This document shows positions 1-64,000 of a stretch of DNA of 64,000 nucleotides, one piece after another. Under the pieces are notes generated by a model. That model had not been told where the DNA came from. It made no database searches and was given only the letters and a program-made list of their open reading frames with translations. Location of the stretch: contig NC_067403.1 of NCBI RefSeq assembly GCF_016432865.1, positions 250,418,001-250,482,000 of the forward strand, given 5' to 3'. This stretch comes from Antechinus flavipes (lineage: Eukaryota). The position numbers and the translations under genes are program-made. Within the stretch, counting starts at the first letter, position 1; each line of letters opens with the position of its first letter.

Positions 1-131
1 TTTATAGGTGCATTTGGCAGATTGCCAGTAGTGATTAATCCTTACTTCTGGTTAAGGATAAGTCAATGTGCCTCGGCTAAAGATGCTGGCTTTGCCTCTT
101 TACAGTCTGAATATTTTGTGTAACCATGTGT

Positions 132-189
132 CTAGATTGAAACATCAAGGTGTTCTATATCCATTGGGAGTTCAATATTTGAACTGGTG
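132..189 (-). CDS. Candidate terminal exon of the MS4A-like gene
   Basis: Strong acceptor gtcctcacctttacag before 189. Phase-0 entry gives HQFKY* (stop 174-172). Phase-2 entry gives TSSNIELPMDIEHLDVSI* (stop 134-132). Confidence 0.4.
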
Positions 190-327
190 CTGTAAAGGTG
201 AGGACAGTGTGACTATTGGAGATTGTTTGAATGCATAAAAGGAGCTCAAGGAGGTTGTCTAATTGTAAATATCCCCTAAAGAAGCTCCTCCTCCCTGTTA
301 GGGTGTTCCTTCAAAATTTTCTCTGCT

Positions 328-472
328 GGGGCACCTTGGTGGTGCAATAGATAGAGTATCAGCCCTGAAGTCAGGAGGACCCGAGTTCAAATCTGATCTC
401 AGACACTTAACACTTCCTAGCTATGTGATCCTGGGCAAGTCACTTAGTCCCTATTGTCTCAGGAAAAAAAAA
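328..472 (+). mobile_element. WSINE1-type CORE-SINE
   Basis: ggggcac..ggtggtgcaatagatagag...gagttcaaatctg..cctgggcaagtcactta...ctcagg followed by an A tail. Confidence 0.85.
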
Positions 473-569
473 TTCTCTCCTCTCTCCCCCTTCAGATATA
501 TGTTTTTTCTGTAGAAGGGAAATTTATTTGTCTATCTATGCATTTATTTGTTTATTCATTAATTCATTC

Positions 570-633
570 ACTTATCTATTTATTTATTAAAGTTTTATTT
601 TCAAAATAGATGCATAGATACTTTCCAACATTC
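570..633 (-). mobile_element. L1 3'-terminal fragment (dasyurid-type tail)
   Basis: Reverse complement reads atgaatgttggaaagtatctatgcatctattttgaaaataaaactttaataaataaa, like the L1 tails at 4760-4820 and 30090-30140. Confidence 0.7.
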
Positions 634-648
634 ATCAGAAAAGTAATT

Positions 649-3600
649 TTAAAAGAGCACCTTGATCCGAAAGGCAGAAAGGGCAATAAGGAAGGTTGAG
701 ATACAGAACTCCATAGTGGCCAGCATGAACTTCTCCAAGATAAAGCCCTGGAAAATACAAGATAATAAAAGAAGCATAACAAACATGATTGTGGGGAACA
801 CAGGCCAAAGGAATAGCGGTTGCCATTGGGTTGGCTTTGCCCTTTGGGTGCCTGAAAGAGTCCTTGATAACCTGGCTTCATAGGAGAGCTATGGGAGAGT
901 GAAAGAGGTTGGGGATGGAAGAACCTTAGGGAAATGCCAGGTGGTGACAAAGTAGTTCTATCTTGTTTATTACATCTCTACTGCTTCTCATATTTTTCCT
1001 AGATTCTTGGTCTATTCCACTCATCTACTATAACGTAGTTGGCTAAGTTTTAGTGTTGTTCCTGTCAATACTGTGGGGTTTTCTTGGCAAAGATAATGGA
1101 ATAGTTTGTCATTTCCTTCTCCAGCTCATTTTACAGAGGAGGAAACTGAGGCAAACACATAAGTCATACAGCTGGTAAGTGTGTGAGACCAGATTTGAAC
1201 TTAGGAAGAGGAATCTTTCTTACTTCATACCTGGCACTATCCACCGCACCCCCTAAAACAAGCCAACCTCCTTTGACTAATTATGAACTATGTGGTTACT
1301 GACTCTGAAACTCCCTCAGTTCATTGGAGTATTTTTGAATATAGGATTAAAGATCTATAGAAGGGTGCTGGTGTACCTCACTTCTGAACCCAGTGAGGTC
1401 TGAAAGTTGGGAACACTCCTTGGAGATGTTTCCTGAAATCCTTATATTTTCACTAAAAGGGACCTAAGCTGGCTTCTGAGGCTTTTGTGGTTCAGATAAC
1501 TGTTGCCATGAAAAATGAAAGAGAAAACAAGTGTCAGATATTAAAAAATGGAAACACTTACAGTGACAGTGACTATGTTCTGGTAGCATGTGAAATTTTG
1601 GTGTCCACTCTGGCATTCGTGATTTACAATCATGTTGAGGTGAATTATAATTATCCCAGTCAATGCAGCAAAGGCACTTAGAAAGCTCGTTACCAGGCAG
1701 CATTTCACCTGAAGGAAAGAAATTCATTTTTACTTCCCATTTCTCTCACATGGATTTCCTGCAATCTGGGCCGAATCTCTCTTTGACTCTCAAACTCAAT
1801 TAATCTAACAGAGGACTCTAGCTATCACAATTTCTTAATAAATCTGAATTGAATTTCAATTTGAATAACATCTTGGGACCAATGACTACTCTAAATGGAA
1901 TACTTAAGAAATAATTCTTTTCTCCAAGAAGATATTATTATTTTTGGTTTTGTGCATATCCATTAATCTATCCTCCCCAAGTCAATATAGAAGGATGTAT
2001 TGACAACATTTTTTTCATGGCCTGCATACTGAGAGATAGTGCTTGCTAATCCCTGGAGATAAGAGAAATGTGCTAACCAGTTTGCTTTTTACTTGCTAGT
2101 GGGTGAAAGGGGCAATATTGTTACTCACCAGAGCTTTGGAGGGTATCTCTGAAGAAACTAGTGAGAACATGCCTGAGATGGTGAACTGTTAATTAGAGAA
2201 AAATAAAACAAATATGAGGTCCATTCCCATATTTCCTCCAGCCTTTAAGAATATATATATTTTTGTATTGGCTATATAGTTTTGTTTATTATTGTTATTT
2301 TAAAATTTATTTATTTTAATATTTTTAAAAGTTTGAATCTGCCCTCTGAATTAATCAGCTCTCTATCAGGAGTTGGGCAGCACATTTCATGATGAGTTCT
2401 CAGGAATTGTAGTTAAGAATTCTTTAATTCATTCCTTGAAGCCCCATTTCTCATATGGGAAGAAATAGAAAAGTAAAAAAGAAGGAAAAAAATAATCCTC
2501 CCCAATAATTTTTGCCATTTCTTCTAATGATTAAGTAGCAATATATCAATTTGCATTAATTGAATTTCTTTCAATTGTATAACTCTCACAAGATTAATAT
2601 GGATTCTCCTCCTCCGTAACTAAGTCGAAAAGATGAGATAAAGAGTCAGTTATCCATGATTGAAAAAATACTAAAATGCAGAAATTAATTTTTCTTTAAT
2701 GCTGAGCCTAACATAACATACATTGACTAATTGTTGTCCTTCAGTCTGAAAGAGGACCAAGATGACGTCAGTATGACTGATATGGTTTGCTCTCTATGGA
2801 GTAAATATTGACATTGTCCTTACAGTTGGCACTATTAAACTTGTATGGATAAATAAATTGCCATGTTCATTCACAGGTGAATGTAGGAAAAAGTGTTAAT
2901 CTAGACTTGATGGAAAGCTCATAGAAAGCTCATTGGTTAAGGACCAATTGGTTAAATTCATGAAGAGAAGATGTTTGTGCCCATGATTATTTCTGGGGGA
3001 TAAGATTAGTGAATCTGGTAATTAAAAAGGGTGTTAATAAAAGTGTTATTTTCTTCTAATGAATAATTTTCATTTATACATTAAAGATGTTCAAAAGTTT
3101 TGTGTTCAGACTTGACGTTTATTTTGTGAAATAAACCCAAAATGTGTTCAGAGGCCTCTCTAATCACCACTCTGTGCTATCTCTTGAATCAACTTTTCAC
3201 CATTTATTTCTGCTCAGATCTATAAAGCCTTAAGCTTCATCAGTCATTCATCTTCTTCCTAAAAATGTACCAGCTGATAACAGTTTATTCTATGCCAGTT
3301 TGATAGGGTCATAAAATTCCACTTTAGAAGGGACATTAGAAACAATCAGATCATGTGTACCACAAGATAAATGACTAAACATTTTCTCTGATCTCTACCT
3401 CTCTGAAATATAAACATTTTCTTTGATCTCTACAATCTCTGAAATATAAACATTTTCTCTGATCTCTACAATCTGTGAAATATGAACATTTTCTCTGATC
3501 TCTACAATCTCTCAAATATAAACATTTTCTCTGATCTCTACAATCTCTCAAATATCTCCAAAACAAAAATTAAATATGAACATACAGCAATTTCAGCTGT

Positions 3601-6600
3601 CTCAATGTGCTTCCAGGATACAAAACTAAGTTTAAAAACAATCACAAAGTGGTACCTATTCTCAGCTCACTCAGGATCCCTTTTTGCACTGCCCACTATG
3701 CTGCTGGCAGTGATGCCAAACTAGCCACTTCAATCATTGAACACATGAACTTGCAACAAAACTTAAGGACCCAACACAAGGGGTTTGTCACAACCCCCCT
3801 ATCCTAGATCCCTTTGCCTCTTTCCAGTGTTCTGTAAATTAAGTCTCAAGACTATGGAAGCTTTCATGGGTAGTCCAGCCAGCCGTCACCATGGCAGTAA
3901 TCTAGGTTTCCAAAGCTTTCTGGTGCTGTGGTAGGCAACCCGCAGTGTGCAGCATCCTGTGCTGCAAAAGATTTCTGAAGGAGAATAGAGGAACAGAAAA
4001 AGGAGAAGTCCATATGTCTGGACTTCAGATAGAGCTGAATCCCACATGTGTTCCAATCTTCCAGAACCACAGAGTCAAAAATGACACAAATTAATCCTGT
4101 AGCAACTGAACAGCAACTCTTTGAAGTGCTAGTGCTGGATCAAAGAACTAAGAGCAGAAGGAGCAGGTAGGACCCTAGGACAGGAGATTGTGTATGTAGG
4201 GAGCTGGAGGCACTTTACTAGGCTTGAGTGAAAGGCTCTAGCATCCTTATTGGAGCCACAATTTTTCCTCCAAAATTATTCATGACAGAGATTTCAACTG
4301 GTGAACAGTGAATTACCCAGATTAAAGGAAGGATAAGACAATTGGAAGAAAATCAGGAAAATCACCATCAGAGAGAAGGGAGTTAGGAACTAAATCATAG
4401 TGGAAAATAAAGGGAAAAGGCCATAAATTGTCAAAAATCTTAGGGAAAAGAAAACTTAAAGGCCTTGAACAAAAGCAGATAAATCAACATTGAAAACATT
4501 AATGCAAAAGGATATATCATCCTTATCTACTAAAGGAGTACAGTAAACAAAGGAAAATGATTTTTGTTTTTCTTCCCAGGTTATTTTACCTTTCCAAATC
4601 CATTTTTTCTTGTGTAGCAAGACAACTGTATAAATATGTATACATAGATTGTATTTAACATAGTTTAACATATTTAACATGTATGAGACTACTTGCCATC
4701 TAGGGGAGAAGGTGGAGGAAAGGAAGGGAAAAGTTGGAATAGAAGTTTTTGCAAGGATCAATGTTGAAAAATTACCCATGCATATGTTTTGTCAATAAAA
4801 AGCTATAATAATAAAAAAAAGAAAAAAGGAAAATAATGAAACACTTAATAAAAAAGGACTGTCTTGAATTTGAAGAAAACATGGAACCACAAAACATTAT
4901 TTCTGACTTGTTAAAAAAAATAGACCTATGAAAACAGAATATATGCTCTGAATAGCAAAAATAATGGAAGCAATAAATTTTTTTTTTATCTGTAAGGACA
5001 AGTCTCAGAAAAAGCAAAAGATAGAGTAATTATACAAATATAATGAAGTCCAGGATAATCTAGAAATAAAAAATCACATTAAAAATACATATACTGGGGC
5101 AGCTAGATGGTGCAATGGATAGAGCACCAGCCCTGAAGTCAGGAGGACCTGAGTTCAAACCTGTCCTCAGACACTTAACACTTCCTAGCTGTGTGACTCT
5201 GGACGATTTACTTGACCCCAATTGCCTCAGCAAAAAAACAAAAACAAAAAACCAAAACATAATACCAATCCTATCTCATCAAAAACATATTGATCTTGAG
5301 GACATGTTATATAGAAACTGTCTGAAGATGATGGAGCTCATAGAAGAACATGACAAAACAAAAATCTCCAACAAAGCCTGAATACCACAGTGTAATACAT
5401 AATACAAGAGAAATGCCTGAAAAGAAATACCAATGGAAAAATGTCATAGATCCAAAACCAACAACTTCAACGGCAACTCAAAACCAAACACATTAGTCCT
5501 TTAATTTAACAATTAAATAAAAAATAAGAAGCTCTGCAAATTCTTCAAATATAAATAATTATTCTGTTCCCACCAGGAAACAGAATGAAGATGGGTTTGG
5601 GCCAAATTGAAGGGTGCAATGAGGGGAAGGTGACTCCTGTGGTTTCTCAGGAAAAGAAGATCCTGCAAAGAAGTGGGTGAGAAAGGGTGAGAAATGATTG
5701 TAAAGGAGATGGGAAAAGGAGGCAGAACTTGCTTTGATTGCCCTTATGTTTGAAGAGAAATGTTCTATAAAGAGAGATAGGAACTTTGTGTTGGGTTTTG
5801 TTTGGGGATTTGGTACTTAAAAATGTCCTCTCATTCTACCTAACATGTTTCCCAGATCATTTATTGCATATTCTATTTTCTTTTGGAGCTTTAATATTCT
5901 TTTTCAGCCCCAATGGTCTTTCAAGTAATAAACTTATCTTTTTTGGTTAATTTGCTTTTAGCCCATTGATTGGTAGGAAGAATCCATAGCTGAATAAGTA
6001 ACATACAGCTCTCTAAGGAATAATTTGGGCACATTATCAAGGGAAGATGGTGAGGAGGAGATGAAATGAAGTGCAGGATTTCATGATATTCTTTAGTGAA
6101 ATTTCACTAGTGATCATGGACAAATATCACTTGGCTTTCTAGGTATCAGTTACAAATCCATCTTTTATAGGAAAGACTTTCACTAGATGATGTAAAGGTT
6201 ATTTTTTTTTTCAATTCTATGGTTCTATTTTCTATTGTCTAAGGATTCTAAATGAAACATATCATAATACATTAGAAAAGTAACTTTATTGATGTACTCA
6301 CACTCAGTCCTCCCCAAAGTGCATAGCCTGAAGTAAAGATTTCAAAATGCCCCCTTTCTTGATCTTCTTGTGACATCCATGAGCTCCATTTTGTCCATAA
6401 GCTCGTATTAATCAGTCCAATTAAGATCTGAAGTGCCTGGATGGGAAAAAGAGGCCATGAGGGAAAAGATATGTCAGTAAAACAGTCCCCTTCTGAAGAA
6501 CTTCTAGGTACAATTTGGTCATGGTATCTGTATCATGCAAACAGGGCATTAAAAAGTTGGAGTTAAATCATTAAAATTAGATATAACCTCCACGGGGAAA

Positions 6601-7804
6601 ATTTTTTCCCTATGTTTAAATATAGCCAGGAAGTTCTTTCAATTATTAAATAGTGTTTATCAAAGATGTGCTGTTTTGTCAGAGAGGCTGGGAGCTAGTA
6701 AGTTTTGAGTTCATCCAAATTCAATCTTGTATACTTACTTAGTTGTGAGACCATCGAGTGGTCATTAAGCGCTTGTCTGCCAGTTTCATCATCTACAAAA
6801 TAGGGATATTAATAACACCTACCAGACTTGTCATGAGGAAAAAATGAGATATTTACAAAGTTTTGTAACCAAGAAAGCACATATACATGTTGTCTATCTA
6901 TCATCATCAAGCCCATATGATAATTGGGACAAATATAATACATGCACTGAATTCCTGATCATAAAAAATTAATCAATCAAATTATTATATGATTAGTGCA
7001 AAGTGAGTAGTTGGAGCAAGAGGAACACATCTATTGTGTATAATCATCCTTGAAGAGTTCACAAAGAAATATTTGTTGAAATATTCTTAGTGAATAATTA
7101 TCACTATTGTTAGGAACTGTTTGACTGCTGTCTCATGGTTCTACCCAGAATTCCTGGAATTGATTACTCAGATTGCTTAGGATGAAGTTCCCTATCCATA
7201 AAACCACTTCCTGTTCTCTCTCATACAAATGACCTGTTCTGCTCCCAAGTCACTATGCCCTCCCATGCCATGTCCATCCTATTTTTCATAAAATATCTTC
7301 TGTTTTATACTTCTCCTTCTACTCCTCTCACTGCCTCCTGCCAGAAGACCCAGCATCTACTCCTAATAAATTTCTTTACTCTTGGATCTACCTTCTCTCA
7401 TGGCTCCTGAGATAACCCCACAAGAGTGAGAAAACATTCTGCTCTTCACTGCTACTTCCAGACTTCTTAATAAATCAGTCACTATCCCTTTGTTGTTCAA
7501 TCCAACTAGATATATTAGTTTATTTCTATCATTTTAGTTGTTCTCTATGATCTCTCCCTCTCCCTCTCCCCCCACTCCCCCAACATTGATCATTCTTCTT
7601 TCCTTCTCAGGGAATTAACTATCTCATACTCTTTCTCTCTATCCCAAGTTTGGTCCATTTACTTGAGGGACTCAATTTGCTTGTTGAAATCCCCTAAATC
7701 ACCATTCTCATTCTTGATTTTAGTGATCTATACCTTCATACCACTTCAGTTCTCTGATGAATTTCTTCTCCTCCCCTCCTTTCTCTTCTCCTCTCTACTC
7801 CTAT

Positions 7805-7877
<73 letters not shown>

Positions 7878-10359
7878 TCTCTTTTCCTCTCTTCTCTGTC
7901 TCTCCCCTCTCTCTTTCTCTGTATCTCCTTCTTTCTATCTCTGTCTCTGTATATTTGTATGTCTCAATCCATACCTAGCAAACTATTTATAAATTATTGA
8001 GTATTTGATAAACCAGATTGAATTGAGTGAAAATTTGGCTCTAATTCTAGATGGCTCTTTAGGAGTAGCAGGAAGCAATCTCACAATGGTAATGTTAGGA
8101 TTTCTATAAAGATGATTTATTTTTACTTCTAGGAGCCAAGATGGTATAGTAAATTTCTGCAACTTTCTCATAGTGACCTTCAAACAGCCATAAAATAGTG
8201 CCCCTCAAAACAGTTTTTGAAGCTAAGAAACTTGGAAGATTGAAGGGAAGGTCTATTTTGGGTAAAAGGGCAATGCAGTCTCAGAGAGGAAGTATCCCTA
8301 AAAGTAAGTAGCAAGCCTCACCTCAGCAAATCAACAGTAGATTCTGACCCCCGGTGCAGTGGAACAGGCAAATAACACATCAGAAACCACTTTGTGCCTC
8401 AGCATATCCAGCTGAATAGGGAGACTCCAGTTCTGAGAACCTCTATGTTCTTAAATATAGCCTTGACCAAATAGGCAACCTCTAGGGTCCAGACCACCAG
8501 GTGCTTCAGTATATCTTTGGGGAATGCAGAAATACCCCCACAACCTCAATACTCTAGACCCCAGCACTAGGACCCCAGCTCAGCATCAAGTAAGCTACCA
8601 TACTTCTTTGGACTCCAGCAGTACCATTTATCCCCACCCCACCTCTCAGGCTAGCACTAGACATGGGGGTCTCCTGTGACCTCAAGGCAATATAAGTGTG
8701 GCATCAGGTTAATAGGCAAGGACTGTATCCCTGAGAAGCCTGAGGCAGTGTTCCTTTAAGCCCACATGCAAAGCTCAAACTCAAAAGAAAATGAAAAAGA
8801 TGAGCAAAAACAACCAAAAAGGAATAGAAAATTATTGCAGTGACAGGGAAGATCAAGACAAATTCAGCAGAAGACAATGATGTCAAAACACCTGTGGGCA
8901 AAACCCTAAAGAAAAATTGGAAATGTTCTCAAACAAAAAAAGAACTCACAGAAGAGCTCAAAAAGGAACTTAAAAATCATATAAGATAGGTAGAAGAAAA
9001 ATTGGGGAAATAAATGAAAGTGTTGCAAAAGACTTATGCAAAAAAAAAAGGCAACTTGGAAAAAGAAGACAATTGCTTTAAAACTAGCATTAGCCAAATG
9101 GAAAAGGAGACACAAAAATTCATGAGGAAAACAACTTACAAGATACAATTGGCCAATTAGGAAAGAAGGTATAAAAGCTAATTGAGGGAAACTGTATTGA
9201 GGGGGAAAAAGCCCAAACAAATATGGTTTAACAGTTTATTTTCCCCAAAAGTGAATATGCAAAGCAAAATTTACAAAGCATCCATGAGGTGCTTTTCTCA
9301 TCCTAATACAAGTTCTTCTGTTCCTGTAAATTTCTTAATGCTGATAATTTGTCCATCTAGCTAAATTATGTAATAATAATATTCTAATATGTATAGAACA
9401 AATAACTGGCATTTTGTGGTCCTTAAAAGTTTTTTTAAAAACATTTATATAATACATATGCTTAAAGGAAATAAATGTTTGAAAAGTCAAAATGGAACAG
9501 AGATACACTAGAACAAAAATACTTTTAATATTTCTGATGTTCCTTTTCCTCTACTTTTCCCTCTCATGCCACCTCATTCCAGTCTTCCTTCTCTTCTCCT
9601 GTTCTCTCCTTTCCATTCCTCTAATCTCTTCCTCTCTTCTCTCCTTACTCTTTGTTCCATCTATCATTTTTTAAAAATATGAAGCTCAGATTTTTTTTTG
9701 ATAGTTAAGCAATCCAAGGTTTCTTTATCTCCTTTTTTCCTAGCCAGGAGCTCTAATGGGCACCATTTAAAAAAGTTTATCAAGACCTGAGAATAACAGC
9801 TTTCTTGTATCATTTTATTTTCTGAGAGTTATTCATGTAAGTTGCAACCTCCATGCAAATCCTCAATATTCTATTTTTTGAGCATATACAAGTATCTTCT
9901 CATGAACCTTGTCCTTGCTTTTATCCTTGACCTTTATTTCTTCTCTGAAATATTCATCTGTTTTTACAATTACTGTTAGAAGAAGTTAAGGAAAAAAATA
10001 AAGCATGTCTAATACTTGTAGGAGGTGATATTCTCATGTAATTTAAGGGAAAACAAAAAGCTTTTTTATTGCTGTTTTTTAAAAAAATATATCCCAAATC
10101 CAACAATCCCAGGGATCTTCCATGATGAATGTCATTTCTCAAAGAGCAAAATCCACATCTCCTAGATGACAGTACTTAGATGGAGACAATTCTAAGGAAA
10201 TAGCAGTTGACTTACACCAAGCAATTGTCCTACACTCTTCAGGAAACTCGTCAGCTTATCCTGTGTGCTCGATGGAGACTTGGCAGTCTCTTCTTCCTCT
10301 GGAATGATGTAATCATCACTGGGGAGATCTTCGGTGGACCGCTGTACATGTGATTCCAT
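649..10359 (-). CDS. MS4A-family (CD20-like, membrane-spanning 4-domain) gene, multi-exon, about 193-195 aa; orthologue not assignable
   Basis: Five minus-strand exons with GT-AG boundaries, all phase 0, splice into one open frame: MESHVQ...KLTSFLKSVGQLLG | ALQILIGL...SGYALWGGLS | FTISGMFSLVSSEIPSKAL | VKCCLVTSFLSAFAALTGIIII...C..C..VTVT | GFILEKFMLATMEFCISTFLIALSAFRIK. Motifs (FLK..LG, QILIG, GY..WGG, FxISG, EFCIS) and the 57-nt TM2 exon match MS4A architecture. The 3' end is ambiguous. Confidence 0.88.
661..747 (-). CDS. MS4A-like coding exon 5 (TM4; 29 aa, or read-through to the TAA at 651-649)
   Basis: Acceptor ttatcttgtattttccag. Translates to GFILEKFMLATMEFCISTFLIALSAFRIK. Donor AAG|GTGCTC is weak; read-through gives VLF*. 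Confidence 0.85.
1066..1253 (-). mobile_element. MAR1-type CORE-SINE
   Basis: ggggttttcttggcaaagat...ctccagctcattttacaga..gaaactgaggcaaac...gatttgaact. Confidence 0.8.
1562..1708 (-). CDS. MS4A-like coding exon 4 (TM3 plus ECL2 with two Cys; 49 aa)
   Basis: Acceptor tttctttccttcag, donor GTAAGT, 147 nt. Translates to VKCCLVTSFLSAFAALTGIIIIHLNMIVNHECQSGHQNFTCYQNIVTVT. Confidence 0.9.
2129..2185 (-). CDS. MS4A-like coding exon 3 (TM2; 19 aa)
   Basis: Acceptor tttttctctaattaacag, donor GTGAGT, exactly 57 nt. Translates to FTISGMFSLVSSEIPSKAL, matching the MS4A FIISGSLSIAA...K.L exon. Confidence 0.9.
3377..3555. repeat. Minisatellite, 36-bp unit x5 (aaacattttctctgatctctacaatctctgaaatat)
   Basis: Head-to-tail units start at 3377 (35 bp), 3412, 3448, 3484 and 3520. 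Confidence 0.95.
4556..4830 (+). mobile_element. L1 3' UTR fragment with A-rich tail
   Basis: ggggagaaggtggagg...gttgaaaaattacccatgcatatgttttgtcaataaaaagctataataataaaaaaaag. Confidence 0.8.
5096..5257 (+). mobile_element. WSINE1-type CORE-SINE, full length
   Basis: ggggcagctagatggtgcaatggatagagcaccagccctgaagtcaggaggacctgagttcaaa...ccccaattgcctcagc followed by an A/CAAAA tail. Confidence 0.9.
6302..6436 (-). CDS. MS4A-like coding exon 2 (TM1, ECL1, start of TM2; 45 aa)
   Basis: Acceptor ctttttcccatccag, donor GTGAGT, 135 nt. Translates to ALQILIGLINTSLWTKWSSWMSQEDQERGHFEIFTSGYALWGGLS. Confidence 0.9.
6690..6900 (+). mobile_element. MIR-like SINE, degraded
   Basis: cagtttcatcatctacaaaatagggatattaataacacctacc CORE motif. 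Confidence 0.6.
7108..7422 (+). mobile_element. Possible solo LTR
   Basis: TGT...ACA ends and AATAAA about 50 nt from the 3' end. No TSD found. Confidence 0.3.
7808..7871. repeat. (TC)n microsatellite in a pyrimidine-rich tract
   Basis: Perfect TC run seen directly. Confidence 0.95.
8132..9190 (+). mobile_element. Degraded L1 5' UTR and ORF1 start (in MS4A intron 1)
   Basis: Begins ggagccaagatgg (L1 5' end). Lys/Glu-rich coiled-coil-type ORF1 remnants with stops from about 8790. Confidence 0.7.
10216..10359 (-). CDS. MS4A-like coding exon 1 (cytoplasmic N-terminus, 48 aa)
   Basis: ATG at 10359 and GTAAGT donor (+ acttac 10210-10215). Acceptor tctctttggtacag lies 16 nt upstream of the ATG (exon starts at 10375). 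Ends FLKSVGQLLG, like the MS4A FLKxExKVLG motif. Confidence 0.8.
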
Positions 10360-11479
10360 ACTAATATAGTCAAGTCTGTACCAAAGAGATAGTCAGTCCA
10401 TTATTATCAAACCCATTTCATATGTAAGCTTTCAGTCACAGTCAACAGAGTTGATAAAATACCACAAACCTACTTAACCTTGCCACCTTTGATGAATCTT
10501 GTAATATCCCCATGTCTTTCCCCAAATGATCAAATTGCACCAACTTTTTCCAATACCAATTTGAAAGAAGAAAAAAAGAAAAATAACCCTATTTATCCAT
10601 TCATCTTTCTGCATGAAGTTTAATGATTTTAATTAATTGCAAACATCCCTAAACTCTCTTTCCCTATGCCCACATTGTTTATATCACTTTTAAACACACA
10701 ATCACTAAAGCAATTTTCATCATTAAAATTGAGGGGAAAACTCACTTTATCCAAATTTCCTTAAGACATTTTATAGAAAAAAACCTGTGTTGACTTGGAA
10801 GAAAAGATAAGAAAATCATCAATTTAGAGATTGTCTTGTTCAACCATTTCATTTTTCAAATGTGAATAATGAGTATAAGAATGAACACATGATTTGACTG
10901 GTGTCACCTAATCAGCAAGATGAAAAGTTTTGACACATTCTCATGGACCAAAGAGACTAGTTGCCTCAAGGGAGGCTCTCAGGATCATATCTAAAGTGCT
11001 TGGATTTAGAAGAGAAGACCCTGATATCTGGAGAGAAGGATAACAGAGAGAATATAATGTTACCTAGAATAATCTTAAAAGAAGTTCCTTCCTTTTGCAT
11101 AAATCACTGATTTTCTTAAAACTCCAGAAACTGGGAGCAGGCCAAGGAGATGCTGAAAGCTAAAAGCTTAAATAACTGTTGTGCCCGATATTCAGGCAGA
11201 GAACTATAGAGTGGAGCTCATATCTTTAGTTCCTACACAAGCATCATTTTAACAGGCAATAATAGTCATGGACAAGTCTCACAAACTGCCAACACCAGTT
11301 TCTTGAAAGAGAATATACCATTTTGGGCTATTATATTTATGACATGTTTATGGAAGTTAAAATAATGGATTGACCTAGTTTTTTTTAGTCATTTAACAGA
11401 ACAAACCCATTTTGAGGGTTTTCTTTTATGAAAATTAAGCCTTTAAAGACATTGAAATTAGAGTATGTTTGGGAAAAGT

Positions 11480-11737
11480 AGGACAGTTAGGTGGTACAGT
11501 GAGTAGAGTGTTGGGCAGAGTCAGGGGACTCATCTTGTTGAATTTGAATCTGGTCTCAGACAGTCACTAGCTGTGTGACCCTAGGCAAGATACTTAATCT
11601 TGTTTGACTCATTTTCCTTATCTGCAAAATGAACTGGAGAAAAAAATGGCAAACCCCTCCAGTATTTCTGCCAAGAAAACCCCAAGTAGGATCACAAAAA
11701 GTGGCACATGACTGAAATGACTGAACTACAACAATAA
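11480..11737 (+). mobile_element. MAR1-type CORE-SINE, full length
   Basis: ggacagttaggtggtacagtg...gaactggagaaaaaaatggcaaac...gccaagaaaacccca...catgactgaaatgactgaactacaacaa. Confidence 0.85.
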
Positions 11738-12195
11738 CATGCCCTAAATCCTGACAAGGAGTCCCAAGGTGAAGAATGCATTATAGCCCCAACTCTTTGG
11801 GGAAATGAGTCTTGATCCCAGATTTTCTGTTTCAGGTTTTTTGTCTTTATAAAAAATGAAAGCAAAACAATTAAAAAGCAAAAGCAACAGCAAGAGCAAT
11901 AGTGGTAGCAACAACCAACCCATGCTTATCAAAAAGCAAAGGTAATGCTTTCAGTTTCAGTTGACTAAAGGATACCTAGAGTTACTACAAAGGGTCTTTC
12001 TCCTTTTCAGATACATTCTCAAGGACAGAGGAAAGAACTATTTTCACATAAGGGTGAGGGGGAGGATCTATTCTTTCCTCATCTCAATAGAGAAACCCTT
12101 TCTAAAAACCCTAAGATCTAAATCTCCACATTCAATAATTTACTCTAAGAGTACATCATTCAGGGGATCTTGAATAAAAAGTGCACTGATCCTAC

Positions 12196-12296
12196 CTGGA
12201 ACTTCTCCCAGGATTACAGAGTCCTTAGTCAGAAGCTTCTTCTTGCAGCCTTAATACATTTCTGAGTCATATGTCTTTGATTGTCACTGAACTAGT
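12196..12296 (-). other. Candidate non-coding 5' exon of the MS4A-like gene
   Basis: Acceptor ttctttcttgtcccag and donor CAG|GTAGGA enclose 101 nt, about 1.8 kb upstream of coding exon 1. Supported by splice signals only. Confidence 0.3.
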
Positions 12297-12699
12297 CTGG
12301 GACAAGAAAGAACTGTTGTCATGGGTCCCAAAGTTCACCCTTGTGATGGGCTATTGTCATGTGTTAATGCATATCATGTGGATGATTATCTGGAGAAATC
12401 ACCACTGATCAGATCATAAAAATTAAGTAATTTTCACTCTCTATCCTCTTCTTTACCCCTTTATCTCAGAACAAAGGTTGAGTGGGGTGGGGTGGTCTAT
12501 GGAAATGAGAAAAGTGAAGTGACCTAATTGTGGTAAAGTGCCAACCATGCTTATCATTTGAGAATAACAGTCAAATAGCATGAACTATCCTTCATAGGGT
12601 ATCTTCAGATGGCAGGTTGCTGATCTCTCATGAGTGGAGGATAAAGGTATTCCTAAAGTTGCTAGAGGAAGTAGCTTTGTTGATCACTATTCATGGATG

Positions 12700-13100
12700 T
12701 AATGTCTATGTACGCCAATATATTATGTCTTATGTAATATATACATATTATGTATTATGTATTATATGATATATATTAGGTAAAGATATACATGTACTTA
12801 ATGATATATAGTAATACTTATATTAATGTCTTTAGTAATATTTACTTAATATATATATTATTATATGATAGAAGACTATAAATGTATGCTCTATATACAC
12901 AAATATTTATAATTACATTATATGTAAAATACATGCTTATATGATAGGGGAAGATATATGAATGTCCTATGTATTTTTTGGTTTTACTTGCTTTATTATT
13001 ATTTATTTTAATATTATATTTATTATATTTTAATATAATATTATTATATATTTAATATATAATATTATTATAATATTTAATATAATATTTATTATACTTT
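12700..13100. repeat. AT-rich low-complexity tract
   Basis: Degenerate TA/TAT repeats. Confidence 0.8.
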
Positions 13101-14589
13101 CAGCTAGTCTAGTGAAGACCAAATGGAGTCAGAAGTCCTTGATTACTTTAGCAACCATTCAATTTAAGTCTAGAGAGAGTTCAATCTTCCTGTTTTTCAG
13201 GGCATAATATCTACAATTCTACACATATGTATATATGTACACATATAATGACTCCTAACATTGGAATTCTTCTAGAGTTTCTGCCTCTGCAGAGGTTTTA
13301 TGAGTGAGGAATGCAATGGAACTTTTTTTTTTTGGGGGGGGAGGATTAAGTTTTCCCTGTATTTTGCACACAGCATGAAGAACTAAACAATTTTAAAATT
13401 AAACCTTTTTAGAACTACGGGGTCCAAATTGTTTCTATGTGGAAAAATTTCCATCTCTGTCTCTGTCTCTCTGTTTCTTTTTCTGTGTGTCTGTCTCTCT
13501 CATGCATTCATTCTTCCATACAATTTTATTATGTCAAATCATAATCATATGCTAATCATAATATCGCAAATTCAGAAAAGAATTTAATATTTATGAGCTA
13601 ATAGATGACCAGAATAAAATTAGATTTAAGTAAATGCCTAATCCACATATCTGGTGATGTTGAATCAGAGCTGTTCATAGAAAGCATCATGTCTTGGTGT
13701 AAAGGGGAGGGAATCACCAACTCTCTGATAGTATAGAAAACATGCTATTTAGTCAACTCTTTCAGTCTAGTTTGTCATGTGCTTCTTTTAAGCAAGTGGA
13801 TTTTAATATGACTTGACAGCTAAGCAAATGTTCACTGCCTGAATATGAATAATCTTGTTCATCTTCTTGGTCTGGGTAAAGAATAGTGACACATTTAAAA
13901 CAACTGAGGAAACAGGAATCTAGGGTGGAGGTTGGAGGCTGTGTAGGCTGGGGTAGTAGCTTTGGCCAAGAAAATACATGTAAGATTCCAGAAAAACATG
14001 CTCTAACATTCTAATTGGCAGAAAAAGTTCTCAATTCTTTGATCACTTGCCCCTTACATTGTATAGTTTTTATGTAAGTGCTTTTTAAAAAATGATCTTT
14101 TTAATGGCAAACTTGTCAGCCTTCTTTTCCTTTTTGTATTGAAAATATATTAAAGTATGCATATAATGTGCAGCTAACATTTATAGTTTCTTACAAAATC
14201 CTTCTACTTTTGCTTCTTAACATAATGAAATATTTGTGTTTTTTGATAAATGTTAATCTTTGTATAGAACATAAAATATTAAAGAATAAGAACCAAGGAT
14301 CTTGTGCCCTGATCATTTCTAATATAATATTTTTAAAATGAGAAAAATATAACAAAACAAAAAAATATTGACTCTCTCTGACACTTATATGACTCTTTAA
14401 GATGTGTAAAACTCTATAGCTTTTATATCACTGGATTCTCACAACAGCATATATAGTCTTAATCATCAAATTTTACAGATGAATAAGCAGAGGTGTTGAG
14501 CTGGCCAAGGTATCACAACTAGTGATAATTTCACTATTAGTCACCAGTCCATGAAGAATAAAATGAGAGGGATGACAAGTTTGCTATTG

Positions 14590-14750
14590 TTTATCTTTTG
14601 CCCTTGACCATGACATTAGGGAGGTGATGCTATGACATGCAAGTGACTTGGATTGAAGTGAGGGAGGACTGGGAAAGGACATCTACCTCACTTTTCCCTC
14701 CAGAGCCACCTGGGTCCAGTGTCAAGATATAAATCAATATAAATACCCAG
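14590..14750 (+). mobile_element. Marsupial RTE/WALLSI-related fragment
   Basis: gaccatgacattagggaggtgatgctatgacatgcaagtga..ggattg..gtgaggga...ctccagagcc..ctgggtccagtg, recognised from memory. Confidence 0.5.
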
Positions 14751-16111
14751 GCCAAATATTTAATCATACAAATATACAAGATGTGTCCAAGAGACTTACC
14801 ACCTTGGTAGTGATTAGAAAAGCCAAGATTTGCACCTGAAACGTCTGACTCCTGATCTAGAGAATATTTTGGCAAACTAAAAATACCAGTTGCCCCAATG
14901 ACATCTTCCTAAACTTATTTCCAAAGGGTATAAAATTACAATAACAAAATCCAGGTGTCTGAAGAGTTAGCAGAGAAGGAAAATGGGGAAAATGTTAAGT
15001 AAGAATAATTTGAAAGCCATGCCTTCTTTTCCTGGAAATCCTCAAACTTCTCTTAAACTTCAGATTCTGAGAGAAGACCAACCAAGGAGATCCTCAGCTG
15101 GGATCACAGTCAAGAAAAATGATCTGAACTCTTGAATTCTGGATATAACTACATAACAGAAAAAAAGTGTTGTCATTCATTTAATAAAAGAAATCTAATT
15201 GTTGATATTTTCTCATGACTAATTCATATTACTTCATTAAACTTCATAATTGGGATATGCTTGATAAAAGAACAATTATTAATTATAGAGATTTATGGTC
15301 ATATTTCTCATATGGAATTCCAGAATGGAAAATGCTTAATGGATTCAGCTCTTTTTAGCAATGAAATGTCTCTAGAATTTCTAAATCAGAATTTTTTTTC
15401 CCCAAAACAAAATCAATCAAACAAAAGCTTAACTCATGAAGAGGTAAAGGTACAGCCCTTGACTATTTTTATCCTTCACAGGGATAGATGAAATAGATTA
15501 CCTCCAAAACTCTGTTTCTCCATTTTAGTTCCATCTTCTGAGACAGACAGCTGTTCTTCTTTCCCAAAGGCTTGGATAGGGTAATGAAAGGGTGCCTTAA
15601 CATCAAAACTTTCCTCATCTCGTGAAAAAAGTCTGAAACTTCAAAGCCCATAATATACCCTCAAAACATTAAATAAAATTATATAAAATTCAAAGACAAC
15701 AAAGATAAAAATTAGACATTCTTATCTGGAGCTCTTCTTAGGAGTGCAGAAAATTAGGAATTGGGAATCATTAGCATATATTTCCCCTTTCTTTCCTAAT
15801 ACATTTCTGTATTACTTATTTTTAATAGTCACTGACTTGACATGAAAAATTATAAACCTGTTACCATGCCCCAAGTGGCCTGTATATCCTTCAGATAGAC
15901 TGGTACAATGTGGTAAGACATGGGACATTAATGATTATCTAGACCAACATCATTTATCAGGTAACATGATGTAAGCACTTTTCACTCTCCATTGGCTCCC
16001 CTGTCTCTTTTAACTTGGGGCTAGGAACAATGTGACATCATAAAGATATGGTACTCCCATCACACTGGGGATACCTGGGATGGAGAATTCTTTAAATGCA
16101 GGAGCACCTTT

Positions 16112-16303
16112 CAGGGGTCCTCAAACTACGGCCCTCTGGCCAGATGAGGCAGCTGAGGACATTTATCCCCCTCCCCCAGGGCTATGAAATTTCTTTATTT
16201 AAAGGACCACAAAATAAAGTTTTTGTTTTTACTATAGTCCGGCCCTCCAACAGTCTAAGGGACAGTGAACTGACCTCCTATTTAAAAAGTTTGAGGACCC
16301 CTG
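16112..16303 (+). mobile_element. Non-autonomous hAT (Charlie/OC1-like) MITE, 192 bp
   Basis: Perfect 16-bp TIRs: CAGGGGTCCTCAAACT (16112-16127) and AGTTTGAGGACCCCTG (16288-16303). No intact 8-bp TSD. Confidence 0.9.
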
Positions 16304-17233
16304 CGAGATAATCCAATTTGCCACAACCACCTCCCACACAACTTCTCCTTTTTCCTCGTATCGCTCCCCACTCACTGCCTTTCTGACCTTTCCATGGTGT
16401 CATGATGTGGGAAGAATGAGACATTTTGGAGATCTGGTCAGCTCATCAAATAAGATTTTACTAGGATCATTTCCCAATTCACTCTTGTTTTATCTTATCT
16501 GCTCTGGTACTGCTTCTATTTGGGAAATTTTAGGGTTAGAAAAGTTGGAAGTTCTTTTGTTTTTAGTCCCCATCCCATGACACTCCCTGGCTACTCCCAC
16601 CCCCAATTTCTGCAAGAGTTTTAACTTTTACTCCATTTTGCTTAATTATCCTACTGCAGTTGAATTTAGGGGAAATAAACTAAAATTTTTCACTGTTAAT
16701 TCTTCCATCCATTTTACTTTTCATCATTGAACCCTGGGGCTCTGATTAGTGGGAACATACAAATAAACAAATTCAAATACAATTTGGAAGGATGACTCTA
16801 GTTGCTAAGCTTTAAACTTCACTGCCAGCCATCCTTGGCAATGTGGAACTTGGAGAATGGGAACTAATTGAAAGTATGCTTTTGGTTTTTGCCAAAAATA
16901 AAAGATTGACTTTATAAAAATCGCATGGGACAAAGATGTAATTAAAAGTAGCCATTTTCAATGTTTAGATATTTCATGCAGAGATTAGTGTATATATTTT
17001 TAAAAATAAGTAAATGTTATTTTCTTTAGTTTGATGAGTAAAAAATAATGACTTTTATGATCAATTAATAAATACTCAACTTTAATCAATAAAGTTCTTT
17101 TGGTATATGCTTAATGAAATGTATTCTGCATACCTAAGACCTATGTTCAAGGGTTTTCATTGTCAGAGCCTGTTTCTCTCTCTCCTCTTCCTCCCTCCTC
17201 TTCCTCCCTCTTCTTCCTTCCTTCACCACCCTT

Positions 17234-17387
17234 NNNNNNNNNNNNNNNNNNNNNNNNNNNNNNNNNNNNNNNNNNNNNNNNNNNNNNNNNNNNNNNNNNN
17301 NNNNNNNNNNNNNNNNNNNNNNNNNNNNNNNNNNNNNNNNNNNNNNNNNNNNNNNNNNNNNNNNNNNNNNNNNNNNNNNNNNNNNNN
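17234..17387. other. Assembly gap (154 N)
   Basis: Run of N after a CT-rich tract. Confidence 1.
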
Positions 17388-18867
17388 CCTGGAAATCAGG
17401 AAATAAAATTCTGATGATTAAAAAAATGAGATCTGAGCAGAACAGCAATGAAAGAGAAGTTATTCCCTTTTTGGAAATTTACAATGCATTTGGAATCATA
17501 AAGGAGGTGAAGGCAACATCTAGGGTAATGAGGTATGCAAAAGGGAGGAAAAGAACATTTAATGAAAAAATACACTTGCCTGGATTGAAGAGCTTAATAG
17601 TATGCGGCAGTGGACAATGCATTTAGGGACATGGTCTTAACAAGTCTAAAGGGAAAACTATATTTAGCTTTCTATGAAAGATACTATTGACTGGCTCATT
17701 CTCAGGAGAAGAATCAGAGTCCATAGCAACCACAAATATTTTATTCACCTGGGCTCTACTGGGAGCAAAAAGGACGCTAGATGATATATTTCCATCTTCT
17801 GAAAATCACACAGGCCTTCCTAAATAAATCAGTAGTTAAGTCACAACCAGTCACAGGTTTTTTAGCTTCTACACCTAACCTCTGAGTCTCTAAAAGAGCA
17901 TTCTCAAAAGAGCTAAACTTTGGATCATGTCTAAAACCAGAGTTGTGAAAATAACAGCAAATAGAACACATTCTGGAGATGAGAAACTTCAGAATTTATA
18001 ATCCAGGTATATTATCTTTTTATTACTGACTTATAAGTTCTTTCAGTTGGTTAATGTGTACGGTCAACTCATAACTTTGACAGATGGATAAGTGAAAGAT
18101 AGATCAAGAAAGGTAGGAAGGAAAGAAGGAAAAAATAAAAGAAGGAAGGAAGGAAGAGGAAATGGGAAAATGGATTGCTTCAATAAATAGTGGGATTTTG
18201 GTCATTAGAAATATAGGATCTTGTTATCTAGGATCTTGTAGAGGGGGTTCCCATTTAGATTGAGAGACTTTCTGAAATCTTTTCTAGCTATAAGATTCTG
18301 TTAATTATCATCATATCATCTAAATAAGTTTTAAAACTTGGTTAAAATGTGGATAGATAGATTGTTGATGATGATGATAGGTAGATGATAGATATTTAGA
18401 TAAAAAGATGATAGAAGAAAGAATGGATGAATAGATAGACATTAGGTATTGACAATAAGAAAAATAGATGGATAAAAAGACAGACAGACATGGAGAAAGA
18501 TGCAGATAGACATACAGCCAGAGAGATAGACAAAGGAATACAGAAACAGAGAGTGGAAGAGAAAGAACATTTAAAGAAGGAAAGAGCACATACTAGGAGC
18601 CAAACACTATATTATAAGTCATCAGCTTCCAGAGGGGAAATATAACTTAGTAAATAGTATGATGATCTTGGGTTACATCCTACTGTCTCTGTTTACTATC
18701 TGATCACGTACTAATTTTATGAACCAAAGATTTCTCATCAGTAAAATGTGAAAGTACACTGAACAGATGTTAATGTGTGAAAAGGCTTTGAATAATAATA
18801 GGTGTTAGACACATGAAAATTTAATATTATTATTACAACAACAGCCACAATAAAAATACTTGCCTTT

Positions 18868-19095
18868 TATAGAGCTGCTACTACATGCCAGGAAATGTTC
18901 TAAGCATTTAAAAAATTTTTTTAGTCCTCACAAGAACCTTGAAAGGCAGATACTATTCTTATCTTCATTATACAGTTGAGGGAAGTTAGACACAAGTTAC
19001 ATGACTTGTACAGGGTTACATAGCCAGTGAGTGTTTGAGATCAAATTTGAACTCTGGTCTTCTAGACTCCAGACCCAGCTACCTATTCACTTAGC
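18868..19095 (-). mobile_element. MIR-like CORE-SINE
   Basis: cctcacaagaacc...attatacagttgagggaa...catgacttgtacagggttacatagc...tttgaactc. Confidence 0.7.
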
Positions 19096-19869
19096 TTCCT
19101 ATTACTATTCCTATCATCATCATTACCTTATTCACATCTTTTTTTGTTAAGTTTTCATAGAAATGGTCCAAGGACAAGCCATAGGCCTGCAATTATTCTT
19201 TCATATTTAATATTCTGCATCCTCTTGAGGAAACACATAAAAGGATGCTTTTTGCTTCAATAAGAATATTGATGTAACCTCATCTTCTTAGACTCATTGA
19301 AAGCAACTGTGAAATAATTTCAGGAGCTGTGAGAATGATAGAGAGCTTTTTTTTTCTTCCCAGGTTTTTGTTTCATTTCTTCCATTAGGTCATTACATTT
19401 TGAAAGTTTTTATCATATATGGTTTGGAGGTTAAGGACATTTGGTGAAACACTATTAAAATTATTGTTCATATATTTTGTAAAGATCAATATCATGTCCA
19501 GGGTGTAGGCAATCAAGAGTCAGAAATGATGCTCAAGTTCCAGCAGAACTTGTATATTGAATTCTCTACACATTTGTGGGTTTATATTTATAGGTTGGGG
19601 ACTGTTGTCTGTTAGTTTATAAAGGACAGTAAACTTCTCATGTAGAGCTCAAGATCATGTTTTAATTAGTATTTGGCAGAAGGAAAATGTTGAAACCTGC
19701 AGTAAATGTTGCACACTTTTTGTCACTTCATTGCATAATCTGCATTTATCAATAAATTCAAACCACCCATTTGATAATAACTCTTTTCTAATGTCTTTCA
19801 AAATCACTATCATAGACCTTTTCATTTCTCTAGCCAAAATTTCATGATAATATTCATTGTTGTGACTTT

Positions 19870-20045
19870 TTTCTTTCCTTCCTTCTTTCTTCTCTCCCTC
19901 CTTCCCTCCTTCTTTCTCATCTTCCCTCCTTTTTTCCCTCCCATCCTCTCTCCTTCTTCCCTTCTCTCCCTTTTTTCCCTCCTTGGCTTCCTTCCTTCGT
20001 TCCTTCCTGCCTTCCTTCTCCCCTTCCTGCCCTCCTTCCTAGTCC
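19870..20045. repeat. Degenerate (CCTT)n/(CT)n low-complexity tract
   Basis: Seen directly. Confidence 0.85.
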
Positions 20046-22204
20046 TTCTGAATGATTTTGATGGAGTTCAGCTGAAATCAATTACGAATCTATGTTGTAT
20101 GGACTATTGCAGAGGTGAATATAATAACTGCTTTTTCTAATCGAATAAAAGTGTTATTATTGTTATAGGATATTAAACATAATCATAAAGCATATATCTA
20201 TGATTATATAACATACCCAAAGATGACATGCTCTTTTGTTTAAAATTGCTTCAGGTCTTAACTTCATGAATTTGACATGGGTCCTCATTAGCTTACATAT
20301 ATCAGTTCAGAAAAAAAGAGGAAAATTAACTTCAATCAATCAAGTGTATAAAGAGCTAGTTTCAAAGCCAAGAAGACCAGGTTGTAAAACCCTGCAGACA
20401 GCTCTGATATATAATGACTGTATAACCAGCTTTTTATGAGTCTTAATTTCAGAGAAGGTGCTAATCTGCATCAATAGAGGAAATTTCCCATACCAATGAA
20501 GTCACATGTCTAATCTCTTTAATTATGATAAGTGCTATTTTGACAAAAGTTCTGAGGAAGTGTATGAAGAAACAATATGGACTCAGTCAGAAAGATTTAG
20601 ATTTATTTGCTTTACAGTTTTTGTGGAGTAAATCTCTAGTTTTTCTAAACCTCAGTTTCCTTGTCTGTAAAATGGGGATAATAATATCTGGTGGCTAAAT
20701 CTTTCTTGTCCTAGGACCAATAGTATAAAAAGCATTTTTTTCTTCTCCAAAAGTAAGTTCAATCAAAAAGTTAATTGAAATTAAAATGAATTTAAAACAT
20801 AATGCTTCATTTAAAAGCTAGTGGCAGTCATCCTCTAGAGGGCACAGCCTAAAGGAAATCTAACACATTTCATATAATTATGATACAAACTAATTAAAAT
20901 CTATTTATAGTTGTAGTTTTCTAGTATATGAATATATATGATATATAAACACCTATATGTGATTATATATATTTATAAATATAAATATATATAGATCTAT
21001 CTATCTCTCTATCTTCATATATGTTTATTGTCTCTCCTAATCAGAATTTAATCTCCTTGAAGGAAGATAATATTATTTTACTTTTATCCTTAAATCTCCA
21101 CTGCCTGTAAAATTGGTATCACTTATTGTTTGTTGATTGATTTAACTCTTTGGAATTCATAGGGTACTATTGTGAAAAGGACTATATATCAAGGAACATA
21201 TTTGAGTGCTATTGCTGGCACGAGCATTAACTCAATAGTGTATTGGTTTTCCCTTTATTTCTCTATAAACCCAATAGGAATTTATTGCATCTACTATATG
21301 CTAAATAATGGGCTGCTCTTGTTTATAGAGAATTTTTCAAAACACTTTGCTAAGGGTCATCCCTTGAGATCTGTATTATTATTATGAGTTCTATTTTACA
21401 TTGAGGAAACAGAACTTCTAGGAAGTTCTATGACTTACCCCATAAAACAAAGAGAGGAGTTCACTCTGTATCTTGTCCACAGTCCAGTTCTCAATCACTA
21501 CTCCATGCTGACTTTCAGATATCTAAATTAAACTAGATTATATCTAATTTTTTCCCCAGTTAAAAAAAATTTCTCTGAAAAATCCCTGCTTATAACAAAC
21601 TTGTCCACCAACACATTTATTACCTGACAAATATCTGATTTAACTTGTTTCTTGACTGTCAGTACAATTGATGCTTAATAAACTTGACCGTCAGCAAGAT
21701 TTTATTATATTCAATTCAATTCAACAAATATTTTAATGACCTAGTATGTTTAAGAAAAGCCTTAGAAATTAGAGAGAGTATGTAATATGGAAAAGAGTTC
21801 CCAATGGCTAATAATGGCTTATATTTCTAGTTCTTCTATTATGAAATTGTGTCAGGATATTTGTATGAGGTACATCACCAATCTGGAAATTGAAATTCTT
21901 AGTTGAGGTTGTCTCCAAAGTGTCTTTTAGGCTTAAAGTTCTATATTTGTTGTATTATTTATTGATAAAAACAGTTTCTTATCCATATAATTAAAGATGA
22001 TATGTTTTATTTCCAAATTATAAAAATTGTTCTTGGATAAAGAGGAAAGAATAAACTCCTAGATAGTTCAGCCCCCATAGTGAAGTGACTTATCATAGAC
22101 AATCACAGCTATGTCTTAGTATAATTTCTTATTCTCTCTTGTTGTTTCCAAATCATTGTAAATTCCTTTATTGCTTCTGTTATTTCTGCCTCTTTATGAC
22201 CCAG

Positions 22205-22400
22205 TTGGGTTTTCTTGGCAAAGATACTGGAGTGGGTTAGCTATTTCCTTCACCAGATCATTTTACTGATGAGAAAACTGAGGCAAACGGGACTAAATGA
22301 CTTGTCCAAGTTATGCTAATAGTAACTGTCTGAGGATGGATTTGAACTCAGTTTTTCCTGATTCCTGGCTTGTCACTATCTACTGGATCATTTAGCTGCC
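22205..22400 (-). mobile_element. MAR1-type CORE-SINE
   Basis: gggttttcttggcaaagatactggagtgg...gagaaaactgaggcaaac...ggatttgaactcag...tagctgcc. Confidence 0.8.
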
Positions 22401-22777
22401 ATCCAGGAAACTCAACTTCTTAAGATGCTCAGCATTTTCTCCACATGTTTATTTTTTATTTTTCTGGCTTGTCACTGCTCTCAGTTTTGTGCTGGATAAA
22501 GCTGCTCCCATTTGTCACCATCCTCATTATGGCATGTATAATTTATGATGGCAGCTAGCTCATGATACTCCTCTAAGTCAGAAAGTAACACATTTATTCT
22601 TTTAATTTGCAGGCCTTATTCTGCAGACACCGAGATATCTAGATTCAATGGAATAAACTTATTGTCATGGTTATTTTATGTGCATAGGTATTTCACTTTT
22701 CTGCATCTATTTCTCACTTTCTATCCTCTACTTACATTGTCCTTTGGTTCTAGACAAATGAAAGCACCTCAGAGGCT

Positions 22778-23728
22778 ATGGTCAACTCCACTGTCATCAC
22801 TGAATTCCTCCTCATGGAATATTCCAATATACGGAAGATACAGATATTACACGCTGTGCTGTTCCTGCTGATTTATCTGATAGCTCTGATGGGGAATCTC
22901 CTCACTATCACTGCTATTGCCACTGACCCACACCTTCACTCTCCAATGTACTTTTTTCTGAGTAATTTATCCTTGTTGGATGTTGGTTTTATCTCAGTGA
23001 CTCTTCCCAAATTCATTGTGAATTCTCTGATTGGAAGCCGATCCATCTCTCTCTTGGGCTGCATGGCCCAGATTTTTCTCTTTATATTCTTTGGTTCAAC
23101 AGAAATTGCTTTACTCATAACCATGTCTTATGACCGATTTGTTGCCATTTGTCATCCACTGCATTATGGGATGACCATGACACCAGCCAGGTGTCTCTGG
23201 GCAACAGCAGGCTCATGGCTTTGTGGATTCATCTATGCTGCTATACACACAGGGAACATGTTCCGATTACCCTTCTTAGGATCCAATGAAATCCACCAGT
23301 ATTTCTGTGATATTCCTGATGTCTTAAGGATCGCATCATCTGATGTTCTGCATACTGAGTTTGTTCTGCTTGTGGCAGGGTCAGGTTTTTCTTTATTCTG
23401 CTTGGTTTTTTTATTTGTGTCCTATGCCCATATTTTCTCTAGTGTGTTCAAGATACCCTCTGTTGAAGGTCGGTATAAAGCCTTATCTACCTGCACTCCC
23501 CAGCTGATTATCTTCCTCTTATTTCTCCTTACGGCAATTTTTGCAGCCCTGAAACCCCCATCAGATTCGACAATTCAAAATCTTTTTGTGGCAATGTCCT
23601 ATACAATAGTCCCTCCATTTATTAATCCCATTATTTATAGCTTGAGGAACCAGAGGATCAAGGTTGCACTGAGTAGAATAATTAAGCAAATCTTTCTACC
23701 AAAGAAGAGAATGTTCATCCTAGAGTAA
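22778..23728 (+). CDS. Olfactory receptor (class II, OR14-like), intact, 316 aa (OR-1)
   Basis: Single-exon 7-TM ORF with N-glycosylation site NST, LHSPMYFFLSNLS, MSYDRFVAICHPLHY, HQYFCD, KALSTC, PPFINPIIYSLRN. HTGNMFRLPF and STCxP suggest family 14. Confidence 0.96.
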   Translation: MVNSTVITEFLLMEYSNIRKIQILHAVLFLLIYLIALMGNLLTITAIATDPHLHSPMYFFLSNLSLLDVGFISVTLPKFIVNSLIGSRSISLLGCMAQIFLFIFFGSTEIALLITMSYDRFVAICHPLHYGMTMTPARCLWATAGSWLCGFIYAAIHTGNMFRLPFLGSNEIHQYFCDIPDVLRIASSDVLHTEFVLLVAGSGFSLFCLVFLFVSYAHIFSSVFKIPSVEGRYKALSTCTPQLIIFLLFLLTAIFAALKPPSDSTIQNLFVAMSYTIVPPFINPIIYSLRNQRIKVALSRIIKQIFLPKKRMFILE

Positions 23729-24987
23729 ATGAAAAAGAAATTTGGTGGATGGACAGCTCTTAATACAAACTGGCGTATTGACTAAGATGAAATTAAATGA
23801 CCAATCATTTGGTTGTTTTTATCTTGGAAGTGAACAAAACACACACACACACACACACAAAATCTTTCTCTCCCCAGTCTATTCATATGCTCTCATAGAA
23901 ACTAGTGTAATAAGTCATTGTTGAAATATCATACAAAGAAAAAGTGTTAGAGACTGACCTTCTTGTTAAGTTGATTTACTCTAATCATTAGTATGCAAAT
24001 AATCCAACTGGACAATCACCCATATGGTGAAAAAAATATTGATTTCTTCCTTTCTCCAAAACTTTTTTGAAAAGGTACCCAAACTTCAAAATTCTTATCA
24101 AATGTCAGCTTCCATAGGAAGCCTTTCATGATCTCTTTGTAGAACATAATCTTTGATTAGACTTTATTTCATACTTTATTTCTTAGCTCTTTTGTATATT
24201 TTTATTGTATTATTTAGTTGTCTCTCTTTTGCAGATTTTTATTTTACATATGCTATTATTGCTACTTGGATGGAAATTCCACCTTAGCTAATAGATTGCA
24301 AACTACATCATGGGAGGGATTATGTCATTTCCCCTCCAACAACTGGCATAATCCTTTGTGCATAATAGAGACTTAGTTGATAATTGTTAAATCAAATGGT
24401 TTCCTATGATTTTCTTCTTCAGACCTCATGTAACACTGTGTTGTGCAGTTTTCTAATGTATAAACGATATTATTGATTATTAAAGTTGCTTGTTGCATCT
24501 TTTTTGTTTTTGCTTAGTATTAGACTGTGCAATTTTCCCATGCTATCTAGAAGGACTGATAAGTTATGGGAAGCAGAAGCCATGACAAATGAGGGAACTT
24601 GGGAACTCTGGAGTTTACAGAGCTATTTTAAGTGGATATGGTCATAAAGATTTGGGGCATTTTTGTCTCATTGACTTGCTCTCAGGAGTGACTTCTTTTA
24701 AGGGAGTTCACTGTGAAACTGTGTTCTGGTGAATTTTTCCTTTATACACTTCATTTCCTCTTCTACCTCATCACTAGTTGGTCAAGTAGCATAGCTTGCC
24801 TTCAGATGTGTCTTCTCTCTTTAAATCCGATTTATTTATTGTCTTCATTACTATAATAGATTTTATCTTCAGATAAGGATAAACTATTTCTTATTGTATT
24901 TTGCTGAAATCTTTGTAACGAATGATTAGACCATATAATTTATAATTACATTAAATTAAAAAAGATTTTCTTATAAATAAAATTAAT

Positions 24988-25460
24988 ATGACCAAGATCA
25001 GAAGGAAAGCAGAAAATTATGAAAATTTTTGACAATTTATCAGATGAAAGTATCATATTAAATAAACATAAAGAACTTTGTCAGATCTATAAGAATATGA
25101 ATTATTCTCCAGCTGTGGTCAAAGGATGTAACAGTTTTTCAGTGAATAAATCAGAATAATTTATAGTGATATGAAAAAAATTATTATTGATTAGAGAAAT
25201 GCAGAGTAAAACAACTTGAGGTATAAATTTATATACCAGATTGACTAAAATGATAGAAGGGGAAAGTGACAAATATTGGAAAGGATGTGGACAAATTGGG
25301 ATACTAACTCACTGTTAGTGGAATTGTGAACTGATCCAACAGTCCTGGAAACTTATCTGAAATTATGCCCAGACTTAATAAACTGACTATATACCTTGAC
25401 TCAGCAATGCTACTATTTAGGCTATTCCTAAAGATGATTAGGGGAAAGGGAAAAGAATAT
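24988..25460 (+). mobile_element. Degraded L1 ORF2 3' region
   Basis: gattagagaaatgcag..taaaacaac..gaggta...tggaaaggatgtggacaaattgggatacta..cactgttagtgg. Confidence 0.75.
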
Positions 25461-25474
25461 ATTTTTTAGTTCTT

Positions 25475-28000
25475 TTAAAAAAATTATTTATTTTCAATGC
25501 TCATTGCTTTATGAATCATGTTGGGAGAGAAAAATCAGAGCAAAAGGGAAAAACCATGGAAAAGAAAAATACAGAAAAAAAATAAGTGAACACAACACGT
25601 GTTGATTTATGTTTAATCTCCATAGTTCTTTTTCTGGATGCAGATGCCATTTTCTGCCCAAAGTCTATTGAGAGTATTTTGGATCACTGAACCACTGAGA
25701 AAAACCAAGTCTTTCATAGTTGATCATTACACATTCTTTTTGAAACCAAATATGTCTGATATTGTCTCTTTGAATCAAATCTGATGAGAGTAAGATTCAC
25801 ACACTGCTCATCCCACTCCTTTCTTTCCCTCAGTTATAATAGATCTTCTTTGCCTCTTTGTGAGATGTAGTTTCCCTTTTTTTACCTCTTTTTTTCTCTT
25901 TTTCCAGTACAATCCCCTTTCCACCTCTAATTTCTTTTTCATATTATCATAATAAAATCAAATTATGCCCACACTCTAAGTATACATAGCAGAAACACAG
26001 TTCTCAAGAGTTCTTTCCTTTTTACCTTTTTATGCTTCTCTTAGTTCTGTGTTTGGAGATCCAATTTTTTGTTCAGTTCTGGTCTTTTCATTAGAAATGG
26101 ATGAAATTCACCTACATCATTCAATGTCCATCTTCTTTCCTGAAAGATAATGCTCATTTTAGTTGGATAGTTTATTCTTGGCTGTAATCCAAGTTTCTTC
26201 CTTTCTCCAAAACTTTTTTTGCAAAGGTATTCAAACTTTAAAATTCTTATCAAATGTTTCAAAATATCAGATTCTAGCCCTTTGATCTTTAAGGTGGAAG
26301 CTGTTTGGTCCTGTTGTATATTAACCTGACTCCTTGGTATTTAAATTCTTTCTTTCTGGCTGCTTGCAATATCTTTTCCTTAGTGCAATAATTCTGAAAT
26401 TTAGCCATGATATTCCTTGGGGTTTTAATTTTGGGGTCTCTTTCAGGAGGCGATTGGTGAATGTTTTCAATGGCTATTTGACCTTCTGATTCTTAGATAT
26501 CAGGGCAGGTTTCCTTTATGATTTCCTGTAAGATAATGTTTAGGTTCTTTTTTTTAATCATGGCTTTCACAAAGTCCAGTAATCCTTAGATTGTCTCTCC
26601 TAGATCTATTTTCTAGATTAGTTGTTTTGCCTAGGAATTATTTCATATTTTTTTCTATTTTTTCATTTTTTGTTTTTGTTTGATTCTTGAAGTCTTAATG
26701 AGTCATTCACTTCAATTTGTTAAATTCTAATTTTTAATGTATTATCTTTTTCAGTTACTCTTTTAAGCTCCTTTTGTATTTGGCCAATTGAATTGTTTTG
26801 TTCATTGCATTTTTCCATTTCATAAATTTTGTTTTTCAGTGAATTGGTATCTTTTTCATATTTATTTTGTAAGGAGTTATATGCTTTTCCCATTTCATCA
26901 AGTCTATTTTGTAAGGAATTATATACCTTTCTCATCCCTTCTTGCAAAGATTGCATTTCCTTTCCCCAATTTTCTTCTAATTCTCTTTTAAGATCTTGTA
27001 TTTAAAAAGCCTTGTGAAAGAGGGACCAGCTCATGTTTCCTTTTGGGGCTTTATCTGGAATTGATTTGCCTTTAGGAACCTCAGGATCTGAGGTCTGTTC
27101 TTTTCTTTTCTCTCCATAAAAGCTGTCTATCATGAGAGCTCTTTTTGTTTTTTTTTTTTTTTGTTCATTTTTTTAAGGCTTGAAGTATGCGCTTAATGAG
27201 AAGGAGTGACAGCTGCTTTAGTTTGCCTGGGGCAGTTCTGCTGCTTGACTTCAGGTGCTGGGTAATTGCAACTAGGTCCCATGTTCTTCCAGGGCTCAGT
27301 GGTTTACAATTTGCCTTTTGTAACAAATCTGCCAAACTACCTGTTTGCAACCAGAACAGAGTAGCCTAAGAGGCTCACAAAGGATTTTCAGGTGTGTGGA
27401 TGCAATGCTCTGATTCCCTACCCCAGCTCCTTGCTCCTGTCTCCCTGTGCTAGGATCTAGGCTTGGCAGACTGTCCCCCTGCCCAATTGAAACAGACCTG
27501 TACTGAAGTTCTTCCAAGATATCTTCTTTTGGAAATGTGTTGTACTCCAAATATTTGTGTGTTTTTTGACTCCAAAACCAGTTTAGAGCCTTAATCTGCT
27601 GTTGGTTTGAGAAAAGGTCAGAAGAGGTCACAGAAAGTTTTGTCTGCTCTCTGCCACCTTGGTTTTCCCTTCTCCCCATTCCCAATCATCACACATTCTT
27701 GCTGTTATGTTAATAATGTATTCCTGATTCTGTTTGCTTCACTCCAATCAGTCCATGTAAATCCTTCCAGGCCTTTTAAAAATCAGTTTGTTCATCTTTT
27801 TTTTTATAGAACAATAATATTACATTATTTTCATATACCACAACTTATCTAGCCATTCCCCAATTTCTAAGCATCTACTATTAAGAATTTTTCAATTCTT
27901 TGTTAACTTGAAAAGAGTTGCTAAAAACATTTTTTGCACATGTGGGTCCTTTTTCCTTCTTTATGATACAGACACAGTATTTCCTTGGGATAGAGAGCAA
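25475..28000 (-). mobile_element. L1 3' UTR (antisense), split by a younger insertion at 25739-27684
   Basis: The UTR stops at ...gatcattacacattctt (25738) and resumes at atcatcacacattcttgctgtt (27685). Confidence 0.75.
25739..27684 (-). mobile_element. 3'-truncated L1 (5' UTR, degraded ORF1, part of inter-ORF spacer; no ORF2) with 16-bp TSD
   Basis: 5' end ccaaggtggcagag near 27663. ORF1 remnants at 26720-26956 and 26041-26262 (LGLQPRINYP.KMSIIFQ). TSD at 25723-25738 and 27685-27700 with one mismatch. Confidence 0.8.
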
Positions 28001-29742
28001 ATGAATCTATTTGTTCTCTAAGGTTTATGGCAGAACCTCTTTGTGGTGGTAAAGAACTAGAAATTAAGGGGATGCCCATCAGTTGGGAAATGTCTAAAAA
28101 AAGTTGAAATATATAATTATGATAGAATTTTACTGAGCAATAAGAAATGATAAGCTCAATGATCTTAGAAAATATATGGAGAGACTTGCATGAAATAATG
28201 AAGAGCAAAATGAGTAGGCACAAGAGAACATTGTATATAATAACAGCAATATTGCTTTAAGAATAACGATGATAGAATAAGTTGTTTTGTCTGTTATAAA
28301 TTCCCAAATTACTATAAAAGATATATGAAGAAAGACCGTATTTGCATCCAGAGAAAGAACTAATTTCACATGCCCATACATTTATACAAACATACACATA
28401 AATATAAACATATTGGGCTGGAATTCACCTAGATTAGAATTCTCTTAAATTTTTATCAGAAATAAGCTTTCCCAGTTGAGTGGGATCCCAATCAGGATTG
28501 AGGAGAATGTCTGATTGTCAACCAAGTCCTTCACAAGCATTGATTTTGCTTTAAGGAAGTAAAAAGAGGAACTTTGGAGTCCATATATAACCATGGTTAT
28601 TAATACAATAAGAAAATGATAAATTTTCTCAAACTGGTACATGAAACAGTTGGTAACATCTACTGAGCTCTTGGCCACTAATTTAAAACCTTGCCATCAA
28701 ATGGATCTAATCCAGTTTTGCCATGAAGAAACTAGTTGATTTTACATATTTGACTTATCCTTTCTGTGCCTCCATTTTTCCCTCTATGAAAAGAAGTTTG
28801 AAATAGTCTTGAAAGTATTGTCCATCTAAATGAAAGTATTGAAAGATAACATCTAAAGTGTTATCCCTGATATTGGCTAGTTCATGCATGTGAATTTATA
28901 CTTCCCAATTAGACTTAAAGTTAGTTCATGAGTCACTTTATCAAACAGCTTAATTTTCCTGGTACCTTTCCTGTAAAAAAATGTCTATATGAAGGAAAAA
29001 TATCATCAAGTTGTTGTATTTCCATATAGAATTTATCTAAATTTTAACCTTTCCTATGTGGAGAAAATCTTTCCAAAATCAAATATTTTCTCAGATGACA
29101 AGCCTTCCACAGAATATATCTTCTTATTTCTCTCCCTTCATAAAAAGAACAATTTAATTTAAATAGCCTTAATGCTTCTGATGACTACATTATAGTTCAT
29201 ATTTTCTGGATTATCTATGATTTTGCCTTAATTTTCACAATTCCATTTCATTATGTAATATACTGAGGCAGGTTTTCCTAGTGTTGGCATTTATTTCTTA
29301 TTTTATATTGGAGATAATGGGAAAAGTTACAATTTCTTTTCTCAAACTTAAAATCATAGATTTTTAAGGGCAAAGGTGCTCCAGAACAGTTATGTTATTT
29401 CAAACTCATCATTTTACACATGAAAACTGTAGCCTAAAACAGTTAGATGAATGTGTAGGTCACAGAGGTACTACTATGTGTCAGAGATAGAATTTAATCC
29501 TGGTTATCTCCAAACCTCGTTGACATCTGAATTCCGAGAGGTGATTTTTTTGTTGTTGTTTTATATTGCCTTTTACAATGCCACTCCACCATTTCCTGGA
29601 TCTTTTTTTATATATCGTGTATATATACATATATACATACATTTATATACATACATACATACATACACCTTTTCTGCCATCCCCCACCACTTTCTAAACC
29701 AGTTTCTTTTTTTATGACTTGTCTCTATAAGAATATTAGTCT

Positions 29743-29782
<40 letters not shown>

Positions 29783-29784
<2 letters not shown>

Positions 29785-29863
29785 GCTGAGGCAATTGGGA
29801 TTAAGTGATTTACCCAGGTCACACAACTAGGAAGTGTTAAGTGTCTGAGACCAGATTTGAACT
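29783..29863 (-). mobile_element. 5'-truncated WSINE1 next to a (CT)n microsatellite (about 29747-29778)
   Basis: ctgaggcaattgggattaagtgatttacccagg..cacacaactaggaagtgttaagtgtctgagaccagatttgaactc. Confidence 0.8.
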
Positions 29864-29930
29864 CTTATGTACAAATATATAAATATATATATCACTTACA
29901 AGGGAAAGGAGAGAATAAAGAAAAATGAAT

Positions 29931-30140
29931 TTTATATTAAAGCTTTTTATTTTCAAAACATGATATTTGTGGAAATATATAGAGAGGAATTACACATGTT
30001 TAATATATATTGGATCACTTGTTGCCTGGGTGGGGGGGAATAGGGAAAAGGGAGGGGAAAAAATCATAACACAAGGTTTTGTAAGAGTGAATGTTGAAAA
30101 TTATCCCTTTATATATATTGAAAATAAAAAGCTTTATTTA
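29931..30140 (+). mobile_element. L1 3' end flanked by an inverted copy of its own terminus
   Basis: Sense tail about 29963-30140. Perfect 19-bp inverted repeat at 29938-29956 and 30118-30136. Confidence 0.75.
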
Positions 30141-30199
30141 AAGGATTGTGATTATCTCAAATGGAAAGGTTTTTATATAAGAATATAATTAGAATTAAA

Positions 30200-31560
30200 A
30201 GGGAAACAAGTAAGGAAGAAAAAATAATATTTGTTTTTGACAAAGTTTGATTTCCAAAACATAAAGAGAACTGATTCAAATTATATTAAGAGCCACCCAC
30301 AAGAAAATAAATCAGCAAAAGATAGAAATTGGCAGTATTCAAATGAAGACAGTGAAATGATGGGCAGTGATAGAAAAAAATAATGAAAGCAATCCATACT
30401 CAATTCTGGTTTTATCTCATGTATATTAGACTGAGAAAAATTTTTAAAGGAAAATTGTAATTTTTGAAGGTAAAAACTAACTTGATAGAATCAATTGATT
30501 CAACTTTGAATTATCTCATTCTTTAATAGACAATAGCAAGGTTTTGGCCCAAGTTAGAACACAACAAGAAAAGAAGGAAAGGTGGGTGACTCAAGGAGAA
30601 GTCATATACACAGAAATATTTATAGAGGCACTTTTTGTTGTATCAAAGAATTAGAAAAAAGTGAATAGTCATCAATTGAGGAATGGATAGATAAAATATG
30701 GCGTATGATTATGTGGAATATTAGGGCTATATGAAATAATGAAAGGTGGATTCAGACAAATCTGAGATGATTTGTATGAACCAAAGCAGAATGAAATTAA
30801 CAGAAAGAGGAGAACACAGTAATAATGTTTGTCACATTACAAGATTAAATGATTGTGAAATACATAACTGTTCAATTTAGTCAGCCAAGATAGTGGAGGA
30901 AAAGTAAGAACTTGCCCAAGTTCTCCTTCCATCCCTTTAAAATACCTTTAATAATGAATCTAAATAAGTTCTCAAGTAGCAGAACCCACCAAAAGATGGA
31001 TTGAAACAATTTTCTAACCCAAGACAGCTTAGAAGGTTAAAAAGAAAGGTCTGTTGCATCAGAGTGAAAGTCTAGTGCAGACTGGGCCAACAAGACCAGG
31101 TCTTATCAAACGAGGAACAAACTCATTGGTGAGAGTGGGAGTTTCCAAATCTTTCAGCCTATGAATGGTAAAGGAATCAGACAAGAGATCAGAGGAGATG
31201 TATAGGGATCCCCTTTGCTGGCACAGTAGGGAGGGAGAGAGAGGACTCTGTTGCATTGCCTGTACTTGGATCTGAGTGGCAGTCCTGAGTCTTGTCCCAG
31301 TGTGAGGAAGAGTACTAGTATAGCAGAGCTTGAGGCTGCAGGAGAACAGGGACCTTGGATACATTTCTAGGGTTAAAAAAGAGTTTTTATGGTTTCTCAT
31401 AACCAGTGCATCATACAGGAGAGTAAAAAACACACTTCTCTCTAGCTCATGTCATCTTGAAAGAGTCAAAAACTTATAGAACCCCAAAGTACTTCTGAAA
31501 ACAACTGCTCAAAAAATTTGAATCTTGGGAGAGAGAGCACACAAAAATAACAACTTCATT
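30200..31560 (+). mobile_element. Old L1 fragments (ORF2 3' region, then a 5' UTR starting about 30881)
   Basis: tcatcaattgaggaatggatagataaaatatgg motif, and gccaagatagtggagg 5'-end motif. Confidence 0.6.
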
Positions 31561-33967
31561 TAATATTGGATTGGATAGCCACTAGCTGATTGATACTGGG
31601 GAAATCAGATGAACACTAAGATTCTCTCTCCTAATCTGAGAACTAAGAATCAGTTTCTCTCTGCATCAAAAAAATTATTGTAAGGTAATCATTTTGGAAA
31701 TCTTGAAATAACATATACATTGGAGATTGTGTGTTCAATTATTCAAAACATAATTTGTATTTTAGGGAATAAAACTTTTTATTCTGCTACAGTATATTAG
31801 GTCATTAAATAATATTGAATTGCTTATCTTATACATATATACTAGTGTATGACATGTATACATATATCTGTGTTTGTTGTTATTATTATAGCAGCTTAAA
31901 GCTCAACTAAGACTTCAGGATTATCATACATGTGTATGAATACATAAGTCTTTAAATCTAAATGTATATCTATACCAATATCTACATATATATATATATA
32001 TAAATACATATAAAATTTATATATATATATTTTATAAGCAATCTTTTGTTATGGCTGAAAGTGAATGATTTTTTTAAACATCTGATAGATTTGATAGATT
32101 TTATCATTTTATTTTTTAGATTATATGTTTCTTGAAAGTAAGGGTTAGTTTTTTTGCCTTTTATTGTATGTCCAACATTTATTAGTTACTTATTATTAAT
32201 AATTATTAACATTACTGGAAAACATAATTAGTATAAAATACATCTAGTTGGCCTTCATTGTGGATAAAATTAAGGATTGTATGGAAAACTCATGGATTTT
32301 CAAGACCCCAAGGACTTGACATGGAAATGCAATGTTTTAATCAGACTAAAGAAAAAAGTCAATTTTCTTGTTTATGAAAGACACCACTCTGTAGCTAATT
32401 ATACTCAAGAGAAGGACCAAAGAACCCATAGTTACTAAGGTGGTAATGTCCCTCTTGGCTTATCTGGATAATTTATGAATCTTTTTTTTTCAGACACTTC
32501 TAAAGAATATATTTTATCATAATTAGTCACTTAAGAAACACTATTTCAGTGAAACCATCAAGATCACATGTTATTACTTTCATTACTTCTCTCCTCTTAT
32601 TTTTCCAGAGAGGAGTGAGGAAAGGAGATTCAATCGTATCTCTACCATGCTAAGACCCAGATCAAGATTTTGGAGAAAGAAGAAAACTTCCATGCTATCT
32701 AATTCATGTGTTTTTTCTATTTTATTTCTTTTTGATTGGTTAGGTTACAAGTTTGATCCTCAATGAGTTATTAACTTCTCAAGAGAAAGTGTGATAATAT
32801 GGAAAGTATGCTGGACTTCAGTTAAGAAGATGAACACATGAAATTTGTCTCCAGAAGTGATTTCCTATGTGATCCGAGGTAAGTCCACTTTTCTAAAATA
32901 AAGAAAATCCCATTGTGTATATCTCAGAGTGTTGACTTAGGTCAAAATGAGGCTTTTTAAAAAAAGTTGTATGAATCTCAAGATATTAATAAATGCCAAT
33001 TATTAATATTACCATTTCATCATCATCATCATCTCATCATCATTGTAAGTTCAAGTGTTCTTGACTTTTTTGTCTGTGATCCTAATGCCTTATGCAGTCT
33101 ACTGAAACCTGGGACTATGAAGGACAAAAATTGAATTGGAATATTATCTGTCCATTGATCATTTATTCATTTATCACCTTATATATTTAACTATCTTTTA
33201 TAATTTCATAGATCCAGTATAAAATCTCTTGATCTGGTTCAAAATCCTAATTTTATAATGGACACAGACACAGACAAAGTGGTGGCGAGTGAAGAACAAA
33301 GTAGCTTGGCTATTTTTAGGGGGCAGAACTGATACCAAACTTCAGATCTACATATTCTCTCTTATCTCCTCTTTCCATTGTATACAAAGGAAATAGTAAG
33401 ATTAAAGATCAGTGTGATCTGATCTGAGAAGATACAGGAATAATGGAAGCTCTACCTTCTGTATTTTGTCAGAGCAGTTTTTAGGTGAATTGGGATAAAA
33501 AAAAAAACTAATAAAATAGAACACAGAAGTCACCTTTGAGCACTTGAACTCCAAGAGAATGGCAGTTGCTGTTAGCTCTATAAATCTCAGTAGAAAGGAG
33601 AATTCTCTTGCCTGAGAAAAGCAAGTGGATATTTGGGACATTTTTACCAGGAAAGGATAAAAACTGTACCATGGATTTTGACTAATTATTATCTTGTCTG
33701 GTGATAAAGCAGAGCTCTGAAAATCTCTGGCCTGAAGAAAAAAAGTATAAAAAAGCATTTTAAGCATAAGAGCATTTGAGAAATGAATTGAGCAAAGGGA
33801 AGGGATATTAAACAAGTCAGATCTAAAATATCTAATTTCTCTGAACTTTAAATATATGAAGAAGTTGAAGCAATCAATCAATCAATAAATATTTACTAAT
33901 TATTTACTATATGTCAAGCACTGTTGCAAAGTGTTAGAGATAATAAAGAAGCAAGAGATACTTTCTT

Positions 33968-34105
33968 GGGGGCAGCTAAATGGGGCCTTGAGTAAAGCAC
34001 CAGTCCTGGAATCAGGAGTTCAAATTCAGCCTCAGACACTTAATAATTCCTATCTGTGTGGTCCTGGGCAAATCACTTAATCCCAATTGCCTTGCCAAAA
34101 ACAAC
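33968..34105 (+). mobile_element. WSINE1-type SINE inserted into an antisense L2 remnant
   Basis: gggggcagctaaatggggcc...cccaattgccttgcc. Degenerate TSD aagagatactttctt / aaaagataatctctt. Confidence 0.8.
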
Positions 34106-35255
34106 ACCCAGGGAAAAAAGATAATCTCTTCCCTAAAGGAACTTAAATTTTAATAGGGGAGACATGGACAAAAATATATAGGAAACAGCTATTTCTAGGT
34201 AAAATAAAGGATTAGTATAGAGAAGGCATTAGAATTAAGTGAGTGGAATTATAGCTTATTTACTTATTTACCCTTTCTAGTTCATAGATAATTTTAAAGG
34301 ATTTTTTTCCCTACGAAAAGTAAATTCTCTGGATTTAGGTGAATAGGGATCAAACAAGCTAATAAAATAGAACCCAGAAGCCATCTTTGAGCACTTGAAC
34401 TCCAAGAGAATGGCAGTTGCTGCCATTAAAACAAAATGATGTATGGTATTGGAAAGAGCTAGGAGTTAAAGACACTGGGTTCTTTTTCTGATCTTTACAT
34501 TAGCAAATTGTCATTTGCCATGAGACACGTTGCTTTACTATGGATTCAGTAAAAATAATCAGTAAAAAAAAGGTGTTGATAGGAAAAATATTTAAGGAGT
34601 TATATAACTTTAAAATTATTTGTTTTGTTCAGTAACTAAGATATCGGAATTTTGACTTTCAATGTGAATTAAGGAGAAATTTGAGTCATTCACAAAATAT
34701 GAGCCTTCAAAATTAGGGAAAAAACCATGTAAGTACTAGAATTTGAAATCTATAATGGAATGATTTAAACATCATAACACATTTCATATTTTCTTGTAAT
34801 TTTGATAATTCAATTAATAGGTAATATATTTTTATGTTTATATATCATATTATTAAATATGACATAATTTTTATTATATTTTATGTTATATATTAAAATA
34901 TAATAAGTGTTTTTATCTTCTCCTCTCCCTCAGTTTTCTTGCCTGTATTTTGGAGACATTCCTCTTTGATCTATTTGAATTTGTCTTTCCTCATAGTTGC
35001 TCTTCGTCTGCCCTGCTGTCATCAGTTTATGTAGTTTATGACAGTTTCTGTAATATCAGCTGAATTCATGGATCAGCATTAAAATCAGCGCCTTCATTTT
35101 CAGCATTGCTCCAGTTGTGCATAGAGTAGATGGAACCTGATTCTCTTTGTGAACTTTTTGAAAGGAGGAGACAGGGAATTTCGATTTTCTCATTTCTTTG
35201 CTACCCTATTTTGGTCATACTTTCAATCTCGAAAATTCACTGGGAGCTAGCAAGT

Positions 35256-36232
35256 ATGGTCAACTTCACCATCATCACAGAATTTCTCCTTATCAATTTT
35301 GCCAGCATTTGGGAGCTACAGGTCCTTTATGCTATGCTTTTCATTCTGATTTATCTATCAACTTTGATGGGGAATTTCCTCACCATTATTGCTATTGTCA
35401 CCGACCAACACCTTCATGCCCCAATGTACTTTTTTCTAAGCAATTTATCCCTGTTGGATATGTGTTACATCTCAGTCACTCTTCCCAAATTCATTGTTAA
35501 TACCCTGATAGACACTCCATCCATCTCCCTCTTGGGATGTATGGCTCAAATATTTTTAATTTTGTTTTTTGGAGGAACAGAATTTGCTCTCCTCATGACC
35601 ATGTCCTATGATCGCTTTGTGGCCATCTGCTACCCCTGCACTATGGGGTCATCATGACACGAGCCCGGTGCTTTTGGGCAGCAGTTGGCTCCTGGTTCAC
35701 TGGCTTTGTCTATTCTGCCCTCCACACAGGTAACATGTTTCGTTTGCCCTTTTCAGGGTCCAATGTGATCCACCAGTTTTTCTGTGATATACCACAGATA
35801 TTGCGGGTTGCAAACTCAGATGTATACAATACTGAATACTTGTTACTTGCCATAAGCTCGTGTTTTCTATTATTGTGCTTTGTCTTTTTAATTATATCAT
35901 ATGCTCATATCTTCTCCAGTGTACTCAAGATCCCCTCCATGGAAGGACGCTACAAAGCCTTATCTACCTGTTCCCCTCACTTGATTGTCCTTCTCTTATT
36001 TCTCCTTTCTATAATTATTTCAGTCTTGGGGCCGACATCAGACAGATCATCAGTTCAGAACCTTCTTATTGCAATGGCTTACACAGTACTGCCCCCATTC
36101 ATGAACCCTATCATTTATAGCTTGAGAAACCAGAAGATCAAAGTCGTGTTGATTAAGATAATCCGAATGGCTTTATTTCTCAAGAAGGACGTGTCTAGTC
36201 CTAAGAAAATCAAGAGGACAAGGAATGTATAG
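35256..36232 (+). pseudogene. Olfactory receptor (OR14-like) with a single 1-bp frameshift (OR-2); may be a sequencing error
   Basis: ATG at 35256 (MVNFTIITEFLL). The 5' half is in ORF 35130-35657 and the 3' half in ORF 35654-36232. Adding one C to the run at 35633-35636 restores ICYPLHYGVIMT and a 325-aa frame. Confidence 0.9.
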
Positions 36233-36559
36233 CTAGGGTATTGAATATGCAAAATGGCATAACAGCTACATTTAAAAAATGAAAAAAATGAAGTCAGTCA
36301 TTTCTCCCCTTGGTTCACAAAAGAAATATAAGAATATCCTCACAAAAATTAAAGCTAAAACAATGCATGGAAATGAATGACTGAACCATTTTTAAAGATG
36401 TATAATATGTAACAGGTAATGATATCTATGAATTAATCCATCCAAACATGAACCCATTTTGCTTTAATGCTATAAGTAGAGACCTGAAAATTTCCTGGAA
36501 ATAGTGAATTCCCATCATATGGAGAATGAATGAACAAATTGGCATATTATATAATGGCC

Positions 36560-37350
36560 TATTATTGGTCTCTTTAAACATGAAAGAAAGAATAAAAGAA
36601 ACCCGAGGTAACTGATGCACAGGGAATTGAACAGAACTGGGAGAAACATCTAGCAATGACTGTAGCATTAAAAAGGAAAAGAGTAGGAAAGACAATTGTT
36701 TGATGCAATGACCAAATGTGGTTCTAAATGGCTGATGAAGAAGATTGCTAATTAGACAGATGATGGACTCTAAAGATAGAGAATTAATCCTGTATTTCCA
36801 GGCATAGACAATGTGTGGATATGATTTTCTTTTTCATTCTTTCTTTTTTGGAGTAAATTTTTAAATTTATTTTAAATTTAAATGCAAAACAAGAAAGAAA
36901 AAGAAAACATCATCACATATACAGCAGAACATGAGAAGATTCGATATAAAACAAATTTCCATTTCAAGAAAACCTATATTAAAAATGCTACACATTGTTT
37001 TGGAAACTGTCCAGCTTTTTTGTTATCTTTCTTTTTTTCTTTTCTTCTTTACTGTTCAGCTTCTTCTTTATTTTTCCTTTCCTCTTCACTATCTCCCAGC
37101 CTTAAAAAAGACAACAATTAAGTGTATATACACATACATGTATAGATATAGATATCCATAAACATACACACACGTATATATTCATAAATGTAAGATCATA
37201 CTATGCTTATTTCTATTTGTCACCTGTTCCTCTGAAGGTTGATAGCATTTTTCTTCATCAATTACATGTATATGTTCTCTTTGTGAATTTTTGCTCATGT
37301 TTACTGATATCTCATAAGACAAGAATGATTATTTAAAAATAAAAATAAAT
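36560..37350. mobile_element. L1 3' UTR fragments (sense 36560-36830, antisense 36850-37350)
   Basis: Antisense tail aaatttaaatgcaaaacaagaaag...catatacagcagaacatgagaagattc. Confidence 0.55.
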
Positions 37351-38079
37351 AAGTTCAAAGGTCCATACTTCTTTTCTTGTTTCCATTAAAAGTGAAATAC
37401 CCTCTGTGACTGGTGGCATTTTGTACATATAATAATTTGGGGCAATATAAGTGTCAGGTCTTTAAAATCTTGGTCCAACATGACTGATATAAGGAGAAAA
37501 TGAAAGGTCCATTTTCTTTCTCAAAACACTGATATAATTCTCTTTGCAATTTAATCAATCACCTTTTAAAGTTTGAATTTCTTCTAATGCTCATATCAAT
37601 TTTGCAATTCAGGACAACTTAGATAGATAGAAAAGAGAGGTGTGCAGTCACCTTGAGTGAAGAATGTCTGGGAGTGGGGTAAGGTTGGTATAGGAGCTAC
37701 AGAAGCAGCAGGAGAAACAGGAATACTCAGTATATAGGGATGGCAGAGCAATGAATACCCTAGTCAGAAAGAGATTTCACGAGATTCATATGTTGGCACT
37801 AGGTAGGATTTTGTGCCATTTAACACTCCTTGAACATATTACACAGTTCTGGGGGCACATTGTAATTGGGGGGCACAGAGATGCAGTCACAAAGCCAGAG
37901 AGCAGTGACCAGACCTCTCCTTGGATCACATTACCATGGAAGCACCAAAAAGGTCCCCAGATTGAGCTATAGAAGCTTAGATCAGCCATTCCCCTAGAAT
38001 TGAACAGAGCTTAAGCCTAACATTAAGTGTGGTGTCAAGTAATAGTCTGGAAAAGGAAGCATACAATCACTACCACCAC

Positions 38080-38950
38080 CACCACAAGTCTGATTAAAAA
38101 AAAAAACTTTTATAGTGACAGGAAAAAGATCAAAAGCTAAACAGATTTTTGAAAAGGAGATGAGATAAAGCAAAAGAAGAATGATTTGGGCAGAAGACAT
38201 AGAGGGAAATTTACAATTAACTGTGAATGGAATGAATTCACTCTTAAAACTGAAATAGAAAGAATAAAAATAAACAAGATAAGAGAACTCTCACTTTTGT
38301 GGATGATATGATGATATACTTAGAGAACCTAAGAGAATCAGCAACAACAATGACAAAACCTATTTGAGACAACAAACCTAACAAAATTTTTGGAAATAAA
38401 ATTGTTGAGTTGTGTCTGACTCTGTGTCCACATTTTGGGTTTTCTTGGCAGAGATACTGTAGTGATTTGCCATTTCTTTCTTTAGCAAATTTTATAGATG
38501 AGGAATTCTCCCTAATTTTAGGCCTGGAACTCTACCCACTATATCACCTAAATGTTCTATAAAATATAAAATAATAAACTCACACAGATGATCGTCATTT
38601 CTATATGTTAACAACAAATCCAGCAGAAAGAGAGAAATTCCATTTAAAATAATTGTAGGCCATGTAAAATACAAGGAAGTCTGCCAAGAAGCACACAGAA
38701 ATTATACGAATACAATTACAAAACACTTTTCACATGGATCATATCTAAAAAATTAGAAAAAATATTAATTTTTGTGGGTAGGCCATGCCAATATAATAAA
38801 AGTGATAATTCTACATAATAAATTTATTTACTTATTCAGCTCCATACCAATCAAACTATCAAAAAAATTACTTTACAGAGTTAAAAAAAAACCAAAATTC
38901 ATCTGGAAGAATGAAAAATCAGCTATATCAAGAAAATTAATTTGGGAAGA
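38080..38950 (+). mobile_element. Degraded L1 ORF2 (RT region) interrupted by an antisense MAR1 remnant (about 38405-38560)
   Basis: ttttgtggatgatatgatgatatacttagagaacc matches the FADDMxxYLENP RT motif region. Confidence 0.7.
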
Positions 38951-39249
38951 CACTACAGCCATTGTTCTTCCTCTGTGGTTGGGTTGAGAGGGTCATGACA
39001 TTACAAATATTGAGAAAGTTCATTTGAATATTCTGTCCACTATGAACCTCAGGCCATTTTCTGAAATAGATACAGAATCAATGAACTTTATATATAATAA
39101 AGTAAAATAGCTCATAGGAGTTTTCTGGGAAATATCTAATTTCATAGTTTATTTGTTCATGTTTCAGACACGAAACTAGATCTCAGGCAAATTAATGTAA
39201 TTTTAAATCCCCTCTACCCCAAGCTACTATGGTGATGAAAAAGATATGT

Positions 39250-40380
39250 CAAAAATGGTCTCTAATCTTATATTGATCCACCATTCCCCTTCTTACACAG
39301 TACCAGATTGTTTTGATAATTACTGTCTAGTAATTTGTCTAGACTATCTTCCTTTATGGTTTTATTTTATTTTTACTTCAGTTTCCTTGAGCTTTTGTTC
39401 TTCTAGATTAATTTTGTTATTTTTTTCAAGCTCTATCAAATAATTCTTGGTAGTTTTGTTGATATGGCACTGAATAAGAAAATTAGTTTAGGCAGAATGA
39501 TCATTTTTATTATATTGACTCTAGTTATCTATGAGCAATTGAAGTTTTACCCCCAGTTGTTCATAGATGATATTATTTGTGTGAAAAGTGTTTTGTAATT
39601 TAGACTCCCAAGTGTTTTATATTGTTTACAATTATTTTAAATATATTTTTTCTGCCTGTTATCTTATGTCTTAAAACTTTGCTGAAGCTGTTAATTATTT
39701 CAAGTAGTTTTTTAGTTGATTCTCTAAGATTCTCCAAATATACTCTCCAAATATATCATCTGCAGAGTGAGAGTTTTGTTTCCTCATTGCCAAGTTAAAG
39801 TCCCTTACTATTATAGCTTTAAAAAAAATTCCTTCTGTAATTCACTAAACTTTTCCTTTAAGAATTTGGACATTATGTCATTTGGTACATATATATTTAA
39901 TATTGATATTACTCAATTTACTATGATATTTTTTAGAAACATGCAGCTTCCCTCCATTTCTCTTTTATTTAAGTTTGTTCTTGCTTAATCTGTAATCACC
40001 ATTGTTCCCTTCTTCACTTCATCTGAAGCAGGACAGATTCTTCTCCCTTATTTTAATTGCGTGTCTCTTGCTTTCAAATGCTTTACTTGTAAACAACATA
40101 TTGTTGTATTTTAGTTTCTAATCCATTCTGTTGTCCCTTTTTTTGTGGGTGAAGTCATCCCATTCACATTCATAGTTACAATTTCTCTGCATTTCCTTCC
40201 ATCCTACTTTCTTCTGCTTATACTTCGTTCTCTTTATATCTTGTCCTTCCTCTCATCTGTTTTGATTCTGACTACTGCCTTTAAAAAAAAAAACCTGCCC
40301 TTCCTTTTTATTATCTCCCTCCTCTTTCTTTTTTCCCTTTACCTTCCTACTTTCCTGTTTAGCAAAAGAGACCTAAAAAA
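39250..40380 (-). mobile_element. Degraded L1 ORF2 and inter-ORF fragments, antisense
   Basis: ctctatcaaataattcttggtagttt..gatatggcactgaataag and gtgggtgaagtcatcccattcacattcatagtta antisense motifs. Confidence 0.65.
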
Positions 40381-42609
40381 GGAATGTTAAATAATAAAAA
40401 TTTTAAAAGTGAATTAGGAATTATGAATAAATGAATTAAACCTGTAAAAAGCATATTCATTGTGACATCCCATTATCCTGTGAAAATTAGTCTATCATAC
40501 TATTCACATCTTATTATTTGCATCTATTCCTCTGTTTGGACTCTTTGCCTGGAGAGCAAAGCCATGCTGCTTTTTTTTTCCCCTGGGGGCACCCAACACA
40601 GTCTTCTTTTAATTTTCTACAAGTTGCACTGTCTTTGCATTTTTCCTTTATCCCCTTGTGCTAAGTGCTGTTTCCCCTTCATCATCCCTTCTAATTTTTT
40701 TACACTTAACAGAATTCCTGACATACAAGAGGCATTCAGTAAATGTTTATTGACTATTGATTAAGATGCTTATGGACTGACAGACTCCCAATAGCCTATA
40801 CTTATGTGGCTGATATTTTAATAAGACTAAAGGGAGAACTTTTTTCATTGGATTGTTTATTAAAAAATGCCCTAATTATTCTCAAGGGATGGGTGAAAAA
40901 ATTCATAGCAACCCAGAGCATGATGATGTTGATCTTAAATACTCTGGTGATTTCACAGCACCTTCTACAAAGTACATTGGGCAATATATATCATCAAGTT
41001 ATAAAAAATCACCAAAATCTCCATAGTGATAGCAAGTTCAGAGGTTTAGACTTGAGTACCTTGACACATTTTTGAGTCTGCCCATCAGAATGGAATAAAT
41101 TGATAAGGAATGAGATAATATCCAGATTATGTTTAGAAATATAAGTAGATGGAGAACTGTGACAATGGCAACATATACTGGAAAGTATGCACATCAGAAC
41201 GAATAACTCAGGTATTTTCATTGTGATTGTGATTATTTTTCTTTGTGACATGACTATGCTCAGGTGCTTAATGAATGAAGTAATGACCATTGGGATGATT
41301 GTTCCATGATTCTTTTTTGTGTGTGTGAGAAGTGGTTTGGTCCAGTAGAGATAGTATGGTGGGCTGAAATTAAGTAACACCTTAATCTGAATTCTACTTC
41401 TGGCTTTTCTGAGCTGTATAATCTTTTCAGCTTTCCTCTAAGAATATGTTCATTCCTCCTGTGTGTATCAGTTGTACATGCTTATTTACTTGCTTTTTCC
41501 TCCCAGTTAACTCTAATTTCATGGAGGTCGGGGATTTCTTTACCTTTTTTTGCAATCCCATGCTTACCACAGTATCTGGGACATAATCGACACTTAATAA
41601 ATACTTGTCAGTTTACTGCAAGTTGACTATGCATAAGCTTTAACCTCTTTGAGCCATTACCATACCTGTAACGTGTGCATAACATTATCTTTGTAACAGC
41701 CTTGTTGAGGCTCATCAGAGATGATATAAAAACATACTTTGTGAATATCAAGAGTCCTAATGACTAATGAAAAAATGAGTCATAATTATTGTTCTGATAG
41801 TTATTAATTAACTGAAATTTGTACCACTGAACACAAGGAGAGCTGGGCAAGAATAACAATTCCTTATTGCATTTTGTTTATTTGTAGCATAGTCTTTATG
41901 ATGGTATACGCTAAAGAAAACTGGAAGACATAGGAACTCCATATCGATTCCAACTTTACATTTTTGTTTTCCCCATCATTTTCTGTGTAAATTATTTTGC
42001 TGCAAAAAAGATGAGTTGAACTTTTGAATAAATTCACTGGAGAGATGCTGAATTTGGAAGCAGAAGATAATTATTTAACTCTGGCTTTGTAATTTACAGA
42101 CTGGAAAAGTTAGAATCAATTATTATACGTCTCTGTTGTATAAATAAAGCACTTGGAAAATTGAACTTTAAACTTCCAGTTTTGAGTTTCTGCTCCTATG
42201 ATCATGTTTGAAAGAGATATTCAGTAGCGATGATGGACTTCACTGAGAGCCTCAGCAATTCCCCAGCTATTTTCAGATAAAGTGTATGATCTTCAGTCGC
42301 TCTTTCTGGCGGAAGCTACTTTTGAATGACTTGAAGTAGATGCTAGCTGGTAGATTTTCTAGGTTCTTCTGACTGGAAAATGGGTTAAGTATTTAAAACT
42401 CTGTTCCAGAATTATTGGATGCAGCTCTGCCTTCAGCTCATTTTGGCCTTAAAATATCTTGTAATTTTGCTTTAGTTTAGGTTAAACGGGACAAAATAGT
42501 TTTCAAGTTCTATCTAAAGTATTTTAATTCTTTCTCGTTTTCAACACATTTTTACTGCTACTCATTGGGTTATTTGTTTTTAGTTAAATTACAGCACTGC
42601 AGCAGGAGG

Positions 42610-43566
42610 ATGGGCAACTTGTCAGTCATCACAGAATTCTTCCTCATGGAGTTTTCCGGCACGCGTGAGTTGCAGGTCTTACACGCTGCGCTGTTCTTGC
42701 TGATTTACCTGGCAGCCCTCCTGGGGAATCTTCTCACCTGTGCTGCAATTATCACTGAGCCACACCTTCACTATCCTATGTATTTTTTCCTGAGTAATTT
42801 ATCCCTTGTGGATATTGGCAACATCTCCGTTACGCTTCCTAAATTCATTGTGAATTCTTTGTGTGGCGTTCAGTCCCTATCCCTCCTGGGCTGTGCTGCC
42901 CAGATGTTCTTTTTTCTCTTTTTTGTAGCCACAGAGTTTGCTTTGCTGGTGGCCATGTCCTATGACCGCTTCGTGGCCATCTGCCAGCCCCTCCACTACA
43001 GCATCATCATGACTCCAGCACGTTGTCTCTGGACAGCAGCTGGCTCGTGGCTCAGTGGGCTTCTTTATTCAGCTGTACACACAGGGAACATGTTCCGCCT
43101 TCCCTTCTCAGGCTCCAATGTGATCCACCAGTTTTTCTGTGATGTCCCTCATCTTTTGCTAGTCTCAGCCTCTGATGTGTTTAATACTGAGTTTGTATTA
43201 ATTGTGGCAAGTTCGTGTCTTTTGCTTTTCTGCTTTGCCTTTTTAATTGCATCCTATGCTCGCATCTTCTCCAGTGTGCTCAAGATTCCTTCTGTGGAAG
43301 GACGCTACAAGGCCATTTCAACCTGTTCCCCTCAGTTAATGATTCTCATCTTATTTCTTGTGTCTGGAATGATTGCTGTCCTCAGGGATGCATCAGACAC
43401 ATCACCTGTCCAAAACCTTTTAGTTACAATGGCTTATACCACATTACCTCCCCTGCTGAACCCTCTCATCTATAGCCTGAGGAACCAGAAGGTCACAGCT
43501 GCCATGGGCAAGATGATCAAAAGGATAGTTTTTCCCTACACTTCCTTGAAAATATTAAAAAATTGA
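42610..43566 (+). CDS. Olfactory receptor (OR14-like), intact, 318 aa (OR-3)
   Basis: True ATG at 42610 (MGNLS); the ORF track extends it to an upstream TTG. Motifs LHYPMYFFLSNLS, MSYDRFVAIC, KAISTC, PPLLNPLIYSLRN. Confidence 0.96.
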   Translation: MGNLSVITEFFLMEFSGTRELQVLHAALFLLIYLAALLGNLLTCAAIITEPHLHYPMYFFLSNLSLVDIGNISVTLPKFIVNSLCGVQSLSLLGCAAQMFFFLFFVATEFALLVAMSYDRFVAICQPLHYSIIMTPARCLWTAAGSWLSGLLYSAVHTGNMFRLPFSGSNVIHQFFCDVPHLLLVSASDVFNTEFVLIVASSCLLLFCFAFLIASYARIFSSVLKIPSVEGRYKAISTCSPQLMILILFLVSGMIAVLRDASDTSPVQNLLVTMAYTTLPPLLNPLIYSLRNQKVTAAMGKMIKRIVFPYTSLKILKN

Positions 43567-44193
43567 AAAGCATACATTTAGGTTGTCAAATGTGCGAGGT
43601 GATACATTACGTAATTTAGAAAAGACACCAGAAAACAGCATCATCTAGGAAAATGCCTCATTAGGGGAAATATTACATTGGGCAGAATGAATCATTTATT
43701 TTAGCATAACTTGAACCAACTTATAAATGATTATTAGCTATAGTGGAATAATCATGACACTAACCCATTGTCCCACTCAATGGCAACATCGCCCTCAGAG
43801 GAATGGATGGAACACTCATGGATCCTCTGAGGGACCAGTAGATTAGCTTAACCAAAAGCAGCCATCAAGATGGTTGTGTTGCTTCTACTCTTGATATGAA
43901 TCTTGTCTTGTCACTTCCATGTTTCCCTTTATCTTTATGATGATAATGATCTTCTCCTTCTTTGCATGTTGAAGATGTATTCTTCATTCTAAATAAATAT
44001 AGCCAGATAGGCACACATATACACTCATGTAAAATGCATGTGTACATAAGCACATACATTTGCATACACATGTATGCATGCTCTAGTTTTGTGGGTGGGA
44101 ATTTAAACTTTTTGTTCCTTAATTTGCTCATTTGTAACATGATATTGTTGGCTTGATGATCTCTATATTGCCTCCATCTAAAGTTTTTAATTA

Positions 44194-45009
44194 TTGGGAC
44201 ACTAATGCATTGTTGGTGGAATTGTGAATACATCCAACCATTCTGGAGAGCGATTTGGAACTGTGCTCAAAAAGTTATCAAACTGTGCATCCCCTTTGAT
44301 CCAGCAGTGTTACTATTGGGATTATATCCCAAAGAGATTTTAAAGAAAGGAAAGGGACCCGTATGTGCCAAAATGTTTGTGGCAGTCCTTTTTATAGTGG
44401 CCAGAAACTGGAAACAGAGTGGATGCCCATCAATTGGAGAATGGCTGAATAAATTGTGGTATATGAATATTATGGAATATTACTGTTCTATAAGAAATGA
44501 CCAGCGGGATGATTTCAGAAAGGCCTGGAGAGACTTGCATGAACTGATGCTGAGTGCAATGAGCAGCACCAGGAGATCATTATATACTTCCACAACAATA
44601 CTATATGATGATCAATTCTGATGGACATGGTCATCTCCAGCAATGAGATGAACCAAATTAATTCCAATAGAGCAGTAATGAAAGAAACCAGCTATACCCA
44701 GTGAAAGAACTCTGGGAGATGACTGTGAACCACTACATAGAATTCCCAATCCCTCTATTTTTGTCTGCCTGCATTTTTGATTTCCTTCACAGGCTAATTG
44801 TACACTATTTCAAAGTCCAACTCTTTTTGTACAGCAAAATAACTGTATGGGCATGTATACATATATTGTATTGAACTTATGTTTTAACATATTTTACATG
44901 TATTGGTCAACCTGCCATCAAGGGGAGAGGGTGGGGGAAAGGAGGGGAAAAATTGGAACAAAAGGTTTTGCAATTATTAATGCTGAAAAATTACCCAAGC
45001 ATATATCTT
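44194..45009 (+). mobile_element. 5'-truncated, relatively young L1 (ORF2 C-terminus and 3' UTR), copy 1
   Basis: ORF 44205-44621 (HCWWNC...CPSIGEWLNKLWYMNIMEYY) is L1 ORF2p C-terminal sequence, followed by a G-rich 3' UTR. Confidence 0.9.
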
Positions 45010-45815
45010 TTTTTCATAATCACAAATATAAAAACTCTATGAAATTGCTTATCATCTCAGGGAGATGTTATGGATGGGAGGGAGGAAGAGAACTGGGAAC
45101 TCCTAGCTCTCTGGGAAAGGCAAAGTTAGATGATATAATTGGAACTACAAGTAGTGGCAGAGTTAAATGTATTAATACTTTTAAAAATTTGGATTGTTTT
45201 ATTAATTTATAAAATGAGATACTAATGAGATGTTGTTATTCAGTCATTTTCCAATATGATCATATGAAAAGAATTTCTAGATCATGATTAGAGAAATGAA
45301 ATTAAAACCCCCAAACTCTGAGGAACCATATCATGTTTACATGCTAGAAAGGCAAAGTTACAAATGCAGGAAGGGATATGGAAAAATAGAGATACTAATG
45401 TACTATTGGTTGAGTTGTAAACTGGTTACACCATTCTAGGAAATAATTTGGAGATATCCTTAATGATCTCTATAACTGTGCATAATATCAATTTCCACTT
45501 ATAGTGGCACTTTATAAAGAAATCAAAGCAAAAAGGAAAGGACTGATATATACAAAAATATTTACAGTAGTTGTTTTTGTGATGGCAAAGAATTAGATAT
45601 TGAAGGAATGCCCATCAATTGAGAAATGGCTGAATTATTTGCCCCATATATAGATTTTGATGCAATACTATTGTTCTTCAAGATAAGATTAAAAGGATGG
45701 ATTTAGGGCAAAAAACTCGTGTCGTAACTTAAATGATGGATGTAGAGTAAACTGAGCAGAATCAGAAAACAGGAATTTAAAAAAATTACTTATTTATTTT
45801 TAACATTTAAATTAT

Positions 45816-46721
45816 TGTGCCACAATTCTCTTTTATTGTCCTGTCTCAGGTTCCCTAATTATTCTGCCTCAGTTTCCCTAAATTGTTCTGCCTCATTTTC
45901 CTTAACTTTTCTGCCTCTGTGATGACCGCGTTAGCATCCTGGATACCTTAAATCAACTGGAGTCAGAATAAGCAAAAGTCCTTGATCTTTATTCTTGGTC
46001 TTTAGAAGTAGGATTGAATTGGATGGAAACAGAATCTCCCCGACCTTCCTTCTTTGTCTCCCGCCCAGAAGTGACCATGGCTAATCTAACTCCACCCGCT
46101 AGTCCCTCCTACCATTCTCTGTATACACCAATTATCGGCCAGCACAGAATGGTGGGAAGGGCCATTTTCCAAGCATATGCTTATAGAATATTGTCCAATT
46201 GTAATTAGCCATAAGTGCTCAATTGTCTGACCTCAGTGCATCAATTCAAGAATTTCAGCCTTTTACATGCCTCAATCCCCTTAGTTGCAAAACCCACCCT
46301 GGTTCATTAAGTTTGAGGACCATTTGCTCTAAGGTTATAAATTGTCAATGTGAGATTCAAGATAAGGGAAAGTTCAGACTTCCTGGCTCTGAACTCCTTC
46401 CATCCTCAAGAATTTATGGCCCTACCCCCTACCCTATCATTGTTCTTCTTTATCCCAATTTATCAGAATGTCTGGTATCTCCCATCACCCTGTCAGAACC
46501 AGGTTGATAGTCCGTTCCCACTCTCTATGTTCTGACTCCGCCCCTGCCTTTGTCTACCTCTGTAGCTGAGCTGTATGTGTATATATGTCATTGAGAACTC
46601 ACATTCACCACTGGATACTTTGAGACAAGACTCCCGTCCAGTCAATCAGTTAAACTCTCCAATTAATAAAATATGAAAAACTCTCTAATCTCTATCTTGC
46701 CTCAGTTTCTCCAGCATTACA
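45816..46721 (+). mobile_element. ERV solo LTR (host of a nested LTR); 5' boundary uncertain
   Basis: AATAAA near 46665 and a U5-like end ...cttgcctcagtttctccagcattaca. Interrupts an antisense L1 tail. Confidence 0.65.
45918..46267 (-). mobile_element. Nested ERV solo LTR, 350 bp, 6-bp TSD
   Basis: TGT...ACA termini with TGCCTC on both sides (45912-45917 and 46268-46273). Strand inferred from tttatt near the left end. Confidence 0.8.
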
Positions 46722-47280
46722 AAATAATAGAGTTCTAGCTCATCTTTCTCACTGCAGCCCTTCCCTTGGCCAATGGAAATGCTAACAATATGATATCAAT
46801 GTGAAATCATGCAAGAAATAGATCCATATTACCATTTCTCAAAAAGGAAGAAAAATAAGAAAGTGATAACAATTTATTTCAATTTGCACTTAAGAAATCA
46901 TAATTTATTTCTTTGGAGGTAGACAGCATGATATCATGAGTTCATTTAAAATCATCTTGGATCATTTCATTGATGAAAGTAATGTCTTTCACAATTATCA
47001 TTGAATATTGTTTTTACTATGGACACTCATTCTATGATTTAGCTGACTTCACTTTGGAACACTTCATAGAAGTTTTTCCATGGTTTTCTGAAACCATTCC
47101 CTTCATCATTTCTCTTAGCACCCTAGTTCTCCATCGCACTCATATGCATAGCTTGTTGTCATTCCTCAAATGATGGGCATCCCTCAATTTCCAATTCTTT
47201 ACCAGAATAAAAAGGCATCTAAAATATTTTTGTACACATAAGTCCTTCTCCTTTTCCTTTGATCTCTTTGGTGTACATAC
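46722..47280 (-). mobile_element. Old L1 3' UTR, antisense (paralog at about 54922-55390)
   Basis: ttgatgggcatcccctcaatttccaattcttt motif. Confidence 0.7.
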
Positions 47281-50200
47281 CTAAAAAAGGAATGTTTAAT
47301 ACAATTTTAAAAGTAAATTGGGAATTATGAATAAAGGAATTAAACATTTTAAAATAATTCTTATGAAATCAAGTTATCCTGTGAGATTGACTTAACTATA
47401 CTAGTCACATCTTGTTATTAGTCTCTACTCCTTTAATTGGAGGGCAAAATCATGACCTGTAAAAGTTGCCAATAATGGGGCAATCCAACACAGTCTTTTC
47501 AGTTCCTACTAGATATATTGTCTTTGCACTTCTCCTTCATACCCTTGTTCTACGTTCTGTCCACCTTCCTTCCTCCCCCAATTTCCTTCACACTTAACAG
47601 TGTACCTGGCATATAATAGGCATTCAATAAATATTCATTGACTATTGGCTAAGACCTTCATGGGCTGAGACACTCCCAGTAGCCTATATTTTATGACTGA
47701 TATTTTAATAAGGCTAAAGGGAGAAGGTTTTTCATTTTGTTGCTTAAAATAGATTCTATTTTATTTAATTATTCTCACGAGATGGGTCAGATAATCCTTA
47801 GTATACCAGAATATGATGATGTTTTCATTGAATACTCTGGTGATTTCTCAGCACCTTCTCTAAAAGACAATAGGCAATCAATATATTCCACCAAGTTCTA
47901 CAACTTATGAATCATCAAAATCTCCACAATGCTTGCATGTTAACAGATTTAGAGTTGAACACCTTGCCATGTTTTTGACTTTTCAAATGCGAGTAGAATG
48001 AATTAGTGAGGGAAGTGATGTTTTTGAGATTATTTTTAGAAATATAGGCAAACAATCCAATGTCAATGGCAATATTTCCTGTAACATATGCACATCAGAA
48101 CAATTAACACAGGTATTGTCTATTTTATGGTGGTTATAATTATTTTTCTTTGGACTAATTTGTTTCCTCAGTGCTTAGTGTATGAACTTAAAATCATGGA
48201 GATGATCTCTGAATGATTCTTTTGTGTACAAGTCATTTTGATATCACAGTGTGGATTGTATGTTGGGTTGGAATTAAGACCTTAGCCTAAATTCTGTTTC
48301 TGACTCTTCTGATCTGTGTAATCTTTTTGACTTTTCTTTGAGATATACTTCTATGTATCAGTTATACTAATCTACTAATACTAGTCTCTGGGACATAGTA
48401 GGCACTTCATAAGTGCTTATTAAATTATTGTAACTTGTCTATGCTTAAGCCTCAGACTCTCTGAGGCTTGCATTGCTGCATTGCTGTAACATGTGCACAG
48501 TATTATCTTTGTAGCTCACAGAATCATGTTGAATCTCATCACAGATGATAGCTATCTATGTAAAGCATCCTTTGTGAATATCAAAAGTCCCATGAAGATA
48601 TGTTATAATTATCATTCTTATCTATGCTCATAGACCCCAGTCCTACCTTCTATTTTCTGCAAAATTGTAATACTGATCACAAGGAGTGTTGGGCAAGAGG
48701 GACAATTTCTTGCTGCACTTTATCGGTAGCTTAATCTTTATGATAGAGTACTCCAAAAATGACTGGAGCACTGTATTACTGTGTCAATTCTAACCACCTC
48801 TCTGCTTCCTCCATCTTCTCATCTTTAACTTAATTTTTGTTGATGAAAAGATTGTACTTTTGAATAAATCCACTGGAGTGAGTGCTTAATCTGGAAGTAA
48901 AAGGCAGTTATTCAATCTTGAGTTTTTTATTTAAAATTTGGAAACAGAGTCAATCACTGAATGTCTCTTTTTTTCCCTTTGTAAATAAAGTACTTGAATA
49001 ATTGATCTCTAAGCTTCCTTCTACTTTTGAGTTTTGGCTTCTGTGATCATGTTTGAAAAAGACATTCAGATAAAGAGGATCTCAGCAATCCGTGGCTCTT
49101 TTCAGTGGAGGCCGCTTTTGAATGACTTGAAGCAGATGTTAGCTAGTAGATCTCCTAGTTTCTTTTAATTGGAAAATGAACATTTATGTATGTAGGAAAT
49201 AAAGCAAACATTGCTCATTTGTCAGTGAAAAATTAAAAGTAGGAGACTGATGCTATAAACTGGAATCATCTACATTTGTATTGTATCATATTATTTTCTG
49301 AGAATTGTAGGGCTCTAACATCTTTCTCAATGTTGGCTATAGAGGGGTAAAGAAAAACCTGGAGTACAACAACACATATTTATGTTCATATATATATATG
49401 TATATATATATAATATATATACACATGTAGTAGAAGGTAAGATTATGGTAAGTCATTAAGGGCACTGAACTTTGGCAATGCCTTTCAAATATTTGAATTA
49501 TGAGACTAAATGATAGGCTAGTTGGAAGGTTGGAGAATTAATTCTAATGTTGATATGGCAATTCAGTTTTGTGGAAAGTTGGAAAAGACACTGAGGTTTA
49601 GAAGAATATTTCTAAGTGGAAGGAAGATACAGATCTGTGTATCTATGTATTTATACGGTTATCCATCATCCATCCATCTATCCATTTATCCATCCATCTT
49701 TTCATCTATCTATTAATCACTGTTCATCATCTCACCATGTCTATATTGATCATCTCTATATATACATATATGAGTGTATATACACTATGTCATCTACATA
49801 AAAATACATACAATATATATTTATATATGTATAGCACATGTGTTTATATAGATACATACGTATATGTATTACTACATATACCTCCCACATTATTCTCTAT
49901 GACTGTTTATGTCATTTATCTATATACTCATATATTTCTCTATCATCTATCTCAAAACATGTATTTGTTTATCAATATATCTATTTCTGTCTCTACTTCC
50001 TATCTCTCTCTCTATCACTATCATCTCCATTTCTACCTGTACCTCTATCTCTGTCTTGCCCATTTATATTAGCAGGCATAGTTTTCTCTTCAGCATGTCC
50101 CTGTAGAAATAAAATCACAGCACCATTCCTAATTCTTTTTCAGTCATTTTTTCAAAGCTGTATTACCTATCGCTAATATATGATATAATATAATCCCATA

Positions 50201-50992
50201 ATTAGCCATTAATTCATCCATATAATAGTTGACCTGGATAAATAGATTCCTTTCACATAATAAGAAATAGTAGGCAGAGATTACAGCAATCATAAAAGTT
50301 GACTTTGGTAGGGGCAATGCAGATTATATTGTTCAAAGCACTAATTAATAGATGCTCGACCTAATGCCAAAAGGAAGAGATGAAAGGGAACATTAAGGGT
50401 GAAATGGCTAGGAAGGGGTAAAAATCAATTCTAAAAATCAGATCTCTTGAATTCCCACTTCCATCATCTGCGCATTAAACCAGATGAAAGAGCATCCTAG
50501 TCTATTTTTTTTTTCTGATTTGGGGAAAGATGCCTTTCTGGAAAAACGATGAACCTTATCCAGTTTATTTACAGAGAAGATACTCATTGAGTGATGATAA
50601 AAGGGAATTTATTGATGGGGATTTTTACCCTGAAGAACAAAAAAGGTTTCTGCCACACATTCAAGTTTGGGGGCAGAAATGTTGCTTTTCTAAAAGCAAA
50701 GTGATAATTGTGGACAGTCTTAGCAAGAAGGAGGAGTACATTGGAATAGTAAAGTGTTGATCAATTGTTTACTTTTAAATTCGGAATTAGAGATTTTGAA
50801 ATACCTGGAAAGTGCTTAAAGGAGTAGACCCCAGAGATGAATTTAGCAAAGAAAACAAATAAAAATATGAAGAATATTTTTGAAGTGATGACATTTCCAC
50901 TCTTTCACATTCTTTTTAGTTTAAGCCTGTGATATAAATCTTAAATATATATATATATGTATGTAGTATTTTGAATATGGGAGAAAGTAGTT

Positions 50993-51241
50993 GAGCAGCT
51001 AGGTAGCATTGTAAAGAGTGCTAGACCCGAAGTAAGGAAGACTCCATTTCATAAGTTCAAATCTGACCTCAGACACTTAATTGGAAATGTCATCCCGGGC
51101 AAGTCAATGTTGTGTGCCTCAGTTCCTTATCTGTAGAATGAACTGGAGAAGTATATGACAAACCAATTTAGTATCTTTGCTCAGAAAACCCCCAATGGAA
51201 TCATGGAGAATCAGGACTGAAAAAGTGATTTAACATCAACA
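50993..51241 (+). mobile_element. MAR1-type SINE (paralog at 59216-59463)
   Basis: gcagctaggtagc...gggcaagtca...gaactggagaag...cagaaaacccc...ggactgaaaaagtgatttaacatcaac. Confidence 0.8.
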
Positions 51242-52034
51242 GAGTATCCACTGTTGCTAGTATTATAGATATTGGCATTTTTTTTTAAATAAGAGAGAAA
51301 CTGCATTTAGAGTCAGAAATCTACTTTATTACTAATAGTCTTTGTTACTTTGTACAAAACAATGAATCAGTATGAACTCTTATTTACTATCCTATGGAAC
51401 AATAACCTAAGTAATATTAGGTTAAATTGTGTAATACTTGAATACTTTCAAACAGCATCCTGAATGTAACTTATGAAATATGCAATAAAAGTATATATTT
51501 CCCTCATCCTAATCTTTCATTCTCTTTCTATGAGATTTATAGATAGATAAATATAGACATAAGTATATATAGATATGATATTTATTTACATATATACTAA
51601 TGGATATATACAAACATATGTATTTATACATATACATATGCATGTATTTATATATGTATACATAAATATGTGATCATAAACATGTGTGTGTCTGTTTATG
51701 TGTGCACATGTTGACATGCATGAAATCCATTTCCACTCTTAATGGATATAGCCTTTATTATCTTTGTAGTGGTATTATTCATTTTCCTAATGTTCATCAT
51801 GTATAACTTCTTCTGGATATTCTATAGGGTTAAGTATTTAAAACTCTGCTCCAGAACTATTGGATGCAGCTCTGTCTTCAGCTAGTTTTGGCTTAAAATC
51901 TAGTGTAATTTTGCTTTTGTCCAGGCTTAAGTTTCTATCTAAATAAATATATTGATTCTTTCTCATTTTCAACACATTTTTACTGCTACTCATTGGGTTA
52001 TTTGTTTTTAGTTAAATTACAGCACAGCAGTAGG

Positions 52035-52991
52035 ATGGGCAACCTGTCAATCATCACAGAATTCCTCCTCATGGAGTTTTCCAGCACGCGTGAGCTGCAG
52101 GTCTTACACGCTGCGCTGTTCCTGCTGATTTACTTGGCAGCCCTCCTGGGGAATCTTCTCACCTGTGCTGCAATTATCACTGACCCTCACCTTCACTATC
52201 CTATGTATTTTTTCCTGAGTAATTTATCCTTTGTGGATATTGGCAACATCTCCGTTACGCTTCCTAAATTCATTGTGAATTCCTTGCATGGCGTTCAGTC
52301 CTTGTCCCTCCTGGGATGTGCTGCCCAGATGTTCTTCTTTCTCTTTTTTGCATCCACAGAGTTTGCTTTGCTTGTGGCCATGTCCTATGACCGCTTCGTG
52401 GCCATCTGCCAGCCCCTCCACTATAGCATCATCATGACCCCAGCACGTTGTCTCTGGACAGCAGCTGGCTCGTGGCTCAGTGGGCTTCTTTATTCAGCTG
52501 TACACACAGGGAACATATTCCGCCTGCCCTTCTCAGGATCCAATGTGATCCACCAGTTTTTCTGTGATGTCCCTCATGTTTTGCAAGTCTCAGCCTCTGA
52601 TGTGTTTAATACTGAGTTTGTATTAATTGTAGCAAGTTTGTGTCTTTTGCTTTTCAGCTTTGCCTTTTTAATTGCATCCTATGCTCGCATCTTCTCCAGT
52701 GTGCTCAAGATTCCTTCTGTGGAAGGACGCTACAAGGCCATTTCAACCTGTTCCCCTCAGTTAATGATTCTCATCTTATTTCTTGTGTCTGGAATGATTG
52801 CTGTCCTCAGGGATGCATCAGACACATCACCTGTCCAAAACCTTTTAGTTACAATGGCTTATACCACATTACCTCCCCTGCTGAACCCTCTCATATATAG
52901 CCTGAGGAATCAGAAGGTCACAGCTGCCATGGGCAAGATGATCAAAAGGATAGTTTTTCCCCACACTTCCTTAAAAATATTAAAAAATTGA
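52035..52991 (+). CDS. Olfactory receptor (OR14-like), intact, 318 aa (OR-4), close paralog of OR-3 and OR-5
   Basis: ATG at 52035. Same motifs. The 3' third is almost identical to OR-3. Confidence 0.96.
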   Translation: MGNLSIITEFLLMEFSSTRELQVLHAALFLLIYLAALLGNLLTCAAIITDPHLHYPMYFFLSNLSFVDIGNISVTLPKFIVNSLHGVQSLSLLGCAAQMFFFLFFASTEFALLVAMSYDRFVAICQPLHYSIIMTPARCLWTAAGSWLSGLLYSAVHTGNIFRLPFSGSNVIHQFFCDVPHVLQVSASDVFNTEFVLIVASLCLLLFSFAFLIASYARIFSSVLKIPSVEGRYKAISTCSPQLMILILFLVSGMIAVLRDASDTSPVQNLLVTMAYTTLPPLLNPLIYSLRNQKVTAAMGKMIKRIVFPHTSLKILKN

Positions 52992-53628
52992 AAAGCATAT
53001 ATTTAGGTTGTCAAATGTGCGAGGTGATACATTAGGTAATTTAGAAAAGACACCAGAAAACAGCATCATCTAGGAAAATGCCTCATTAGGGGAAATATTA
53101 CATTGGGCAGAATGAATCATTTATTTTAGCATAACTTGAACCAACTTGTAAATGATTATTAGCTATTGTGGAATAATCATGACACTAACCCATTGTCCCA
53201 ATCAATGGCAACATCGTCCTCAGAGGAATGGATGGAACACTCATGGATCCCCTGAGGGACCAGTAGATTAGCTTAACCAAAAGCAGCCATCAAGATGGTT
53301 GTGTTGCTTCTACCCTTGATATGAATCTTGTCTTGTCACTTCCATGTTTCCCTTTATCTTTATGATGATAATGATCTTCTCCTTCTTTGCATGTTGAAGA
53401 TGTATTCTTCATTCTAAATAAATATAGCCAGATAGGCACACATATACACTCATGTAAAATACATGTGTACATAAACACATACATTTGCATACACATGTGT
53501 GTTTGTGTGTGCATGCTCTAATTTTGTAGGTGGGAATTTAAACTTTTTGTTCCTTAATTTGCTCATTTGTAACATGATATTGTTGGCTTGATGATCTCTA
53601 TATTGCCTCCATCTAAAGTTTTTCGTTA

Positions 53629-54443
53629 TTGGGACATTGATGCATTGTTGGTGGAACTGTGAATACATCCAGCCATTCTGGAGAGCGATTTGGAACTATT
53701 CTCAAAAAGTTATCAAACTGTGCATACCCTTTGATGCAGCAGTGTTACTATTGGGATTATATCCCAAAGAGATTTTAAAGAAGGGAAAGGGGCCTGTATG
53801 TGCCAAAATGTTTGTGGCAGTCCTTTTTATAGTGGCCAGAAACTGGAAACAGAGTGGATGCCCATCAATTGGAGAATGGCTGAATAAATTGTGGTATATG
53901 AATATTATGGAATATTACTATTCTATAAGAAATGACCAGTGGGATGATTTCAGAAAGGCCTGGAGAGACTTGCATGAACTGATGCTGAGTGCAATGAGCA
54001 GCACCAGGAGATCATTATATACTTCAACAACAATACTATATGATGATCCATTCTGATGGACATGGTAATCTCCAGCAATGAGATGAACCAAATAAATTCC
54101 AATAGAGCAGTAATGAATTAAACCAGCTACACCCAGCGAAAGAACTCTGAGAGATGACTGTGAACCACTACATAGAATTCCCAATCCCTCTATTTTTGTC
54201 CACCTGCATTTTTGATTTCCTTCACAGGTTAATTGTATACTATTTCAAAGTCCGACTCTTTTTGTACAGCGAAATAACTGTATGGACATGTATACATATA
54301 TTGTATTGAACTTATGTTTTAACATATTTTACATGTATCGGTCAATCTGCCATCAAGGGGAGGGGGCAGGGGGAAGGAGGGGAAAAATTGGAACAAAAGG
54401 TTTTGCAATTATTAATGCTGAAAAATTACCCATGCATATATCT
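53629..54443 (+). mobile_element. Same L1 insertion duplicated with the segment, copy 2
   Basis: Same position relative to the OR stop and same truncation point as copy 1. ORF 53637-54056. Confidence 0.9.
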
Positions 54444-57400
54444 TTTTTTCATAATCACAAATATAAACACTATATTAAATTGCTTATCATCTTAGGGAGA
54501 GGTTATGGATAAGAGGGAGGAAGAGAACTGGGAACTCCTGTGACATCAAGTTGTCCTCACATCTAGCTCTCTGGGAAAGGCAAAGTTAGATGGAATATTT
54601 GGAACTACAAGTAGTGACAGAGTTAAATGTATTAATACTTTAAAAATTTTGGATTGTTTTATTTATTAATTTATAAAACGAGATACTAATGAGATGTTGT
54701 TATTCAGTCATTTTCCAATATGATCATATGAAAAGAATTTCTAGATCATGATTAGAGAAATGAAATTAAAACCCCCAAACTCTGAGGAACCATATCATGT
54801 TTACATGATAGAAAGGCAAAGTTACAAATGCAGGAAGGGATATGGAAAAATAGAGATACTAATGTACTTAGATACTAATTAGTACTAATGTACTAATGTA
54901 GCGATACTAATGGTTGAGTTGCAAAAAATAGGTTCATATTACCATTTCTCAAAAAGGAAGAAAAATAAGAAAATAATAATTTATTTCAATTTGCACTTAA
55001 GAGATCATAATTTCTTTCTTTGGAGGTAGATAGCAAGATATCATGAATTCATTTAAAATCATCTTGGATCATTTCATTGATGAAAGTAATAAGTCTTTCA
55101 CAATTATCATTGAATATTGCTTTTACCATGGACAGTCATTCTATGGTTTAGCTGACTTCACTTTGGAGCAGTTCGTAGAAATTTTTCCATGGTTTTCTGA
55201 AACCTCTCCCTTCATCATTTCTCTTAGCACCATAGTCTCCATCGCAGTCATATGCATAGCTTGTTGTCATTCCTCAATTGATGGGCATCCCCTCAATTTC
55301 CAATTCTTTACCAGAATAAAAGGGCATCTAAAATATTTTTGTACACATAAGTCCTTCTCCTTTTCCTTTGGTCTCTTTGGTGTACCTACCTAAAAAAGGA
55401 ATGTTTAATACAATTTTAAAAGTAAATTGGGAATTCTGAATAGAGGAATTAAACATTTGAAGATAATTCTTTATGAAATCAAGTTATCCTGTGAGTTTGA
55501 CTTAACTATACTAGTCACATCTTGTTATTAGTCTCTACTCCTCTAATTGGAGGGCAAAATCATGACCTGTAAAAGTTGCCAATAATGGGGCAATCCAACA
55601 CAGTCTTTTCAGTTCCTACTAGATACACTGTCTTTGCACTTCTTCTTCATACCCTTGTTCTATGTTCTGTCCACCTTCCTTCCTCCCCTAATTTCCTGCA
55701 CACTTAACAGTGTACCTGGCATATAATAGGCATTCAATAAATATTTATTGACTATTGGCTAAGACCTTCATGGGCTGAGACACTCCCAGTAGCCTATATT
55801 GTATGACTGATATTTTAATGAGGCTAAAGAGAGAACGTTTTTCATTATGTTGCTTAAAATAGATTCTATTTTATTTAATTATTCTCAAGAGATGGGTCAG
55901 ATAATCCTTAGTATACCAGAATATGATGATGTTTTCATTGAATACTCTGGTGATTTCTCAGCACCTTCTCTAAAAGACAGTAGGCAATCAATATATTCCA
56001 CCAAATTCCACGACTTATGAATCATCAAAATCTCCACAATGCTTGCATGTTAACAGATTTAGAGTTGAACACCTTGCCATGTTTTTGAGTTTTCAAATGC
56101 GAGTAGAATGAATTGGTGAGGGAAGTGATGTTTTTGAGATTATTTTTAGAAATATAGGTAAATAATCCAGTGTCAATGGCAACATATGCTGTAACATATG
56201 CACATCAGAACAAGTAACACAGGTACTGTCAATTTTATGGGGGTTATAATTATTTTTCTTTGGACTACCTTGTTTCCTCAGTGCTTAATGTATGAACTTA
56301 AAATCATGGAGATGATCTCTGAGTGATTCTTTTGTGTACAAGTCATTTGATATCACAGTGTGGATATCAAAATGTTGGGTTGGAATTAAGACCTTAGCCT
56401 AAATTCTGTTTCTGACTCTTCTGATCTGTGTAATCTTTTTGACTTTCCTTTGAGATATACTTCTATGTATCAGTTATACATGCTTATTAGTATTAAACAT
56501 AGTCTCTGGGACATAGTAGGCACTTCATAAGTGCTTACTAAATTATTGTAACTTGTTTATGCTTAAGCCTCAGTCTCTCTGAGGCTTGCATTGCTGCATT
56601 GCTGTAACATGTGCACAGTATTATCTTTGTAGCTCACAGAATCATGTTGAATCTCATCAGAGATGACAGCTATCTATATAAAACATCCTTTGTGAATATC
56701 AAAAGTCCCATGAAGATATGTTATAATTATCATTCTTATCTATGCTCATAGACCCCAGTCCTACCTTCTATTTTCTGCAAAATTGTAATACTGACCACAA
56801 GGAGTGTTGGGCAAGAGGGACAATTTCTTGCTGCACTTTATCGGTAGCTTAATCTTTATGATAGAGTACTCCAAAAATGACTGGAGCACTGTATTACTGT
56901 GTCAGTTCTAACCACCTCTCTGCTTCCTCCATCTTCTCATCTTTAACTTAATTTTTGTTGGAGAAAAGATTGTCTGTACTTTTGAATAAATCCACTGGAG
57001 TGAGTGCTTAATCTGGAAGTAGAAGGCAGTTATTCAATCTTGAGTTTTTTATTTAAAATTGGGAAACAGAGTCAATCACCTTTGTAAATAAAGTACTTGA
57101 ACAATTGATCTCTAAGCTTCCTTCTACTTTTGAGTTTTGGCTTCTGTGATCATGTTTGAAAGAGACATTCAGATAAAGAGGATCTCAGCAATCAGTGGCT
57201 CTTTCCAGTGGAGGTCACTTTTGAATGATTTGAAGCAGATGTAAGCTAGTAGATCTCCTAATTTCTTCTAATTGGAAAATGAACATTTATGTGTGTAGGA
57301 AATAAAGCAAGCCTTGCTTATTTGTCAGTGAAAATTAAAAGTAGGAGACTGACGATATAAACTGGAATCATCTACATTTGTATTGTATCATATTGTTTTC

Positions 57401-57486
57401 TGAGAATTGTAGGGCTCTAACATCTTTCTCAGTTTTGGTTATAGAGGGGTAAAGAGAAACCTGGAGTACAACAATACATATTTATG

Positions 57487-57640
57487 NNNNNNNNNNNNNN
57501 NNNNNNNNNNNNNNNNNNNNNNNNNNNNNNNNNNNNNNNNNNNNNNNNNNNNNNNNNNNNNNNNNNNNNNNNNNNNNNNNNNNNNNNNNNNNNNNNNNNN
57601 NNNNNNNNNNNNNNNNNNNNNNNNNNNNNNNNNNNNNNNN
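57487..57640. other. Assembly gap (154 N)
   Basis: Run of N. Paralogous position contains a TA-rich tract. Confidence 1.
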
Positions 57641-59138
57641 NAAGTCATTAAGGGTACTGAACTTTGGCAATGCCTTTCAAATAGTTGAATTATGAGACTA
57701 AATGATAAGCTATTTGGAAGGTTGGAGAATTAATTCTAATGTTGATATGGCAATTCAGTTTTGTGGGAAGTTGGAAAAGACACTGAGGTTTAGAAGAATA
57801 TTTCTAAGTGGAAGGAAAATACAGATCTGTGTATCTATGTATTTATATAGCTATCTATCCATCCATCCATCCATTCATTTATCCATCCATCTTTTCATCT
57901 ATCTATTAATCACTGTTCATCATCTCATTATGTCTATATTGATCATCTCTATATATACATATATGCGTGTATATACACTATGTCATCTACATAAAAATAC
58001 ATACAATATATATATTTATACATGTGTTTATATAGATATATACATATATGTATTTCTGCATATACTTCCCACAATATCTCTGACTGTTTATAGCATCCAT
58101 CTATATACTCATATATTTCTCTATCATCTATCTCAAAACATGTATCTGTATATCAATAGATCTATTTCTGTCTCTACTTCCTATCTCTCTCTCTCTATCC
58201 TTATCACCTCCATTTCTACCTGTACCTCTATCTCTGTCTTGCCCATTTATATTAGCAGACATAGTTTTCTCTTCAGCATGTCCCTGTAGAAATATAATCA
58301 CAGCACCATTCCTAATTCTTTTTCAGTCATTTTTTCAAAGCTATATTACCTGTTGCTAATATATGATATAATATAATATAATCCCATAATTAGCTATTAA
58401 TTCATCCATATAGTAGCTGACCTGGATAGATTCCTTTTACATAAGCAGAAATAGTAGGCAGAAATTATAGCAATCATAAAAGTTGACTTTGGTAGGGGCA
58501 ATGCAGATTATATTGTTCAAAGCACTAATTAATAGATGCTCTACCTAATGCCAAAAGGGAGAGATGAAAAGGGAACATTAAGGGTGAAATGGCTAGGAAC
58601 GGGTAAAAATCAACTCTAAAAATCAGATCTCTTGAACTCCCACTTCTATCATCTGTGCATTAAACCAGATGAAAGAGCATCCTAGTCTATTTTTTTTTCT
58701 GACTTGGGGAAAGATGCCTTTCTGTAAAAGAGATGAACCTTATCCAATTTATTTACAGAGAAGATACTCATTGAGTGACGATAAAAAGGTAATTTATTGG
58801 TGGGGTTTTTTACCCTGAAGAACAAAAAAAGTTTCTGCCAGCCATTTAAATTTGGGGGCAGAAATGGGACATCTGTTGCCTTTCTAAAAGCAAAGTCATA
58901 ATTGTGGACAGTCTTAGCAAGAAGGAGGAGTACATTGGAATAGTAAAATGTTGATCAATTGCTTACTTTTAAATTTGGAATCAGAGATTTTGAAATACCT
59001 GGAAAGTGCTTAAAGGAGTAAACCCCAGAGATGAATTTAGCAAAGAAAACAAATAAAAATATGAAGAATATTTTTAAGTGATAACATTTCCACTCTTTCA
59101 CATTTTTTTTTAGTTTAAGCCTATGATGTAAATTTTAA

Positions 59139-59187
<49 letters not shown>

Positions 59188-60256
59188 TGTATTTTGAATA
59201 TGGGAGAAAATAATTGAGCAGCTAGGTAGCATTGTAAAGAGTGCTAGACCTGAAGTAAGGAAGACTCCATTTCATGAGTTCAAATCTGACCTCAGACACT
59301 TAATTGGCAATGTTATCCCGGGCAAGTCAATGTTGTGTGCCTCAGTTCCTTATCTCTAAAATGAACTGGAGAAGTATATGGCAAAACAATCTAGTATCTT
59401 TGCTCAGAAAACCCCATATGGAATCATGGAGAATCAGGACTGAAAAAGTGATTTAACATCAACAGAGTATTCACTGTTGCTAGTATTATAGATATTGGCA
59501 TTTTTTTTAAATAAGAGAGAAACTGCACTTAGGGTCAGAAATCTACTTTGTTACTAATAGTCTTTGTTACTTTGTACAAAACAATGAATCAGCATGAACT
59601 CTTATTTACTATCCTATGAAATAATAACCTAAGTAATATTAGGTTAAATTGTGTAATACGTGAATATTTTCAAATAGCATCCTGAATGTAACTTATGAAA
59701 TATGCAATAAAAGTATATATTTCCCTCATCCTAATCTTTCATTCTCTTTCTATGAGATTTATAGATAGATAAATATAGACATAAGTATATATAGATATGA
59801 CATTTATTTACATATATACCAATGGATATATACAAGTATATGTATTTATACATGTACATATGTATGTATTTATATATGTACACATAAATATGTGTTTATA
59901 AACATATGTGTCTCTGTTTATAGGTACACATGTTGACATGCATGAAATCCATTTCCACTCTTAATGGGGATAGCCTTTATTATCTTTGTAGTGGTATTAT
60001 TCACTTTCCTAATGTTCATCATGTATAACTTCTTCTGGATATTCTACAGGGTTAAGTATTTAAAACTCTGCTCCAGAACTATTGGATGCAGCTCTGTCTT
60101 CAGCTAGTTTTGGCTTAAAATATAGTGTAATTTTGCTTTTGTTCAGGCTTAAGATTCTATCTAAATAAATATTTTGATTCTTTCTCATTTTCAACACATT
60201 TTTACTGCTACTCATTGGGTTATTTATTTTCAGTTAAATTACAGCACTGCAGCAGG

Positions 60257-61210
60257 ATGGGCAACTTGTCAATCATCACAGAATTCCTCCTCATGGAGTT
60301 TTCCAGCACACGGGAGCTGCAGGTCTTACACGCTGCGCTGTTCCTGCTGATTTACCTGGCAGCCCTCCTGGGGAATCTTCTCACCTGTGCTGCAATTATC
60401 ACTGACCCTCACCTTCACTGCCCAATGTATTTTTTCCTGAGTAATTTATCCCTGCTGGATATTGGAACCATCTCCGTCACGCTTCCTAAATTCATTGTGA
60501 ATTCCTTATGTGGCGTTCAGTCCCTGTCCCTCCTGGGATGTGCTGCCCAGATGTTCTTCTTTCTCTTTTTTGCAGCTACAGAGTTTGCTTTGCTTGTGGC
60601 CATGTCCTATGACCGCTTTGTGGCCATCTGCCAGCCCCTCCACTATGGGATCATCATGACTCCAGCACGTTGTCTCTGGGCAGCAGCTGGCTCGTGGCTC
60701 AGCGGGCTCCTTTATTCAGCTGTACACACAGGGAACATGTTCCGTCTGCCCTTCTCAGGATCCAATGTGATCCACCAGTTTTTCTGTGACATCCCTCATG
60801 TCTTGAAAGTCTCAGCCTCTGATGTGTTTAACACTGAGTTTATATTAATTGTAGTAAGTTTGTGCTGTTTGTCATGCTGCGTTGCCTTTTTAATTGCATC
60901 CTATGCTCGCATCTTCTCCAGTGTGCTCAAGATTCCTTCTGTGGAAGGGCGCTACAAGGCCATTTCCACATGTTCCCCTCAATTGATAATCCTCATGCTA
61001 TTTCTCATTTCTATAATGATTGCTGTTCTCAAGGAAACATCAGACACATCACCTGTCCAAAACCTTTTAGTTGCAATGGCTTATACAACAATACCTCCCC
61101 TGCTGAACCCTCTCATCTATAGTCTGAGGAACCAGAAGGTCACAGCTGCCATGGGCAAGATGATCAAAAGGATATTTCCCCACACTTCCTTGAAAATATT
61201 AAAAAGTTGA
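60257..61210 (+). CDS. Olfactory receptor (OR14-like), intact, 317 aa (OR-5)
   Basis: ATG at 60257. Same motifs. One codon shorter near the C-terminus (RIFPH vs RIVFPH/Y). Confidence 0.96.
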   Translation: MGNLSIITEFLLMEFSSTRELQVLHAALFLLIYLAALLGNLLTCAAIITDPHLHCPMYFFLSNLSLLDIGTISVTLPKFIVNSLCGVQSLSLLGCAAQMFFFLFFAATEFALLVAMSYDRFVAICQPLHYGIIMTPARCLWAAAGSWLSGLLYSAVHTGNMFRLPFSGSNVIHQFFCDIPHVLKVSASDVFNTEFILIVVSLCCLSCCVAFLIASYARIFSSVLKIPSVEGRYKAISTCSPQLIILMLFLISIMIAVLKETSDTSPVQNLLVAMAYTTIPPLLNPLIYSLRNQKVTAAMGKMIKRIFPHTSLKILKS

Positions 61211-62344
61211 AAAGCATACATTTAGGTTGTCAAATGTGCAAGGTGACACATTAGGTAATGTAGAAAAGACACCAGAAAACAGCATCATCTAGGAAAATGC
61301 CTCATTAGGGGAAATATTACATTGGGCAGAAGGAATCAATCATTTATTTTAGCATAATTTGAACCAACTTGTAAGTGCTTATTGGCTATAGTGGAATAAT
61401 CATGACACTAACCCATTGGCTCTGGGCAACATTGTCCTCAGAGGAATGGATGGAACACTCATTGATCCCCTGAGGGACCAGTAGATTAGCTTAACCAAAA
61501 GCAGCCATCAAGATGGTTGTGTTGTTTCTACTCTCGATATGAATCTTGTCTTGTCACTTCCATTTCATGTTTTTGTTTCCCTTTATCTTTATGATGGTAA
61601 CAATCATCTCCTTCTTTGCATGTTGAAGATGTATTCCTCATTCCCAACAGATATAGCCAGATAGGCACACATACATATACATACACATTCATGTAAAAGG
61701 CATGTGCACATCAACACACACATTTGCATGCACATGTGTGTTTGCCTGCTCTAGTTTTCTGGTTGGGAATTTAAATTTTTTCTTCCTTAATTTGCTTATT
61801 TGTAACATGGCATACTTGACTTGATGATCTTTATATTGCCTCCATCTACAGTTTTTAGTTATGATTTTGCAAAAAAATTTTCCTTATACATTAAGCTGGG
61901 ATTAATATTCGATACATGTAACATTATACGTTATGTGTCTTTCCCCCTCATGTTCTTATTGTATTTAATTTTCTACTGACAAATAAAATTCCTTATCTCC
62001 TCTGGTAGATTCTCTGTTCACTTTCCAATAGCATATATCCAGGGCAAGTGATCCCAATATTGGTTTCCTTGAAGTGATCATGTGTATGAAATTACTATTG
62101 TATAAAATATGCTGATTGGCTTCTAGTTCATGGAGTATGTCCAGTCTGAAGTTGAAAAATACAAACAACTCAGGGATTAATTATTTAGGCTAATTAGGAC
62201 TTAGTTAAATTCCTTGGTGACAAAGATATTTTCATTTTTGTCTTTATATACTTAGCACTTTTTTTTAGCTAGAATAGGTGTTTCATAAATTATTGTATAT
62301 TAATTTCAAATTTCTTGAGAACTGAAGCCTTCTTCTATTTAACT

Positions 62345-62670
62345 TTATATATATGCACAGACACACAGACACACGGACACACACACACACAGATTACTAC
62401 CACCTAACATAACATTTATTTCATGGGAGACCATTGATGAAAACTTGACTAATTGGAGAAGAGAGAAATAGAAAGGTGGGAGAAGAGATGGGGGGAGAGA
62501 CAGAGAGAGAGAGAGGGACAAGTGAAAAGAAGAAGAGAGGGACAGAGGGAGAGAGGAACAGAGGTAGAGGGAGAAGGAGAGAGGCACAGAGGGAGAGAGG
62601 AACAGAGGAAGAGGAAAGGGAGAGGGAGATTGAGATTGTAGTACGAATTATTATTATTATTGTTATTATG
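62345..62670. repeat. Compound (AC)n, degenerate (GA)n and (ATT)n low-complexity tract
   Basis: Seen directly. Confidence 0.85.
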
Positions 62671-62939
62671 ATTAAATGATCATGAGTTAGATGGCAAAGT
62701 AAAGGTAAGGATTCCATTAGCTCTCCTAAATTCCCCTCCAAACAACTTTAAAGTGATGCATAAAATCTGAATCTACAATGGTATAAACAACAAAAATTTG
62801 GAGTAAAGAATTTTCCAGCCTGAGGCTGGAGAGAAGATTTGCCGGAAAGATATGTCTCACAAGGGTGATGGGTTAGGCTTGCAGTACAATTTGGAAGTCA
62901 AACAGTGGGCCATGGGACTGGCTATTTTCTTTCTAGGTT

Positions 62940-64000
62940 TGGGGACAAAAACTCACTATTTAGCAAAACATGCTGGGAAAACTAGAATGTATTTTTGCAA
63001 GATAATAGTATAGAACAACATCTTACATCATCTATCAAGATAAAGTGAAAGTAGGTACCTGATTTTTTTTCATAAAGATAATACCATAAGCCAATTATAG
63101 GAACATGGAACATGGAATATTTTACTTTTCAATCTTTGAAGAAGTGAAGAACTTATGACCAAACCAGAGATATATGAATTCATGAAATTCAAAATGGACA
63201 AATTTAGATTATATGAAATTAAGACAATTTTTTGCACAAACAAAACAAATGCAACTAAGATAATGAGGAAAACAGAGACATGGAAAATAATTTTTACAAC
63301 TGGTGTTTCTGTAAAAGGCCTCATTTCTAAAATATATAATGTGGTGAATCAAATTGATAAGAATACAAATCCTTCCCTCCATTAGTAAATAGTGAAAGAT
63401 GTGAACAGACAGTTTTCACATGAAGAATTTAAAGCTATTAATAATCATATGACTAATGCTCTAAATCACCATTGATTAGAAAGATGCAAATTAAAACAAC
63501 TCTGTGGTACCACTTAACACCTCATAGATTGACTTATGATAAAAAAAGGAAAATGCTAACATTTGAATGAGTTTCGAAAAAAAAAAAAAACTAATTCAGT
63601 GTTAACTGTGAACTGATGTGACTATTTTGAAGAACAATTTGGAAGTATACCCAAAGAGTTATAAAACTCTGCATACCCTTTAATCTTCTCTTATCACAAC
63701 CTTGATCTATATGCCAAATATATTTTTAAAATGAGGGAGGGGAAGGACTTATTTGTATAAAAATATTTGTGGTGTTGGCAAAAAATTGGAAATGCCCATC
63801 AATAGGGGAATGACTTAACAAGTTGTGGTATAAAATTGTAAAAGAAAAATAATGAGTAGGATAATCTTAGAAAAACCTGGAAATATTTACATGAACTAAT
63901 ACAAAGTTAAGTGAACAAACCATGAAAACATTGGACACACCATCAGGAATAATATAACATGATCAACTATATTATGTTCAACAATACAATGCTCCAAGAA
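62940..64000 (+). mobile_element. Degraded L1 ORF2 3' region
   Basis: gattagaaagatgcaaattaaaacaactctgtggtaccac and aaatgcccatcaataggggaatgacttaacaagttgtggta motifs. Confidence 0.75.

Follow-up and report, generated by a model that had tools for sequence, protein, structure and literature searches.

The ITAM of rodent FcεRIβ (MS4A2) reads Y219EELHVY225SPIY229SEL. Lyn is bound by its first tyrosine, Y219; FcRγ signalling is amplified by the β chain, whereas the middle tyrosine, Y225, mediates negative signalling via SHIP-1 (PMC3353146). Eutherian FcεRIβ chains of solved structure (8k7t_B, 8y81_B and 8ywa_B) have four TM helices and a pair of cysteines in ECL2, and their C-terminal exon, which begins ...KVP(E/D)D, carries an ITAM with a six-residue spacer. 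CD20 (MS4A1, Pfam PF04103) has the same fold and the motifs QIL.G, GY..WGG and.ISG. Table S1 of a 2010 survey lists MS4A2 for platypus and none for opossum (PMC2826416), and a single-cell study of the sugar glider uses a gene labelled 'Ms4a2' as a mast-cell marker (PMC12002115).

The locus compared with these systems lies in a stretch of 64,000 nucleotides of Antechinus flavipes DNA, referred to below as the window. We consider it likely that positions 10359 to 661 of the minus strand hold the first five exons of a marsupial MS4A gene that is orthologous to genes described as FcεRIβ-like in RefSeq and encodes an FcεRIβ-type subunit, with the sixth exon situated outside the window. The initial annotation had joined five minus-strand exons (10359-10216, 6436-6302, 2185-2129, 1708-1562 and 747-649; 144, 135, 57, 147 and 99 nt) in phase 0 throughout, and this architecture was confirmed: AG acceptors and GT donors bound the exons, all ten splice dinucleotides are intact, and the donors of exons 1 to 4 are GTAAGT, GTGAGT, GTGAGT and GTAAGT. 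The spliced five-exon frame contains no premature stop, frameshift or indel. Its length had been given as 190 aa; the joined frame in fact comprises 193 codons plus a stop, and 190 is the count up to a conserved splice donor at 661|660, at which the fifth exon is ended in the following list.

10216-10359, minus strand: coding exon 1, 48 aa from the ATG at 10359; covers an acidic cytoplasmic N-terminus and the beginning of TM1; donor GTAAGT.
6302-6436, minus strand: coding exon 2, 45 aa; TM1 (ALQILIGLIN), charged ECL1 and start of TM2 (GYALWGGLS).
2129-2185, minus strand: coding exon 3, 57 nt, 19 aa; remainder of TM2 (FTISGMFSLVS).
1562-1708, minus strand: coding exon 4, 49 aa; TM3 together with ECL2 and its cysteine pair (HECQ...FTCY).
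661-747, minus strand: coding exon 5, 87 nt, 29 aa; TM4 (MEFCISTFLIALSAF) up to ...RIK, where the conserved donor follows.
649-660, minus strand: first 12 nt of intron 5, earlier taken as 'VLF' and a stop.
579-599, minus strand: three AATAAA hexamers, 50-70 nt past the read-through stop; candidate intronic poly(A) site, by sequence only.

None of the five exons appears in the list of open reading frames of at least 90 aa, which bears out the proposal that such a track would miss the gene. Each of the MS4A hallmarks attributed to it was located in the spliced peptide, namely FLK..LG, QILIG, GYALWGG, FTISG (on the 57-nt exon), the two ECL2 cysteines and EFCIS. Two RNA runs contained some 10% of the words sampled from the stretch, a figure that proves nothing. 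Intron 4 contains a marsupial SINE-like repeat at about 1100-1290, and the window is interrupted by two runs of N, at 17234-17387 (154 bases) and 57487-57641 (155 bases).

Membership in the CD20/MS4A family was examined with the Pfam CD20 profile (PF04103), for which the cut-off is 27.9 bits. Scored as separate pieces, Antechinus exon 2 gave 17.6 bits over profile positions 4-39 and exon 4 gave 14.9 bits over positions 64-101; the two matches are collinear and sum to about 32 bits, each singly being below the cut-off. The marsupial orthologues described below score 49-70 bits against the same profile and the same cut-off. Hydropathy (Kyte-Doolittle, 19-residue window) shows clear peaks in the Antechinus protein at about 38-61, 109-142 and 163-189, whereas the Gly/Ser-rich TM2 (about 80-104) is sub-threshold there and reaches 1.35-1.77 in the orthologues. 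Both ECL2 cysteines are present in Antechinus and align with those of FcεRIβ; among the orthologues the first is invariant and the second is found in four of five. An Atlas structure model of the Dromiciops protein was nearest to a TMEM176A cluster, which belongs to the CD20 family (TM 0.60). Neither exon 2 nor exon 4 alone gave a relevant match in the PDB, and exon 2 alone gave no usable match in the Atlas. Judged by these sequence comparisons, the gene is a member of the CD20/MS4A family, in agreement with the initial annotation.

The spliced peptide was then compared with known proteins. Against a 230-aa Dromiciops protein it is identical at 134 of 191 positions, without gaps (BLASTP, E 2e-94). 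A search of 1.84 billion representative proteins with exon 4 by itself recovered the same Dromiciops protein and nothing else (E 1e-10), over residues 113-161, which is exactly the place of that exon in the spliced model. RefSeq orthologues were found in Dromiciops (XP_043828020.1), Trichosurus (XP_036621120.1), Gracilinanus (XP_044537215.1) and Macrotis (XP_074083753.1), all four named 'high affinity immunoglobulin epsilon receptor subunit beta-like'; UPI0004435549 is a further orthologue. Identity to the Antechinus protein is 72.5% for Trichosurus, 70.5% for Dromiciops, 59.6% for P0003, 57.0% for Gracilinanus and 55.8% for Macrotis, and, model artefacts aside, the alignments of all five orthologues run across all five exons without gaps at 56-72% identity. 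The start methionine aligns with M1 of every one of the five. When the window was set beside the loci from Dromiciops (L001), Gracilinanus (L002) and Macrotis (L003), exon lengths of 144/135/57/147/87 and canonical splice sites proved common to all four species. The five-exon gene is real, far beyond anything expected by chance.

Word-index protein searches with the Dromiciops sequence, with a profile of the orthologues and with residues 44-140 of P0005 (E up to 10) yielded these five marsupial proteins and no others, and the Antechinus protein itself is absent from the searched collections (5.8 billion proteins). The RefSeq marsupial FcεRIβ-like proteins share with Antechinus the start codon, the exon lengths, the phases and a weak donor after the TM4 exon; they include an ITAM-bearing exon, whereas the window displays exons 1-5 only. 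The Antechinus gene is an ordinary member of this already annotated group, seen without its last exon. The earlier view that it is too divergent to be assigned, and may be a marsupial-specific novelty, is not supported, given the orthologues annotated in four marsupials and their profile, which matches FcεRIβ at E 3e-23 and CD20 at E 2e-6.

Two of the RefSeq models depart from this common structure. The Macrotis model (XP_074083753.1, 201 aa) skips the TM4 exon, yet the genome has an intact 87-nt exon with AG/GT boundaries at L003:19223-19309; the omission may be an error of the model or point to an isoform that skips the exon. In the Trichosurus model, exons 4 and 5 are joined through six additional residues, LSCILQ (residues ~163-168). 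These six residues are the translation of a conserved polypyrimidine tract directly before exon 5 (748-765 in the window), which indicates that the acceptor chosen in that model lies 18 nt further upstream.

The 3′-end of the gene differs from that originally drawn. After '...SAF(Q/R)IK' the orthologues continue as VPE(D/E)K...ENPYEDLLFQPDPY(D/E)EI...EGY..., and their sixth exon reads VPEDKS...ENPYEDLLFQPDPYDEI.... In Dromiciops, exon 5 ends in AAG with a donor of GTGCCC, and the sixth exon lies 2.1 kb further downstream; the homologous position in the Antechinus window is AAG|GTGCTC at 661|660. This donor is weak in each species compared, being GTGCCC in Dromiciops, Gracilinanus and Macrotis and, with one base changed, GTGCTC in Antechinus. 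Given the exon 5/6 splice in the orthologues and the homologous donor, 'VLF-stop' represents read-through into intron 5, and the assertion that the final exon runs to a stop at 649 does not hold, since the last 12 nt (660-649) are the beginning of that intron. A tail exon was sought by local BLAST in the remaining 660 bp (window positions 1-660) and none was found; with intron 5 measuring 2.1 kb in Dromiciops and the sixth exon following at a distance of about 2 kb in other species, the last Antechinus exon is expected beyond position 1, off the left edge of the window. The main product is predicted from these alignments not to end at 649, and to be spliced from 661|660 to a sixth exon outside the window.

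An in-frame stop occurs four to five codons into intron 5 in all four species (window 649-675; L001:20120-20150; L002:17505-17535; L003:19295-19325). The combination of a conserved weak donor and an early intronic stop could provide for a regulated isoform, and retention of intron 5 would yield a protein without the ITAM. The AATAAA-containing stretch past the read-through stop was also considered as a conserved intronic poly(A) site, and this idea is unsupported: neither the stretch nor its hexamers are conserved in Dromiciops.

Resemblance to individual family members was assessed by searching a profile of the five orthologues against all solved structures. FcεRIβ chains scored 86, 83, 60 and 50 bits (best E 2.7e-23) and CD20 chains 31 bits (E 2e-6), a lead of about 55 bits among the solved MS4A structures. 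The Dromiciops protein alone gave 71 bits on FcεRIβ versus 23.5 bits on CD20, which is thus the more distant of the two from the marsupial proteins and, unlike the orthologues, has no ITAM. The profile alignment to FcεRIβ spans the whole protein including its tail, with ...IKVPEDKS..PYEDL placed over rodent ...KVPDDRLYEEL; the tail alone had no match in the PDB. In all five orthologues this tail contains a canonical ITAM, in which six residues separate an invariant E-x-x-Y-E-D-L from Y-(D/E)-(E/V)-I. The marsupial proteins therefore resemble eutherian FcεRIβ in the four TM helices, the ECL2 cysteine pair, the beginning of the C-terminal exon and the six-residue ITAM spacer. They differ from it in their low overall identity, a longer and charged ECL1, and a shorter cytoplasmic N-terminal part. 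A further difference concerns the ITAM itself, which as YEDL-LFQPDP-YDEI has no middle tyrosine corresponding to Y225 of rodent FcεRIβ (PMC3353146).

On balance, these similarities suggest that the gene encodes the FcεRIβ (MS4A2) of marsupials; to solved FcεRIβ the protein is much closer than to CD20. Its most likely function, predicted from an ITAM read in the orthologues, is that of an FcεRIβ-type ITAM signalling subunit and not of a chemoreceptor. Because the orthologue ITAM has the spacer of FcεRIβ, the best-supported mechanism is a subunit of this type that would recruit a Src-family kinase. In mast cells and basophils, such a four-pass subunit would sit beside an Fc-receptor alpha chain and the FcRγ dimer. 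Lyn or another Src-family kinase would phosphorylate its ITAM, which may then amplify or tune the receptor signal.

The principal competing interpretation, which we regard as possible but rather unlikely, is that the gene is an ITAM-bearing paralogue of the marsupial lineage, or a pro-orthologue of MS4A2/3/4/6/7, that does not serve as the β chain of an IgE receptor and may have other partners. The RefSeq name carries only the suffix '-like', and a feature search of the Atlas ranked 'MS4A4A-like' and 'MS4A3' clusters at the top (0.95), these being the nearest named ones. The 2010 survey, with its MS4A2 in platypus and none in opossum, is also consistent with a paralogue (PMC2826416), as is the lack of the middle tyrosine that is typical of eutherian FcεRIβ (PMC3353146). 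Among solved MS4A proteins, however, FcεRIβ leads CD20 by the margin given above over the full length of the protein, its tail position and ITAM spacing are identical to those of the marsupial proteins, and it was chosen as the naming homologue in four separate RefSeq annotations. No second β-like protein was found, which counts as weak evidence since the search was word-based.

If the protein is a true FcεRIβ, the negative-feedback tyrosine would be a eutherian addition. That marsupials possess an MS4A adaptor with a canonical ITAM devoid of the inhibitory middle tyrosine, be it true FcεRIβ or a separate, marsupial-only immune adaptor, is a broader proposal that we advance tentatively and hold to be improbable as it stands. 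What the analysis does provide is a corrected gene model and label rather than a new system. The Antechinus genome gains an FcεRIβ-like gene that was missed by ORF tracks and apparently by the protein catalogue too, and marsupials are seen to have a conserved ITAM-bearing MS4A, whereas the 2010 survey listed no opossum MS4A2 (PMC2826416). This is a modest addition to comparative immunology, bearing on IgE, on signalling in mast cells and on how the β-chain ITAM evolved.

Selection on the five exons was estimated from pairwise comparisons. Between Antechinus and Dromiciops dN/dS is 0.53 (bootstrap CI 0.33-0.83); the remaining pairs give 0.59-1.03, with values of up to 0.89-1.03 against Gracilinanus and Macrotis. 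TM segments are lower, at 0.30-0.71 over all pairs and 0.30 for Antechinus and Dromiciops, and exon 2 against Dromiciops gives 0.27, while the N-terminus and loops range from 0.5 to 1.6. Purifying selection thus acts on the TM core, while the N-terminus and loops drift almost freely. Across the four lineages no indels or stops have accumulated, about 4.6% of single-base changes being of a kind that would make a stop. The gene is fast-evolving but maintained, and overall constraint on it is weak.

These estimates bear on a second interpretation, in which the Antechinus copy is decaying or inactive, having recently become a pseudogene or lost its tail exon, and its five exons are still open by chance. 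Along its own branch Antechinus has a dN/dS of about 0.74, calculated from 27 changes only (7.5 synonymous and 19.5 non-synonymous), and at the frequency of stop-generating changes noted above only about one stop would be expected on the branch under neutrality, so that the open frame is compatible with neutral evolution. The altered donor (GTGCTC against the conserved GTGCCC), the position of exon 6 off the window and the absence of the protein from the 5.8-billion-protein collection would also fit inactivation. The undamaged reading frame, the full set of splice dinucleotides, the retained cysteine pair and conserved motifs, and the TM-core dN/dS of 0.30 against Dromiciops argue against it, and inactivation is accordingly judged improbable.

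Olfactory receptor (OR) genes adjoin the locus and are all that is seen on its 5′ side, the 3′ side being off the window; no other MS4A exon was detected in the window or, for Dromiciops, in the 10 kb that follow the gene. Five of them occur on the plus strand from 22778 onward, upstream of the 5′-end of the gene.

22778-61210, plus strand: OR cluster, with open reading frames at 22778-23728, 42565-43566, 51993-52991 and 60215-61210.
35130-35657 and 35654-36232, plus strand: OR gene split by a frameshift into a pair of open reading frames.

In Macrotis, as in Antechinus, the FcεRIβ-like gene has an OR neighbour: an OR that is 73-75% identical precedes the orthologue by 7 kb, and the two are likewise divergently oriented. 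The adjacency is conserved synteny and offers no evidence for a chemosensory role. The eutherian MS4A cluster is also located near OR genes. That the gene encodes a chemosensory MS4A of olfactory neurons, a role at which the initial annotation had hinted, is very improbable: the five OR genes beginning 12 kb upstream, their adjacency in Macrotis and the fast extracellular loops (non-TM dN/dS up to 1.6) could be cited in its favour, but the first two amount to synteny shared with eutherians, the invariant cytoplasmic ITAM of the orthologues and the match to FcεRIβ indicate immune signalling, and no support for the hint was found. The last three intact OR copies are tandem duplicates, 90-95% identical to one another, and an L1-ORF2-like fragment follows both the OR at 42565 (44205-44621) and that at 51993 (53637-54056).
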